NCBI GenBank assembly: GCA_963662545.2
Contig: CAXXLL010000002.1
Location: 864,001-928,000, forward strand
DNA length: 64,000 nucleotides
Direction: 5' to 3'
From: Gammaproteobacteria bacterium
GTDB lineage: Bacteria > Pseudomonadota > Gammaproteobacteria > Ga0077536
Both the position numbers and the translations under genes were made by a program. Under the pieces are notes generated by a model. It was not told the origin of the DNA, did no database searches, and saw nothing but the letters and a program-made list of their open reading frames with translations. Shown here piece by piece: positions 1-64,000 of the stretch; position 1 is the first letter of the stretch; every line of letters begins with the position of its first letter.

Positions 1-189
1 GGCGAGCATTTCGTACATCGGCAGCCACATGCGTGTGAATCCAGCGCCGTGAAACATCACCACTATTTCGCCTTTACCCTGGCGGCGATAGGCGATCGGA
101 ATCCCGAATACCTCCTCGAATGCCGGCGGAGTGTAGTATTTGGTGGGCTTTGGAACGTCTAGCTTTTCGATGACGTCTATATAACTCAT
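1..189 (-). CDS. alpha/beta hydrolase, N-terminal part (runs off the window start)
   Basis: Manual translation from ATG at 189 gives MSYIDVIEKLDVPKPTKYYTPPAFEEVFGIPIAYRRQGKGEIVVMFHGAGFTRMWLPMYEMLA, with the typical 'YRRQGKG..VVMFHG' start. AGGAGG RBS about 10 nt upstream. Not in the ORF track. Confidence 0.75.
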   Translation of the reverse strand, partial: MSYIDVIEKLDVPKPTKYYTPPAFEEVFGIPIAYRRQGKGEIVVMFHGAGFTRMWLPMYEMLA

Positions 190-523
190 CGGGCACGACC
201 TCCTGGGCGTTTCATTGTTTTCCCCGCTACTATTTTACGCGAGCCAAGTGCAATTGCATCCACGTATTTTGGGGGTGGCTGGGGATAAAGAATAGATCAG
301 TATCAGGTCTTGCCTTGTGTCAGAAGTAGATCGGCGTCAGCTCCGGGCTTTTGCGATGGGACGTAACGTATTCCACTTAGGACCGCACGTGGCAGGCGGA
401 TCTCAATCTGCCCGGCATAGAGACCATCGCCGTCACTGTTTTTGCCCGTCGAATTACCGTTAGGTTAGTGTCCGTCCAGAACAGAGTAACTCTTGCCAAG
501 ACGCAAACATCGCAAAGATTTCA

Positions 524-583
524 ATTCGCCCGCAAGCGGGCTTCTACTCGGGCCATACCCTAAGAGCCCGCTTGCGGGCGAAT
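524..583. repeat. REP-like inverted doublet (GTAG family)
   Basis: 524-547 ATTCGCCCGCAAGCGGGCTTCTAC and 560-583 CTAAGAGCCCGCTTGCGGGCGAAT are inverted copies of consensus GTAGGAGCCCGCTTGCGGGCGAAT. The same unit recurs at 11780, 44860 and 48191-48253. Confidence 0.75.
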
Positions 584-783
584 GACGACCACCGTCTCAA
601 ACAACAAGGTGTCCTATTATTCAGGACACCTGTTCAGGAGACGACGGAAAAAAACCAATCCCTCCGTACCCGATTCCTATGATTTCTCTCAACCGAACGA
701 GCCGGCAATAATGGTTTAGACCGCATGCTAAGATCGATCGCCGATCTCGACTCAACTCCACACTATCGCGAGAGATCAAAGCC

Positions 784-1836
784 GTGCCCTCACCATCGCT
801 TCCCGAAGGCCTGATAGAACTCGACGAACTCGATCTACTGGTCGTCGTCGACAATGAAACGGACACGCTGTCCAGCGTCGACGAGGGCGTACCGCAGATC
901 CCGGAAGTCGTGCAAATCGCTGCGAGAACGCCGCCCGATCGCATCTACGATGGGCACGAGTGCAAGGTCGTCTTCGATCAACTCTGCTGCGCCTGTCACG
1001 GACTGTCGGTGCTCATCACCGGACGTCGTGGTGATGTGCGGCACACGATGTTGTTCGACGTCGGTCCGTATGCCGATGTCTGGCTCGATAACACCCGACG
1101 CCTGGATATCGACATCGCGACTATTGAAATGCTGTTTCTTTCCCATTGGCATTATGACCACAGCGGGGGTTTCCCGGAGGTGATCAGTGCGATTTGCGCC
1201 GCGCGCCGCGACGCGGGCCGCTCCGAGCCGCTCATTGTCGATCTCCATCCGGAGCGCCCCGATCAGCGCGGCATATTGATACCGAGCGGCGTCATGATTC
1301 TGCTTCCGAAAGAACCGGAATTCGCGGATATCGAGGCTGCGGGGGGCAAGATCTCGAAGCATGGTGAAGCGCACGCCCTATGCGACGGCTTCTTCTACAG
1401 CAGCGGCGAAATCGATCGTGAGACTGCCTACGAAACCGGTCTCGTTGGCCATCACAGCTTCCACGGCGATGACGGCTTTCCCGATCCTCTGATCATGGAC
1501 GAACGTTTTCTCGCCGCTGCCGTTCGCGGGCGGGGCGTGACGGTCTTGTCAGCCTGTTCGCATGCCGGCATCGTCAACGCGTGCCTCGGGGCGAAGCGCG
1601 CGTTTCCGGGCAGGCCCACGGACCTGGTCCTGGGCGGCTATCATCTGGCCGGAAAAGCGATGGAGCCGCGTATAGATGAAACCGTGCAGGATCTCGAAAC
1701 ACGCATTCAACCCCGACTCCTGGCACCCGGGCATTGCACGGGCTGGCGCGCCAAGGCCCGTCTGGCAAACACTTTCGCACCCGGCCGGTACGCGCCGAGC
1801 GTGGTCGGCACGCGTTATCGGCTGGAAGCTGAATAA
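784..1836 (+). CDS. MBL-fold metallo-hydrolase
   Basis: 350 aa with the HxHxDH motif SHWHYDHSGG, plus ACSHAGIVN, GGYHL and PGHCTG. Confidence 0.9.
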   Translation: MPSPSLPEGLIELDELDLLVVVDNETDTLSSVDEGVPQIPEVVQIAARTPPDRIYDGHECKVVFDQLCCACHGLSVLITGRRGDVRHTMLFDVGPYADVWLDNTRRLDIDIATIEMLFLSHWHYDHSGGFPEVISAICAARRDAGRSEPLIVDLHPERPDQRGILIPSGVMILLPKEPEFADIEAAGGKISKHGEAHALCDGFFYSSGEIDRETAYETGLVGHHSFHGDDGFPDPLIMDERFLAAAVRGRGVTVLSACSHAGIVNACLGAKRAFPGRPTDLVLGGYHLAGKAMEPRIDETVQDLETRIQPRLLAPGHCTGWRAKARLANTFAPGRYAPSVVGTRYRLEAE

Positions 1837-1882
1837 AGCTTCGCTGCCATACCTGAGCGGTTGCGAACGATCCAATTCGAGA

Positions 1883-2740
1883 TCAAGCTGGCGCGTCGTC
1901 GCGCTCGGCCAGCATCGTCTGCAGTACTTCGTCCAGAGTCGGGGGCGGGGACACATCCTTGTAGGCAGCGAGCGAAGCATAGGTTTGCGCCGCGGCGCGA
2001 TGATAGTCTCCAGGCAGGCTTTTGTCGTCGAAGGTGTCGGCGATTTCGCGCATTTCGCCGACAAAGCGCCATGCCTTTGCGGCATTGAGCGATGCTGCGG
2101 ATTCACTGTTCGATTCGAGACCCGGCTGCGACCGATGCCATTCTTCACAGAGGGCGTCTTCGACGCCCTCTGTCCGGGCCAGCGCCCGCACCGCAAGGAG
2201 CAGGGCCGACGAACCCTTGGTCCATGCCGCGTAGCACATTTTCAACGCCGACGCCGCCGTGCGATGCCCCCCGATATCGATGGCCTCGAGTTTGCTGCCC
2301 GCGAAGTATGCAGCGGTTTCAGCGGCCCGCGCCCCGGAAAGATAGAGGCGGGTCGTACCGTCCGCGTACGGGGGCGGACCGATGATGCCGCCGTCCACAT
2401 AGTTGGCGCCACCGGCTTCCACGGTGTCCGCTACGGCTTGCGCGGAACGCGGAGAGATAGCATTTGCATCGAGATAGATGCCTTCGAATCCCGTCTTCGC
2501 GACTTCACTCGCAGTGCCCTTGGTCGCGGCCGGCGGGCAGACGGCTATCACAATGGCGGCGTTTTCGATCAGTTCGCCGAGCGTGAGATACGTTTTCAAT
2601 TCGGCCTTTATTGCCCGGTCGCGCGTCGCCTCACTGCGCCCATCAGCGACCCAGCCAACGGTATGCCCCATCGCATTTGCGCAGGCACCAATGGCAGCGC
2701 CCATTTCCCCGGGATGGAGTAAGGCAATTCGTACGGTCAT
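1883..2740 (-). CDS. NAD(P)-dependent oxidoreductase (6-phosphogluconate/3-hydroxyisobutyrate DH-like, DUF1932-type C-terminus)
   Basis: Rossmann-like start IALLHPGEMGAAIG, then DGGIIGPPP, ASALKMCYAAWTKG and KAWRFVGEMREIA. Start trimmed to ATG at 2740. Confidence 0.85.
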   Translation of the reverse strand: MTVRIALLHPGEMGAAIGACANAMGHTVGWVADGRSEATRDRAIKAELKTYLTLGELIENAAIVIAVCPPAATKGTASEVAKTGFEGIYLDANAISPRSAQAVADTVEAGGANYVDGGIIGPPPYADGTTRLYLSGARAAETAAYFAGSKLEAIDIGGHRTAASALKMCYAAWTKGSSALLLAVRALARTEGVEDALCEEWHRSQPGLESNSESAASLNAAKAWRFVGEMREIADTFDDKSLPGDYHRAAAQTYASLAAYKDVSPPPTLDEVLQTMLAERDDAPA

Positions 2741-2791
2741 AAGGCCTCCGATAAGCTTGCGGAACGAAGGGTGCAAGCACTGCGCGACGTG

Positions 2792-3157
2792 TCAGCCGAT
2801 CATGGTGTAGCCGCCGCTGACGCTCAAGACCTATCCGGTCACATGCCCCGCGGCCGCATTCGATGACAGGAACAACACGGCATTCGCGACGTCGCGCGGT
2901 CGGCCGAGCTTCTTCAGCGGCAATGCCCTCGCGATATTCTCCAACTTCTCCGCGGTGAACATTGAATCCATGTCGGCCTACAGGCTGTCGGCGCCGGCCG
3001 TCTCGGCATCCTTCGCGACGGCATGCGCCTACTCCATATCGACGTTGCCCAGAGCGATCTTCGCACCTTCGCCGGCAAATCCTAAAGTGTTGGCACGGCC
3101 AATGTTCGATGCGCCGCCGGTCACGACGACGGCCTTATTCTCGAGTTCAAGATCCAT
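2792..3157 (-). pseudogene. SDR oxidoreductase pseudogene (internal deletion and three TAG stops)
   Basis: 122-codon frame MDLELENKAVVVTGGASNIGRA...ME*AHAVAKDAETAGADSL*ADMD...PLKKLGRPRDVANAVLFLSSNAAAGHVTG*VLSVSGGYTMIG*. The SDR N- and C-terminal motifs are present; the NNAG/YxxxK core is missing. Confidence 0.85.
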
Positions 3158-3282
3158 GTTTTACTGTCGCGTTATCCATTTCGAATTTCGTCGAACTACC
3201 GGTATTTCGTCGAGCTGGTTAACCCGCAGTGCTTATTAGGGTGCCTTAGGACTCGCGCACCGGCTGCCGACCTATTCGCCTG

Positions 3283-4161
3283 TCAACCTCTGTGCGCATC
3301 CAGGAACGCGAGCAGCGCACCGGAGTAAGCCTCCGATTCTTCCCACATGATGACGTGGGTGCCATTTTTGAACGTGCGGGTCTCGGCGTTCGGCAGCGCG
3401 TCCTGCATGCGCTTGCCGACACCGGCGTCGTAGCGCCCAGTCATGATCAGCGTTGGTTGCGTGATCTTGTGAAGATCCGCGATCCGGTTCCAGTCTTTCA
3501 TTGCACCGGTGTAGCAAAATTCGTTTGGGCCCTGGAGCGCTTCAAAAGGTGCTGGGTTGAAGCCCAGGATCGAGCGGTTGAGTGCGTCGGGCCAGGTCTC
3601 CAGGTTACACACGAAGCGGTAGTTCAGCAGTGTCACCGCAGCCTGGTATTCGGGATGATCGAACATGCCGCGCGCCTCGTAACGCTGCATCATTGCGTCG
3701 GTCTCCAGGCCCAAGACACGACGCAGGCGAATCTGCTCGCCCGCAGAGTGGGCAATGTCTGCAGAGCCGTTGGCGATGATGAAGGACTTGAATGTATCGG
3801 GATAGGTCAGCGCATATTCGATGCCGAACCACGTGCCCCATGAATGGCCGTAGAGATGAACCGTGCCCAGTCCCAGGGCATCGCGGACGGTTTCTGCCTC
3901 GTTTACGTAACGTGCCAGTGTCCACAGACCTGGATCGTCGGGTTTATCAGACTCACCGCAGCCGAGCTGGTCGTAGCAGACGACGCGATAACCCTCGTCC
4001 GCCAGCCACGAATGCGCATCGCGAATGTAGTCGCAGGCCATGCCGGGGCCGCCGTTGAGACAAAAGAGCACCTCCTCGCCGGTGCCAAAGCTATACGTAA
4101 CGATTTTGTGACCGTCGACCTCGACACGCCGCACATCGTCAGCTTTACGGTCTTCGAACAT
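3283..4161 (-). CDS. proline iminopeptidase-family alpha/beta hydrolase
   Basis: NGGPG oxyanion motif, YDQLGCGESD, nucleophile motif GHSWG, GPNEF, GRYD and a C-terminal His. Start set at ATG 4161 (GTG 4170 possible). Confidence 0.88.
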   Translation of the reverse strand: MFEDRKADDVRRVEVDGHKIVTYSFGTGEEVLFCLNGGPGMACDYIRDAHSWLADEGYRVVCYDQLGCGESDKPDDPGLWTLARYVNEAETVRDALGLGTVHLYGHSWGTWFGIEYALTYPDTFKSFIIANGSADIAHSAGEQIRLRRVLGLETDAMMQRYEARGMFDHPEYQAAVTLLNYRFVCNLETWPDALNRSILGFNPAPFEALQGPNEFCYTGAMKDWNRIADLHKITQPTLIMTGRYDAGVGKRMQDALPNAETRTFKNGTHVIMWEESEAYSGALLAFLDAHRG

Positions 4162-4297
4162 GAATCTCACAGTGCCTCACGGATGCATCGTCTGGGCAGT
4201 TTATCCGTTTTTGAGGTGGCACGGCTCTCGTTCGCCCGCGTAGATTCCTGCGGTATCGCACAGGTAGAATCCCGCTTCCAGGCGCATCATCCCGCGC

Positions 4298-4693
4298 TCA
4301 CGCGAGTGCTATACATTCCACTTCAATATCGAACGCAATAGGCCAGGATCCAACCGCGACGAATGTCCTCGCCGGCGGCGCGGAGGCGAAATGTTCACGG
4401 TACACGCCGTTGATGGCGTCAAAGTGCGCCGCATTGGAGGCGTACACGGTCACCTTCAGCACCTTTTCCAATGACGAGCCGGCCGCTTCCAGACAGGCTT
4501 TCACATTTTCGAGGCAATGCCGGGTCTGTGTGACGATGTCGGCGTTCAGAATGAACTCGCCGGTTTCCCGATCGATCGGCGGCATCCCAGACACAAACAC
4601 GAGTCCAGCGCCTTTAATGACGGTTGAGAGCGGTACCTTGGCCTTCTCGATGGCTTCGGTGAGTTTTCCAACGCGGATGATTTCTTTATCCAT
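4298..4693 (-). CDS. RidA/YjgF/UK114 family protein
   Basis: VFVSG, LEAAGSSLEKVLKVTVY, PPART and IEVECIA motifs; about 131 aa. Confidence 0.9.
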   Translation of the reverse strand: MDKEIIRVGKLTEAIEKAKVPLSTVIKGAGLVFVSGMPPIDRETGEFILNADIVTQTRHCLENVKACLEAAGSSLEKVLKVTVYASNAAHFDAINGVYREHFASAPPARTFVAVGSWPIAFDIEVECIALA

Positions 4694-4775
4694 TAAAGTT
4701 CCTTTCATGTGGTGTTAGGGCAACGCGAAATACCTTGCCACGAACGTGGGTGTTTCGTCGGCCTCGGGCAGGGGA

Positions 4776-5240
4776 TCAATCCTTTGGCCGCGTCTGCCCT
4801 CCCATGGCTTCGGCGGCGGTCGTGCGCATCGCCCACTGCGAATAGTCGGCCTTGAGTTCTATCGTGTGTTCGTCCGGATCCAGTACGTACATCGAGGTCC
4901 CGAAACCTGTCGAGCCGTAGAGCTCGACCGGTCCGAGGGTGATCGGGATATCGTTGTCCTTCAGGTAGGCCTCCATGACGTCGACGTCTCCGCGGACGTT
5001 CAGGCACACGTGATCGATGCCGCGCTCAGCCTTGACCGCGAGCTTTTCGCCTGCCTTCAAGACGCTCAAGTCGATCAGGTTTCGCCCGCAGCGAAGCTGG
5101 TATATCTGGAGGTCCTCGATCACGCGCTCCAGCGCGAGCCCCAGAATATCGACATAAAACTTGAGTGAGCGCTCGATATTCGTCACGCGCAGAACGACGT
5201 GGTCAATGCCGCAGCATTCGATAGGGTGATTTTGTTTCAC
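4776..5240 (-). CDS. VOC/glyoxalase family protein
   Basis: IDHVVLRV..IERSLKFY, IDHVCL and YVLDPDEHTIEL motifs. Confidence 0.88.
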   Translation of the reverse strand: MKQNHPIECCGIDHVVLRVTNIERSLKFYVDILGLALERVIEDLQIYQLRCGRNLIDLSVLKAGEKLAVKAERGIDHVCLNVRGDVDVMEAYLKDNDIPITLGPVELYGSTGFGTSMYVLDPDEHTIELKADYSQWAMRTTAAEAMGGQTRPKD

Positions 5241-5333
5241 GATGCCATTTCTCTTGCCCGGTTAAAATCTACGCTACTGAAACAGAGCGGTTTCGCCGAT
5301 ATCCGCGTCATCGCACTTCTTAGTCCAAGCTTC

Positions 5334-6473
5334 TCAGCGAACTTGAGCGAAACACGTACGTAATTCGTCGACGAAGCTCGCCGGCTGTTCAAACGCGGCG
5401 AAGTGTCCGCCCTTGTCGAGAATATTGAAGTGAATGAGATTAGTGAAACGATCCTCCACCCAGCGTTTTGACGCGAAGAAGATCTCCTTGGGGTAAATGC
5501 TGACGCCGGTTGGGGTGTGTACTTTTTGCGGTTCCTCGCCCAGGACTGAAAAGCTCTCCCAGTAGATCCGCGCCGACGAGGCGCCGGCTTCCGGCAGCCA
5601 ATACATCATGACATTGTCGAGCAGTTCGTCGCGCGACAGCACATTTTCCGGAGGGACGCGGCCGGACCAGGCCCAGAACTTCTCGAGGATCCACGCCGCC
5701 TGTGCAAGCGGCGAATCCACCAGCCCGTAGCCGACGGTCTGCGGACGGGTGCTCTGCTCCTTGGAATAGCCGGAATCCCAGTCCCAGTAGTACTGTCCAG
5801 CCGCGATCGCCCGCTGCTCGAAATCCGTCAGGTCTTCCAGCAGCGGACCGGTCGGCCGGACGATCGGCAGGTTCGTATGGATCGCGGCGCAATGATCGGT
5901 CTGCGTCAGACCGATGCTGGTGGTGATTATCGATCCCCAGTCGCCGCCCTGTGCCACGTAACGGTCATAGCCGAGCGCCGCCATCAACTGACCCCAGGCG
6001 CGGCCGATCCGCTCGATCTTCCAGCCGGGGACGGTCGGTTTACCGGAAAAGCCGAAGCCCGGCAGGGTGGGACAGACCAGATGGAATGCATCGGATGCCT
6101 TGCCGCCGTGTGCCTCCGGATCGGTCAGCGGTCCGATCACTTTCATGAACTCGATCACCGAGCCCGGCCAGCCGTGGCTCATCACCAGCGGTAGCGCGCC
6201 GTCATGCGGTGAGCGTACGTGCAGGAATTGGAAGTCGAGCCCGTCGATTTCCGTCATGTATTGCGGCAGCGCGTTGAGCGCCGTTTCGCAGCGCCGCCAG
6301 TCGTATTCGTTCTGCCAGTAGTCGCAGACTTCCTTCATGTAGGCCAGCGGTACGCCCTGGCTCCAGTCGTCGGGCGTCTCGCGATCCGGCCAGCGCGCCG
6401 CGCCGAGCCGGCGTTTCAAATCGTCGAGCGCTTCCTCGGGTACGTCAAAACGGAAAGATCGGATGTCGCTCAT
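5334..6473 (-). CDS. epoxide hydrolase (EHN N-terminal domain plus alpha/beta hydrolase)
   Basis: YDWRRCE, HGWPGS, nucleophile motif QGGDWG, RIYWE and GGHFAAFEQP. Confidence 0.93.
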   Translation of the reverse strand: MSDIRSFRFDVPEEALDDLKRRLGAARWPDRETPDDWSQGVPLAYMKEVCDYWQNEYDWRRCETALNALPQYMTEIDGLDFQFLHVRSPHDGALPLVMSHGWPGSVIEFMKVIGPLTDPEAHGGKASDAFHLVCPTLPGFGFSGKPTVPGWKIERIGRAWGQLMAALGYDRYVAQGGDWGSIITTSIGLTQTDHCAAIHTNLPIVRPTGPLLEDLTDFEQRAIAAGQYYWDWDSGYSKEQSTRPQTVGYGLVDSPLAQAAWILEKFWAWSGRVPPENVLSRDELLDNVMMYWLPEAGASSARIYWESFSVLGEEPQKVHTPTGVSIYPKEIFFASKRWVEDRFTNLIHFNILDKGGHFAAFEQPASFVDELRTCFAQVR

Positions 6474-6588
6474 TGAAGGGTTCCTGGTTTCTTTTCAATT
6501 TCTGGACCGCGAATTGGCGCTGTATTTATTGTGCTGCGGTCGCGGTCACTTGCACAAGCGCTCGAAAATCCGTTGCTATTACGATAAC

Positions 6589-7275
6589 TCAGGGATCGGG
6601 TGGGGGAATGATCCCCGTCAGGGACGCCCGCGCCGAGAGTTCGATCCAATTGCCGTCGGGATCGCATACGAATCCATAGCGAGCGATTTTTTCGAGGGTT
6701 TGAGGCGCGCGGCTGAGTCGGCCGCCGCGGGCGACGATCTGATCGCAGGCTTCGTCGGCATCGAAGATCTGGACCGTCAGATATCGGAAATTCGGACCGA
6801 CGAAGTCGTCAGTCTCGACTCCACCGGGCCCCTCTTCCACGAATAACAGGCTGTCGCCGCAGCGGGCGACATTGGATCCTGCCTGCTCGAATTCCATCGC
6901 GCCGAGATAGAAGTCCATCATGCGCGCGGGATCGGGCGTGCTCACGGTGATGCCGATGCCGATGACGCCGTCCGTGCCCGGCGGCACCAGCCGCACTTTC
7001 TCCCCGCCAGGGTGTGTCCCTACCCACGCCGGCGCACCATCCCGAGCGATCGTCAGGCCGGTGTACCCCGAAGGCGCCTGCGGTTCGAAAGGATCGGGAA
7101 AATGATTGATCTTGATCACCGAGTCGTGCGCGTCGTAGCGATGCTGAATGGTGCCGTTGCCAAAATCGAGCTCGTGATCCAGCCGCAGACCGACCGTTTC
7201 ACTCCAGAACGCGCGATGGCTAGCGATATCGTTGGTGAACAGGCCGATGTCGAGATGGGACTTGGCGAGGCGCAT
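6589..7275 (-). CDS. two-domain VOC family protein
   Basis: 228 aa with VOC-like repeats, ending YGFVCDPDGNWIEL. Confidence 0.8.
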   Translation of the reverse strand: MRLAKSHLDIGLFTNDIASHRAFWSETVGLRLDHELDFGNGTIQHRYDAHDSVIKINHFPDPFEPQAPSGYTGLTIARDGAPAWVGTHPGGEKVRLVPPGTDGVIGIGITVSTPDPARMMDFYLGAMEFEQAGSNVARCGDSLLFVEEGPGGVETDDFVGPNFRYLTVQIFDADEACDQIVARGGRLSRAPQTLEKIARYGFVCDPDGNWIELSARASLTGIIPPPDP

Positions 7276-7285
7276 GGTCGGCGAT

Positions 7286-8359
7286 TCAGGATGGCAGCAT
7301 GTCGAGTGCGTCGTTGTCGATGGCCTGGTAGGCGCCGTCGGTAACCATTTTCATGAACAGTTGATCGCCGCGATCGGTTTGCTCCACGATCACGGTGGCG
7401 GCGATCGCGACCACGAGAACGGCAAAGCTGTAGTGACGGTAATCAGCCATCAGATGGTCGAAATCGTAATCCGTGACGCCGTTGGCGAGGAGATGCTCGC
7501 GATATTCATGCAGGAGTTCGACTTCGTGTGCACGCCGCGTTTCGCGATCGAAGGCGCCACCGAGGAAGTAGGCGACGTCCATGCCGGTGCCGAGAAAGTT
7601 GCTGGTCTGCCAGTCGACGAGGCAGATGCGTTCGCCCCCGATCAACATGTTGTCAACCCGGAAATCATTGTGCGAATAGCATTTCGGCAGGTCGCGGGGC
7701 GCATTCCACTCGGCGTGGCACTTGATCAACTTGTCGCAGACCTTGATGACTTGCGGGTCCATTCGATGGGCGTAGGTCTTCTCGAAATGCTCCCAGGATG
7801 ATTCCATCAACTCGGTGGTGTAGAAACCCTGCGCGCCTGCGGGGACGTACATCCAATCCTGGCTCATGAGTTCTGTATCGTTCCAGAAAGCAGCGTGCAG
7901 CAGCGCCGCTTCCTTGAGTGCCTTGCGCGCGACTTCGACGCTGCATCCCGCCATGTGATCGCCCTGCTGGGCGGGGGCCAGATCCTCGAACAGGAGCACG
8001 AACTCGTTGGTGTCGTGATCCATCTCGGCGACGTAGACGCCCGGGGTCCTGATGACCGCCCGGTGCGCGGCTTCGCGATAAAACATCACCTCGGCACGGT
8101 AAAAACCCATTTCCTTACCGGTTTTGCAGGCGACATCGTTGTCCGAGGGGAATTTACCGACCACCGTTTGCGGCGCATCCGGGGGCACGGCGCCTTCATA
8201 GTTCAGATGAAAGCGGCGCGTTTCGCCGAGTTGGCCGGTGCCGACCTTGTTCATCCTGAAATCCGCAACCCTCGCATCGATACCGTGGCGATTGAGTGCC
8301 GCCGTCAACCAGGCCGGCGTAACGGCCTGCGGCCGTGGAATGGCAATGGTTTCTGGCAT
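7286..8359 (-). CDS. aminoglycoside-phosphotransferase/ecdysteroid-kinase-like phosphotransferase
   Basis: VGTGQLG, EVMFY, LLFEDL, catalytic HNDFRVDN and VDWQ. Confidence 0.88.
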   Translation of the reverse strand: MPETIAIPRPQAVTPAWLTAALNRHGIDARVADFRMNKVGTGQLGETRRFHLNYEGAVPPDAPQTVVGKFPSDNDVACKTGKEMGFYRAEVMFYREAAHRAVIRTPGVYVAEMDHDTNEFVLLFEDLAPAQQGDHMAGCSVEVARKALKEAALLHAAFWNDTELMSQDWMYVPAGAQGFYTTELMESSWEHFEKTYAHRMDPQVIKVCDKLIKCHAEWNAPRDLPKCYSHNDFRVDNMLIGGERICLVDWQTSNFLGTGMDVAYFLGGAFDRETRRAHEVELLHEYREHLLANGVTDYDFDHLMADYRHYSFAVLVVAIAATVIVEQTDRGDQLFMKMVTDGAYQAIDNDALDMLPS

Positions 8360-8678
8360 CGCGAATAACCCTCCCTCAAAGGCTGCTCGGTGTCTCAGGT
8401 ATTCAATCTGTACATGATTGCACCGGGCGCCGGCGCCGTCGGCCCCGGGAGATTATAAAACGTTCGGCAGAATTGGAAGCGGGGGAAAGGATAAACCGGA
8501 TCAAGCAATTGGAGCGCCATCCCTCGAAACGTGATATCCAACATGCGCTTGCCCCCGTCGCGGCCGTAAGCCGGGCGCTCGACCTTGACCTGTTCGCAAA
8601 TTCCGTCGAGGATTTCGATTTTCTCATTATCCCGGATTGAATCACCGGGGTCGGGGCGCAGAGCAGATCTCCAATACC

Positions 8679-9368
8679 ATGACGGACGTTCGCAACAAAA
8701 ACATCGATTTTTACTTCGATTACATCTCGCACAACGCCTATCTGGCCTGGCATGTCCTCCCGGATCTGGCGGCGCGGCACGGCTGCGCGCTCGAACCGAT
8801 ACCGGTGCTGTTCGCCGGCTTTCTGAAGGTTTACGGGCAGCTTGGCCCGGCCGAGATCAGCCCCAAACTGGACTGGATGAATCGTAATAATCTGCGCAAG
8901 GCGTTGAAGCTCGGAATTCCCTTGAATGCGCCGGAAAGGCACCCGTTCAATCCGCTTTTTCTCCTGCGCCTGACGGCGCAGGTCGCGTCCGGCGAAAAAC
9001 GTTCGCAACTGATCGGCATTCTTCTGCGCGGCGTGTGGGTGGACGCGCTCGATGCGAACGACGCCGACGCTGTCGCTGATTATCTGGGAAAGTATGGTTT
9101 CGATGCGCGTGAACTGGTAGAGGGCGTCGGCAGCGAAGCGGCCAAGACGGCGGTCAGAGCCAACACCGACGAATGCATTGCCCGGGGTGGATTCGGGGTA
9201 CCGACGATGATCATCGGTGAGGAGGTCTTCTGGGGATACGACGACTTACCTTATCTCGAACAATATGTCTCCGGCGATGATCCCCTCGCTACGATCGACC
9301 TCGATACCTGCCTGAGCGCGTGGGAAAGATGCCGGGCACGAGGAGAGCACCGGCGGCGTTCGAGTTAA
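8679..9368 (+). CDS. 2-hydroxychromene-2-carboxylate isomerase / kappa-GST (DsbA-like) family
   Basis: IDFYFDYISHNAYL, HPFNPL and GGFGVPTMIIGEEVFWGYD. Start set at ATG 8679. Confidence 0.85.
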   Translation: MTDVRNKNIDFYFDYISHNAYLAWHVLPDLAARHGCALEPIPVLFAGFLKVYGQLGPAEISPKLDWMNRNNLRKALKLGIPLNAPERHPFNPLFLLRLTAQVASGEKRSQLIGILLRGVWVDALDANDADAVADYLGKYGFDARELVEGVGSEAAKTAVRANTDECIARGGFGVPTMIIGEEVFWGYDDLPYLEQYVSGDDPLATIDLDTCLSAWERCRARGEHRRRSS

Positions 9369-9607
9369 CGCTCTGGTCTACATAACGAAAACGCCTGATC
9401 GGGGCGGCACCACGCGGGTCGGTATCGAACTCGCTGACTTCATCGCTCACTTCGACGCCGTGGTTGTTCAGTTGGGATTCACAGGGTGGATGTCACCCTG
9501 CACTCATCGGACGTGACGTAGAGAACGTGTCGTGCCTTAGAATTGCATTGGGGAAAGCGACCCGTAACGTCGCCGCCGCATTCAGTGGATTACCGCAAAA
9601 GGGACGA

Positions 9608-10033
9608 ATGAAAATGCTTGCACGCCGACTGATCATCTTTGCGCTCTTCCTGCTGGCCGCCGGCTGCGCTGCCAACAAACCGGTGATCTATCCGAACACC
9701 CATTCGCAGTCGGTCGGCACGGGGCAGGTAGAGGGCGACATCGCTGAGTGCAAGCAACTCGCCGAATCAGCCGGGGCCAGCCCTTACGGCGGCGATGCAA
9801 GCGATGCTGCACGGGCTGCCGTGCACGGCAGCGCGGTCGGTGCGGCGACCGGTGCGGTCGGTGGCGCCATCGGCGGTTCCGCGACCCGGGGCGCGAAGAT
9901 AGGCGCCGCGTCGGGCGCCACCGCGTCCCTGCTCCATGCCTTCTTCAAAAAACCCGGATCCAATCCGACCTACCGCAACTTCGTCGAGCGCTGCCTGCGC
10001 GATCGTGGCTACGACCTCGCCGGTTGGAATTGA
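9608..10033 (+). CDS. glycine-zipper lipoprotein
   Basis: Lipobox LAAGC, Gly/Ala zipper GAATGAVGGAIGG and C-terminal 'FVERCLRDRGY' motif. Confidence 0.8.
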   Translation: MKMLARRLIIFALFLLAAGCAANKPVIYPNTHSQSVGTGQVEGDIAECKQLAESAGASPYGGDASDAARAAVHGSAVGAATGAVGGAIGGSATRGAKIGAASGATASLLHAFFKKPGSNPTYRNFVERCLRDRGYDLAGWN

Positions 10034-10112
10034 TCTAGAATTCGGGCACGCGCGAAGTTCGGAGATCGGAACGGCGCGTCGCTAACAGAGTTATTCGATT
10101 GAGGACAATGCC

Positions 10113-11753
10113 ATGCAAGGCTTGATGATGGAAATCCCTTTGCTGATCACGTCGATCATGCGGCACTGCGAACGGAATCACGCGAAGCGCGAAGTGGTGT
10201 CGGTAACCGCGGATCAAGCACGGCACCGCTATACTTACGGGGATTGTTTCGAGCGGACGCGCAGACTCGCGAATGCGCTGGATCGAATCGGGGCGACCGA
10301 GGACGCGCGGATCGCGACTCTCGCTTGGAATGATTTCCGGCATCTCGAGTTGTATTACGGCGCTGCCTGCAGCGGCCGCATCTACCATACGGTCAATCCG
10401 CGCCTGTTCGCCGAACAGCTCGTCTATATCATCAATCACGCCGAGGACGAATGGATGTTCACTGATCCCGCTTTCGTGCCGTTGCTCGAGGGCATCGCGT
10501 CTCAATGTCCAGGTGTGAAGGGATATATCGTATTGACCGACGAGGCGCACATGCCGGAGACCGCTCTGCCCAACGCCATGTGTTACGAGCAATTGCTGGC
10601 GGTGGAGTCGGATGTGTATGAATGGCCTGCGTTGGACGAAAACCGGGCCAGCGGCCTGTGTTACACCTCGGGCACCACCGGCAATCCCAAGGGCGCGCTT
10701 TACAGTCACCGTTCGACGGTACTTCATACCTATGGTCAGGCGATGCCGGACGTTCTCAACGTGTCGGTAATGGACTGCGTCATGCCGATCGTGCCGATGT
10801 TTCACGTCAATGCATGGGGTCTCCCGTTCAGCTGCCCGATGATCGGCGCGAAAATGGTGATGCCCGGTCCGAAATTGGGCGAACCCGAGGCCCTGGTTGA
10901 TTTGATCAACGAAGAGGGCGTGACGATGGCCGGCGGTGTTCCAACGGTGTGGCTGCCGGTGTTGAAGTACTTGAAGGAGTCCGGCCGCAATCTGAAACCG
11001 CTAAACCGGACGGCGATAGGCGGCTCGGCGTGCCCGGTGTCGATGATGCAGGAATTTCGGGATCGCCATAACGTGACCGTGTTGCACGCCTGGGGCATGA
11101 CGGAAATGAGCCCGCTCGGATCGCTCAACATGCCGAAACCGGCTAATGCAAATTACTCCCCGGCAGAAAAGGACGACTTGTTTCAGAGTGCGGGCCGTCC
11201 CGTTGCCGGAGTGGAAATGAAGATCACCGATGACGACGGCAACGAGCTACCCTGGGACGGCGAGGCTTTCGGCGCGCTCAAGGTGCGCGGTCCGTGGGTG
11301 ATCCGCGACTATTACAAACTGGATCAGCCGAGCGACGCATACGGTGCCGACGGTTGGTTTAATACCGGCGATGTAGCGACGATAGACGAGGAAGGTTATA
11401 TACGCATCACTGACCGCACTAAGGACGTCATAAAATCGGGCGGCGAATGGATCAGTTCAATCGATCTGGAAAACGTCGCGGCTGGACACCCCGGTGTCGC
11501 CGAAGCGGCGGTGATCGGTGCGCATCACCCGAAATGGCAGGAGCGACCGTTACTCGTAGTCGTCAAAGCCGACGACGCGGAGCCGACGCGCGAAGAACTA
11601 CTCGAATGGTTCGAAGGCAAGGTCGCCAAGTGGTGGATTCCCAACGACGTCGTGTTTGTCGACGAACTGCCGCATACCGCGACCGGTAAGATCAGCAAGT
11701 TGACGCTCAGGGAGAAATTCGTAAATTACGCGTTTCCGGATACGGCCGCCTGA
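10113..11753 (+). CDS. medium/long-chain fatty-acid--CoA ligase (AlkK/DmdB-like)
   Basis: [45 protein letters not shown] and TGK. Confidence 0.92.
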
Positions 11754-11779
11754 ACAACGATTTCGGAGTAAGGGTGCAC

Positions 11780-11805
11780 CTATTCGCCCGCAAGCGGGCG
11801 AATAG
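11780..11805. repeat. palindromic REP-family unit between convergent genes, possible terminator
   Basis: CTATTCGCCCGC-AA-GCGGGCGAATAG, a perfect 12-bp stem sharing its core with the 524-583 REP. Confidence 0.7.
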
Positions 11806-11828
11806 AATTTTGGTGTCGCAAGCCGCAA

Positions 11829-13400
11829 TCAAATATTATTCTTGCTCATTTGCCCGGCGATGTAATCCGCCTGCCGTATCTCGAGCGAGACGATTGTGAG
11901 CGTCGGATTCTCCGCGCCGCCGGTCGTGAACTGGCTGCCGTCAGATACGAAAAGATTCTTGATGTCGTGCGCCTGGCCCCACTTGTTGACGACGCCGTTC
12001 GCAGCCTTTTCGCTCATGCGGTTGGTTCCGAGGTTGTGCGTCGACGGGTAGGGCGGCGTCTCGACAATCCGGGTCGCACCGACGGCTTCGTATACATTCG
12101 TCCCGGCCTGAAAAGCATGCCGGCGCATCGCCAGGTCATTTGCATGATCATCATAATGGACGTTCGGCACGGGCATGCCGTAGGGGTCTTTTTCGCTCGA
12201 ATGCAGAGTGACTGCATTGCTTTCCTGCGGCATGTCTTCACCCACGATCCACATGCCCGCCATGTGATCGTAGGCTTCCATCAATGATGCGAAATCACGG
12301 CCCCATGAGCCGGGCAGGAGAAATGCTGCGACAAAAGGAACGCCGAGTGCGATGGTCTCCATCTCGTAGCCGCTGACGAAACCGCGGGCCGGATCATTGA
12401 TCGATTCATCCGAAATGATGCCGGCCATGGTCGTGCCGCGGTACATGTTCACGGGCTTATCGAAGATTCCATAAACCGATGCGGTGAGATGTCTCATGTA
12501 GTTTCGACCGACCTGGCCGGATGAATTGGCCAGGCCGTCGGGAAAGGTGCTTGATGCGGAATTGAGCAGCAGACGCGGGCTTTCTATCGAATTACCCGCG
12601 ATACAAACGATGCGTGCTTTCTGCCGCTGCTTCTCCCCATTCTTGTCGGCGTAGACGACCGAGTCGACCTTACCGGTTTTGTCGTGCTTGATCCTGAGAA
12701 CGTGGGACTGCGGCCGAATTTCGAAATTCCCGGTCTGCTCCGCGTGTGGAATTTCCGTGTACAGGGTCGACCACTTGGCGCCCATGCGACAACCTTGAAA
12801 GCAAAAGCCCAGCTGGCGGCAGGAATTACGGCCGTCGCGCGGCTTGGAATTTATGGCCATGCGCCCCGTATGGACCTGTTTATAACCGACCTTCTTTGCC
12901 CCGGCCGCCATGACCTTGAAATTGTTGCAGGGCGGCAGGCCGGGGATGCCATTGGTCCGCGTGACGCCCATCTTCGCCTCGGCCTTGGCGTAATAGGGTT
13001 CGAGCTCTGCCAGCGACAGCGGCCAATCCAGGAGATTCGCGCCTGCGATAGATCCGTAGGTCGTGCGTGCCTTGAGTTCGTGTTCCCGCAGCCGCAAGCT
13101 CGCGCCTGCCCAATGTACGGTGGTGCCGCCGACGGTTTTGCAGATCCAGGCCGGCAGATTCGGGAAATCTCTGGCCACCAGCCAGGATCCCGAGGTGGTC
13201 CGTTTGTCCAGCCACGCCATGCGACCGAACATTCCCCATTCGTCGTTGGCGAAGTCACGGGTGAAATCGAGACGCGCGCCCGCCTCGAGGCACACGACCT
13301 TCACGCCTTTCTGCGCGAGTTCGTTCCCCAAGGTCCCGCCGCCGGCGCCGGAACCGATGACCACCACGACGCTGTCATCATTGCGATCGAATTTTTTCAT
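11829..13400 (-). CDS. GMC family oxidoreductase
   Basis: VIGSGAGGG, CKTVGG, Cys cluster CRQLGFCFQGC, VGRNYMRH, HNLGT and DGSQFTTGGAENPTLT. Start set at ATG 13400. Confidence 0.92.
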   Translation of the reverse strand: MKKFDRNDDSVVVVIGSGAGGGTLGNELAQKGVKVVCLEAGARLDFTRDFANDEWGMFGRMAWLDKRTTSGSWLVARDFPNLPAWICKTVGGTTVHWAGASLRLREHELKARTTYGSIAGANLLDWPLSLAELEPYYAKAEAKMGVTRTNGIPGLPPCNNFKVMAAGAKKVGYKQVHTGRMAINSKPRDGRNSCRQLGFCFQGCRMGAKWSTLYTEIPHAEQTGNFEIRPQSHVLRIKHDKTGKVDSVVYADKNGEKQRQKARIVCIAGNSIESPRLLLNSASSTFPDGLANSSGQVGRNYMRHLTASVYGIFDKPVNMYRGTTMAGIISDESINDPARGFVSGYEMETIALGVPFVAAFLLPGSWGRDFASLMEAYDHMAGMWIVGEDMPQESNAVTLHSSEKDPYGMPVPNVHYDDHANDLAMRRHAFQAGTNVYEAVGATRIVETPPYPSTHNLGTNRMSEKAANGVVNKWGQAHDIKNLFVSDGSQFTTGGAENPTLTIVSLEIRQADYIAGQMSKNNI

Positions 13401-13407
13401 CGGTCCG

Positions 13408-13923
13408 TCAATCCGCCGGCAGCCAGTCGATGTCGTCAAACCCCCGCTCGAGGTAGCCGCCGAAAGGATACGATGCCCCTTCATATCCGAAATGCGGCCA
13501 TACCTTGGGATTGTTGTACAGCGCGACGACGACGTGCCCTTGTATGGTTTTGAAAAACGGTGTGCCTTCCATGGACGTGAGCATTCGGGTCTGTCCGGCC
13601 TCATCCATCTCGAGAAACTTACCGGCGGATGTTCCGTCTAGTTTTTTCACGCCCTGCGCTAAGAGCTCCGCGAGATTGCCATCGTCCACTGCTTTCTGGT
13701 CCAGGCCTTCGACGCAGGTGCTGTAGTAACTGTCGTTCAGTTCGTCGTGGGGGAACATGACGCGGCAGACGCGAATTAATACCGTCGCCGTGTAGTCGTC
13801 CAGATTCTCGAATTTTATTTCACCCGCGGCGATGGCGGGTAGGTATGCCGTCAATGACGAGGCCGCGAGGGTCCGGCCGCTCGATTCGAGAAACTGGCGA
13901 CGGTTGAATCGTGCTTTGCTCAT
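13408..13923 (-). CDS. Tat-signal small subunit (gluconate 2-dehydrogenase subunit 3-like)
   Basis: Twin-arginine motif NRRQFLE and C-terminal VWPHFGYEG...GGYLERGFDDIDWL. Ends 7 nt before the GMC start. Confidence 0.85.
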   Translation of the reverse strand: MSKARFNRRQFLESSGRTLAASSLTAYLPAIAAGEIKFENLDDYTATVLIRVCRVMFPHDELNDSYYSTCVEGLDQKAVDDGNLAELLAQGVKKLDGTSAGKFLEMDEAGQTRMLTSMEGTPFFKTIQGHVVVALYNNPKVWPHFGYEGASYPFGGYLERGFDDIDWLPAD

Positions 13924-14038
13924 GTGCAAACCTTTTTGACGCTTGGATGCATATGGATGGGACGTGAAATCATGACAGCTTCTCGAAGCTTGATCTACGT
14001 CGGTGTTTGTCACATCAAAGGGAAACCGGCGCTATCGG

Positions 14039-14070
14039 AAAAAAAAAACGGGCCGCGAAAGCGGCCCGTT
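14039..14070 (-). terminator. rho-independent terminator of DUF1329 gene A
   Basis: 10-bp stem AACGGGCCGC-GAAA-GCGGCCCGTT followed by a long U tract on the minus strand. Confidence 0.85.
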
Positions 14071-14106
14071 GAATAGGCACCTGGACAGTGCCGCTAGGCG
14101 ATGCGC

Positions 14107-15486
14107 TTAGCGGCCCTCGGTGAGGTAGTTCACGTCATGCGTACGCTTGACTTGCTTGATCGTCGTGTCCGGGTAGCTGTTGCCACGGCAGGGCACCAGC
14201 GTTCCGCGACTGTTTTGCTTGTCGATCACGTTAATGCTCTGGAAGTTCAGCACGCGTGTACCGAGAGCCGTTTCGCTACCGCCGAATTTTTTTCGATCTT
14301 CGGGATCGCGATATTGCGGGTCCTCGGTCCAGCTCTTCTGGATCTGCCAGGTCTTCCACAGTTCACCGGCCTGATCGAACGAGTTGGCATAGAATGCTTC
14401 GCCCGACTGACGGTCCATATAGATAAACTTAGTGGAGTAGGGGTGCCCCTTCCATCCCGGATACATCCGGACTACGTCGACAAGGCGCAGCGCCCAGTCG
14501 TCATACGGCGCCCAGCCGTTGGGGCCGTAATAAATGGTCTGGGGGTAGCGCGAACGTACAACCGCGAGTAGGCGGACCGTGCCGATATATTCCCAGCTAT
14601 GCTGCATCGGGCGCCCGTTGAAGCCGTAGAAGTCTGCCAGGGTATGGTCCGTGCCGAGCAGCGAGTCTGATTTCACCTCGACTGAGATGCGGCGCACGCG
14701 GCGCAGGCTTGGAATGTACGCCCAGGAATCGTCGGCCTTGCGCGGGTCGTCGTAGCGCAAGATCAAGAACGCGGTACCGGCGATGTCGAACGGCGCGCTG
14801 AATCCGGTGTATTCGCGAAAGTGCGTGCCCTTCGCAAAACCCTTGCCACCGTTCATCATGTAGTTCTCTTCGGGCAGGTCAGCGCGGTGCGACATGTGTA
14901 TGCGTTGATAAGGACCCACCAGGACGCGCTCGAAGGTGCCGCCGCCGCGGTAGTATTCGGCATATTTGCCGCCGGCTTCCGTCATGACACCGTGCTTATC
15001 GTGGTTGCCGCCGGGGCGCACCCAGACCCAGTGCACCTCGTCGATCTTAAGTCCGTCGTTCTGCCAGCGGTACATCCAGTTCCAGATATGTTTCCAACCG
15101 TCTTCTTTACTGCCCGGTGTAAACTTCTCCGGGTCGAACATGCGGCCGGCGGTGTAATTCCCGAACGCGCCGTCGGCGTCAATCGTTGCCTGGCCGTAGA
15201 ATTTCTTGGTCGCTATCTGGAAGCTCTCTGCCGGACTTAGATCGCCCGCATCCTTGATCGTCATCTCCATGCCTTCGAAGATGAGATCTTCCTGCTGTTC
15301 GACGGGAATGAATGGCCGGATCAAGTCGGCGTTCTGGAAAGTGATGGTATCGCCGTCAACGAATTGCGGTTGCGCGCTTTGGTTCGCCTTGATCCACGCC
15401 AAGTGATCCTCGGGCGCAAAAGCATTCCCAACGAGCGGCAGCGCCGCCAATACCGCGACGAGTGCGTATTGCGTTGGTTTCAACAT
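14107..15486 (-). CDS. DUF1329 family exported protein (copy A)
   Basis: Signal peptide MLKPTQYALVAVLAALPLVGNAFA, hallmark DDSWAYIPSLRRVRRIS, DFYGFNG and HPYS. GAGGGA RBS before ATG 15486. Confidence 0.85.
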   Translation of the reverse strand: MLKPTQYALVAVLAALPLVGNAFAPEDHLAWIKANQSAQPQFVDGDTITFQNADLIRPFIPVEQQEDLIFEGMEMTIKDAGDLSPAESFQIATKKFYGQATIDADGAFGNYTAGRMFDPEKFTPGSKEDGWKHIWNWMYRWQNDGLKIDEVHWVWVRPGGNHDKHGVMTEAGGKYAEYYRGGGTFERVLVGPYQRIHMSHRADLPEENYMMNGGKGFAKGTHFREYTGFSAPFDIAGTAFLILRYDDPRKADDSWAYIPSLRRVRRISVEVKSDSLLGTDHTLADFYGFNGRPMQHSWEYIGTVRLLAVVRSRYPQTIYYGPNGWAPYDDWALRLVDVVRMYPGWKGHPYSTKFIYMDRQSGEAFYANSFDQAGELWKTWQIQKSWTEDPQYRDPEDRKKFGGSETALGTRVLNFQSINVIDKQNSRGTLVPCRGNSYPDTTIKQVKRTHDVNYLTEGR

Positions 15487-15606
15487 ATTGAGTCCCTCGT
15501 GTTTCCTTTCGATTGAGCTACGCGTCAACGCCATGCAGGCGGGCGAAGCCGAGGCCAGTAAACAGCAAAGCTTGTGAAGATCGTGTGAAAGTGGTGCGCT
15601 CACGGA

Positions 15607-16110
15607 TTACTGGCGTATTCGAATCTGCTCCTGACCTTGGTCCTGCAGCGGTAGCTCGGTGCGCTGCACAAGAGGCTTCAGCGCGAAGCTCGTTTGGATG
15701 TTCGCGATCACGGAGATCTTGGTGAGTTTTTCCATCAGAAAACGCTCGTAGCTCTCGAGATCGGGCAGCACGACGCGCAGCAGGTAATCCGACGTTCCGG
15801 TCATGAGATAGCACTCCATGACCTCCGGATAAGTCACGATCTGGGATTGGAATGCGTCCAGTGCAGGTTTTTCCTGGGTATTCAGGGAAACATTCACAAA
15901 TGCGCTGATGCCGAAACCCACTGCATTGGGGTCGACGATTGCGACATAGCGTCTGATGACGCCCTGTTGCTCCAAAGCCTTGACCCGGCGCAGGCAGGGG
16001 GAGGGTGACAAGCCGATTTTCTCCGCCAGTTCCGTGTTGGCGATGCGCCCGTCGTTCTGCAGATAGTGCAGGATCCCGTAGTCGATGCGGTCTAGTTTAA
16101 ATATTGGCAT
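15607..16110 (-). CDS. Lrp/AsnC family transcriptional regulator
   Basis: LDRIDYGIL..LQNDGR, HTH GLSPSPCLRRVKALE and ECYLMTGTSDYLLRV. Confidence 0.95.
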   Translation of the reverse strand: MPIFKLDRIDYGILHYLQNDGRIANTELAEKIGLSPSPCLRRVKALEQQGVIRRYVAIVDPNAVGFGISAFVNVSLNTQEKPALDAFQSQIVTYPEVMECYLMTGTSDYLLRVVLPDLESYERFLMEKLTKISVIANIQTSFALKPLVQRTELPLQDQGQEQIRIRQ

Positions 16111-16241
16111 AAAATTTCAACGATTGGCGGATTTAAGACGCATTATGCTCAGATCAGCTGGATTGTATAGCACGATTAGCACCTAAATGTCCGACGGGAC
16201 GGATAGAATGATCTCCGGTTTTCAGCCCGTTCGAGCAAGCC

Positions 16242-18911
16242 ATGGACCGTGCATTAGCCAACGAAGACGGCATCGACATCGACATCGCCGAGTGGCGCGA
16301 GTCACTCGATTACATCAACGACACCTACGGGCCGGAGGGCGTTCTCGCGATCATTCGGTCGCTGCAGAATCACGCCCTGTTGCGTGGGATCGCGCTCAAC
16401 GAAGCCACACTCAATACGCCGTACGTCAATAGCATTCCGCTGGCCGATCAGCCCGCCTACCCGGGCAATATCGCCATCGAAAAACGCATCGAAAATATCA
16501 TTCGCTGGAACGCCATGGCCATGGTACTGCGCGCCGCCGACAGCGGTAGCGGCGTCGGCGGTCATATCGCGACCTTTTCCTCGGCCGCAACGATGATGGA
16601 AGTCGGCTTCAACCACTTCTTTCGCAAGCACTCGGCGGATTACGGCGGCGACGTGGTGATCCCGCAGCCACATGCGGCGCCCGGTATCTATGCGCGGGCC
16701 TATGTCGAAGGTCGGCTGAGTGCGGGACAATTGGATAATTTCCGCCGCGAACTCCAGCCCGAAGGCGGGCTTAGCTGCTATCCCCATCCGCGCCTGATGC
16801 CCGATTTCTGGCAAGTGCCGTGCGCTTCCATGGGCCTGTCGACGCCGACGGCAATCTACCAGGCCCGTTTCGCCAAATACCTCGAAAACCGGGGCCTGAA
16901 GCCGGTCAACGGCGGCAAGGTCTGGTGCTTCATCGGCGACGGCGAGGCCGATGAACCCGAAGTCCTCGGCACGATCAACATCGCTGCCAGAGAAAAGCTC
17001 GATAACCTCGTTTTGATCGTCAATTGCAACCTGCAGCGGCTGGACGGGCCCGTGCGGGGCAACGGCAAGATCATCCAGGAACTCGAGCGCAGTTTTCGCG
17101 GTGCCGACTGGAACGTCGTCAAGGTCATCTGGGGCAGCGGTTGGGACGGCTTGCTGGCACAAGACGACGAGGGTGTGCTGCGCCAGCGCATGGAGGACGC
17201 CGTTGACGGGGATTACCAGTGGTATTCGGTGTCGCCCGGCAACATGCAGCGCGAGCACTGGGTGGAGAACAATCCCAAGCTCGCGCAAATGATGAACGCC
17301 CTGACCGACGAGGAACTGCGCGACATCAAGCGCGGCGGGCAGGATCCCAAGAAAATCTATGCGGCGTTCGAGCAGGCGCGGCTTATCGAAGGCACACCGA
17401 CGGTCATTCTCATCAAGACCGTCAAGGGTGACGGCATGGGCGCGATCCAGGGCCGTAACACAGTCCACCAGAAGAAGAATCTGAAGCCTGAGGAACGGCT
17501 CGCCTGTGCCGCCGAATACGGCATTCCGCTCTCGCCTGAAGAGATCGTCCGGGCCGAATTCTACCGTCCGCCCGAGGACAGCGAGGAGTTCCGCTACATA
17601 CGCCGTCACCGCGCGCAGCTGGGCGGGTTTCTGCCGGCACGCGAAGTTTCCTGCGCGCCGCTCAAGACGCCGTCGATTGCGGACTTCGCCGAATTTCTCG
17701 CTGGTTCGGGTAACCGCGCCGCGTCCACGACAATGGCCGCCGTGCGGCTGCTTGCGCGCCTGCTGAAAGACAAAGACATCGGCCAGTACGTGGTGCCGAT
17801 CGTGCCGGACGAGGCGCGGACTTTCGGCATGGACGGCTTGTTCCGGGTCGCCGGTATCTACTCGCCGGAGGGGCAGAATTATCAGCCGGTCGATGCCGAT
17901 TCGCTGCTTCCCTATCGGGAAGCCACCGACGGCCAGATCCTGCAGGAAGGGATCTGCGAAACCGGTGCAATCGCCTCCTTTCTCGCTGCCGGCACTGCGT
18001 ATGCGGCGCACGGCATACCCACGATACCTTTTTATTTTTTCTATTCCATTTTTGGATTCCAACGCGTCGGCGACATGATCTGGACCTGCGGTGACATGAT
18101 GTGCCGGGGGTTTCTGATGGGGGGAACGGCCGGCCGCACGACCTTGAATGGAGAAGGTCTGCAGCATCAGGACGGACATTCGCAGTTGGTCGCGGAAACG
18201 ATACCGAATCTCAAGAGCTACGATCCGGCATTCGCCTATGAACTGGCGATCATCATCCGCGACGGAATCCGGCGCATGTACGAGGAGCAGGAAGAGGTTT
18301 TTTATTACATCACGGTTTACAACGAAGCCTACGTGATGCCGCCGCTGCCCCTGGAGGACCCGACGGAAGGTATTCTGCGCGGTCTCTACAAATACCGGCC
18401 CAGCGGGATCGAATCGGCGCATAAGGCGCATGTTCTCGCGAGCGGCCCGATCGTCCAGCAGGCGCTGGCGGCGGCGCGGCTGCTTGAGCAGCATGGTATT
18501 GCGGCAGACGTTTGGAGCGTCACGAGCTTCAATGAACTCTATCGCGACGCACTCGCCTGTGAACGCTTCAATCGCATGCATCCGATGGATGCGCCGCGCA
18601 TGAGCTTTCTCGAGTCATCACTCGTAGACGAAACGGGCGTGTTCATATCCGTCAGTGATTACATGAAAGCACTTGGTAGCAAGCTCGCCAAGTGGATTCC
18701 GGGTGAGTACATCGTGCTGGGCACCGATGGTTACGGGCTCAGCGAGTCGCGCGCCGCCTTAAGGCAATATTTTGAAATCAATCCCGAATATATTGCGCTC
18801 GCGGCGCTCGAGGCGTTGGCTCGGGGCGGCGCAGTGTCCCGCGAAGAGGTCGCCGCGTTCATTGCCGAGAACGAAATAGACGTCGAAAAGCGCAGCCCGG
18901 TGGACTTCTGA
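16242..18911 (+). CDS. aceE: homodimeric 2-oxoacid dehydrogenase E1 (AceE/MdeB type)
   Basis: 889 aa with GGHIATF, YPHPRLMPDFWQ, TPP motif GDGE...NCNLQRLDGPV, PDEARTFGM and GEGLQHQDG. Confidence 0.92.
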   Translation: MDRALANEDGIDIDIAEWRESLDYINDTYGPEGVLAIIRSLQNHALLRGIALNEATLNTPYVNSIPLADQPAYPGNIAIEKRIENIIRWNAMAMVLRAADSGSGVGGHIATFSSAATMMEVGFNHFFRKHSADYGGDVVIPQPHAAPGIYARAYVEGRLSAGQLDNFRRELQPEGGLSCYPHPRLMPDFWQVPCASMGLSTPTAIYQARFAKYLENRGLKPVNGGKVWCFIGDGEADEPEVLGTINIAAREKLDNLVLIVNCNLQRLDGPVRGNGKIIQELERSFRGADWNVVKVIWGSGWDGLLAQDDEGVLRQRMEDAVDGDYQWYSVSPGNMQREHWVENNPKLAQMMNALTDEELRDIKRGGQDPKKIYAAFEQARLIEGTPTVILIKTVKGDGMGAIQGRNTVHQKKNLKPEERLACAAEYGIPLSPEEIVRAEFYRPPEDSEEFRYIRRHRAQLGGFLPAREVSCAPLKTPSIADFAEFLAGSGNRAASTTMAAVRLLARLLKDKDIGQYVVPIVPDEARTFGMDGLFRVAGIYSPEGQNYQPVDADSLLPYREATDGQILQEGICETGAIASFLAAGTAYAAHGIPTIPFYFFYSIFGFQRVGDMIWTCGDMMCRGFLMGGTAGRTTLNGEGLQHQDGHSQLVAETIPNLKSYDPAFAYELAIIIRDGIRRMYEEQEEVFYYITVYNEAYVMPPLPLEDPTEGILRGLYKYRPSGIESAHKAHVLASGPIVQQALAAARLLEQHGIAADVWSVTSFNELYRDALACERFNRMHPMDAPRMSFLESSLVDETGVFISVSDYMKALGSKLAKWIPGEYIVLGTDGYGLSESRAALRQYFEINPEYIALAALEALARGGAVSREEVAAFIAENEIDVEKRSPVDF

Positions 18912-18919
18912 GACCAGCG

Positions 18920-20236
18920 GTGAGCAAGCTTCGGATCCCGGATCTCGGTGAAGGTGTCGACGAGGGTACGGTGCTGGCCGTGCTGGTCACGGTTGGCGCT
19001 ACGGTATCCGAGGGGCAGGCCCTGCTCGAGGTCGAAACGGACAAGGTGACATTCGAGATCCCCTCACCGCGTAGCGGGATCATCGAAGACCTCAAAGTGG
19101 AAGCGAATGACATTATTCGAACGGGCGACATTTTCGCGCGGATGTCCGCCGATCATGCGGTGCAAGACTCTGATCAAAGGCAGCTTGCAACCGCGACGAC
19201 AGCGGGCATGGCGACGCTCGTCGACCTTCGAAGCGATGTAGAAGATCGCGATGCGGTTTCCGATGACAGCGCGCTGCAGCCGTCGTCGTCGGCGCGCACG
19301 GCAAGCGGAATCTCGAGTGGCCCGTTAACGACCAGCGAGGTCGTGCGCGCGGGCCCGGCCGCACGCCGTGAGGCGCGCGAACTCGGGATTGCCATCGACA
19401 CAGTCGCCGCAACAGGACCACGCAAGCGCATCACCAAGGACGATGTGCGCCGGACTGCGCGGCAGTTGCTTACCGCCGGCAGTGCAAGCTTACCCGCGGA
19501 ACCAAGGCTTCCCGATTTATCGGCGTTTGGACCCGTACGCGAGGTAGCACTTACGCGGGTGGAACAGGCGACGGCACGCAACATAGCGCGGGGAGCGACG
19601 TTTATTCCGCACGCCTGGATCGAACAGAAGGCCGACGTCACGGTACTGGAGGCGCGCCGCCGCGAGTTGCGCGCGGCCCAGGCGTCATCCGATCCGCCGC
19701 TGACCATGACCGTGGTGCTGTGCAAGGCCGTCGCGTCCGCGCTCGCCGTGTTCCCGCGCTTTAACGCTGCGATCGAAATGCGCACGCAGACACTGCTCTA
19801 CCGCGAATACGTCAACATCGGCGTGGCCGTCGACAGCGACGGCAATCTGCTGGTTCCGGTCGTCAAAGACGTTCCCGAATTGAGTGTTTCAGGCGTGGCC
19901 GAAGAACTGCGCCGCATGACCCGTGCCGCGCGCCGGAACCGGATCGAAGGCGTCGACCTGCGTGGTGCGGGCATCACGATCACGAACCTGGGGGGCATCG
20001 GCATCACCGGGATACAACCGATCATCAACTGGCCGGAAGTCGCGATCTTGGGGATCTCGTCCACCGAGGAAGTGCTGTGGAAAAAAGGGAATGAGGTCCA
20101 GGCGCGGCTCCTGCTGCCCATTACCCTGGGATTCGATCACCGTGCGAACAACGGTGCGGATGCGGCGCGATTCCTCAATGCCATCTGCGCCGCGCTGTCG
20201 GAACCGAATCTCCTGCTGCCGGTCAACGAGGCGTGA
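18920..20236 (+). CDS. aceF: dihydrolipoamide acyltransferase E2, single lipoyl domain
   Basis: Lipoyl motif EVETDKV, subunit-binding domain AGPAARREARELG and catalytic FDHRANNG. Confidence 0.9.
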   Translation: MSKLRIPDLGEGVDEGTVLAVLVTVGATVSEGQALLEVETDKVTFEIPSPRSGIIEDLKVEANDIIRTGDIFARMSADHAVQDSDQRQLATATTAGMATLVDLRSDVEDRDAVSDDSALQPSSSARTASGISSGPLTTSEVVRAGPAARREARELGIAIDTVAATGPRKRITKDDVRRTARQLLTAGSASLPAEPRLPDLSAFGPVREVALTRVEQATARNIARGATFIPHAWIEQKADVTVLEARRRELRAAQASSDPPLTMTVVLCKAVASALAVFPRFNAAIEMRTQTLLYREYVNIGVAVDSDGNLLVPVVKDVPELSVSGVAEELRRMTRAARRNRIEGVDLRGAGITITNLGGIGITGIQPIINWPEVAILGISSTEEVLWKKGNEVQARLLLPITLGFDHRANNGADAARFLNAICAALSEPNLLLPVNEA

Positions 20237-20321
20237 TTCGCCAGGATGCTGGATCCTGCTTACCTATTGATCATTCCGTGCTCGCCGTCCATGGCCGGCC
20301 GTTCCCTGGGAGAAAGCCGCG

Positions 20322-22760
20322 TTAAGTGACTTTCTCTGTTTCCAGCCCGCGCTCGCCGGCCTTGAGCGAAAGCTCGGAGATATCCACGCTCTCGCCAACG
20401 ATCAAATCCTCTCTCGCCAGGAATGCGGGCTTGATGAACCATACGAGCATCGGCAACACCACGAGTGACAGGACCATATTGATCAACATGATGGACACCA
20501 GCAGGAGACCCATGTCGGCCATGAATTTGAGGTCGGACAGAAAGTACCAGGGGAGAATGCCGATCAGCATGACCGAGGCGGTGAACATGATCGCCTTGCC
20601 CGTGGTGGTGAGCGCCGCGTTGATCGCTTTTTTGAGATCGTGATCCAACGCGGAATATTCTTCGCAGATTCGCGACAACAGGTAAATGCCGTAATCGATG
20701 CCGATCCCGACGCCCATTACTGCCACGATCACCGCATTGATGTCCATGCCGATCCCGAGCATGTGCATGGTTGCCCCGAGCAGGAGATTCGATAGATTCA
20801 CGGGAATCAGCAGGATGAAAGCGGCGACGAGCGAACGGTAGGCGTATGCCGAGATCAACATGACGGCGAAGTTCAGCAGTCCGAGGATGAACCAGTGGTA
20901 GCGTTCGACCACGTAATTCATCGCCTGTTGTAACGCGATGACGCCGGTGCCCAGACGCACGCGAAATTCAGGATGATCTTCTTGAACCGCCGCGACCGCC
21001 CGCTTTGCGCTCGCGAGTGCGGCGTCGATCGTTTCTTGCTTGTTGTCTTTGTACCAGAATGTAACCGTTGAATTCTGTAGACCAAAATCTATGACGTGGC
21101 CGAAATTGATCGGGCTCGAGCCGAACATCGCGGCAAAACCGGCGGCGTTGACGGCTTCCACAGTCCGGTCCAGAGGCGACCACTTGGGATTACCGCCCGA
21201 GAACAGGCGGTTTGTTTCGCGCATGTAGTCGGTGAACGACAGCGTGGCGCGTGGTGGCAGCTCCGCATCGGCTTCCATTCGCCGCTGCAATTCGCTGGCG
21301 ACGGCGACCACCTCCGGCGTGCGGCCGACCCGGTATTCAACATCTTCCTCCTTCGCCTCGAGCACGATTTCGAGCGTGTTCATGCCCGGGAAATGCGCGT
21401 TAATGGCACGTACGGCCGTGTTGAATTCGGATTCGTACCAGAGCAGGTTGCTGCCCTCGACGGGATTGCCGATCTTGATCTGCGTATTCATATAGAGCGC
21501 GAACACGCCGACGAATACGGTCACGATCGCAGTAAACTTGGCGGGTTTTCCAACAGTCAGGCCGGCGAGGCGATGTAAGACCCTTTCCTGCAGGAGATGG
21601 ATACCTGACTCCTTCTCCTCGCCACCCACGATCTCCGCAATATTCCCCGGCACCGGCAGGTAGGAGAGAATGATCGAGACCATGAAAACGCCCGTGGGAA
21701 TGATCCACAAGGCCCAGAAGCCACAGAATAGTGCGTGATTCACCATCGTCTGGATGGGCGCCACCGCGATGAAGACGATACCGCAGACGTCAGTGAGGAT
21801 GCCGAGGATCGACGGCGCCATCATGATTCCCATGGTGACTTCGGCTGCCTGGCGGCGATCCTTCAGCTGCATAAGGATCTCGTAGAAGCGTTCGGTGTAC
21901 TGTACGCAGTGAGAAAACGATCGCGCCACGAGTAGCAGCGGCACGATCATCAACAGGGGCTCGATCGGTCGGCCCAGCCAGCCGATGAAGCCGAAACTCC
22001 AGATGCCCGCGACCAATGCACACAGGACCGGCGTGACCACGCCCCCGAAATTGCGCATGTAAAACACCAAGGCCAGGATCAGCGCACCGACCGTCACCGC
22101 GAAAATCCTGTAGGTCTGTTTCTGCAGCTTGTAAACCCAGCCGGTCAGTACCGGCTGGCCCGCCAGGTAGACCTCATGCTCGTCGTCCCGTGCGTTTTCG
22201 ACCAATGATTGCGCATAAGCAAAGGCCTCACCGTATTTGATCGAGTCCTGAAACGCGGCGTTGATCAGAGTGGCCGATTCATCATGGGAAATGAAAAAGG
22301 CCCGCGCATTGAGCGAAATTTCTACGCGCCGCCGGAATTCCTGCATTTCCTCGTCGGCGACCGGTGCCTTGTTCCCCATCAGCGGCTGCGTATCGATGCC
22401 ATCAGGGGTGGCTTCGGCGTAACGCAGCTTCTCGGTCGATATAGAAATGACCTGATCGTGATCGACGCCGGGCGCGAGGTCGATGTCGCGGGTCAATTGC
22501 CAGACTTTGTACAGCGTTTCAGGATTGTATATGTCGCCGTTCTTTCGCTTGACCATGATGGACATGGTCAAGGGATTGCCGAAGTTGCGGTGGTCGAAAT
22601 AGACCTGCACGTAGGGGTCGTCTTTGGGGAGGAGATCGTTGAAGACCGTGCGGATTTGCACGTGCGGAAATCCGGTCAAGAATCCGAGAGTGACGGCGAT
22701 AAATCCGATCCCCACGCCCAGGCGGTTTTTCATGATCCAACGCGCAATATGAAATCTCAT
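20322..22760 (-). CDS. MMPL/RND family transporter (copy A)
   Basis: About 812 aa, two membrane repeats, GIGIDYGIYLLSR and TGKAIMFT. Start set at ATG 22760. Confidence 0.9.
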   Translation of the reverse strand: MRFHIARWIMKNRLGVGIGFIAVTLGFLTGFPHVQIRTVFNDLLPKDDPYVQVYFDHRNFGNPLTMSIMVKRKNGDIYNPETLYKVWQLTRDIDLAPGVDHDQVISISTEKLRYAEATPDGIDTQPLMGNKAPVADEEMQEFRRRVEISLNARAFFISHDESATLINAAFQDSIKYGEAFAYAQSLVENARDDEHEVYLAGQPVLTGWVYKLQKQTYRIFAVTVGALILALVFYMRNFGGVVTPVLCALVAGIWSFGFIGWLGRPIEPLLMIVPLLLVARSFSHCVQYTERFYEILMQLKDRRQAAEVTMGIMMAPSILGILTDVCGIVFIAVAPIQTMVNHALFCGFWALWIIPTGVFMVSIILSYLPVPGNIAEIVGGEEKESGIHLLQERVLHRLAGLTVGKPAKFTAIVTVFVGVFALYMNTQIKIGNPVEGSNLLWYESEFNTAVRAINAHFPGMNTLEIVLEAKEEDVEYRVGRTPEVVAVASELQRRMEADAELPPRATLSFTDYMRETNRLFSGGNPKWSPLDRTVEAVNAAGFAAMFGSSPINFGHVIDFGLQNSTVTFWYKDNKQETIDAALASAKRAVAAVQEDHPEFRVRLGTGVIALQQAMNYVVERYHWFILGLLNFAVMLISAYAYRSLVAAFILLIPVNLSNLLLGATMHMLGIGMDINAVIVAVMGVGIGIDYGIYLLSRICEEYSALDHDLKKAINAALTTTGKAIMFTASVMLIGILPWYFLSDLKFMADMGLLLVSIMLINMVLSLVVLPMLVWFIKPAFLAREDLIVGESVDISELSLKAGERGLETEKVT

Positions 22761-23103
22761 TGACTGACTTACGCCCCGACTGGTACCCAATTGCATTCAG
22801 CTCGATCGAATCTTCGAGCACGTATCTTCAGTGTGATTTCGCCTATCGAACGACGCATGCGACGAAGCGCCCGATTCGATATCTCGTGGCGGAGCGAGTC
22901 TGCTGCGAGACGTTCTAGCCTGGACACAATGACGACGCCAGAAGGTGTTCCGCTGCAGGTTTCCTCAGCGCTCTGGGACAACCGGCCTAGATGCGGAACC
23001 GCAGCACCCCGAAAGAAATCGGCGCGAAGTTTAGCAATTAAATGGCGCCGTAGCGCTACCGGCCTCAATAAACTTCAGTAAAACCGGAAACGGACCGACT
23101 TGT

Positions 23104-24645
23104 CTATTCGAGCCCGAGTTTTCCGGCCAGGCCGATTCGCTGGAGTTTCCCCGTTGATCCCTTCGGAATCTCGTCGACGAAGCAGACGGTCCGCGGCACC
23201 TTGAACGAAGCCAGACGTTCGCTCGCGAAATACCGCAGCTCCTTTTCCGTCAAGGTCGCGCCGTCGTGGAGAATGACCGCCGCGGCCACGTCTTCACCGA
23301 GCTTTGGATGCCGGACCGCGAAAGTCACGATCTGCTTAATGGCCTCGTGTTCCATCAGAACGTCGTCGACTTCTCGGGGCGAGATCTTTTCGCCACCGCG
23401 ATTGATGATCTCCTTGATGCGCCCGTCGATACGGAGGTAGTGGTCGTCGTCGAATACACCGAGGTCGCCGGTGCGAAACCACTTCGCGCCGCCGTCGGGG
23501 TCGGATTGGAATCCCGCTGCGTTGGCGCCTGGATTTTTCTCGTAGCCGGCGGTGACGTTCGGCCCGCGAATGACGATCTCGCCCTGCGCGCCGCTGGCGA
23601 CGAATTGCCCGTCCTCGCCCATTAAACGTACTTCGGGACCGGCGGGTAGTCCGACCTTACCCGCTTTCCTCGGCGCCGGCGGCAAGGGATTGGAAGTCAT
23701 CTGATGGCAGGCTTCCGTCATGCCGTAGGATTCGATTACCGGGCAGGAGAAAGTCTGACCGAGGCTCTCCATGACCGGCGCGGGCAGTGAAGCCGAAGAC
23801 GAACGGATGAATCGCAGCCCGCAGGTTTGGGTGATTTCCGGGTTGCGCGCAGCCCGGTCGAGGATGAGCTGGTGCATGGTCGGAACCGCTGTGTACCAGT
23901 TGGGACGGACCTGGTCGAGCCAAGCGAAGAAGCGCACCGCGTTGAAGCCCGGGCTGCACACTACCTCACCGCCGCTCCGCACCGTGGCCAGCACCGCCGC
24001 GATCAAGCCGTGAATATGGAACAAGGGCATGATATTTAGACAGCGGTCCTGCGGCGTCAGGCCGAGTGTCTCGGTGATGTGGCGAGCTGAGGCGCAAAGG
24101 TTCGACTGCGATAGGGGGACGATCTTCGGTCGTGAGGTCGTTCCCGAGGTATGCAGTACGAGGGCAATATCGTCGGCACCAGCCGGGGTCGGGTTCGGTC
24201 GCCTTTCCGCCGCGGTGAATTCGAACCTAAATTGTCCCGCGGCTACCCCCGTGTCTTCGATCAACTCGATGATGCGAATGCCGAGCCGGGAGGCCACGTC
24301 CCGTGCCGGTGTCTCCTCGCCCTGTAGGACGATTATTGCACCGGGTTCCAGATCGGACAGATAGAACTCAAATTCGGTCTCGCGGTATCCAGGATTCAGC
24401 GGTGCGGCCCCGGCCGAACCCGCGACGCCCATGAAGCATGATGCCATCGCGGGGCCGTTCGGCAGAACGATGGCAACGCGATCCGTGGCGCCGATCCCGC
24501 AACGAGCGAGATCTTCGCGCACCGAAATTTGCAACTCCCGTAACGCGGCGTAGGCCATCGATTCGCGGCCGGGTGCGCCGATGGCCGCTGCGGACGGCAC
24601 GCATGGCGCTTCCGGCAACATCAAGGTCTGATGGCTTTCGCTCAT
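23104..24645 (-). CDS. acyl-CoA synthetase, oxalate--CoA ligase-like
   Basis: HTSGTTSRPKIVPL, PLFHIHG, YTAVPTMHQ, FIRSSSASL, YGMTE and INRGGEKISP. Confidence 0.85.
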   Translation of the reverse strand: MSESHQTLMLPEAPCVPSAAAIGAPGRESMAYAALRELQISVREDLARCGIGATDRVAIVLPNGPAMASCFMGVAGSAGAAPLNPGYRETEFEFYLSDLEPGAIIVLQGEETPARDVASRLGIRIIELIEDTGVAAGQFRFEFTAAERRPNPTPAGADDIALVLHTSGTTSRPKIVPLSQSNLCASARHITETLGLTPQDRCLNIMPLFHIHGLIAAVLATVRSGGEVVCSPGFNAVRFFAWLDQVRPNWYTAVPTMHQLILDRAARNPEITQTCGLRFIRSSSASLPAPVMESLGQTFSCPVIESYGMTEACHQMTSNPLPPAPRKAGKVGLPAGPEVRLMGEDGQFVASGAQGEIVIRGPNVTAGYEKNPGANAAGFQSDPDGGAKWFRTGDLGVFDDDHYLRIDGRIKEIINRGGEKISPREVDDVLMEHEAIKQIVTFAVRHPKLGEDVAAAVILHDGATLTEKELRYFASERLASFKVPRTVCFVDEIPKGSTGKLQRIGLAGKLGLE

Positions 24646-24685
24646 GCCGGTTCACCTTCACCGCGGCACAGGTGCCACACGCGGT

Positions 24686-25471
24686 TCAGCGGGGCGCCAT
24701 ACGGATCGCGCCGTCCAGGCGCACGCTTTCGCCGTTGAAGTAGCCGTTCTCGATCATCGTCAGCGCCAGGTGGGCATATTCGGGCGGCACCCCGAGCCGT
24801 TTCGGAAAGGGTACGGACGCAGCGAGGGCCTGCTTGACCTTTTCAGGTGCGGCTTGAAGCAGAGGCGTATCGAAGATTCCGGGCAGTATGGTATTCACGC
24901 GGATACCCTCGCTCATGAGGTCACGCGCGATCGGCAAGGTCATGCCGACCACACCCGCCTTCGACGCCGAATACGAGGCTTGCCCCATCTGCCCGTCCTG
25001 GGCGGCAACGCTCGCGGTATTGATGATCACGCCGCGCTCGCCATATTCATCCACCGGATCGAGCGTCATCATGCCGGCGGCCGACTTGGCGGTGCAGCGA
25101 AACGTGCCGATGAGATTGATCTGGATGATCAATTCGAACGCGGCCAGCGGGAAATGCCTGATCGCGCCGGTCTTCTTGTCGCGCCCGGCGGTCTTAACCG
25201 CATTACCGGTGCCGGCGCAATTGATCAGGATCCTTTCCTGGCCGACCGCCGCCCGCGCTTTTTGAAAGCCGGCGTCGACGTCGGCTTCGCTGGTGACGTC
25301 GACCTTACAGAAGACGCCGCCGAGGTCCGTGGCAACGGCCTCGCCGTTCTCTTCGTTGAGATCGAAGATCGCGATCTTCACGCCCTTGGCCGCGAGCGCC
25401 CGCGCCGTCGCTTCGCCGAGCCCCGATGAGCCACCCGTGACGACGGCCGTTACCGATGAACCGAGTTCCAT
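24686..25471 (-). CDS. SDR, type-II 3-hydroxyacyl-CoA dehydrogenase (HSD10-like)
   Basis: TGGSSGLG, NCAG, ERGVIINTAS, YSASK, MTLPIARDL and RLDGAIRM. Confidence 0.92.
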   Translation of the reverse strand: MELGSSVTAVVTGGSSGLGEATARALAAKGVKIAIFDLNEENGEAVATDLGGVFCKVDVTSEADVDAGFQKARAAVGQERILINCAGTGNAVKTAGRDKKTGAIRHFPLAAFELIIQINLIGTFRCTAKSAAGMMTLDPVDEYGERGVIINTASVAAQDGQMGQASYSASKAGVVGMTLPIARDLMSEGIRVNTILPGIFDTPLLQAAPEKVKQALAASVPFPKRLGVPPEYAHLALTMIENGYFNGESVRLDGAIRMAPR

Positions 25472-25798
25472 AATCGTTTTCCCCTGTTGAGTATTGAATC
25501 CAATGTCGATGAGCGTGCCGGGGTGGACCCGTGTGCGGCCGAATTACCGGAGTGGGAAGCTTGCGGCCCGCGACTTTGCCCGTCGTCTTATTCTCAAATG
25601 GGCGCCTGTTTTCGCCCGCGTGTGGGAGCCATTCTAGCGTCAGGTTCCGAAGCGCGAAAATCGCTCCGCGACCGCGGGCGCGCTTTAGGCGGCTTTGAGG
25701 AAACGCGGCCCCGATCAGCGGCGCCGCTGAACCGGGCCGTCAATATTTCTTGGACATTTTTCCGTACTCAAGATGGAATTCGAAACCGCAGCCGGTGC

Positions 25799-28165
25799 TC
25801 ATTTCCCGATGAGGGTCAGGCTGAAATGGGTCGCCCCGGGCAAAAAGGGCAGCCGATCGCCTCCAACCCAAGCGTCGTGCCCGGCCCGGTAGAAGGGCGA
25901 CAGCGGATGACCGCTCTGTCCGCCGGGCATGTGAAAATAGCCATTCGCCTCGTCCCCCGGCGATACCGCGAAGCGTTCCGAGGCCCCGTGCGCGCCCCGT
26001 TGCACCCGGGGTGTGTAAACGCCGCCGGGCAACGGTCCGTCGTGGATGTCGAGTAAACCCGCGAGTAACGGCAACGCTTGCGAAAGCGGGTGGGTGATCG
26101 TAACGACGTTGGCCTCGCCCCAGGTGCAAAGCGCGAGACGCTCGTGCCCGCAGGCCGCGATCGCCGCATCGGCTTTCGCCAGGAGAAATTCCGTCCACGA
26201 GCCGTAATCGTCCGGTAGAAAATGCGCGGGCCGTTCCGCCACCAGTCGCCACAGCGGCCCTTCAGACTGGTTGAGCCTCCTGTGGGTGGTGGTTTTTTCG
26301 AAATCGCCGCACGCCCGGAAAATGTGCGCGAAGAGTTCGTCCCGCACTTCAATGCGAAACGCCCTCACCAGACCATAGCCCACCGATTCGACGCTCGCCC
26401 GCCCGTCCCAGCGTTCGAGCTCCCCACGCAGGTCCTCCCGCAGCGGGTTCCCGGTGGCCAGGTCGCTGCTCAGCAATTCAAGCAATAGTTCGCGCCAGCG
26501 CTGGTGCAACAGGGCGCGGTCGTCCAATTGTATGTCGAGCATGTCGTCGATCGTCGCCCCGTCGAGCGCCAACAGTCCGTCCCGTATCTGGCGAGCGCGG
26601 GCGCCCAGCGTGTAACCGCCCGTGCCGAGGCGCTCGAGCGGCAGGCCGTCGACGACGCGCGCGTTCGCCGTCCAGACGAACCCTGAATCCGGGTTGACGA
26701 CGGCGGGATAATGTTCCGGCGCCAGCCATCCCCGCCACCCCGTCGATGGGTCTGACCATGCGGCCGGCAACCTCGGGTCGTATCCTGCGCGCACGGGAAT
26801 CCGGCCGACGATCGTCCATGCGATGTTGCCCTCAGCATCGGCTACCATCAGATTCTGTGGGGGTATCCCGATCACGGGTGCCGAGCGGACGGCGGTTCTC
26901 ACATCCTCGAACCGTTCGAACGCGAGCAGGCCAAGATTGGCCGCGTCGGGTTCACCGGCAAGCCAATGGAGCACGCGCTGGCGGCCGCGATGATCCGTGT
27001 CCACTACAGGCCCCCAAATCGTCGACCGGATCTCGAATGATATCGGGTCCGCACCACGCACCTCGATTACTTCGCCATGGTACTCGAAGCTTCGATACCC
27101 GTTCGGCGTGCGATAAGCATCGGGATTGCCGGGCTCGAGATCCAGCAGCACCAGGTCGGTCAGGTCGGCCCGGCTATTCGTAAATCCCCACGCGATCGCG
27201 CCATTGCTTCCGGCCACGACTACGGGTGCGCCTGGCAGGCTGACGCCGGTGATATCGACATTCCCATCGGGCGAGGCCTCGTTTTCGACGATCAGGCGCA
27301 CGCGATACCAGGTGTTCGGAACGCGCAGGTTCAAGTGCATGTCGTTGGCGATAATGGCGCGGCCGGTGGCACTTTTAGTCCCCGCGACCGCCCAACCATT
27401 ACTGCCGCCGAGGGTCTGCTCGTCGAAGACCGGCATGCGTGCAAGCGGCGATGCGCGGGTTAGGGACTTGCGCAAGTCGCACACCTCAGGGCCCGGCACG
27501 GGCGGTACGGGGTAGGGGTCTCCGATCAACGGTGCGTCCCATTCCGTGCCCTGCGTATCCAGGAATTCGAGCAACGGCGCCGGCAAGGCGTCGTGGAGGA
27601 GGGCGTAATTCGAATCCCGACTCGCGCTGTGGTCGTTGAGTTGAAAAAACATGGCATAGAGCACGAGTATCGTGTCCTCGGGTTGCCAAACTTGCGGCCG
27701 GGTGCGGAGGACCAAATACTCGAAGGGCCGCACCGACAGTGCATCAAGGCCGGCATTCACGCCCTGAGCGTACGCTTCCAACAATGCCGATTCACCGGCC
27801 GAGGCATTGGTAATTACCCTATGCGCAACGGCGCGCAAACGATGCAAACGGCGCGTTTTGTCCACGGGGACGGCACGTACGCCAAAAAGCTCTGCCAATT
27901 CTCCTGCGGCACTGCGTCTCAACAGGTCCATTTGAAAAAAGCGCTCTTGTGCGTGCAGGAAACCCGTCGCCCGGGCGACGTCGATGCGGTTACCTCCCCG
28001 AATCGTCGCGACGCCGAGGGTGTCGCGTTCTATCAGCACCGGTGCCTCGAGGCCCTCGACGAGGACTGTTCCGTCGAGCTTCGGGAGGCTTCCCTGCAAC
28101 GACAGGTACGCCAGACAGCTCAAGCCAAGCAGGCAGAGCGACGCGGATAGCGCAAATTTTTTCAC
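25799..28165 (-). CDS. penicillin acylase family Ntn hydrolase
   Basis: N-terminal membrane anchor, HAQERFFQMD, beta-subunit start G|SNGWAV, ANDMHL and MPGGQSGHPLSP. Confidence 0.92.
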   Translation of the reverse strand: MKKFALSASLCLLGLSCLAYLSLQGSLPKLDGTVLVEGLEAPVLIERDTLGVATIRGGNRIDVARATGFLHAQERFFQMDLLRRSAAGELAELFGVRAVPVDKTRRLHRLRAVAHRVITNASAGESALLEAYAQGVNAGLDALSVRPFEYLVLRTRPQVWQPEDTILVLYAMFFQLNDHSASRDSNYALLHDALPAPLLEFLDTQGTEWDAPLIGDPYPVPPVPGPEVCDLRKSLTRASPLARMPVFDEQTLGGSNGWAVAGTKSATGRAIIANDMHLNLRVPNTWYRVRLIVENEASPDGNVDITGVSLPGAPVVVAGSNGAIAWGFTNSRADLTDLVLLDLEPGNPDAYRTPNGYRSFEYHGEVIEVRGADPISFEIRSTIWGPVVDTDHRGRQRVLHWLAGEPDAANLGLLAFERFEDVRTAVRSAPVIGIPPQNLMVADAEGNIAWTIVGRIPVRAGYDPRLPAAWSDPSTGWRGWLAPEHYPAVVNPDSGFVWTANARVVDGLPLERLGTGGYTLGARARQIRDGLLALDGATIDDMLDIQLDDRALLHQRWRELLLELLSSDLATGNPLREDLRGELERWDGRASVESVGYGLVRAFRIEVRDELFAHIFRACGDFEKTTTHRRLNQSEGPLWRLVAERPAHFLPDDYGSWTEFLLAKADAAIAACGHERLALCTWGEANVVTITHPLSQALPLLAGLLDIHDGPLPGGVYTPRVQRGAHGASERFAVSPGDEANGYFHMPGGQSGHPLSPFYRAGHDAWVGGDRLPFLPGATHFSLTLIGK

Positions 28166-28332
28166 GGTTTCAAGCGCTGATTAATGCTCGTCCAGAAACG
28201 GCCATTTTCAGTACAGAGACACGAAGAGAATACTTCAAAGCATAAATCGAATTACTCACGTCAGAAAACGGAGATAGGTGCGCTGGGAGTGATACGCTTA
28301 TCTCATAACTTCGATGAAATGGGGACAGAAGG

Positions 28333-29778
28333 ATGAAACTCGAAGAATACAGTGCCTATGACGGTCTCGGTTTGGCTGAATTGATCCGCAACGGCGAGGT
28401 CTCGGCAAGCGAAGTCGCGCAGGCGGCGATCGACGCTATTGAAAAAATGAATCCGGAACTCAATGCGGTCATCGAAAGCTATCCCGATCGCACCGCGACG
28501 CTCGATGCCGGCAAACTGCCGGGCGGTGCGTTAAAGGGCTCGCCGTTCCTGATCAAGGACCTGGTCATCCACGAAGCAGGCCAGACTTACGAGATGGGCA
28601 GCCGTCTGGCAAAGGGTTTCGTCGCACCTAACGATACTGAACTCATGATCCGCTACCGCAATGCGGGACTGATCAACCTGGGCCGTACTTCGACGCCTGA
28701 ATTCGGTTATTGCGCGACCGTCGAATGCGTACTCAATGGTCCGACTCGCAATCCTTGGAACACCGAACTGAGCCCGGGGGGATCCAGCGGCGGTTCTGCC
28801 GCAGCGGTTGCGGCGCGCATGGTCCCCATCGCCCACGCCAATGACGGCGGCGGTTCGATCCGGATCCCGGCCGCGTGCTGCGGCCTGGTCGGCATGAAAC
28901 CGACGCGCGGGCGCAATTCGCTGGGTCCCGATCTCGGCGAAGCGGTGGGCGGATTCGCGGTCGAACACGTCCTGACCCGAACGGTACGCGACAGCGCAGC
29001 GGTACTCGACGCGACGCAGGGCGACGGTGGAGGCGATCCGTTCGTCATAACGCCGCCGGCCCGGCCCTACCTCGAAGAAGTCACCACCGAACCCGGCAAG
29101 CTCAAGATCGCGTTCACGACGACGCCCTGGTCGGGCGACAAGATCGATGCGGAAACCGTCTCCGCGGTCAACGAAACGGCGAAGCTGCTCGAAGAACTGG
29201 GGCACGAGGTGAGCGAGGACATGCCGCATTACGACTATCGCCCGCATCTCGAAGCCGCCGCCGTCCTCTGGTCGACCGGCACGGCGGCGTGGGTCGACGC
29301 GGTGGCCAGCGCAACCGGCCGCAAGCCCGGTCCGGATAATCTCGAAACATCGATCCTCGCGACCTATGAAGCGGGGAAACAGGTCTCTGCAGTTGGCTAT
29401 CTTGCCGCAGTCGCGAAAGTGCACGCTGTCAACCGGCAAATCGCACCATTTTTCACTCAATACGATGTGCTCATGACGCCGACCTGCGCGCAACCGGCCT
29501 GGCGGTTGGGCGAAATGAATGCGAACGCCCCGGGCCTGAGCTTGATGGATTGGACCGAACTCGTGTTCGGATTTTGTCCATTTACGCAGCTTTTCAATGC
29601 CACCGGACAACCCGGCGTGTCACTGCCCCTGGCGATGAGCAGTGGCGGTCTCCCGATCGGTGTTCAGTTCGTTGGCCAGTGGGGCGGTGAGGCCGCGCTT
29701 TACCGCCTCGCCGGCCAACTTGAAAAAGCTCGGCCGTGGATCGATCGCAAACCGCCCGTTTGCGCGCAGCCAGGCTAG
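28333..29778 (+). CDS. amidase (amidase-signature family)
   Basis: [18 protein letters not shown] and [10 protein letters not shown] (Lys-cisSer-Ser triad). Confidence 0.93.
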
Positions 29779-30017
29779 TCGTTCACTTGCAGGCGACCTG
29801 AAGATGCGGTGACCGGAAGGGACGTGATAAAGGGCCCCTCCGGGATGGGACGAGTGACGCCGAGTTTGCCCGCCGTCCGCAGCGCGGTTTAGCGCCGGGT
29901 CGACCGTGAAGTAAATGTGAAATCGTGACTTGTCGTTTGAATGGCGAGATTTTGAGAGCATAATCCTCGGTGAAAGGAGCATGAATATTTGGAGGACGCG
30001 AACAGCGTACGAACTAG

Positions 30018-31771
30018 CTAGTGTCCGTCCATAAACAGGCATTTTCTTCGATGGGCACGGAGAAATCGAGGTGTTGAAAGTAGGTTGTTGGAGCGGTAGC
30101 GGCGGTTCGGTGGGGGTCGAAGGGCTCTTCGAGCGTAATTGTGAGTACGTTCGCCGGCCGCAGAGCGCTGCAACCCAAAGTCGCCCGTTCGACGATATCG
30201 AGGAGGTCAGTTAGTGCGAGTGAACGTCGCTATTCGAGTTGATAGCGCGCGAGCAGGCTGAGGTTGTAGGCGACCACAGAAGACCACACGTAGGCTTCGA
30301 AGTGCGGCAGGCTCTTCCAGGTGCAACGTGCCAATCCGTATGCACGCTTCAGGCAGGAGATACCGGCCTCGATGCCGGCGCGGAAGTTGCGCAAGCGTCG
30401 ATAGACCCACTGACTCTTGACCATGTCGGCGATCGCGAGCCCGCGCTTCTTGTGGAAGGCAACGTCTTCGATGCCTTCTGCTTTCGCCGCCCGGAGATTG
30501 TCGAGGCTCGCATAGCCGCCATCGGCGGCGACCTGTCGTGGCATCGTCCCGTAGTGTGTTCGATGCCGTTCGAGCATCGGCATGAAGCGCTGACTATCGA
30601 CCGGATTGCCTCGCTCGATGACCACGTCGAGGATGAGGCCACTGCGCCCCGAAGCCAGATTGATTTTGTGTCCGTACTGAACGTCGCGCGCACCCTTTAT
30701 GATGATGTCGGTATGCGGCTCGAACAAGCTCACGCACTTCTCGCTCGCGGGGACCTTCTCACCGCCGAACACCCGCCGCTCAGTTTGCGAAATCACCTGC
30801 AGAACAAGTGTTTCGTAGTGCGCTACCTGCGCTAGCCAGTCCGGCAGTTCAACGCCGGTGACGCCCGGGCTCAGCAGCTGCTCACGTACCCTCGCTACCG
30901 CTTCCAAGGTTGAACGCGTCGCCCCAATCAAATCGCGATACAGACGTTGGCGTTGCTTCGCACCACGCGCATACCACAGCGCCCGCGCACGCTTCTTCGC
31001 CAATCGAGTGTGGTTCACGAAGCACAACTCCGGCGCGCCAGGCAACTCGCGCGCCTGTGCGAGCAGACGAACCACAACACGCACGCCATCCCACAGCAGA
31101 TGACTGTCGCTCGGCGCGTGGATGGCACTGTCCGTTACCGTGCTATCAATCCGTACACGCTGTGCCGGCTCAATGCGCGTCTCTTTCGCCGTCGCCAGCA
31201 GGGCGCGATGAATAGACTCCCACGTCGATACCTGGATCGCCGAGACCACCCGCTGTAAGGCAGACTTCTTCGGACGTTCATTACCCGGCAACCGGGCGAA
31301 GGCCTGAAAGCTCGCCGAGTCCTGCAGGTGAAAGGCCAGCTCCTCGTAACTCAATTGCCGGTGCTGCTTGAGCACCGCGCAGCGCAGCACCGACTCCGCC
31401 GACAGTCCGCGTCGACCGGTGGGCTTCAAACCCCGCCGACACAGATCGTTCATGACCGGCGTGAGGACCTTGGGGTGAGCATCGAGCCACTCGGACATGC
31501 CCTGCAGCTCTCGCCCCAGGTCGTGGTCAGCAAACAGCTCGTATATGCACGCTTCAGGCTACCGGGGCCGTGCGTTTCTGACGCATTCCCCCTCCTGTGG
31601 TGTCGATGATTGTGTGGAAAATCAGAGGTTTGAAGTTCCATTAGATCACGACCCACCGGAGGTTTCGATCCCTTAAGCGACAGAACAATTCGTAGTGCGC
31701 TACCTGCGCTACCAGTCCGGCAGTTCAACGCCGGTGATTTCAACCGCATCGCGTTTAGGGATGCACACTAG
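30018..31771 (-). mobile_element. IS element (DDE, ISNCY-like) with terminal inverted repeats at a CTAG site
   Basis: CTAGTGTCCGTCCATAAAC (30018-30036) matches the reverse complement of GTTTAGGGATGCACACTAG (31753-31771) at 16/19 nt. CTAG lies on both sides and the ends enclose the transposase. Confidence 0.8.
30230..31586 (-). CDS. DDE transposase, 5' frameshifted
   Basis: RIDSTVT, VAADGGY and RAGIEAGIS supply the DDE residues. The real start, MRQKRTA (ATG 31586 after AGGAGG), is out of frame with EACIYELFADHDLGRELQGMSEWLD; removing about 10 extra nt near 31557-31567 restores the frame. Confidence 0.85.
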
Positions 31772-31802
31772 CAAACTAAATTGTATGAGGAGACCTCAAA
31801 CC

Positions 31803-33287
31803 ATGAAGAATTTTCAATACATCGGTTACCCGGCAACCGGGCGAAGGCCTGGCGTGCAGGTAATAGGCGCTCCTCGTAACTCAATTGCCGGTGCGCTCGC
31901 TGCCAGCAGTTGGGACGCTCATGAATCACCCAGTCGATTTCACCAACTGGATGAAAGCGCAGGGAAGCGCATCCAGCCGCAGATTCATTGATGGTGATGT
32001 CTACCGCTCGCTGCCAGCAGTTACATGAATCACCCAGTTCACCAACTGGATGAAAGCGCAGGAAGGCATCCAGCCGCGGAGTTAATTCGTCCTTTCGTCC
32101 CGCCCGCGTATCAGAACTTCATGTTTTACGAGGGCATGGAAGTCAGTATTAAGGATGCCGGCGATTTGACACCCCATGAGATGTACGACGCGGCGACGGA
32201 GAAATTCAAGGGCCAGGCGTCGATCGATGCGGATGGCGGTGTCGTGAATTACACGGCGGGCCGGCCTTTTGACCGCACGCAGTGGAAGGTGGGCAATACC
32301 GAAGATGCCTACGAGTTGGCGTGGAACTTCCAGTACCGATGGCAATTCGAGGGTGCCGAGGTCGGCGAAAACGAATGGGTTTGGGTCGTGCCCGGAGAGA
32401 GCCACGCGGGCCACGAAATCATGAAGGGCGCTAAGGCCCAGTACTACCTGGGCAAAGGCAAGTTCGAGCGTGTTCTTACCGGGAAGTACAAGCGCGTGCT
32501 GATGACCCACCGCGTGGATCTAGCCGATCAGGATTACAAGCTCCCAGGCCGCTGGGCGACGGGCGCGGAATACCGCGATTACCAGGGCTTCACTGCGCCG
32601 TTCGACATCACGGGTACCTCCTTTCTGATCCAGCGCTATAACGACCCGCACAGAGCCGACGATTCCTGGGCCTACATCCCGAGTCTCAGGCGGGTGCGCC
32701 GTATTTCGGTCGAGGTCAAGGCCGACAGTCTGCTCGGCACCGATCTCACGCTCGAAGATTTCTATTGCTTCCACGGGCGCATTCTCGAGCACGAATGGGA
32801 GTACATGGGTACGGCCAAGTTGCTCGCCGTAGCGCGGTCACGCTACCGCGAATCGGTTTTTGGCGGTGACATGGGCATCGTACCGATCGACGACTGGGCG
32901 CTGCGTACGATGGACGTCGTGAAGGTGACACCGAAATGGGCTGGCCATCCGTATTCAGCCAAGGTGATGATGCTGGATTTGGACACCAATCAGTGCTATT
33001 ACGCCGAAGCCTACGACAAGGGCGGTGTAACCTGGAAAGTACTGCAGGCCAGCAAAATCTGGACGGAGGACGATCACTTCCACGAAGGTTCCAACCTCGA
33101 TCCCACCCTCAAGATTCCTGATACGCCGCGCGGCATACGCGTCAGCGGGTTTCAGAGCATTCAGGCGATCGATCTGCAGAACAACCGCGGCACCATCATT
33201 CCGGTCCGCGGCGTTACGTATCCGGTCAACAAGTACAGCGATATCAAGCGCCGGCTCGATGTCAATTATCTGACCGAGGGCCGTTAA
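31803..33287 (+). CDS. DUF1329 family protein (copy B), 5' end scrambled
   Basis: The body from about 32075 is clearly homologous to copy A (DDSWAYIPSLRRVRRISVEVK, identical C-terminus DVNYLTEGR). GAGGAG RBS and ATG at 31803. Fragments reading roughly DFTNWMKAQ..QP.FIDGDV align with copy A's DHLAWIKANQSAQPQFVDGDT but are broken by duplications and indels. Confidence 0.8.
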
Positions 33288-33322
33288 GACGAAACTCGCA
33301 GGAGCGATATCTGATCCGAATG

Positions 33323-33349
33323 AAAGGGCCGCGTTGCGGCCCTTTTTTT
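33323..33349 (+). terminator. rho-independent terminator between convergent DUF1329-B and RND-B
   Basis: AAAGGGCCGC-GTT-GCGGCCCTTTTTTT. Confidence 0.85.
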
Positions 33350-33353
33350 GGCG

Positions 33354-35768
33354 TCACGAATCATCGAGCGCCCGTGCGAGCTTCGGAATATCGACCGCTT
33401 GGCCGACGATCAAATCCTCACGCGCGAGGAACGACGGCCTGATGAACCAGACCAGCATAGGTAGCACCACCAGGGACAAAACCATGTTGATCAGCATGAC
33501 CGCCACCAAGAGCAGGCCCATGTCCGCCATGAACTTGAGATCCGACAGAAAATGCCAAGGCAGGATGCCGATCAGCATGATAGTGGCGGTGAACATGATG
33601 GCCTTTCCGGTTGTCGTGAGCGCTGCGTAGATCGCACGCTTGATGTCGTGCTCCTGCACCGTATATTCCTCGCAGATTCGCGATAACAAGTAGATTCCGT
33701 AGTCGATTCCGACGCCGACACCGATCACGGCGACGATGCCCGCATTGATATCCAGTCCGATACCCAGGAGGTAGATGCATGCGCCGAGAAGAAGATTGGA
33801 AAGATTGACCGGTATCAGCAGGATGAACGCGGCGACGAAGGAGCGGTAGGCAAAGGCGGAAATGATCAAGACAGCCCCGTTGACCATGCCCATGATCACC
33901 CAGTGATACCGTTCAACGACGTCGTTAATGGCCTGCTGCAGCGCGATGACCCCGGTCCCCAGTCGCACCGTGAACTCCGGATGATCGAGGCCAACCGTAT
34001 CGACGGCGCGTTTCGCCGCGGCCAGAGCGGCGTCTACCGTTTCCTGCTTGTTGTCTTTGAACCAGAGCGATACCGTTGAATCCTGAAACTCGAAATCGGC
34101 GACGTGTCCGAAATTGATCGCGTTGCTACCGAGCAGCACCGCGAAACCCGCGGCGCTAATCGCCTCCGGCGTCAAGTCCAAGGGCAGCCACTTGGGATTA
34201 CCGCCGGAAAACAGTCGGTTGATCTCCCGCATGTAGTCCGAGTAGGTCAAGGTGGCTCGGGGCGGAAGATCGGGGTCGGATTCCATCAAACGCTGCAGTT
34301 CCGTTGCCGTTTTGACGACACCGGGCGTGTTCGTCACGCGGTGATCGATGTCGCGTTCCTTCGCCTCGAGTACGATCTCGAGCGTGTTAGTCCCCGGAAA
34401 ATGCGCGTTGATAGCGCGGACCGCCGTATTGAATTCCGAATCGTGCCAGAGGAGATTACTGCCCTCCACGGGGTTGCCAATCTTGATCTGCGTATTGAGA
34501 TAAATCGCAATAACGCCGACGATCGCCACGACCACGGCGGTCGTGTTGGCGGGTTTGCCGAAGGTTATCCGCGATATGCGGTTCAATAGTTTTTCCTGTA
34601 GCAGGTGAATTCCCGATTCTTTTCCCTTGCCGCCCACGATCTGATCAATGTTTTTCGGCACCGGGAGATAAGAAAGCAAAATCGAGCACAGAAACACTCC
34701 CGTTGGAATGATCCACAGCGCCCAGAACCCACAGAAAATGGCATGGTTCTCCATCGTCTTGATGGGCGCAATCGCGATGAACACGATACCGCAGACATCG
34801 GTCAGAATGCCTAGGATCGAAGGGGCCATCATGATGCCCATGGTGACTTCCGCGGCCTTGACCCGATCGTTGAGATGCATCAGTACTTCGTAGTATCGCT
34901 CGGTGTATTGAACGCAGTGTGAGAACGACCGCGCGACGAGTAACAAGGGGACGATCATCAGCAGGGGTTCGATCGGCCGTCCGACCCAACCGATGAATCC
35001 AAAGCCCCAGATCCCGGCGACGAGAGCACAAGTGATAGGCGTTACTACACCGGCCAGATTGCGCATGTAGAACACCAGCGCGATCACCAGTGCTGAGACA
35101 GTTATCGCGAAAATTTTGTAAGTCTGTTTCTGCAACTTGTAGACCCATCCGGTAAGAACCGGTTGGCCCGCGAGATAGACGTCGTGCTTGTCGTCGCGGG
35201 CTTGCTCTACGAGATTCTGCGCAAAGGCATAGGCCTCGCCGTAATCGATGGAGTCGAGAAAGGCCGCGTTGACCAGGGTCGCCGTTTCGTCGTGGGAGAC
35301 GAAAAAAGTCCTGGCATTGGGTGATTTAACGACACGCCGGCGAAATTCCTCGACCTCCTCAGGGGTGCGGGGCGGTTGATTGTCCATCAAAGGGCGGGCA
35401 TCGATACCGAACGGAGTGGCTTGCGCATAGCGCATCTTCTCGGTAGAAATCGAAATGATTTGGTCGTGGTCTACGCCCGGCGCCAGGTCGATGTCGCGGG
35501 TCATCTGCCAGACTTTTTGTAGTGTCTCAGGATGGTAAATGTCGCCATCCTTGCGCTTGATCATGATCGCTATGGTCAACGGGTTACCGAAATTTCGATG
35601 GTCGAAATAAACGTGTACAAACGGATCGTCCTGAGGCAGGAGATGATTGAACACGGTGCGTATGTCGACTTTCGGAAAGCCGCCCATGAACCCCAGAGTG
35701 ACGATAATGAAAACAATGCCCACCCGCCCGCGGCGGGCCATGATCCAGTGTGCAATACGAAATCTCAT
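33354..35768 (-). CDS. MMPL/RND family transporter (copy B, close paralog of 20322-22760)
   Basis: Colinear with copy A with many identical blocks (DIDLAPGVDHDQ, LAGQPVLTGWVYKLQKQTY, QIKIGNPVEGSNLLW). Start set at ATG 35768. Confidence 0.9.
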   Translation of the reverse strand: MRFRIAHWIMARRGRVGIVFIIVTLGFMGGFPKVDIRTVFNHLLPQDDPFVHVYFDHRNFGNPLTIAIMIKRKDGDIYHPETLQKVWQMTRDIDLAPGVDHDQIISISTEKMRYAQATPFGIDARPLMDNQPPRTPEEVEEFRRRVVKSPNARTFFVSHDETATLVNAAFLDSIDYGEAYAFAQNLVEQARDDKHDVYLAGQPVLTGWVYKLQKQTYKIFAITVSALVIALVFYMRNLAGVVTPITCALVAGIWGFGFIGWVGRPIEPLLMIVPLLLVARSFSHCVQYTERYYEVLMHLNDRVKAAEVTMGIMMAPSILGILTDVCGIVFIAIAPIKTMENHAIFCGFWALWIIPTGVFLCSILLSYLPVPKNIDQIVGGKGKESGIHLLQEKLLNRISRITFGKPANTTAVVVAIVGVIAIYLNTQIKIGNPVEGSNLLWHDSEFNTAVRAINAHFPGTNTLEIVLEAKERDIDHRVTNTPGVVKTATELQRLMESDPDLPPRATLTYSDYMREINRLFSGGNPKWLPLDLTPEAISAAGFAVLLGSNAINFGHVADFEFQDSTVSLWFKDNKQETVDAALAAAKRAVDTVGLDHPEFTVRLGTGVIALQQAINDVVERYHWVIMGMVNGAVLIISAFAYRSFVAAFILLIPVNLSNLLLGACIYLLGIGLDINAGIVAVIGVGVGIDYGIYLLSRICEEYTVQEHDIKRAIYAALTTTGKAIMFTATIMLIGILPWHFLSDLKFMADMGLLLVAVMLINMVLSLVVLPMLVWFIRPSFLAREDLIVGQAVDIPKLARALDDS

Positions 35769-35964
35769 TCGGCGAACTTTATTGTGATTTTGCGTTATTC
35801 GATCGAAATGCCGTTTCAAGCTCGTTGCGTTACCGCCTGCAAACTCCCGACGTGAACGTTCCCAAGACGTGCTGGCGCCTGCTGCTGCGGCGCCGTTATT
35901 CGCTCATATAATCTCACGAGAGTTCACCGTGTTTCCGTACCCGGACCAAAGATTTTCTGAAAGA

Positions 35965-36765
35965 ATGTCACACCTAAAAAAGGTACTCCTGGGCACTACT
36001 GGAGCCGTCGCAATTTGTCTCATTATGCTATTGATCGGCGAGGGGGCAAACGCAATCTTGAGCTGGAAGCAATTTGACGGCAGTTTCACGTACAAAACCT
36101 ATCGGATAATCAAAACGGCGCTGCGCGATTCGCCCTCACTCGATAGCGGACCCGCGTACATGCGCCTACTCTCCCGCGAACACTTGGAGCGGCTGATTCC
36201 GAAGTTGATGGCACTTGACGCAGGCCTTGAAAACTCACCGTATCGTGAACTGCAGACGCCCGCATCGGTGGTCAATCAGCGGGACGGCGACTGCCTCGTA
36301 CAGAAGCCGAATCTGCGTAGAACCATGACTTACCTGCGTACGAACATATTCAATCCCCTCGATCCGCCGGCCCTGTTTTATGACAGCGACAGGACGCTGG
36401 ACGAAGAGATCGAGGCGCTCATGCGGGATTATGGCACGCGTAGCGTTTCGTTTACGAGCAACCGCTTTGGAGAGCGCACGACCTTGCCGCATTTAGCGTC
36501 CGAGCGCGTGGTGCTCGTGGCGGACGACTCGGTCGCGAACGGGACGCTGCTCGATGATGCGGAAACGCTCTCGTCTCAAATGCAGGCGCGCTTGCAACAG
36601 CGTGTTCGACAAGCAGGATTCCGCTACCTCGACATCGGCGACGTCGCACTACAGGAGATTGCCAGGCGGGAAACGAAGTTTGCAGTGCTGTCACTGTTCA
36701 TTGATCACGAACATCTATCGCCGTATGGTATCGACCAGGTCGCAGAAGCGCTCAACGACAAATGA
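35965..36765 (+). CDS. membrane-anchored hypothetical protein with SGNH/GDSL-like remnants
   Basis: N-terminal TM segment; SNRFGER..., VLVADDSVANG..LDDAETL (GDS-like block I) and DHEHLSPYG (DxxH block V). Confidence 0.55.
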   Translation: MSHLKKVLLGTTGAVAICLIMLLIGEGANAILSWKQFDGSFTYKTYRIIKTALRDSPSLDSGPAYMRLLSREHLERLIPKLMALDAGLENSPYRELQTPASVVNQRDGDCLVQKPNLRRTMTYLRTNIFNPLDPPALFYDSDRTLDEEIEALMRDYGTRSVSFTSNRFGERTTLPHLASERVVLVADDSVANGTLLDDAETLSSQMQARLQQRVRQAGFRYLDIGDVALQEIARRETKFAVLSLFIDHEHLSPYGIDQVAEALNDK

Positions 36766-36795
36766 CTTGACGGCGCCGGTCCCGGAAGCAGGGAT

Positions 36796-38796
36796 TCAGG
36801 ATATTTCAAAGTACTTGATGGTGTTTTTTTTCGCGTAATCCAAAAAGAAATCGATGGACTCCGGTATCGCCATTGAATCCCGATAGGCGGTTTCCTCGAG
36901 TGACATGCCCATGAGTATTTTTCGGACCGGTACTTCCATTTTTTTTCCCGTGCGCGTGTACGGGATCGATTCGACTTCGCAAATTTCGTCTGGAACATGA
37001 CGCGGAGAATAAGATTTCAACACGGTCCGTAGCTTGTCCTTCAGTGCCTCGTTGAGGTCGAACCCCTCTTTAATCGTGACGAACAGAGGCATGAAGAAGG
37101 CGCCGCCCGGCAGGTCGAGATTGACGATGATACTGTCGGCGATTTCTTCCAGTGCTTCTATGGTCCGGTAAATTTCAGCCGTTCCCATGCGTACGCCGTG
37201 GCGGTTCAGCGTTGCGTCTGATCGTCCTCGCACATAACAGCCGCCCCTGGAATTCATGACGAAATAGTCGCCGTGCCTCCAGACGCCCGGATACATGTCG
37301 AAATAGGTTTCCCTATACCGCTTGTCGTCTTTATCGTTCCAGAAGTACAGGGGCATGGACGGTAATGGTTGAGTGACGACAAATTCACCTACTTCGTCGA
37401 ATATCTCATTGCCTTCGTCGTCGAAGGCATGCACGTCGGCGCCGAGAAATCTCGTCTGTATTTCTCCCGCCCGGACCGGCAGCAGCGGGCAGCCACCGAC
37501 AAAACTCGAGGATATGTCCGTCCCCCCGCTGGCCGAAGTGATCCAGATATCGTCTTTGACCTTGTCGTAAAACCAGGCGAAATGATCCGGCGAAGCTGGC
37601 GACCCGGTGCAGAATATTCCTTCCAGGGCGCTCATATCGTAGCGCTCCCCGGGGACGATCCCTTGGTCCATCATCAGTGACACGAAGGCAGGACTGGCGC
37701 CGAAAAACGTCGTCCCGGTTTCGGCTGCCATCCGCCACAGCACATCCGCATCGGGATAGACGGGATTCCCGTCATAAAGGACGACGGCACTCCCGGTCAG
37801 CAGGCAACCGGTTAGCACATTCCAGGTAATCCAACCGCTGGTCGTGAACATGAAGGTGACCGAACTCGGCTTTAAATTCATGTGCAACGTGCAGAATTTC
37901 GACAATTCGAGCAGGATGCCCCCGTGTCCGTGGACAAAAGGTTTGGGCAGTCCGGTAGTGCCGGATGAATAGACGATCCAGAGCGGATGATTGAAGCTCA
38001 CGTCTTCGAACACGCCCTCGGGGTCGGGATCTTCACGGTCAAGAACCTGGCCGAAGGAAATCGAATTCGCCGTCGGCTTGAAATCCAACTCGGCGAAAAG
38101 ATAGGACACACCGATGGTGTGCTTTACGGAAGGCAGGGCGCTGATGAGTTCCCGGACTGCATCGCGCCGATCGAAGTCCTTGCCTTGATAGCGGTAACCG
38201 TCGACGGTGAACAACACAACGGGATCGATTTGCTGAAATCGATCGAGGGCGCTCTTGGTGCCGAATTCGGGCGAGCAATTCGACCAGATGGCGCCGATAC
38301 TCGCGGCACCGAGAAACGCGATGACGGTTTCAGGAATGTTCGGCATGAACGACGCGACACGATCGCCGGGCTGCACACCGAATTCGCGCAGCGTGGCCGC
38401 GACTTTCGCAGTCCGGGCGGCGAGTTCCCGCCAGGAGACCTGGCCGAGCGGACGAATTTCCGACAGGGCGCGTAAGGCCATGCCGTCGGGGTCTGTGTCG
38501 GCATGGCGCAGGATGTGCCTGGCGTAATTGACCCGGGCTCCGGGGAACCACGTCGCCCCGGGCATTGCACGGCTTTTCAATACGCATTCATAAGGCGTGG
38601 AAGATTCGATCTCGAAATACTCCCACAGGCATTTCCAGCAACGTTCAATATCGTCGACCGACCACTCCCACAGTGCCTCGTAGTCCGAAAATTCATAGCC
38701 ATGATGCGCTTTCAACCAATTCATGAACGCCCAGACGTTCGTTTCCTGCTTGAAGCGGTCACTTGGTGACCAGAGTATTTCCCCTTCTTTTGCCAT
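36796..38796 (-). CDS. acetoacetate--CoA ligase
   Basis: WFPGARVNYA, YSSGTTGLPK, SGGTDI, GVWRHGD and GRSDATLNRHGVRMGT. Start set at ATG 38796. Confidence 0.92.
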   Translation of the reverse strand: MAKEGEILWSPSDRFKQETNVWAFMNWLKAHHGYEFSDYEALWEWSVDDIERCWKCLWEYFEIESSTPYECVLKSRAMPGATWFPGARVNYARHILRHADTDPDGMALRALSEIRPLGQVSWRELAARTAKVAATLREFGVQPGDRVASFMPNIPETVIAFLGAASIGAIWSNCSPEFGTKSALDRFQQIDPVVLFTVDGYRYQGKDFDRRDAVRELISALPSVKHTIGVSYLFAELDFKPTANSISFGQVLDREDPDPEGVFEDVSFNHPLWIVYSSGTTGLPKPFVHGHGGILLELSKFCTLHMNLKPSSVTFMFTTSGWITWNVLTGCLLTGSAVVLYDGNPVYPDADVLWRMAAETGTTFFGASPAFVSLMMDQGIVPGERYDMSALEGIFCTGSPASPDHFAWFYDKVKDDIWITSASGGTDISSSFVGGCPLLPVRAGEIQTRFLGADVHAFDDEGNEIFDEVGEFVVTQPLPSMPLYFWNDKDDKRYRETYFDMYPGVWRHGDYFVMNSRGGCYVRGRSDATLNRHGVRMGTAEIYRTIEALEEIADSIIVNLDLPGGAFFMPLFVTIKEGFDLNEALKDKLRTVLKSYSPRHVPDEICEVESIPYTRTGKKMEVPVRKILMGMSLEETAYRDSMAIPESIDFFLDYAKKNTIKYFEIS

Positions 38797-39037
38797 GAGT
38801 TTATTTGCCACCGGGTGAGAAGCAAATTGTATTCTGCCGAGGATAAGGACGATACTATTTCGGCGGGGAAACACTAGAGCGGTTTGTCGCGGTAAACGAT
38901 TGGGCGGTGGCGTCGATCGCAACATCCGCGCAACCCGACTGCGTCGCGCGGGGTATTTTTAGCCCACTTTTTTTTAGTGCAGCGTCGATGTGAACCATGT
39001 TGTCGCGCGGTGATCGATGCCGTATGGAGAAAGGCGA

Positions 39038-40009
39038 TTGAAAATCTGCATCTATGGGGCTGGCGCGATCGGAGGTTATTTGGGCGCACGCCTGGCCTCG
39101 ACGGGTGCCGACGTCTCGCTCATCGCGCGTGGAGACCACCGTCAAGCGATACGTGATCGCGGCCTGCGAATCAGAACCGACGGCGGCGAAATCAACTGTT
39201 CCCTACCGTGCGTGGAAGCGCCCGAGGAGCTTGGCCCGCAGGACTTCGTCATCATGACCTTGAAGGCGCATTCAGTGCCGGCGATCGTCGAGCGCTTGCC
39301 CTGTTTGTTTCACGATACGACGGCGGTGGTTTCAGCCGTCAACGGTGTACCGTGGTGGTATTTCCATCGACTGGCCGGTTCCTACGAAGGACGCCGCGTC
39401 GACGCGGTTGACCCGGGCGGGAAGCAATGGGATTTGATCAGTCCGGCGCGCGCGATTGGATGCGTCGTTTATCCGTCCTGTGAAGTGATCGAACCGGGGC
39501 TGATCAAACACATTGAAGGCGATCGATTTACCCTGGGTGAGCCGTCGGGCGAGAAGACCGAGCGCGTCGAGGTGCTTGCAAAAGCCCTACGCGACGCCGG
39601 CTTGAAAGCCCCTGTCAAAAATCGAATACGCGACGAGCTCTGGATCAAATTATGGGGCAACCTGAGCTTCAATCCGATCAGCGCGCTCACAGGCGCAACG
39701 CTCGACGTCATTTGCCGCACGCCGGGCACGCGCGCCGTGGCACGCGCGATGATGCTCGAAGCGCAGGCCGTTGCGGAACGTCTCGGCGTTCGGTTTCCCA
39801 TCGACGTCGACCAACGTATCGCGGGCGCCGAGGCGGTCGGCAGCCACAAGACTTCGATGCTGCAAGATCTCGAACGCGGCCGACCACTCGAAATCGATGC
39901 GCTAGTTACGGCCGTGGTCGAACTCGGGCGTATGGTCGACCTGCCGACGCCCACGATTGAGACCGTACTCGCCCTGGTGGATCTGCGCGCTCATCGAGGC
40001 GCGTGCTGA
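39038..40009 (+). CDS. 2-dehydropantoate 2-reductase family (PanE2/oxalyl-CoA reductase-like)
   Basis: IYGAGAIGG, NGVPWWYF, WIKLWGNLSFNP and HKTSMLQDLE. TTG start after a GGAGA RBS. Confidence 0.88.
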   Translation: MKICIYGAGAIGGYLGARLASTGADVSLIARGDHRQAIRDRGLRIRTDGGEINCSLPCVEAPEELGPQDFVIMTLKAHSVPAIVERLPCLFHDTTAVVSAVNGVPWWYFHRLAGSYEGRRVDAVDPGGKQWDLISPARAIGCVVYPSCEVIEPGLIKHIEGDRFTLGEPSGEKTERVEVLAKALRDAGLKAPVKNRIRDELWIKLWGNLSFNPISALTGATLDVICRTPGTRAVARAMMLEAQAVAERLGVRFPIDVDQRIAGAEAVGSHKTSMLQDLERGRPLEIDALVTAVVELGRMVDLPTPTIETVLALVDLRAHRGAC

Positions 40010-40041
40010 CCGCGCCGCATCATCCTTATTGGTAAACACTG

Positions 40042-41268
40042 ATGGACACCATTCTTCGAAACGCACGCACCGACGACGAGCAGTTTGACGAGCTGATCGA
40101 TATCGGGATTAACGAAGGCAGGATCGCGGCGATCGAACCCAATTTGAGCGCGGCAGGGCAGGAATTCGATCTCGGTGGCCGGCTGGTGAGTAGCGGCTTC
40201 ATTGAATCGCATATTCATCTCGACAAATCGCGCATTCTCGGTCGCTGCAAATCCGAGAGAGGCGATCTGGAGGAAGCCATCGAGGAGGTGGCTAAGGCAA
40301 AAAAGGAGTTCACGCCGGAGGACGTCTACGATCGAGGAAGACAAACGCTCGAGGCGTGCATACTCAACGGCACCACACACATGCGAACCCAGCTCGAAGT
40401 CGATCCGGTCGTCGGCTTGCGCGGCCTGGAGGGCATAAGACCGCTGATCGACGAATATAAATGGGCTATCGATATCGAGATCTGTGTCTTTCCGCAGGAA
40501 GGTCTGCTGAACAACCCGGGCACCGACGAATTGTTGGTCGCGGCGCTCGAAAATGGCTGCAAGGTAATAGGTGCGGCGCCTTACACGGATTCAGATCCGC
40601 ATGGACAGATCGATCGGATATTCGAATTGGCGCGCCAATTCGACGTCGATATCGACATGCACCTCGACTTCGGGCCGGATCCGTCGGCGCTGGACCTCGA
40701 ATACGTGTGTAAATTGACCGACGAATTCGATTACGGTAGCCGGGTCGCGATCGGCCATGTGACGAAGCTTTCGGCTGTTCCTCCGATTCGTCTGCGCGAA
40801 ATTGCAAAACGCATGGCGGACTCCGGCGTCGCGCTGACCGTGCTGCCTTCCACCGATCTATTCCTCATGGGGCGGCACCAGGATCACGGCGTGATGCGCG
40901 GTGTTACCCCGGCCCATCATCTCCTGAAAGAGGGTGTGAATTGCTCCCTGTCGACGAATAACGTGTTGAACCCCTTCACGCCATTCGGTGATTGTTCGTT
41001 GCTTCGCATGGCCAACCTCTATGCCAATATTTGTCATGTAGGCACGCGTGAAGAAGTCATCGAATGTTTCCGGATGATCACGACCCGCTCTGCGGCATTA
41101 ATGCGGCTCGAAGATTATGGCATCGCCGAGGGTAAAGCTGCGGATCTGGTCGTTCTCGACTGCGAGAATCGCGCATCAGCCGTTGCCGAGCTGGTGCAGC
41201 CATTGTGGGGGTTCAAACGCGGCCGTCTCACATTTACGCGGGAAGCAGCGACCCTGCACCGGCCGTAA
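40042..41268 (+). CDS. amidohydrolase, cytosine/creatinine deaminase-like
   Basis: ESHIHLDK, FPQEG, DMHLD, IGH and STNNVLNPFTPFG. Confidence 0.88.
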   Translation: MDTILRNARTDDEQFDELIDIGINEGRIAAIEPNLSAAGQEFDLGGRLVSSGFIESHIHLDKSRILGRCKSERGDLEEAIEEVAKAKKEFTPEDVYDRGRQTLEACILNGTTHMRTQLEVDPVVGLRGLEGIRPLIDEYKWAIDIEICVFPQEGLLNNPGTDELLVAALENGCKVIGAAPYTDSDPHGQIDRIFELARQFDVDIDMHLDFGPDPSALDLEYVCKLTDEFDYGSRVAIGHVTKLSAVPPIRLREIAKRMADSGVALTVLPSTDLFLMGRHQDHGVMRGVTPAHHLLKEGVNCSLSTNNVLNPFTPFGDCSLLRMANLYANICHVGTREEVIECFRMITTRSAALMRLEDYGIAEGKAADLVVLDCENRASAVAELVQPLWGFKRGRLTFTREAATLHRP

Positions 41269-41297
41269 GCTGCACCGATTCTCCGCAACTTGAAAGC

Positions 41298-42503
41298 ATG
41301 ATTTCGAATGCCCGCAATATTCCGAACGATCCCTGCGGCGCTTTCTGTCGTGACAATCACGTTGCTCTCGGTCACACGGGTACGGGCGTGCTGGATGGTC
41401 TTACTTTTGCAGTCAAGGATGTTTTTCACATCGCGGGACACGCCACCGGTTTCGGCAATCCGGACTGGCTTGAAACCCACCCGCCCGAAGCGGTCACGGC
41501 GAGTACAATCAGTGCATTGTTGAGTGCTGGCGCGGATATGGTTGGTAGGACCTTGAGCGACGAATTGACCTACAGCCTGTCCGGCGAGAACTACCATTAT
41601 GGAACGCCGCTCAACACCTTTGCGCCCGACCGGATCCCCGGCGGATCTTCGAGCGGTTCGGCTGCGGCCGTCGCCGGCGGCCTGGTGGACTTCGCTCTCG
41701 GCACGGACTGCGGCGGCTCAGTGCGCCTGCCGGCGAGTTATTGCGGCATCTTAGGCTTCCGACCGACCCATGGACGGGTCGCCGTGGACGGCGTGATCCC
41801 ATTCGCGCCCTCGTTCGACGTAGTGGGGTGGTTTGCGCGGGACGCGGATAGTTTCGAACGCGTTGGCAGTGTCCTCTTCGACGAACCTCCTGTTGCGGCA
41901 ATCCCGCGACGGCTGTTTCTAGTCCAGGACGCTTTCGACGTGTTGCAACCCGGCGTACGCGATGCGCTCGAGCCATCTATTGACCGCCTCGCGGGGCTGA
42001 TCGGCGACAGGCAGGGTCGGACAATCACTGAGAAGGGGCTCGAAGCCTGGTTCGAAGTCTTCCGCGTCGTTCAGGGATCTGAGATCTGGTCCAATCGCAA
42101 GGCGTGGATCGAGGCAGTCAAGCCCACTATCGGTCCCGGGATTCGTGAGCGCCTGGAATGGGCTTCTTCGATCGACACTACTGCCGCTGCCGCCGCACGC
42201 GAAACCTTCGCCGGGATTCGGGATAGGCTCCGACAGCTGCTCGAACCGGGCGACCTTTTATGTCTGCCGACATCCCCGCGGGTCGCGCCGCGCAAAGGCG
42301 AGCCGCTCGACAAGCTCGAGGTCGAATACCGGGCTCAGGCTATGTGCCTGTTGTGTATCGCCGGGCTCGGCGGCCTGCCCCAGGTAAGCCTGCCCCTGGC
42401 CGAGCACGAGGGCCTGCCTATGGGCGTCTCAATCGTCGGGCCGCCCGGCGCGGACATGCAGCTTCTGGCCCTCGTGAAGACACTGCTTGATGGCAAGGCA
42501 TAG
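41298..42503 (+). CDS. amidase (amidase-signature family, short type)
   Basis: AVKD, PGGSSSGSAAAVA and GTDCGGSVRLPAS. Start set at ATG 41298. Confidence 0.9.
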   Translation: MISNARNIPNDPCGAFCRDNHVALGHTGTGVLDGLTFAVKDVFHIAGHATGFGNPDWLETHPPEAVTASTISALLSAGADMVGRTLSDELTYSLSGENYHYGTPLNTFAPDRIPGGSSSGSAAAVAGGLVDFALGTDCGGSVRLPASYCGILGFRPTHGRVAVDGVIPFAPSFDVVGWFARDADSFERVGSVLFDEPPVAAIPRRLFLVQDAFDVLQPGVRDALEPSIDRLAGLIGDRQGRTITEKGLEAWFEVFRVVQGSEIWSNRKAWIEAVKPTIGPGIRERLEWASSIDTTAAAAARETFAGIRDRLRQLLEPGDLLCLPTSPRVAPRKGEPLDKLEVEYRAQAMCLLCIAGLGGLPQVSLPLAEHEGLPMGVSIVGPPGADMQLLALVKTLLDGKA

Positions 42504-42760
42504 GGGTCGATTTCGGGCGCCCCGAGCGCGTTCGGCAAGCGCGCGTCGCCTTTTAGGTGGACACGAATTTCATTTATAGTTGCACACAAACCAAGGTCTG
42601 AAGGCGTCGTCGGTTTGAAGCTAGAGCGGTTACCCATGTGCGACTTGAGTCGTAAAGCCCGGGTCAGTTGAATAAGACGAGAAGAACAGAGTTCGACGAA
42701 CGATAGAAAACGTAAAGGCATCATCACCCACTGGCGATTAGATTCATTCGGAGCCGTTCC

Positions 42761-43543
42761 ATGGATTTCCAGAACATCATCGTAACGATCGATGACCCGA
42801 TTGCGACCCTGACGATCAATCGACCGCAGCGCCTGAATGCGCTGAACCCGCAGACGATGGAGGAAATCGAACGCGGTATCGGCGTGGTTCGCAGCAATGA
42901 CAACATTCGATGTTTGATCATTACCGGCGCCGGCGAAAAAGCCTTTATTGCAGGCGCCGACATTAACTCTCTTGTGACGATGTCGGCTTTTGACGAAAAG
43001 GAATTCGCCACCCACGGCCTGAGCGTGCTGCGCAGCTTCGAACACCTTCCGATCCCCGTCATCGCGGCCGTCAACGGCTATGCCCTGGGGGGCGGTACCG
43101 AACTCGCTCTGGCCTGCGATTTAATCCTGGCGTCGACGAACGCGAAGTTCGGGCTGCCCGAGATCAATCTCGGCGTCATCCCGGGATTTGGCGGTACCCA
43201 GCGGCTGGCACGCCGGATCGGGCTTCTACGGGCGCGGGAGATGGTCTACACGGGTGAAATGATCACGGCTGAAATGGCACTGAGCTATGGCCTCGTCAAT
43301 CATGTCTACACGCCGCAAGATCTCATGAACGAGGCGCAGGCGCTGGCTAGCAAGATCGCGGCTAAGGCGCCGCTCGCCATCCGACAGGCCAAGGTCGCAT
43401 TGAATACCGGAATCGAGATGGACCTGGACAACGGGCTTCGATTCGAAACCGAAGCGGTAGCCCTGGCATTTGCTACCAATGACAAGATAGAAGGCATGAC
43501 CGCATTCATCGAAAAACGCGAACCGGTCTTCAAGGGTGAGTGA
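42761..43543 (+). CDS. enoyl-CoA hydratase/isomerase
   Basis: AFIAGADI, ALGGGTEL and PEINLGVIPGFGGTQRL. Confidence 0.95.
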   Translation: MDFQNIIVTIDDPIATLTINRPQRLNALNPQTMEEIERGIGVVRSNDNIRCLIITGAGEKAFIAGADINSLVTMSAFDEKEFATHGLSVLRSFEHLPIPVIAAVNGYALGGGTELALACDLILASTNAKFGLPEINLGVIPGFGGTQRLARRIGLLRAREMVYTGEMITAEMALSYGLVNHVYTPQDLMNEAQALASKIAAKAPLAIRQAKVALNTGIEMDLDNGLRFETEAVALAFATNDKIEGMTAFIEKREPVFKGE

Positions 43544-43645
43544 AATGGTGCGCCAGAAACTGTTACAAGCCGAAGATTTGAAAATGATCGCCGGCCTGAT
43601 CGAAGATTCAATGTCACCCAGACTTACTGTGGTGAGGAGCGTCTC

Positions 43646-44625
43646 ATGAGCAACGAACATTGCCCGCGCGAAAATCCCCAGTTCTACAATTTCATGGATC
43701 TCGCCCGCAAGCCGGTCGACGGCCCCCCTGCGGTTGCGGGCATTCCCGGTGCGCTCATGAGCCGTGATTCGCTCTGCGACGCAGAGTCATTGATCGTCGA
43801 GATACCGCCGGGATGGAGCAAGCAGCTTGACGACGCGGAAGGCTCCATTGAATTCTTCATCATGCGCGGGGATTTGAGCTTCAACGGCGAACGCGTCGGT
43901 CCGAGCGGCTACGTCCACGTGCCCCAGGGGGGGGTGGCGGCGAAGCGAGTTCTGAAGCGGGCGCGTTGGGCTTCGTGTACTGGAATCCGAACATTCCCGC
44001 CTTTCCGCCGCCGTATACACAGAATCGCGTGTTGCGGGTGCCGGATCTCGAATGGCGCCAGAGCGTCCCGACCTCGCATAGCATCATGCACAAGCCCTTG
44101 AGGTTGCCGGATCCACACGGCGATGGCTACGAGGGCGGTCCCGGTGGCCACCTGCGTCTGGAGTACATGGCACCCGGCATGGCGACGCCGTTCGAGCACA
44201 ACCATCATGAATGCTGGGAAGAGTTATTCCTGCTCGAGGGCGACATCTTCATCGCCGACGAAGGCGTGATGGGCCCGGGGTCCGCGTGTAGTCACCCCCA
44301 GGAATGGTGGCACGGGCCGTTCGCAACCCGGCGCGGCTGCCTATTTCTGGTGCACACCGACGCCCCGATGGGAGTGCCCTGGGGCATACGCGATTATCCC
44401 TCTCAGGAAGAATTGTGTGACGCCTATTTGAATGAAGGCCATTGGGACCGGCCGATCGAGCACGAATCGTGGGCCACGCTGCCGTGGAAACGGTTTCAGG
44501 ACAATGCGGAATTCGAACAGTGGTTGAAGACCCCCGCGGGTGCGGAATGGGATACCAAGGTGGGGGCCCAGACCGCGTCGAAGTTTCGTGCAAGCTGGAA
44601 GCGGAACGTTACCAAGGTCACCTAA
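43646..44625 (+). CDS. bi-cupin protein (DUF4437-like), frameshifted at G8 tract 43927-43934
   Basis: Cupin 1 (EFFIMRGDL...GYVHVP) is in ORF 43646 and cupin 2 (EHNHHECWEELFLLEG, HPQEWWHGPF) is in ORF 43966. One extra G, or two fewer, fuses them into about 325 aa. Confidence 0.75.
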
Positions 44626-44791
44626 GGAATCTCTGAATAAGTTATGGCACACCTGCTCTTGCGCCTGAAATCGCGGAGCTCGGCGTTATGAATCTTGCCC
44701 ATAGTCCCCGCTACGGCCTGCGATTCGTGCCTTGATCCGCACGATTTCATGCACCATTCACCCGCACCATAACTTATTCAGAGGTTCCTTA
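44623..44791. mobile_element. MITE-like non-autonomous element
   Basis: 25-bp terminal inverted repeats, TAAGGAATCTCTGAATAAGTTATGG and CCATAACTTATTCAGAGGTTCCTTA (24/25 match), at a TA site with nested internal IRs and no ORF. Confidence 0.8.
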
Positions 44792-44859
44792 AATCGTGCT
44801 CCGATTTACGAGACCACTTACAATTCGATTACAACAGTGGCTTCTACAAATTTGCAAAC

Positions 44860-44883
44860 CTGGGAACCTGCTTGCGGGCGATT
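44860..44883 (+). repeat. degenerate REP-family unit
   Basis: CTGGGAACCTGCTTGCGGGCGATT resembles GTAGGAGCCCGCTTGCGGGCGAAT. Confidence 0.5.
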
Positions 44884-45016
44884 CAAGCGCTCCGTTGCCG
44901 GCAAGGAAGTGCCGCATCGTCTTGAAATTCTTATTGGCCGACGATTTTGAAGAAATTCCCATTCGGATAGGCATCTCGCCGTTGCCGAACTGACTAGCCC
45001 TACGCGAAGAAACATC

Positions 45017-46036
45017 ATGAAGTTTGGTGAGATTCCGCTCGACGAAGCCGAGGGCGCCGTACTCGGCCATTCGGTCAAGGTCGCCAAGCGCAAGACGGCG
45101 AAAGGCCGCGTACTCGACGCAGACGATATCGAGCGTTTTCGCACTGCGGGCTTGGAGCGCATTGTCGGCGCGCGTTTAGAGGAAAGCGATGTCCCGGAAG
45201 ACGTCGCCGCGGATGTCATTGGCTGTGGGCTTAGAAACGACAGCCTACGCGTCGCAGACGCTTCGACCGGGCGGGTTAACGTGTTTGCGCGATTCGATGG
45301 GCTTTGCCTGATTGACGCCGCCGCGATTCACGAGATCAACGCGGTTCACGAAGATATCACGATAGCAACCTTGCCGCCGTACCGGATCGTCTACGAGAAT
45401 GAATTAATCGCGACGATAAAGATCGTTCCGTTCGCCGCGGCTGAAGTGAACTTGTCGAGGGTATCGCAGGTCATCAGGGATAGCGGCGCGCCCGTCCGCG
45501 TTCAGGCTTTTCAGCCACGCACGGTCGGGGTCGTCTTTTCCGAGCTGCCCACGGTCAAATTCAGCGGACTGGAAAAAACCATTCGGGTGCTCGAAGCTCG
45601 GCTGCAGGGACTTGGCGGGACGATCAGTGAAAAGACAGTTTGCCGTCACGATGCTGCAAATGTTGCCGAGACCATGCAAGCGCATCTGAAAAACGACTGC
45701 GACCTGTTGCTTTTGTTCGGCGCGTCGGCAATCGTGGATCGCGGCGATGTGATCCCGCAGGCGATTGTCGAAGCGGGTGGTGAGGTGACCTATTTTGGCA
45801 TGCCGGTCGAGCCCGGCAACATGTTGCTTCTGGGACGGGTGGACGAGGTGGACGTCGTAGGCCTGCCGGGATGCGCCCGATCGCCCGCGTTGAATGGATT
45901 CGACTGGGTGCTGCAGCGTTTGTTCGCGAGGCTCCCCGTCAGTGGGGCCGAGATCGCCGGCATGGGCGTCGGCGGCTTGCTCAAGGAGCCGTCGAGACGC
46001 GTCCGCCAGAAGCGATCCTTATCAGGCGACACGTGA
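45017..46036 (+). CDS. molybdopterin-binding (MoeA/MoCF-like) protein
   Basis: MKFGEIPLDEAEGAVLGHS, TGRVN, GASAIVDRGDVIP, GMPVEPGNMLL, GLPGCARSP and MGVGGLLKE. Confidence 0.82.
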   Translation: MKFGEIPLDEAEGAVLGHSVKVAKRKTAKGRVLDADDIERFRTAGLERIVGARLEESDVPEDVAADVIGCGLRNDSLRVADASTGRVNVFARFDGLCLIDAAAIHEINAVHEDITIATLPPYRIVYENELIATIKIVPFAAAEVNLSRVSQVIRDSGAPVRVQAFQPRTVGVVFSELPTVKFSGLEKTIRVLEARLQGLGGTISEKTVCRHDAANVAETMQAHLKNDCDLLLLFGASAIVDRGDVIPQAIVEAGGEVTYFGMPVEPGNMLLLGRVDEVDVVGLPGCARSPALNGFDWVLQRLFARLPVSGAEIAGMGVGGLLKEPSRRVRQKRSLSGDT

Positions 46037-46057
46037 CGCCGCGGCCCCGGTGCTTTT

Positions 46058-47254
46058 TTAGTTTTCTAGCAGCGTTTCGTAGCGTTTATCGGTCAAGGTT
46101 TTCAGAAAGGCGATCAAGGCCTCGAGCCGGTCATCGTCGATCGGCTGTCCCTCGTGCAATAGATCGCGATCGACGGACGTTCCGAATTCGGGCTTACGCC
46201 AGCGCCGTCCGGTCTCGGGGTTCATCCGGCTATTTTCGTTCGACACCGTGTATTTGTTGTAGAAAAGTATCGCAGTACGCAAGTCCTTGAATACACCGTT
46301 GTGCATATACGGACCGGTCACGGCGACGTTGCGTAGGGTCGGCACCTTGAACTTGCCGGCAAGATCCGGGCTTTCGACGGCCGGGTTGGCGAGCAAGCCG
46401 GGATCGCGGTGGTCGGTGCCCAGTCCGTTTTTCTGCCTCACCGCCGCGTTCGCTGGAATACCAATGTTGTGGTAGCGGTAACTCGTAAACGTCTCTTGCG
46501 GGTTGATGGACGAGGTATTGAACAGGTGGCAGGTCGTGCAATTCGTCAACGGCGAAAAGAACAGATTGCGACCGGTCGATTCGAGCGCTGTCATTTCGTA
46601 GGTGCCGCGAAGGTAACGGTCGTACTTGGAATTAAAGGGGGCGAAGAATGGCGTTCTTTCGAACGCGCTAATGCTTTGAATGACCGCCTCAACCAACTGT
46701 CGGTCATCGTCGAATGCAGCGTCTCCAAAGCGTTCTTTGAACATTCGCGCGTAATCCGGGTTGTCCCTCACCCTTGCCGCGAGTTCGGCTTCGTCGGATA
46801 AGCCCATCTCGATCGGATTGAAAAAAGGTTCGCGCGCCTGCCTTGCCAGTGTCTCAGCGCGCCCGTCGAGAAAAAAGCCCCCGACGTAGCGGCCGCTTTC
46901 GTCGCGGTGAAAATCCGGACCCATGAATGTGTAAGCCGTGGTCGGTGCGTTGCGATCGCCCAGTGATTTGCCATCGTCGCCGAGTGAGACAGCGCCGTCG
47001 ACGCCGCTGTCCCTGCCATCGGTAAAGGCCCGCGCCGGGTCGTGGCAGGACGTACAGGATTGAGCGCGGTTTCGAGATAGATTGGTATCGAAAAAGAGGG
47101 CACGCCCGATTTCAATGAGCATGCCCGGTTCGCTAACTTCCAGCGACGCATCCGCCCGCACCTCGATGCCCGGCCATATGCAGACAACGAATGCGACGCC
47201 CATGCGGACGGCCCGCGACCTGGATTCTCCGGTTTCAGACAGGATGTGTATCAA
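46058..47254 (-). CDS. di-heme cytochrome c peroxidase/MauG family
   Basis: Two CxxCH motifs (CTSCH, CTTCH), RNAPT, FLDGRA, NPIEM and FKVPTLRNVAVTGPYMHNG. The start may be ATG 47203. Confidence 0.9.
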   Translation of the reverse strand: MIHILSETGESRSRAVRMGVAFVVCIWPGIEVRADASLEVSEPGMLIEIGRALFFDTNLSRNRAQSCTSCHDPARAFTDGRDSGVDGAVSLGDDGKSLGDRNAPTTAYTFMGPDFHRDESGRYVGGFFLDGRAETLARQAREPFFNPIEMGLSDEAELAARVRDNPDYARMFKERFGDAAFDDDRQLVEAVIQSISAFERTPFFAPFNSKYDRYLRGTYEMTALESTGRNLFFSPLTNCTTCHLFNTSSINPQETFTSYRYHNIGIPANAAVRQKNGLGTDHRDPGLLANPAVESPDLAGKFKVPTLRNVAVTGPYMHNGVFKDLRTAILFYNKYTVSNENSRMNPETGRRWRKPEFGTSVDRDLLHEGQPIDDDRLEALIAFLKTLTDKRYETLLEN

Positions 47255-47257
47255 ATG

Positions 47258-47292
47258 GATGTTCGATAGATGTTCGATAGATGTTCGATAGA
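47258..47292. repeat. three perfect 11-bp tandem repeats (GATGTTCGATA)
   Basis: Copies at 47258, 47269 and 47280, directly upstream of the peroxidase gene. Confidence 0.9.
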
Positions 47293-47450
47293 GAACGCAC
47301 GCGCGGGCTTATACGCGCTTCCGCCACGGGCACGTCGATCGCGAATATCCTGTCTGGGCTCAGCGCCTAAGACAGGAAGCGATTATTGCAAGTTCGGGGA
47401 CGAGAATGAAGCAACCGGCGCCCGGCGTGCCACGGAAACCACGCCTGTCT

Positions 47451-47927
47451 TTAGATTGAATCCGCGGCGGCGTCTACGACGTCGGTGGCTTTCAGCATTT
47501 GCTCTACCTTCCGTGCAGAGCGCTCGCACTCATCGATGCTGTTCATAACCTTGAACTTGAGACCCAAGGACGGTTCGTTTCCTTCCAAGTGGGCCAGTAC
47601 CGCCCGGGTCAAATGGCCGCAGGACTCCGTCATGCGCGCTTCGGCGGCGATCAACGTTGGGTCGGCCTGCTCGAAGACTTCGACCAGCGGATAATAGTCG
47701 AGCAATTGATTGGCGATGCGGCTTTGATAGAGGAATACGCGTTCGGCCCGGGAGCGATCGTTACTCGATTGCTGCGCAGACGTATCGAGATCTGTCGGCG
47801 CTTTGCTCATCGTCGTACAGCTCGCGACGAGCATCGCGAAACCTGCGAATGCGACAGCCCTGAGCATCTTGAGTTTCGTGTTGGGGACCTGTTCCATTTG
47901 CGATAGCTCCCGTATTTCTATCTGCAT
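47451..47927 (-). CDS. hypothetical lipoprotein
   Basis: Hydrophobic stretch ending in lipobox LVASC, with a helical body containing two Cys. Start uncertain. Confidence 0.6.
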   Translation of the reverse strand: MQIEIRELSQMEQVPNTKLKMLRAVAFAGFAMLVASCTTMSKAPTDLDTSAQQSSNDRSRAERVFLYQSRIANQLLDYYPLVEVFEQADPTLIAAEARMTESCGHLTRAVLAHLEGNEPSLGLKFKVMNSIDECERSARKVEQMLKATDVVDAAADSI

Positions 47928-48190
47928 CGGTCGATTGATCAGTCACTCCTTGAGCTAAAGCGTAGTCGGTGGGCGATCGGGTTGGAGGGAAATACGGCCG
48001 GAGTGTGACTTTCGCCACATATCGAGTGATCGGAATGCGAACCAGTTCTCAGGGTTGCCGAAGCATCCCGAAATCGTTACGAAATGTTAAAAAAATAACA
48101 GGCCAGAAAGGGCGTGGCTGCCGGCCGGACCGACTCCGGGAAACCAGTTCAAAGCGTGGTGAGATTTTCTGCTGCTATCAGCGGAAGGCT

Positions 48191-48253
48191 ATTCGCCCGC
48201 AACCGGGCTCCTACGTTCGGGAGTTCTCCGTAGGAGTCCGCCGGCGGGCAAAT
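48191..48253. repeat. REP-like inverted doublet (GTAG family)
   Basis: 48191-48214 ATTCGCCCGCAACCGGGCTCCTAC and 48230-48253 GTAGGAGTCCGCCGGCGGGCAAAT, just downstream of the AraC gene. Confidence 0.75.
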
Positions 48254-48284
48254 CGAATGCTGACTCGTATTTTGAAACGGAAGT

Positions 48285-49361
48285 CTAGCGGCGGTTTCGA
48301 TGCTGCGTGGGCGAAATGCCCGTCCACTCTTTGAACGCGCGCGAGAAGGTGTCGGCGTCCATGAAGCCGAGGTGAGAGGCGATTTCCCGCAGAATCAGAT
48401 CGGTGCGGTCGAGTAATTCCTGCGCTCGCTCGACCCGTACCTCCTTCAACACCGCTGAGTAACTGGTGTTTTCCGATTCGAGACGCCGCTGTAATGTGCG
48501 CTCCGTCAAGTACAGCGTAGCGGCGAGAACAGGCAGCGATGGGATTGGTGTCGCGCTTCTAAGACGACTCCTGACTATGTCCGCATAGTTAAGAGGTTTG
48601 AGCAGTACGTCATTTGTAGATCGACATTGACTCTCGAGGAAGCGATACGCCCTTGCATCGGCCTGCGGCGAGGCGGTATCCCATAGGTGTCTTGCGAACC
48701 GTATCTCGTTCGTCGCTGCACCGAACTCCACCGTGCATCCGAAGAAGGCGGCATAGGCATCCAGATCCGGCGGGAGCATATGCCGGAATCGGACGCACGT
48801 CGGTCGTAGCTGCGGCCCGAAAACACTATGCAATACGGCGAGTGTCACGGTGAGATCGCGTTCCATAAAAAACGGACCACAATCGCCGAGGCCGCTGATC
48901 TCTTCTAGCACGAGGATTTCTTCGGCGTCCTCACGCCACACCGAAAGCTCGACCGGTCCCCAGGCGAGTGACGGGTAGGAGAGCGTCGTGCGGAGAAATT
49001 CGCGCAAGTTAGGCGCCCGTGACGCGGCGAGCCCGACCACGCCGAATCTCGCGACATCGTAGCGCTGACCAACGACGAGGCCCGCGGCCGGAACTTTCAA
49101 ACGTTCCAATGCGCGGCGGGTGAACTTGATTTCCTGATCTACGTGGATGCGATAGCCCGGCTCCTCCAGAGCGAAGCGTGGGATCTCCGCATGAGCGAGA
49201 ATCGGTTCGACCGCATGGCCCTGCGCGTCCAGCAATTCGATGAGGGGCAGGAGCCCGTGGACCAGACGCTCGCTCGAGGGAGCGGGGCTGCCGAAGAGAT
49301 AGTCCGCCGCGTTGCGGGTCTGCCTGCGGCGCCTGGTGCGGTCTGTTGGTCGCGTCGTCAT
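48285..49361 (-). CDS. AraC family transcriptional regulator (N-terminal ligand-binding domain plus HTH)
   Basis: FFGCTVEFG, LTERTLQRRL, IASHLGF and FSRAFKEWTGISP. Confidence 0.92.
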   Translation of the reverse strand: MTTRPTDRTRRRRQTRNAADYLFGSPAPSSERLVHGLLPLIELLDAQGHAVEPILAHAEIPRFALEEPGYRIHVDQEIKFTRRALERLKVPAAGLVVGQRYDVARFGVVGLAASRAPNLREFLRTTLSYPSLAWGPVELSVWREDAEEILVLEEISGLGDCGPFFMERDLTVTLAVLHSVFGPQLRPTCVRFRHMLPPDLDAYAAFFGCTVEFGAATNEIRFARHLWDTASPQADARAYRFLESQCRSTNDVLLKPLNYADIVRSRLRSATPIPSLPVLAATLYLTERTLQRRLESENTSYSAVLKEVRVERAQELLDRTDLILREIASHLGFMDADTFSRAFKEWTGISPTQHRNRR

Positions 49362-49389
49362 TTCTCGGATTCGGGACCCGTTGTCGTTC

Positions 49390-51408
49390 TCAATGATTCG
49401 GATTTGCCGTGTACTTGTAGAGATCCTTCCAGTAATGGTCGAGCACGGCGTCGTCGGCGCAGCGCGTACATTCGAGTTCGGGATCGCTGACTTCGATAAG
49501 CCCCTTCTTGATCAGGGTTTCCGCGTAGGGGCCTCGGTCGATCAACTTGACGGGGCCGCGCTCTTCGGCGATTTCCTTTCTGAGTTTCTCAGTTGCGGTC
49601 ACGTCGACTTCATGGGTGTCCGGGTCCATGACGATGCCGTAGTGTTTTTCCGCGCTACCGATAGAGACCAGACGCCGGATAACGTCCATGCGCGCCAGTT
49701 CGATGTCGCGCTCCAGCGGATCGCCCCAACCGCCGCCGCCCGGTGTGGTCAAGCGGATCAAGTCGTTTGCTTTGACAGGTACGGCGTCCCGACTGAAGAA
49801 GACGTGCTCTTCATCGTCAGTGCCCGGGTTCCTGATCGACGAACCGGGCGCGCCCCAGCGGCCGCCCTTGATCCCGACACAGGCGAACGCCGTGCGCTCG
49901 GTCACCATGGTGTAGTGGCCGTCGACCAGCGTGCGCAACTCCTTGATGTAACCAAGACCGCCGCGGTACTTACCGGCGCCGCCGGAATCGATGGCAAGAC
50001 CGACCCTTTCGACCTTGACTGGAAAGCGCTGCTCGATGAATTCAGCGGGTAGATTCTTGGAATAAGGCACGAGGTCCACGGCATCGGTTCCGTCCGCATA
50101 GGGCCGCGCGCCAGAGCCCGCGCCGAAGATCTCGCGCATGAGGAACAAGTTTCCTTCGAAGTCCTCGCCGTAGAGTCCGTAGATCTGAATGGTCTGCATG
50201 TCGGCCACGACTTCGCCGTTAAAGGCCTTGGCCAGCGCCACCGTGTAACAACTGATCATGCGGAGCATGCAGGCCATGCGTGAGACGACGGGCGCCGGAA
50301 ACTCGGCGCTCAGCACCGTGCGTTTGGGAACGCGACAGCGAAAAACATCCGTCACCCCTTCATTGATAATGATGCCCGGGATCTGCGCCTTGAAGAAGGC
50401 GCCGAGCCATTTCGAGTAGTGCCTCCCGTCGAGCGCCCAGTTCACCGGCCCCTTCGCCTGCGGACTCGTACCCTCGAAATCGAGGATCATCTTGTGGGGG
50501 TACTTGCGCACGGTGATCTGCAACTTGACCGGCTTATCGAGGGTCAGTCCGTCGGACTCGACGAAATCTTCGCCGACGAATTCCCCCTCCGGGAAAAACG
50601 GCAAGCCCTTGTCGCGTACGACCTCGGCGCAGCGTTCGATGATTTCGTAGAAGGCCGCTTCGACCCTGTCGACGCCGAAACGCTCGCACAGTTCCACCAC
50701 GCGCCGGCGGATGATCTCGTTGGCGCCGACAAAGGCATCGATGTCGCCGCGCAGGTCGTCCGGGAAGCGGCTGTTGCGCAGCAGCACGTCGTAGAGGCCG
50801 TCGTTGAGTACGTCCTCGGCGTGCAGCTTCACGGGCGGGCAGATCGTGCCTTCCTCGAAGATGCTGGTCGACGTATTCGGCCAGGATCCGGCCATGCGGC
50901 CGCCGACGTCGTTTACGTGACCGAAGATCTGCGCAAACCCGATGAGGCGCGCTTCCCAGAAAATGGGCGTCACGACGCAATAGTCCGGCAGGTGCCCGAT
51001 GGTACCGGCCGATCCGAAGACATCGTTGTAAATGAACACATCACCTTCGCGGATCTCCTCGAGTGGAAACTTCATGCGGATGGGATCCGCCGTCGCCGCC
51101 CACGAGACGCGCGACACTGAGAGGCAATCTAGGGTGTTCAAGGACGCGCGGTAGTCATGCTGTTCGCGAATAATGGTCGAGCGCGCCGTGCGTTCGACTG
51201 CCGCTTCGGCTTCCATCACGGCGGCCTCGATGCCGCCGTCGACGATGTCGACGAGAATGGGATCGAGATCGACGCGCGCCTTGCGGATGCGTTCGACATC
51301 GGCCGATGTGGGCTCAACCGTTCCGTAGCGGAACGGCGCATAGTCCGCGAACGCGGCCTCTTCGTTTTCTTTCTCGTAATAACTGGGTGAAAACTCTTTT
51401 TCGGTCAT
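49390..51408 (-). CDS. hydantoinase B/oxoprolinase family subunit
   Basis: RSTIIRE, putative metal ligands in GHLPD and GHVNDVGG, SIFEEG, DSGGAGKYRGG and TPGGGGWGDP. Confidence 0.92.
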   Translation of the reverse strand: MTEKEFSPSYYEKENEEAAFADYAPFRYGTVEPTSADVERIRKARVDLDPILVDIVDGGIEAAVMEAEAAVERTARSTIIREQHDYRASLNTLDCLSVSRVSWAATADPIRMKFPLEEIREGDVFIYNDVFGSAGTIGHLPDYCVVTPIFWEARLIGFAQIFGHVNDVGGRMAGSWPNTSTSIFEEGTICPPVKLHAEDVLNDGLYDVLLRNSRFPDDLRGDIDAFVGANEIIRRRVVELCERFGVDRVEAAFYEIIERCAEVVRDKGLPFFPEGEFVGEDFVESDGLTLDKPVKLQITVRKYPHKMILDFEGTSPQAKGPVNWALDGRHYSKWLGAFFKAQIPGIIINEGVTDVFRCRVPKRTVLSAEFPAPVVSRMACMLRMISCYTVALAKAFNGEVVADMQTIQIYGLYGEDFEGNLFLMREIFGAGSGARPYADGTDAVDLVPYSKNLPAEFIEQRFPVKVERVGLAIDSGGAGKYRGGLGYIKELRTLVDGHYTMVTERTAFACVGIKGGRWGAPGSSIRNPGTDDEEHVFFSRDAVPVKANDLIRLTTPGGGGWGDPLERDIELARMDVIRRLVSIGSAEKHYGIVMDPDTHEVDVTATEKLRKEIAEERGPVKLIDRGPYAETLIKKGLIEVSDPELECTRCADDAVLDHYWKDLYKYTANPNH

Positions 51409-51464
51409 TTTAATCCTCGTGATTCATTCTCTACTACGAACTCATATCGCGCTGGCTGCAAACC

Positions 51465-53537
51465 TCAGGGATCCGTTTTACGAAGAACGAGCGTACCCCA
51501 CTCGTTCACCAGCCCGGCCCAACCGGGATTGACGACCGTGGTCGAATCGTACTGTTCGACGATGGCGGGTCCATTGATCTCGCTGCCGGCACCGAGTCCC
51601 GAGCGGTTGTACACGGGACATTTCAGCGTCCCGCCGCTCTGTGGGAAGAACACGTCCGTCTCTTGCTTTAGCGCCGCATCCGGGCGCGCGTCCGATCTTT
51701 CGAGCTCGGGGATCTGTGGGCGTTTCAGAAGGCCGAGCCCGGTGACGCCGACGTTGACCAGTTCGACGAGCTCAATTCCTTCGTAAGAATAGCCGTACAG
51801 ATCCCGGTGGCTGATATGAAAATCAGCGATCGATTGCTCCAGCGCTTCCCTCGGCAGGCTGCTGCCGCCCGTCCGGGCCAGGGGGATACGGATCTCGTAA
51901 GCCTGTCCGCCATAACGCATGTCGACGAAATGCCGCAACTCAATTCCCGCTCCTTCGAAACCTTCCTTGGTCAGGCGCTCTCTCACCTGAGATTCCAGCA
52001 CTTCGAGTTCGCCGGTGACCCGCTCCGGATCCAGCCGATCCTCACGTTGCACGTCGGTGTGGACGAGGTCGATGCGGACGTCGGTCAGGAGTAGGCCGTA
52101 TGCCGAAGTCACCCCGGGGCTAGGCGGAATAATGACGGTCTTCATGTCCAGCCAATCGGCGAGGTAACAGGCATGGAGCGGACCCGCGCCACCGAAGGCA
52201 ACGAGCGCATAATCGCGTGGGTCGCGGCCGCGCTTGACCGACACCGTGCGGATCCCGGCCGCCATATTTTCGATGGCGATGCGCAGGATGCCGTCGGCCG
52301 CCGCCGTCAAGGTGAGATCGAGTTCTTTGGCGATACTCGCGATCGCCTCTACCGCCTTGGCGCGGTTCAGTTGGATGCCGCCGCCCGCAAGTGACTCTGT
52401 GATGCGTCCGAGCACCAGGTTCGCATCGGTCACGGTCGGTTTGTCGCCGCCGCGGTCGTAGCACATCGGTCCGGGCTCGGCGCCGGCGCTGTCCGGCCCA
52501 ACCTTGAGGCTGCGCCCGCCCGCGAGCCATGCGATCGAACCACCGCCCGCGCCGATGGTGTGAATGTCGATCATCGCCGTTTTGACGTCGTAGATGTCCA
52601 CCCGGCCCTCGGTCAGCATGCGCGGTTCGCCGTCTTCGACCAGGCAGATGTCCGCCGAGGTGCCACCGACGTCGAAGCAGATGACATCCGGGTAACCACT
52701 CAGCTTGCCGAAGTGCGAAGCTGCGATAACGCCCGCCGCGGGACCCGAAAGCGCAGCGGCGATCGGCAGGCGCGAAATCTCTTCTGCCTGGGCCAGGCCG
52801 CCGCTCGATCGCATGATGTAGAACGGCACGTCGATATCCCGGCTTTTCAAATACTGTTCGAGCTTCTCATGATAGCTCGACAGGAGCGGCATCAGCGCGG
52901 TGTTCAGACAGGTCGTGTTGGTGCGTTCATACTCGCGATATTCACGGAGAATATCCGACGATATCGAGATGAAACATTCGGGATAGACTTCTTCGATGAT
53001 GCCGCGTATTTCCTGCTCTTGTACCGGATCGCGATAGGAATGCAGTAGCGACACGGCCACCGCGCTGATCCCGAGCGCCTTGAACTCTTGTGCTACACAG
53101 CGCACTTCGTCGGCGTCTACCGGTTGGTCGACGTGGCCCTCGACGTCGAGTCGCGCATTCACTTCGCGCACGAGTTCTAGTGGCACCACCCGTTCCGGTT
53201 TGATCCACCAGGTGATGTCGCCGAACTCACCCGGTACGGTTTGCCGCGCGACCTCCAGTGCTTCGCGGTACCCTTTGGTGATGATCAATCCGAGTTGAGA
53301 ATACTTGCGCTGCAGGATGGCGTTGGTGGCGACGGTCGTTCCGTGAAAGACGGCGGCGATGTCCGCCGGGGGAATACCCGCCTTTTCGGTGATGTGCTCG
53401 ATGCCGTTGATGAATCCGTTGGCGGGATCTTCTGGCGTGCTCGGTACCTTGGCGAGATGAAGCGTGCCGCTTGATTCCTCCAGCGCAACGATATCCGTGA
53501 AGGTGCCGCCGATGTCGACCGCAATGCGCCAACTCAT
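51465..53537 (-). CDS. hydantoinase A/oxoprolinase ATP-binding subunit (A2)
   Basis: DIGGTFTD, HGTTVATN, EYER, SGPAAG, DVGGTSAD, GAGGGS and FGGAGPLH. Confidence 0.93.
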   Translation of the reverse strand: MSWRIAVDIGGTFTDIVALEESSGTLHLAKVPSTPEDPANGFINGIEHITEKAGIPPADIAAVFHGTTVATNAILQRKYSQLGLIITKGYREALEVARQTVPGEFGDITWWIKPERVVPLELVREVNARLDVEGHVDQPVDADEVRCVAQEFKALGISAVAVSLLHSYRDPVQEQEIRGIIEEVYPECFISISSDILREYREYERTNTTCLNTALMPLLSSYHEKLEQYLKSRDIDVPFYIMRSSGGLAQAEEISRLPIAAALSGPAAGVIAASHFGKLSGYPDVICFDVGGTSADICLVEDGEPRMLTEGRVDIYDVKTAMIDIHTIGAGGGSIAWLAGGRSLKVGPDSAGAEPGPMCYDRGGDKPTVTDANLVLGRITESLAGGGIQLNRAKAVEAIASIAKELDLTLTAAADGILRIAIENMAAGIRTVSVKRGRDPRDYALVAFGGAGPLHACYLADWLDMKTVIIPPSPGVTSAYGLLLTDVRIDLVHTDVQREDRLDPERVTGELEVLESQVRERLTKEGFEGAGIELRHFVDMRYGGQAYEIRIPLARTGGSSLPREALEQSIADFHISHRDLYGYSYEGIELVELVNVGVTGLGLLKRPQIPELERSDARPDAALKQETDVFFPQSGGTLKCPVYNRSGLGAGSEINGPAIVEQYDSTTVVNPGWAGLVNEWGTLVLRKTDP

Positions 53538-53554
53538 CTATATCCCCTCCTGAC

Positions 53555-55594
53555 TTACCCGGGCCGCAGCATCATATTTCCGAACTCGTCGATTTCAGCG
53601 GTGAAATCGGGCGGTATGACGATCGTGGAATCGTATTGTTCAACGACTGCCGGCCCACGGATGGTATTGCCGGCTCCTAAACTGTCGCGGACGTACACCG
53701 GGCTGTCAATAAACGTCGGATGATCGAGATAGGCCACTTCGCGGTGGGCACGGGGTACAGGTTTTCGATCGGCCTTTGGGAGGCGGTTCAGGACGTCCGG
53801 CCTGGCGCGCTCGCCGATTGCCGTGGCGCGCAGATTGACGAGTTCCACCGTCTCCCGGCCCGCATAAGAATGACCGCTCAGCCGGTGAAACTGGTCGTGG
53901 AAGGCGTCGATCGCCTGCCGCAGCAAGGCTTCGGTAATCGGGCCGGGTGCGATTTCGACGGTGATCTCGTTCGACATGCCGGCGTAGCGCATATCGATGT
54001 GCCGCTGTACGCGCCGACGGATCTCCGGCACGCGTTCATCGGCCAGAAAGAGCAAGGCGGCGTCTTCGAGCGTAGCGAAGATCGCCTGCGCCCGCTCGAC
54101 ATCCAAGGCGTCTTCGTGCAGCCCGAAGGCCTGTACGAAATCGTCTTTGACGTCTGCCACCAGCAAGCCGAGCGCGGCGGCGAGTCCCGGCTGCGGCGGC
54201 ACCACGATCGTCCTCATGCCTAGCAGCACCGCGAGATCGGCTGCGTGCAGCGGTCCGGCGCCGCCCATCGCAAACAGCACATAGTCCTTGGGATCGTGGC
54301 CGCGCTGAACAGAGATCCGTCGGATCGCGCCGCACATGTTGTGGGTGGCGATCTCGAGAATGCCACGCGCGCAGCGCACGGCATCAAGGCCGCGACTTTG
54401 ACCGAATGACGCGAGCGCGGCGGCGGCGGCGTCCTTATTCAGCGGCAGGGAGCCGCCGAGCAGGGCCCCGGGAAGCCGTCCCAGTACGATCTGGGCGTCG
54501 GTGAGCGTAACGAGATCACCCCCGTGTCCGTAACACACCGGGCCGGGGTCCGCGCCCGCGCTCCCCGGCCCCACCCGCCAGCGCTCGTCGTTGCCCTGCG
54601 AAGCGATCGAGCCGCCGCCGGCGCCGATGGTAAGCACGTCGATCATCGGCGTCTTGAACGGAAATCCCGCGATCTCGCCGTAGGTCGTCAATGCGTACCG
54701 TCCGTGCTGCACCAGCGCCACGTCAGTCGAGGTACCGCCGATGTCGAGCGTAATGATATCTTCGTAGCCGATCCGGGCGCCGAGGCAGACCATGCCGACC
54801 ACCGCGGCGCTCGGTCCGGACAGGGCTGTCGTCAGCGGCTTTTTCATCGCGCGGCGCGCGCTCGCGAGTCCGCCTGAGGACTTCATGACCAGCAGCGGTG
54901 AACGCGCCAGCTCGCCCTCGTTCATGACGGATTCGATGTGGTCTTTCATCGCAGGCATCAGGCAGGCATTCAAACACGCGGCGAGGGTACGTTCGTATTC
55001 GCGGAGTTCAGGCAGCACCTCGGTTGACAGAACGACCTCGATGCGGGGCGCCGCGCGCGCAAAGACCGCCGCGACTTGTCGTTCCTGCGCAGGGTCGAGA
55101 TAGCTGTGCATCAGTGACACAACGACGATCGATATCGAGCGATCGCGGTACCATTCGGCAAGCGCTGCGACCTCCTGCTCGTCGACGGCCGCGCGCACCG
55201 AGCCGTCAGCGTTGAGCCGCGCCCCGATTTCGTTGACGAGTTCGAGTGAAACCAGCCGTTTTGCCAGCGGCTGCCGCGTCTCGTTCTCGTCACGCACCGG
55301 TAACGGCAGGCGGGCGGTTTCGAGAATTTCTCGAAACCCGCGGTTGACGATCAGCCCGATGGGCGGCAACGCGTGGGTGAGTAGTGAATTCAACGCGAGC
55401 GTCGTGCTGTAGAGGAGTTCTTGCGGCGCCCTGGAGGCGCTGCCTGCCGAGGCGATGGCGACCTCGACCGCGGACAGAAAGCATTGCGAGAGATCTCGGG
55501 GCCGCGTCGAGACCTTGTTTGTAGCGATCACGCCCCCGTCATCGACTGTAATGATGTCGGTGAAAGTACCGCCGATATCAATAGCGACCTTCAT
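53555..55594 (-). CDS. hydantoinase A/oxoprolinase ATP-binding subunit (A1)
   Basis: DIGGTFTD, YSTTLALN (variant of HGTT), EYER, SGPSAA, DIGGTSTD, GAGGGS and GGAGPLH. Confidence 0.92.
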   Translation of the reverse strand: MKVAIDIGGTFTDIITVDDGGVIATNKVSTRPRDLSQCFLSAVEVAIASAGSASRAPQELLYSTTLALNSLLTHALPPIGLIVNRGFREILETARLPLPVRDENETRQPLAKRLVSLELVNEIGARLNADGSVRAAVDEQEVAALAEWYRDRSISIVVVSLMHSYLDPAQERQVAAVFARAAPRIEVVLSTEVLPELREYERTLAACLNACLMPAMKDHIESVMNEGELARSPLLVMKSSGGLASARRAMKKPLTTALSGPSAAVVGMVCLGARIGYEDIITLDIGGTSTDVALVQHGRYALTTYGEIAGFPFKTPMIDVLTIGAGGGSIASQGNDERWRVGPGSAGADPGPVCYGHGGDLVTLTDAQIVLGRLPGALLGGSLPLNKDAAAAALASFGQSRGLDAVRCARGILEIATHNMCGAIRRISVQRGHDPKDYVLFAMGGAGPLHAADLAVLLGMRTIVVPPQPGLAAALGLLVADVKDDFVQAFGLHEDALDVERAQAIFATLEDAALLFLADERVPEIRRRVQRHIDMRYAGMSNEITVEIAPGPITEALLRQAIDAFHDQFHRLSGHSYAGRETVELVNLRATAIGERARPDVLNRLPKADRKPVPRAHREVAYLDHPTFIDSPVYVRDSLGAGNTIRGPAVVEQYDSTIVIPPDFTAEIDEFGNMMLRPG

Positions 55595-55621
55595 CGCCGA
55601 TAGGACTTATTCGGAGGTTTC

Positions 55622-56206
55622 TTATGTTTTGGCCTGCACTTGCATTTCGTCATGCGCGAATGAGAGGGGACACAGCTTGCCGACGCCTTCGAGTCCGACT
55701 GCGAACACCAAGCGTCCGTAGCCGATGAAGATCGCCATGCGCCACCCGAGCGCCATGATTTCAGGTTCGCTGAAATGCTCGCGCAATTCGTCGAACAAAT
55801 CATCGGAAACCTGCCGGTGATCCCGGGCCAGGGTATCGGCAAATCGCAGCGCCGCTTTCTCACGCGCCGAAAACAAGTCACTCTCGCGGTAATTTGGAAG
55901 CGCCTTAATCATCTCGTCAGTCAATCCTTGATGCCTCGCCGAGGCATACACGGCGCTCATTCAGAGATGACATTCATTGATCTGCGCGACCTTGTGGCGC
56001 ACGAGTTCGGTGAGCTTCACGCTGATGCCGTAGGCATCGGTCATGATGTGCGTGTAATAAAAGTCGACGAACGTCTTGTAGAGATCCGGCGTCTGGGCGA
56101 ACACCTGGATCCATTCCGATCCGCCGAGTGCTTCGTCGCTCTCCAGCATGGTTTTCTGCAGATCCGGGTCGACCTGCTCGAACGGTACTTTGTTGACGCG
56201 TAGCAT
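55622..56206 (-). CDS. AhpD/carboxymuconolactone-decarboxylase family protein, predicted selenoprotein (C79-x-x-U82)
   Basis: ORFs 55961-56251 and 55622-55960 are in the same frame and abut at a single TGA (55961-55963): ...ELVRHKVAQINECHL-U-MSAVY...FSAREKAALRFAD...LREHFSEPEI. GGAGG RBS before ATG 56206; 194 aa on read-through. Confidence 0.82.
55926..55953 (-). promoter_or_regulatory. candidate bacterial SECIS hairpin
   Basis: The mRNA after UGA reads AUGAGCGCCGUGU-AUGCCUC-GGC-GAGGCAU-CAAGG: a perfect 7-bp stem with a G-initiated apical loop 20 nt after the UGA, extendable past a bulged U. Confidence 0.65.
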
Positions 56207-56407
56207 CCCTTGTCCTCCGTCTTTATCGGCCATGGTTCCCTTATATACCAAGCTGTCTGTGTTTTGAAGGTGATGACTCGATGCGCTGCTACTGTTGCGC
56301 CACCACGCGTAGAGGCACGGCTACGCGGCGCTCATTTCACAAGCCGCTCTCCCTGGCGCGCGTACGGGCGGTGTCGTATTCTGGTTTTCGAACGAATGGG
56401 GGGATGA

Positions 56408-58018
56408 ATGATGGCGGCACGCGCGGAACGACGCAGTTTTTGGACCTGGGGTTACGTTTCCGACGAGCCGAGCGACGAGGAACGCGCGGCCGCCGCGAAG
56501 CGGCTCGCCGGCCGCCTCGGTCAACTGGTCACGCCGCCCCGTATTCCCCCGATCGAAGAAATCGAACTCACGCCGCCAAGAATCGACATTCCGAGTCGAT
56601 TCGACGGCTGGATATCGACCGATCACGCGGACCGCGTGACACACACTTACGGGGGGCACCCGGTCGAACTGCTGACCGCGATGCGCGGTGAGTTCGTCAG
56701 CCCGCCGGACGTCGTCGCGCATCCTCGCAGTGAAGATGAACTCGAAGCCACGCTCGAATGGTGCGACGGCCAGGGCTATATCGCGATTCCCTATGGAGGC
56801 GGCACCTCGGTCGTATGGGGTGTGAACGTCCCCGATGGATCAGACGGGGCGGTGACCATTGATCTCGACAATTTGAACGCCGTGCTCGAAGTTGATGAAG
56901 TGTCCCGCGCCGGGCGGTTTGAGGCAGGCATTCTCGGCCCGGATCTCGAAGCGGCGTTGAAGCCGCGCGGGCTGACCCTGCGGCACTTTCCGCAAAGCTT
57001 TCCATGGTCGACCGTCGGCGGCTGGGTCGCGACCCGTTCGGGCGGACATTACGCCACTAATCACACGCACATCGACGATTTCGTCGAATCGACCCGCATG
57101 CTGTCCCCCGCCGGCTGGTTCGAGACGCGACGGCTGCCCGGCAGCGGCGCGGGGCCGAGCCCGGATCGCCTGGTAATTGGATCGGAAGGCATACTGGGGA
57201 TCATCAGTGAGTGCTGGCTGCGCTTGCAGAAACGTCCCCTGTTTCGCGCCACGGCCGGCGTCACGTTTGGCACCTGGGAAGCCGGAACGACCGCTATGCG
57301 GCATATCGTGCAGGCGAAACTGTGGCCGGCCAACCTGCGGATCCTGGATCCGGTCGAAGCCGGTAACAACGCGGGCCTGGACGGCATCCAGTCACTGATC
57401 ATCATCGGTTTCGAATCGGCGGATGTGCCTCAGGGTTCTTACGTCAGGGAGGCGGTCGCGATCGCGCGCGAATTCGGCGGCATCATCGACGACGAGGAGA
57501 TCCGGGTCGACGATGGCAAGGGCAACACGACGGGGCGCGAGGGCGCGGTCGGCGCCTGGCGGAATGCCTTCATCGGCGTCAATGCGGGATTGACCGCCGG
57601 GCTCGGCCTGCTCGCCGATACCTTCGAGACGGCAGTCACCTGGGATAAGTGGCCGGAATTCGACGCCGTCGTGCGGGAACGCGTGGGTCGGGTACTCAAG
57701 GAAACGCTCGGCGACAGCGCGATGCTGTCGTGCCGGTTCACGCACGTCTACCCTGACGGGCCGGCGCCTTACTATTCCTTCAGCGGGGTCGTGCCGATCG
57801 GCGGTGAGCAGGAAGTGTGGCGCACCATCAAGGATGAGGCCACCGCGACTTTGGTGGACGCGGGCGGCACGGTGACCCACCATCACGCCGTTGGACGCTT
57901 GCACGCAGAAGCTTGGGCGAGACAGCGACCGGCACTATTCGGCGAAACCTTACGCGCGGTCAAACGCACGCTCGACCCCAACGGGATATTGAATCCGGGT
58001 GTTTTGCTCGAACCTTGA
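56408..58018 (+). CDS. FAD-binding oxidoreductase (alkyl-DHAP synthase-like)
   Basis: PYGGGTSVV, LRHFPQSF, GSEGILG, THVYPDG, THHHAVG and DPNGILNPG. Confidence 0.9.
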   Translation: MMAARAERRSFWTWGYVSDEPSDEERAAAAKRLAGRLGQLVTPPRIPPIEEIELTPPRIDIPSRFDGWISTDHADRVTHTYGGHPVELLTAMRGEFVSPPDVVAHPRSEDELEATLEWCDGQGYIAIPYGGGTSVVWGVNVPDGSDGAVTIDLDNLNAVLEVDEVSRAGRFEAGILGPDLEAALKPRGLTLRHFPQSFPWSTVGGWVATRSGGHYATNHTHIDDFVESTRMLSPAGWFETRRLPGSGAGPSPDRLVIGSEGILGIISECWLRLQKRPLFRATAGVTFGTWEAGTTAMRHIVQAKLWPANLRILDPVEAGNNAGLDGIQSLIIIGFESADVPQGSYVREAVAIAREFGGIIDDEEIRVDDGKGNTTGREGAVGAWRNAFIGVNAGLTAGLGLLADTFETAVTWDKWPEFDAVVRERVGRVLKETLGDSAMLSCRFTHVYPDGPAPYYSFSGVVPIGGEQEVWRTIKDEATATLVDAGGTVTHHHAVGRLHAEAWARQRPALFGETLRAVKRTLDPNGILNPGVLLEP

Positions 58019-58028
58019 GAGGCCGTTG

Positions 58029-58325
58029 CTAAAAAGGCACGTAGCCTTCCAGAACGACAAACTCGGCTTCGGCCGCCCCGGCTCTGAGCGCTCGTGCGGC
58101 CGTATAATCGGGCGAGTCATAAAATTTCCGGGCCGTTTCGACCGAAGAAAATTCGACGACAATCCAGCGTGCGCTGGATTCGGGCCCTTCCAAGGTAACG
58201 ACGTCACCACCGCGAACGATGAAGCGTCCGCCGAACTTTTCGACGACCCCGGGACTGACAGCCGTATAACTGGAATACCGCTCCGGATCCGAGATTTCGA
58301 CGCGCGCAATCAAGTAGGCAGGCAT
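58029..58325 (-). CDS. DUF1330 family protein
   Basis: MPAYLIA, FGGRFIVRGG, VVEFSS and FYDSPDY. Start set at ATG 58325. Confidence 0.88.
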   Translation of the reverse strand: MPAYLIARVEISDPERYSSYTAVSPGVVEKFGGRFIVRGGDVVTLEGPESSARWIVVEFSSVETARKFYDSPDYTAARALRAGAAEAEFVVLEGYVPF

Positions 58326-58480
58326 GGTGTTCTCCGTCGTTTTTTTCAGCTTGTCACGCTTCCCCCGGTTCTTCCAGCAGATGCAGGTCGCTGGTGCGAG
58401 CAATTGTTCGGCGGCCGCCGAACTGGTCTGAACTTGCGATGATCCGGCCCATGCGCAGGTGGCTGCAAAAACGATAAGGC

Positions 58481-59392
58481 ATGGAACACGACCGAAGCCA
58501 AGCAATAGGCCTCATCTCAGCGCTCCTGGCCGGCGTGCTTTTCGGTACGGCGGTCGCCGTATCACGATACGCCTACGACGCAGGAGCCAGCGGAATCCTG
58601 GTGGCGGGATTCCGTTCGATCATCGTGGTGGTGGTGCTGGCTGCCGTCGTCAAGATCGCCGGCCATTCCTGGTCCTTGCCGCGAAGCCTGATCCCCCTTG
58701 TGATCTCGAACGGCATCCTCATGGCCGTGATGACCTACGGCAACATCGGCGCAGTCGAGTTCATCTCTGTCGGTCTCGCTTCGCTCCTTTTTTTTACTTT
58801 TCCGGTGATCATCGCGGTTCTGGTGATCATCCTCCGTATCGAACGGGTGAGTCTGGCGAAACTGTTCGCGATCGGTTTGGCGTTTGCCGGTATCGCCGCG
58901 ATGCTGGGCGCGTCTGTAGGCAACGTCGACTGGCGGGGGACGGCTTTTTCGCTGGTCGCGGCGCTGGCTACTGCGGTCAACGCGATCATGATCGCGCGGT
59001 ATTTCGCGCGCGTGAACATCCTGGTGGCCACACTGCACTTGAGCATCGTGGCATTGATTACCTTGGTCCTGATCGCGGCATTCGTCGCCGAAGTGCGTCT
59101 GCCATCAACCCCCGGCGGCTGGTGGGGCGTGATCGGTGTCGCGGTGTTTCAGGCCGCGGGAACACCCCTGTACATGGTTGCACTCGCCCGCATCGGCGCA
59201 CTCAAAGCCGGCATGGCCACGAATATTCAACCAGTGACGGCGATATTCGAGGCGTGGGTATTGTTCGGGGAGGTGCTGAGCGTGCTGCAGGCACTAGGAG
59301 GCGCCATGGTGCTGATCGGGATCGCGCTGATGCAGTGGATCGATCTTCGCGGGCGAACCTCGGTGATCACGAAAATCACGCCGCCGGATTAG
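58481..59392 (+). CDS. DMT/EamA family transporter
   Basis: 303 aa, about 10 hydrophobic helices in two EamA repeats (FTFPV, QPV..IFEAWVLFGE). Confidence 0.88.
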   Translation: MEHDRSQAIGLISALLAGVLFGTAVAVSRYAYDAGASGILVAGFRSIIVVVVLAAVVKIAGHSWSLPRSLIPLVISNGILMAVMTYGNIGAVEFISVGLASLLFFTFPVIIAVLVIILRIERVSLAKLFAIGLAFAGIAAMLGASVGNVDWRGTAFSLVAALATAVNAIMIARYFARVNILVATLHLSIVALITLVLIAAFVAEVRLPSTPGGWWGVIGVAVFQAAGTPLYMVALARIGALKAGMATNIQPVTAIFEAWVLFGEVLSVLQALGGAMVLIGIALMQWIDLRGRTSVITKITPPD

Positions 59393-59410
59393 CGGGCTAA
59401 GCGAAAATCT

Positions 59411-59462
59411 GGGGTCAGATCTTGCCTTTTGCTAACGCGGGCAAAACGAGACATCTGACCCC
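59411..59462. repeat. intergenic palindrome GGGGTCAGAT...ATCTGACCCC
   Basis: Perfect 10-bp outer arms (59411-59420 and 59453-59462) plus inner TTTTGC/GCAAAA arms. Confidence 0.7.
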
Positions 59463-59664
59463 GGTGAGCAACAGGTAAAATAGGCCGCCAAGCGAAAATC
59501 AGGCCTGACTTCCGAGGCAATCTCCCTCTTGTTCATGGGCTTACCCTGGTCCGACCCCTCCAGGCCCCCTCATGGCCTCCAGCACCCCTCATGGCGGTAA
59601 GATCGAAGTCGAGCCGCGCTCGAGGAGCCGGTCACGCTACCTATCGTTCGTGGAGTTTCACCTC

Positions 59665-60684
59665 ATGATTCCGTTCTCGGTGCTCGATCTCGCCCCAATT
59701 CTCGCGGGCAGCGATGCGGCGCAAGCCTTTCGCAACTCGGTGGACCTGGCGCAGTGTGCTGAACGCTGCGGCTATCAACGCTACTGGCTTGCCGAGCACC
59801 ACAATATGCCCGGTATCGCCAGTGCCGCGACGGCGGTGGTAATCGGCCACATCGCGGGGGTGACGAGCCAGATACGCGTTGGCGCGGGTGGCGTGATGCT
59901 CCCGAACCATTCGCCGCTGGTCATCGCCGAACAATTCGGCACCTTGGAATCGCTTTATCCGGGCCGTATCGATCTGGGTTTGGGCCGTGCGCCCGGCAGC
60001 GATATGCTGACCGCGCGGGCCATGCGCCGAGATGCGCCTGCGAGCGCCGATCGGTTTCCCCAGGACGTGCAGGAGCTGCAAGACTTGCTCGGACCGATAC
60101 GACCCAATCAACGAGTGAGGGCCGTGCCAGGCACGAATCTCAGGGTACCACTATGGATCCTCGGCTCGAGTCTCTTTGGCGCACAACTTGCCGCAGCCTT
60201 GGGGTTGCCATTCGCCTTTGCATCCCACTTCGCGCCGGAAGTGCTGTTAGAGGCACTCGATGTGTACCGCACCAATTTCCAACCCTCGTCCCAACTCGAG
60301 CGACCCTATACGATGGTCGGCGTCAATCTGTTTGCCGCGGCAACAGATGCCGAGGCCACCCGCCTATTCACCTCATTACAACAGCAATTCACCAATCTGT
60401 TTCGTGGCGCGCCGGGTCAGCTGCAACCCCCGCTCGATGATATAAATACATACTGGTCGCCGACGGAAAAAACCGGGGTCGACCGCGCACTCATTTATGC
60501 GATGGTAGGGTCGAAAGAAATGGTGCAGGAACGACTCAAGGACTTCATCGAAATGACGGCCCCAGATGAGGTCATGATCACGGCACAGATCTACGATCAC
60601 GCGGCGCGCCTGCGCTCGTTCGAGATCGCCGCCGAACTGCGCGACGAACTCATGGAAACGCACGTACCCAAATCGAAATTTTGA
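59665..60684 (+). CDS. LLM-class flavin-dependent oxidoreductase (luciferase-like, YhbW-type)
   Basis: [40 protein letters not shown] and FASHFAP. Start set at ATG 59665. Confidence 0.92.
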
Positions 60685-60768
60685 CACCCATGATCCACTC
60701 GCTATGCACGGCTGAATCTAACGAGTTTGGACGAAAGGCAAGACCAAAGGGACCAAAGGGGACAGATT

Positions 60769-62121
60769 CTGAAGGATCCCCACGAACTTACGCATAACGC
60801 AACGGGATTGAAGTAATTTGATGTAAGGCGATAATCGATTGCTTGATGTCCGCCAGCATAAGCTTTACGGGTTGCCTGCGAAAACTTTGCAAGCCCAGAA
60901 AGACGGTGGAGAGTACCGGCCGATGCCGGGTTGTATTCGCTTGGTAATGGCGCTGCAGCCCGAAACGCTGCATCGCTTGGCCGACTAACCAAGCGACTAA
61001 TGTTGCCAACGTACCAATCAGGACGAGGATCGAGAGCCGCTCGGCGCTGTTGGAACGCGCGCTGCGGAAGTGCAGTCCCAAACGGGCATTTTTCATATCC
61101 CGGAAACTCTCCTCAATTTGCATGCGCAACTGATAACACCGCATCACCTGCTGGGCCGCGCGCGACCCCAGTGAGGTGACCAATATCCAGGGTTCGCGCT
61201 GGCGTCGTTCACAGCTAAGGCTGCGGCCACCACGGGCACGCGTGCCGCGGCAGGTCAGTTGTTGACGGCCACGCTTTTTCTTCTTCACCAGGTACAGGTC
61301 ACAGGCCAATGGATTCGATACCGTTAGTTCGACTGTCCCGATATGCCGCACACGTAAGTTGGCCATCGCATGCAACGTCCGGCACGGTTGCCAGCTTGCC
61401 TGGTTGTCCAGCCGGAAATGGGTGCGCCCGCGGACCCGACCGACCCAGTCCCAACCCATCGCTTCGACCTGTCTAAACCAAGTCGTCCGGAAGCCGGCAT
61501 CCGTGACTAAGAGCGGGCGACACCCCGGTGGTAAGATCTCTCGAAGACGGTCTAGAAACCGTTTCCTGACACCCCGGTTGTCATACGCCGACAAGGGATG
61601 TACTTCTTCGTAGAGCGTCAGTGAACGGCCTCCCACCGGAACCGCCGCACGCAACAACTGCCATGACCGATCTTCGCGCATATCCGACCAGTCCAGAATA
61701 ATTACCGGACGTGGTCCTTGTCCAAGCACCAGCCCCGCCATCGCCCCATAGAGTTCCGTTCGTTCTCCCCACAGATGACGGTTGCCAATTAACCGGTCGA
61801 CTCGCTTGATGTTGTGTTTGACTCGCGCCCCCGACACCATGGCGCGACCAAGACCCGCCAAGCTCATCTGACGACCTACCAGCAGCGCCTCAACGCTCGC
61901 CATCAATGCCGTTAGTCTTACCACGTGTATCTGCGGACAGGCTTGCGCCATCATTTTGTGCAACAATCTCAGTGCATGCATGGCGTTCTCCCGTGACCAA
62001 TTTGGTTTCGTCACCGTTATTGATCACCGAACGTCATGCATGTTCCCTATTGTTCGTTATTTATTTTCCTAAGTGGCTATTTCCCATTCGTTTTTTTGTT
62101 GTATTCATGGGGAGCCTTCAG
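60769..62121 (-). mobile_element. IS4-family (IS10-like) insertion sequence, 1353 bp, 9-bp target duplication
   Basis: CTGAAGGATCCCCACGAA matches the reverse complement of TTCATGGGGAGCCTTCAG at 16/18 nt. GGACAGATT is duplicated at 60760-60768 and 62122-62130. Confidence 0.93.
60788..61981 (-). CDS. IS4-family transposase
   Basis: IILDWSD, VTDAGF and the IS4 YREK signature YQLRMQIEESFRDMK. Start set at ATG 61981. Confidence 0.93.
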   Translation of the reverse strand: MHALRLLHKMMAQACPQIHVVRLTALMASVEALLVGRQMSLAGLGRAMVSGARVKHNIKRVDRLIGNRHLWGERTELYGAMAGLVLGQGPRPVIILDWSDMREDRSWQLLRAAVPVGGRSLTLYEEVHPLSAYDNRGVRKRFLDRLREILPPGCRPLLVTDAGFRTTWFRQVEAMGWDWVGRVRGRTHFRLDNQASWQPCRTLHAMANLRVRHIGTVELTVSNPLACDLYLVKKKKRGRQQLTCRGTRARGGRSLSCERRQREPWILVTSLGSRAAQQVMRCYQLRMQIEESFRDMKNARLGLHFRSARSNSAERLSILVLIGTLATLVAWLVGQAMQRFGLQRHYQANTTRHRPVLSTVFLGLQSFRRQPVKLMLADIKQSIIALHQITSIPLRYA

Positions 62122-62204
62122 GGACAGATTTATTTAAATAGAAATCTGTAATAAATTTCGAACCAACAACCCGGCCAATAAAATTTGTCGCCTTTGACGG
62201 CGGA

Positions 62205-64000
62205 CTAAATCCGGTCAGCTAAAAGACCATCCTGATTGCTGCTGATATGGTGGGCGATTCGCGGGTACCTTTCGTGGATGCGCTCAAGACAGTCGGCGGA
62301 TAGCCACAAAACCCGTGTGTTCGAGCGCGCATCGATCGCCGGTCCGTGCAGACCCTTCGAATGCGGCATGGCGCCGATTAGTGCACCTCGATGGAGGGGG
62401 TCATGTTCATCGCCGGAAGCGCCGTTCACGGTTGCCTGGGCGAGTTCCACGTTGAGGACGAGCCCGATTTCCGGTTCCGGATCTTCGTGGCGCCAGACGG
62501 CTGCGCCTTCGTCGTATTTTTGGAGCCGTCCCATCAAGGCCACGATATGCGTCTCGCGGCGGCTCAGACCAGACAACAGTGGAAGAGTCCGGTGCGGTGC
62601 GGTACCGAGATCGACCGAAAGTATTTCCCATAGTGTAAAAAAATACAGGCGTCCGCAGAGCGCGGGCGTGAAAGTGAGGTCTAGTATCCATGCGACGAAG
62701 AGCGTCGCCGCGGCGAGCAGGCCGAATTCGACCTGGCTCTGCAGTTCTCCCGCGGTCACGGCAAGGAATCCGACGCATAGCGACGCGGTAGTCAGGGTGA
62801 CCGGTCGAATGACCGCCGCGAGTGCATTTTCGACAGCGCGGCTCGTGCTCATCGCCCGCCGCGCTTCGCGGCTGTAGCGCGATAGCAGGTGAATGCTGTC
62901 GTCGACCGCAATGCCGAGGACCGCCGAGGCGACCAGGCTGGTGGTGATGTTGAGCGTAATGGGGCTAAGACCCAAAATGCCGAAGTAGACGAGGATAGGG
63001 AGCGCGTTCGGCACGAGTGCCAGGGCGCCGATGCGAAAGGATCCGAAGAACACGACCAGCACGAGATAAATCACACCCAGGGCTGCGGCCAGGCTTCTTA
63101 TCTGACCGCGGGTGATATCGTCAATGGTCTTTGCAATCAGAAAGGAAGTTCCGGTGACCTGTCCTTGAAGTTCTTCGGGTAGCGCGGTCAGGCGGGTATT
63201 GATGCGATCGACTAAAGCCACGAGATCCCTGGTGGCTACGGTATTGGCGCTGACGTGCAGCAGCGTGCTCGAAAATTTCGCGTCGCTGAATCGCCTGATT
63301 TCATCGCTTCCACCGAGGAGGAGGAGATGGTTGGTCAGTCTCGCGGTCGCGGGAATCGGATCGATTGCCGCGACTTCAGGGGCGAGTGCTTGGTGAAGGT
63401 TCTCGATGTAGTCTACGAGCGAAACTACGGCGCCAATTTCTACCTGGGCTTCTAACCAGGTCTGCAACGCTGCGATCACCCGCAGATGCGCGGGGTCCTT
63501 AAAGGCATCGGTTGAACTTGACTCGACGAGAATGCGAAGCGGAACTCCGCCGGAGAAGGTGTTGCCGATTTCCTCGAAGTTACGCTGAATCTCGCTGTCT
63601 TCACTAAAATTGCGCAGGACTTCTGTGCTGACTTCTATTCGCGAAGCCGCTGCGAGCGACGCGATTGCCAACACAGTCGCCCCGATCAGAAGCAGTCGAC
63701 GGAATCGACTATCGAAGCGCGCGAGCCGAGGCGCAACGGCGGTTAAACGATCGGTGGATGCATCATGTCGCCGACCGGCCGGTAACAACACCATCGCGGC
63801 GGGCGCCACCGTCAGCGAGCTCATCCAAGCCAGAAGCACGCCGAGCGCCGCGTACAAGCCGAACACTTTAATCGAGTCGATGTCGCTCAGTGCCAGTGAC
63901 GCAAATCCCGCAGCGGTCGTGAACGCGGTCAATGTGAGTGGCATGAACACATCCGCAAGCGCCGCACGTACCGCCTGTTTTCGATCCGCGCTGTCCGTGA
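62205..64000 (-). CDS. MMPL/RND transporter with C-terminal cNMP-binding-like domain (5' end outside window)
   Basis: TTAAGFASL, GIAVDDSIH and multiple TM helices. The soluble tail (LPLLSGLSRRE...YDEGAAVW...RGALIG...IDARSNTRVL...ERYPRIA) resembles a degenerate Crp-type cNMP domain. The frame is open to the window end. Confidence 0.85.
   Translation of the reverse strand, partial: TDSADRKQAVRAALADVFMPLTLTAFTTAAGFASLALSDIDSIKVFGLYAALGVLLAWMSSLTVAPAAMVLLPAGRRHDASTDRLTAVAPRLARFDSRFRRLLLIGATVLAIASLAAASRIEVSTEVLRNFSEDSEIQRNFEEIGNTFSGGVPLRILVESSSTDAFKDPAHLRVIAALQTWLEAQVEIGAVVSLVDYIENLHQALAPEVAAIDPIPATARLTNHLLLLGGSDEIRRFSDAKFSSTLLHVSANTVATRDLVALVDRINTRLTALPEELQGQVTGTSFLIAKTIDDITRGQIRSLAAALGVIYLVLVVFFGSFRIGALALVPNALPILVYFGILGLSPITLNITTSLVASAVLGIAVDDSIHLLSRYSREARRAMSTSRAVENALAAVIRPVTLTTASLCVGFLAVTAGELQSQVEFGLLAAATLFVAWILDLTFTPALCGRLYFFTLWEILSVDLGTAPHRTLPLLSGLSRRETHIVALMGRLQKYDEGAAVWRHEDPEPEIGLVLNVELAQATVNGASGDEHDPLHRGALIGAMPHSKGLHGPAIDARSNTRVLWLSADCLERIHERYPRIAHHISSNQDGLLADRI

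Follow-up and report, generated by a model that had tools for sequence, protein, structure and literature searches.

The window, a 64,000-nt stretch of a gammaproteobacterial contig, contains five co-oriented ORFs on its minus strand, whose spacers of 27, 17, 56, and 28 nt agree with the preliminary description made from the same DNA. These are a CMD/AhpD-like selenoprotein gene (55622-56206; 194 codons, identified by translation and Pfam CMD, PF02627), hyuA1 (53555-55594; 679 aa), hyuA2 (51465-53537; 690 aa), hyuB (49390-51408; 672 aa, Pfam Hydantoinase_B, PF02538), and the gene of an AraC-family regulator (48285-49361; 358 aa) located 28 nt downstream of hyuB. Both A subunits were matched by Pfam Hydant_A_N, Hydantoinase_A, and Hydant_A_C. 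Purifying selection was detected on all five genes when the window was compared with its near-identical relative L003. A GGAGGA box lies 6-7 nt ahead of the selenoprotein ATG at 56206, and a 201-nt intergenic region (56207-56407) separates this gene from a divergent FAD-linked oxidase gene on the plus strand (56408-58018). This region is presumed to be the promoter region of the operon; a sigma-70 scan of it gave no promoter-like site, so that its promoter role is one that we infer. The regulator matched Pfam Arabinose_bd, HTH_18, and HTH_AraC above their cut-offs, and exhibits the AraC/XylS features of a C-terminal double helix-turn-helix and an N-terminal ligand domain. Its top NCBIfam model was QhpR (150 bits, cut-off 250), and among related loci an araC gene stands beside the module only in the window and in L003. 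After araC, a REP-like palindrome (~48191-48253, minus strand) was recognized by its folding energy of -38.1 kcal/mol and its genome copies, as 4 genome loci carry the core arms CTCCTACG ... CGTAGGAG (8 strand-wise matches). The REP doublet described earlier is partly borne out, the element being one long imperfect palindrome. No T-run directly follows it, and a terminator scan gave no match there, its two matches being located elsewhere on the plus strand.

The ORF at 55622-55960 extends upstream through a TGA (55961-55963) to the ATG at 56206, and this TGA is the predicted Sec codon of the motif C-H-L-U. The product scored 44.9 bits for PF02627 (cut-off 23), and in alignments with PDB 2ijc and 7xw1 its TGA falls on the second Cys of their CxxC. 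Of 66 parsed homologues, 65 have this codon at the Sec site and one has TGC. A SECIS-like hairpin (55931-55947, minus strand), composed of a 7-bp stem and the loop GGC, begins 13 nt after the TGA. In 43 distinct sequences, 5 of its 7 pairs changed on both sides and 91.7% of the cells were paired; this covariation score was reached by 0 of 500 shuffles, and slid controls gave 0-1 covarying pairs. As the lone fold of a 76-nt stretch, the hairpin is unexceptional (z = -1.29). The tRNA-Sec, SelA, SelB, and SelD are all encoded in the genome. The TGA alignment and its retention among homologues, together with the covarying hairpin and the Sec machinery, indicate that the first gene is, as predicted from these features, a genuine CxxU selenoprotein of an AhpD-like family, in line with the redox selenoprotein that had been placed first in the operon. 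Its dN/dS was 0.085 against L003, and an extra conserved Cys is present near the C-terminus (residue 179). No specific NCBIfam model fits this protein, the best being the YciW-related (seleno)protein model (76.7 bits, cut-off 310). It adds a well-supported AhpD-like CxxU subfamily of more than 60 loci that share the covarying hairpin.

HyuA2 possesses the motifs DxGGTFTD, DxGGTS, and GAxPGP, which are conserved in its orthologue group, and its best scores were obtained for 7hk5 (477 bits) and CapA (389 bits). It evolves at a dN/dS of 0.03-0.11 and is recognized as the presumptive canonical alpha subunit paired with HyuB. For HyuB, the Hydantoinase_B domain spans residues 49-564 of 672, which indicates that the terminal extensions noticed earlier (approximately 44 aa at the N-terminus and 60-100 aa at the C-terminus) are real. 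Across 19 sequences, residues D85, H139, D142, and H164 do not vary, and they align with Asp41, His99, Asp102, and His124 of CapB, which are metal ligands (PMC8453981). A C-terminal ECxxC of HyuB was also considered as a redox or zinc site and was dropped, since both Cys are unconserved among the type I sequences, that is, those of loci having an orthologous HyuB. Among solved structures, N-methylhydantoinase and caprolactamase gave the best scores for all three Hyu proteins and the carboxylases the worst. With A1, A2, and B in that order, the scores in bits were 413, 477, and 213 with 7hk5; 352, 389, and 176 with 6yra; 267, 305, and 126 with the Apc (acetophenone carboxylase) chains of 5l9w; and 192, 230, and 47 with the acetone carboxylase 5m45. 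These scores and the conserved metal tetrad suggest, in the best explanation of the sequences, that HyuA2 and HyuB are the putative alpha and beta subunits of an ATP-dependent amidohydrolase that opens rings and belongs to the Hyd (hydantoinase/oxoprolinase/caprolactamase) branch. The preliminary description had offered a carboxylase or a lactam hydrolase; the hydrolase side is favored by these scores, and the carboxylase side is weakened. The CapA equivalog model gave 441 and 543 bits and the CapB model 191 bits, all against cut-offs of 1000 (NCBIfam), so that by these models the enzyme is not caprolactamase proper. Hyd criteria include a two-gene cluster and a beta subunit of approximately 570-580 aa (PMC5214803 section 7). 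The window departs from both by a third A-type gene, found in 29 of 30 loci, and by a 672-aa HyuB, while it agrees in that an alpha gene with ATP motifs (hyuA2) is directly followed by the beta gene, 56 nt apart.

HyuA1 retains the ATP motifs DIGGTFTD, DIGGTSTD, and GADPGP, and such motifs persist in each of the three A groups (A1, A2, and the single A of the type II loci), so that HyuA1 would still be able to bind ATP. It has YSTT at the place where A2 has HGTT, as was noticed earlier; CapA deviates as well, having NGTT there in the alignment, which indicates that not all members of the family have the His of HGTT. A1 has lost segments that beta-partnered A subunits keep invariant. In a FastTree tree of 77 A subunits, A1 is a separate clade (100% support), and the single A of the type II loci is the sister group of A2, also with 100% support; the A1 and A2 trees exhibit matching groupings. 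The dN/dS of A1 (0.05-0.35) is well below 1, although A1 is 2-7 times less constrained than A2, and orthologues share only 36-54% identity for A1 where they share 66-78% for A2. A1 is, as read from the tree and rates, an old, co-inherited, faster-evolving paralogue that is under purifying selection.

The two-A-plus-one-B layout pointed out earlier proved to be no chance arrangement, since A1 is present in 29 of the 30 assessable type I loci (five more were too short to judge). These loci belong to one gammaproteobacterial family and to Binatia, and thus to two phyla. Wherever the length of a locus allows it to be seen, hyuA2 and hyuB are adjacent, while A1 is separated from A2 by an opposite-strand AMP-ligase gene in L118, L120, L215, L216, L219, and L222, and by a metallophosphoesterase gene in L254. 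The type II loci, which have a single A, and L258 are devoid of A1. In the window's family, the usual upstream partners are a CoA-transferase and an amidase-signature amidase, the latter adjoining the module in 21 of the 25 loci of the family that lie outside the genus; the window's genome encodes a 73% orthologue of this amidase on another contig, and the same orthologue accompanies the type II loci. This usual position behind the CoA-transferase and amidase genes points to a role of the module in cyclic amide or imide catabolism, in which the product may undergo further de-amidation and be processed as a CoA ester. A literature search on hydantoinase A/B together with an amidase and a CoA-transferase turned up nothing but a true Apc cluster, one that has gamma. 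The patterns of a metagenome scan with the HyuB alignment were too generic; of its 80 loci, no more than 6 came from close relatives, mostly as short pieces. Taken together, the window probably holds a conserved hyuA1...hyuA2-hyuB module of a Hyd-branch ring-opening amidohydrolase in a rearranged copy that is specific to the genus, to which the selenoprotein is a neighbour and not a subunit. HyuA2 would spend ATP to activate a cyclic amide, by analogy with caprolactamase, and the activated intermediate would then be hydrolysed at the predicted HyuB metal site (D85/H139/D142/H164). In the window's genus, the upstream amidase/CoA-transferase part would have been replaced by the selenoprotein gene, and the araC gene added downstream.

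Within this module, A1 is most likely an accessory second nucleotide-dependent subunit, which would resemble Apc alpha-prime without being an orthologue of it. More speculatively, A1 might give a second nucleotide-dependent site, possibly for bicarbonate activation, that arose independently of Apc alpha-prime, was kept in two phyla, and in the window's genus also came under the redox influence of the co-transcribed selenoprotein; caprolactamase activity is reported to require bicarbonate (PMC8453981). Alternatively, HyuA1 may stand outside the A2-B enzyme as a separate ATP-dependent enzyme or a regulator of the same pathway, as could be expected from the genes intervening between A1 and A2 in several loci, the 2-7 times weaker constraint on A1, and the type II loci and L258, which manage without it. 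We regard this as unlikely, because A1 is co-inherited with A2-B across two phyla with matching tree groupings, and no HyuA-type protein is known to act without a B partner.

A further alternative is that HyuA1-A2-B forms a gamma-less Apc-like carboxylase, in which A2 phosphorylates the substrate, A1 activates bicarbonate, and B joins both. Two A subunits with ATP motifs, comparable to Apc alpha/alpha-prime (PMC5214803), are consistent with this, as are the loss from A1 of segments conserved in beta-partnered A subunits, which alpha-prime also exhibits, and the Apc-beta-like length of HyuB with its terminal extensions. The scores, however, were far under the NCBIfam cut-offs for ApcA (159 and 195 bits, cut-off 1250), ApcC (274 and 306 bits, cut-off 1500), and ApcD (130 bits, cut-off 1500). 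The A1 subunit is no closer than A2 to ApcA, so that the A duplication in the window looks independent of that in Apc, as far as the sequences tell. The Apc cluster is ordered alpha-prime, gamma, alpha, beta, with the small four-Cys gamma (PF08882) inside, while no gamma gene is present within the operon, whose gaps are at most 56 nt, nor does its gene content include a gene of ~30 kDa, the size of the detachable epsilon on which Apc activity depends. The absence of gamma from the 2A+1B operon had been noted before and holds here; the five PF08882 genes of the genome are located at least 85 kb away, and every one of them is accompanied by A and B genes of its own. A true apcABCD-ordered cluster was found elsewhere in the same genome, and the order in the window differs from it. 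Furthermore, the single-A type II loci share the amidase orthologue, which suggests the same chemistry without A1. A carboxylase is hence considered decidedly improbable, and the ring-opening amidohydrolase is retained.

The preliminary description also coupled the selenoprotein to HyuAAB through a Sec/Cys redox step, which the gene neighbourhoods do not support. The order AhpD-hyuA-hyuA-hyuB is not conserved: hyuAAB was found within 10 kb of an AhpD homologue in 1 of 72 loci, namely L003, and the AhpD gene is non-syntenic with hyuAAB elsewhere, which speaks against that coupling. These gene-order counts exclude closer relatives with protein matches of 69-70% for A1, 87-88% for HyuB, and 78% for an AhpD fragment. 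Among 35 loci with orthologous HyuB, only the window and L003 have a CMD gene, and none of the type I loci from other genera has one in the searches, including a six-frame CMD profile scan, which in 52 HyuB-centred loci gave matches only in the window, L003, L122, and L228. In L122, a CMD selenoprotein (C-H-Y-U) that is only 32% identical heads a BVMO-hyuA-hyuB operon, giving two independent CMD-hyu adjacencies among ~55 loci. In all five Binatia chromosomes, the orthologues of AhpD (81%) and HyuB (80-83%) are 1.6-3.7 Mb apart, and elsewhere AhpD has varied neighbours, including S9 peptidase, DsbA, AMP-ligase, beta-lactamase-fold, and PQQ dehydrogenase genes. The selenoprotein is probably a general thiol/selenol redox protein found in many unrelated gene contexts. 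The 27-nt gap suggests that its gene is probably co-transcribed with hyuA1 in this genome, which leaves room for a local functional link. Logan contigs gave identical pieces at 55909-56073 (across the TGA, run X1) and 49541-49688 (run X8), for which DNA carry-over is possible; the other pieces were mostly 30-40-nt conserved motifs from other organisms, and no Logan contig bridges two operon genes. Within the literature library searched, no paper joining hydantoinases with CMD/AhpD (alkylhydroperoxidase) selenoproteins was found. A dedicated role of the selenoprotein as redox partner of HyuA1-A2-B, which would make the five genes one undescribed system, is very improbable despite their tight packing and co-orientation, the arrangement kept in L003 with purifying selection on its genes, and the L122 operon, given the single adjacency in 72 loci, the type I loci lacking CMD, the megabase separations in Binatia, and mechanisms of Hyd, Acx, and Apc that contain no thiol redox step as published (PMC5214803, PMC8453981). 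The selenoprotein is thus not supported as a subunit or partner and is better described as a lineage-specific neighbour of the Hyu module. This result is mainly a correction of the record, and it provides no support for the idea of a new redox-coupled enzyme system.

Very stable lactams and imides are opened by enzymes of the ATP-dependent hydantoinase/oxoprolinase family, which has drawn interest for biocatalysis with nylon monomers and lactams. In the literature covered, the hydrolases are built from two large subunits, and the carboxylases from A, B, and gamma, plus alpha-prime in Apc; Hyd-type clusters are described only as hydAB (section 7 of PMC5214803; PMC13677872). Among these layouts, a conserved two-A-plus-one-B version of an ATP-dependent ring-opening amidase is undescribed, and without gamma it would represent a further architecture in the family. 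The module would also serve as a natural experiment on the contribution of a second ATP-binding subunit, for which a ready comparison is available because sister loci have one A with the same amidase partner.

Regarding known systems, the selenoprotein shares the CMD fold, Sec in place of the second Cys of CxxC, and a downstream hairpin with the AhpD-like selenoproteins, of which the AhpD-like 1 (COG2128) and AhpD-like 2 (PF02627) CxxU groups are tabulated in PMC2398784 from the Sargasso Sea and GOS surveys with a wide environmental distribution. It differs from them by the conserved extra Cys at the C-terminus, and the His of the AhpD core CxxCxxxH is replaced by Val (C-H-L-U-M-S-A-V, compared with C-A-Y-C-V-N-M-H in 2ijc). 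Apc, (alpha alpha-prime beta gamma)2 in 5l9w, combines two ATP-binding A-type subunits with one B-type subunit as in the window; both alpha-prime and A1 are without features conserved in the beta-contacting A, and the HyuB length (672 aa) is closer to Apc beta than to a typical Hyd beta (PMC5214803 section 7). The window differs from Apc in having no gamma (PF08882) or epsilon gene, another gene order, and low similarity. CapAB (6yra) and N-methylhydantoinase (7hk5/9h03) share with the window a three-domain A subunit with PHOSPHATE 1, PHOSPHATE 2, and ADENOSINE motifs, the B subunit's tetrad (Asp-His-Asp-His), and the A-then-B gene order. Compared with CapAB, the window possesses an additional divergent A-type gene and a HyuB that is ~90 aa longer than CapB owing to its N- and C-terminal extensions.

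Open reading frames and Pfam profiles confirmed that five co-oriented genes lie on the minus strand of the window, separated by gaps of 27, 17, 56, and 28 nt. The first encodes an AhpD/CMD selenoprotein (55622–56206; Pfam CMD), which is read through a TGA at 55961–55963. This is followed by HyuA1 (A1; 53555–55594, 679 aa) and HyuA2 (A2; 51465–53537, 690 aa), both composed of Hydant_A_N, Hydantoinase_A, and Hydant_A_C, and by HyuB (49390–51408, 672 aa), in which Hydantoinase_B covers residues 49–564 only. The last gene encodes a 358-aa AraC protein (48285–49361; Arabinose_bd and HTH_18), likely the local regulator. A long imperfect palindrome (about 48191–48253) that folds at −38 kcal/mol was located downstream of araC, and its core arms occur at four loci of the genome; it is one element, for which the name "REP doublet" in the preliminary description was generous. 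The replacement of HGTT, present in HyuA2, by YSTT in HyuA1 is real, and the His of this motif is not universal because the caprolactamase subunit CapA has NGTT at that place. Upstream of the selenoprotein gene, at a distance of 4.6 kb, is a DDE transposase gene (60788–62014, minus strand), in keeping with local rearrangement of the operon.

The arrangement of two A genes and one B gene was examined in the window's GTDB family, whose 81 genomes make up its whole order. HyuB matches at E ≤ 1e-200 were obtained in 48 of the 81 genomes, and matches were classed as type I (about 79–96% identity) or type II (about 59–62%). A second, divergent A gene was found upstream of hyuA2-hyuB in 29 of the 30 assessable type I loci, namely the window, its near-identical congeneric relative L003, L114–L120, 16 of L208–L225, and four of five Binatia loci; L258 is the sole miss, and five further type I loci (L128–L130, L221, and L223) are too short to judge. 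Among type I family loci outside the window's genus, an amidase-signature amidase gene is located upstream of A1 in 21 of 25 cases, with a family III CoA-transferase gene usually ahead of it, and three of the four loci lacking this amidase are contig ends. In some type I loci, A1 and A2 are separated by an acyl-CoA ligase gene on the opposite strand, and hyuB is followed by an SDR gene. The Binatia module is ordered as luciferase-like monooxygenase, A1, calcineurin-like metallophosphoesterase, A2, and B (L254:3234–12040, also L255–L257); a phosphoesterase within an operon for an enzyme making phosphorylated intermediates is curious. Type II loci (n = 20) consist of a single A gene and HyuB, and an orthologue of the type I amidase (65–68% identity) is nearby in nine of them. 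The window's genome holds a 73% orthologue of this amidase on another contig; the placement of AhpD before and AraC after the hyu genes thus arose by rearrangement of an older module at the level of the genus. A second amide- and CoA-handling gene set, composed of acyl-CoA synthetase-like, ketopantoate-reductase-like, amidohydrolase, amidase, and enoyl-CoA hydratase genes, is found 5–12 kb beyond araC (36796–43543), and has no orthology to the amidase/CoA-transferase genes present at the related loci.

The leading gene encodes a genuine CxxU selenoprotein, as had been claimed. In alignments with CMD proteins of solved structure, its TGA falls precisely on the second Cys of CxxC (QINECHLU in the window versus QINGCAYC in 2ijc). 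When one genome per species was scanned, 72 AhpD loci were obtained, mostly from metagenome-assembled genomes labelled Candidatus Binatia or Gammaproteobacteria, and the codon at the Sec site was TGA in 65 of the 66 parsed loci and TGC in one. A protein search gave two full-length Cys forms and about 40 clusters of 106–135 residues that start at the Met directly after the TGA, which are truncated gene calls. A hairpin (7-bp stem, GGC loop) begins 13 nt after the TGA, and both sides are changed in five of its seven pairs among 43 distinct sequences, for example from GCCTC/GAGGC to GCCTT/AAGGC, where the 3′ change is synonymous (GCG to GCA). This covariation score was reached by none of 500 shuffles, and slid controls gave 0–1 covarying pairs. 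The genome also encodes tRNA-Sec, SelA, SelB, and SelD. An identical 165-nt metatranscriptome contig (run X1), which may be RNA or carried-over DNA, spans the TGA at 55909–56073. The family is multi-copy, with two or three paralogues each in the window's genome (including C3:2091547–2092095) and in three other genomes, G401, G402, and G412, whose seven copies have one in-frame TGA each. Since AhpD-like CxxU families already appear in the selenoproteome tables of the Sargasso and GOS surveys (PMC2398784), the window's selenoprotein belongs to a known kind. It departs from these proteins, however, in lacking the His of CxxCxxxH and in having an extra, nearly invariant Cys near the C-terminus.

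The preliminary description had further joined this selenoprotein, both HyuA proteins, HyuB, and AraC into one undescribed redox-coupled system. HyuA, HyuA, HyuB, and AraC genes were found downstream of AhpD in only one of the 72 loci, L003, which belongs to the window's genus and whose AhpD is 96% identical to that of the window; the only further case is a weak 23% HyuB-family match on the opposite strand at L039. The preliminary description had itself named absence of this synteny from other genomes as grounds for refutation, and AhpD is not syntenic with hyuAAB in these loci outside the window's genus; the proposed coupling is not supported. None of the window's other neighbour genes recurs around the AhpD homologues, and the neighbours at twelve annotated loci are highly varied, including S9 peptidase with DsbA, Rieske oxygenase with AMP-ligase, β-lactamase-fold hydrolases, PQQ dehydrogenase, and Leu/Phe-tRNA transferase. 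When six-frame translations of 52 HyuB-centred loci were searched with the CMD profile, matches were obtained only in the window, L003, L122, and L228. All five Binatia chromosomes with an 81% AhpD orthologue carry an 80–83% HyuB orthologue 1.6–3.7 Mb away. The window's AhpD is about 82% identical to the Binatia copies versus 69% and 56% to copies in its own taxonomic family, which fits a mobile gene. Two caveats remain against dismissing a link between AhpD and hyuAAB. One is that a different CMD selenoprotein (SQINSCHY-TGA-LPTH; C-H-Y-U, 32% identical to that of the window) heads a co-oriented hyu operon at L122:3406–9745, followed by a Baeyer–Villiger-type (BVMO-like) flavin monooxygenase, a single HyuA, and a HyuB of type II. 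The other is that the protein collection contains closer relatives of the window's operon (HyuB 87–88%, A1 69–70%, AhpD fragment 78%), beyond the loci whose gene order was compared. The selenoprotein, probably co-transcribed in the window's operon, is most likely a general redox or peroxide-handling protein.

Whether one hyuA is a recent duplicate had also been raised. In a midpoint-rooted FastTree tree of 77 A subunits, A1 forms a single clade (support 100), and the A2 clade is sister to that of type II A (support 100). The locus groupings match between the A1 and A2 subtrees, with A1 branches several times longer. This pattern indicates that A1 is not a recent duplicate of A2. The dN/dS values of nine close pairs (Nei–Gojobori) were 0.05–0.35 for A1, 0.03–0.11 for A2, and 0.016–0.08 for B; A1 is under purifying selection, weaker than that on A2 and B. 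Across its orthologues, A1 retains PHOSPHATE 1, PHOSPHATE 2, and ADENOSINE, the three ASKHA signatures that the acetophenone carboxylase (Apc) structure paper names (PMC5214803). The segments TVPGEFGDITWW.KP and SISSDILREY are invariant in A2 and type II A but not conserved in A1, and TVPGEFGDITWW.KP sits where CapA has a charged loop at the tunnel entrance. This loss recalls Apc α′, whose β-interface segments deviate and which touches only α (PMC5214803 sections 4 and 7), although A1 is not its orthologue (ApcA model, 159 bits for A1 versus 195 for A2).

From homology and conserved residues, A2-B most likely works like a caprolactamase or hydantoinase, in which a cyclic amide would be activated ATP-dependently in A2 and then hydrolysed at the HyuB metal site; A1 may add a second nucleotide-dependent function. 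The neighbouring amidase, CoA-transferase, CoA-ligase, enoyl-CoA hydratase, and SDR genes suggest that the ring-opened amide is de-amidated and then processed as a CoA ester.

The 2A+1B layout of the preliminary description stands as a conserved unit lacking γ, and coupling of the selenoprotein to it is not supported. No gene within the operon fits a γ subunit, and each of the five PF08882 (Acetone_carb_G) genes of the genome has A and B genes of its own beside it; one of the five lies in an apcABCD-order cluster (A-prime, γ, A, B; C3:747542–754023). In total, the genome encodes about 22 paralogues each of HyuA and HyuB, an unusually large family expansion. Three HyuA-HyuB pairs are nearly identical (C1:9311–11365, C2:1046170–1050100, and C3:2669050–2672980; branch lengths 0–0.013), one of them on the 17.6-kb contig C1, which points to either recent repetition of the segment or a collapsed repeat. 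Our literature search found no description of a two-A, one-B layout without γ; the layout is new within a known enzyme family and merits biochemical study. A recent paper (PMC13677872) treats large-subunit homologues outside acetone carboxylase (Acx) and Apc as "tetrameric proteins". Scores for A1, A2, and B were 413, 477, and 213 bits with fused N-methylhydantoinase (7hk5), 352, 389, and 176 with caprolactamase (6yra), 267, 305, and 126 with Apc α/β (5l9w), and 192, 230, and 47 with Acx (5m45). NCBIfam equivalogs gave the same ranking, with none reaching its cut-off. The HyuB metal tetrad Asp-His-Asp-His (D85, H139, D142, and H164) shows no variation among 19 sequences and matches the CapB ligands in alignment. 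Published criteria separate the hydantoinase/oxoprolinase/caprolactamase branch, Acx, and Apc by gene order, by position in the tree, and by the length of the subunits (PMC5214803 section 7). The module resembles the hydantoinase branch in gene order and similarity, whereas its HyuB length (672 aa) and extra A subunit are Apc-like.
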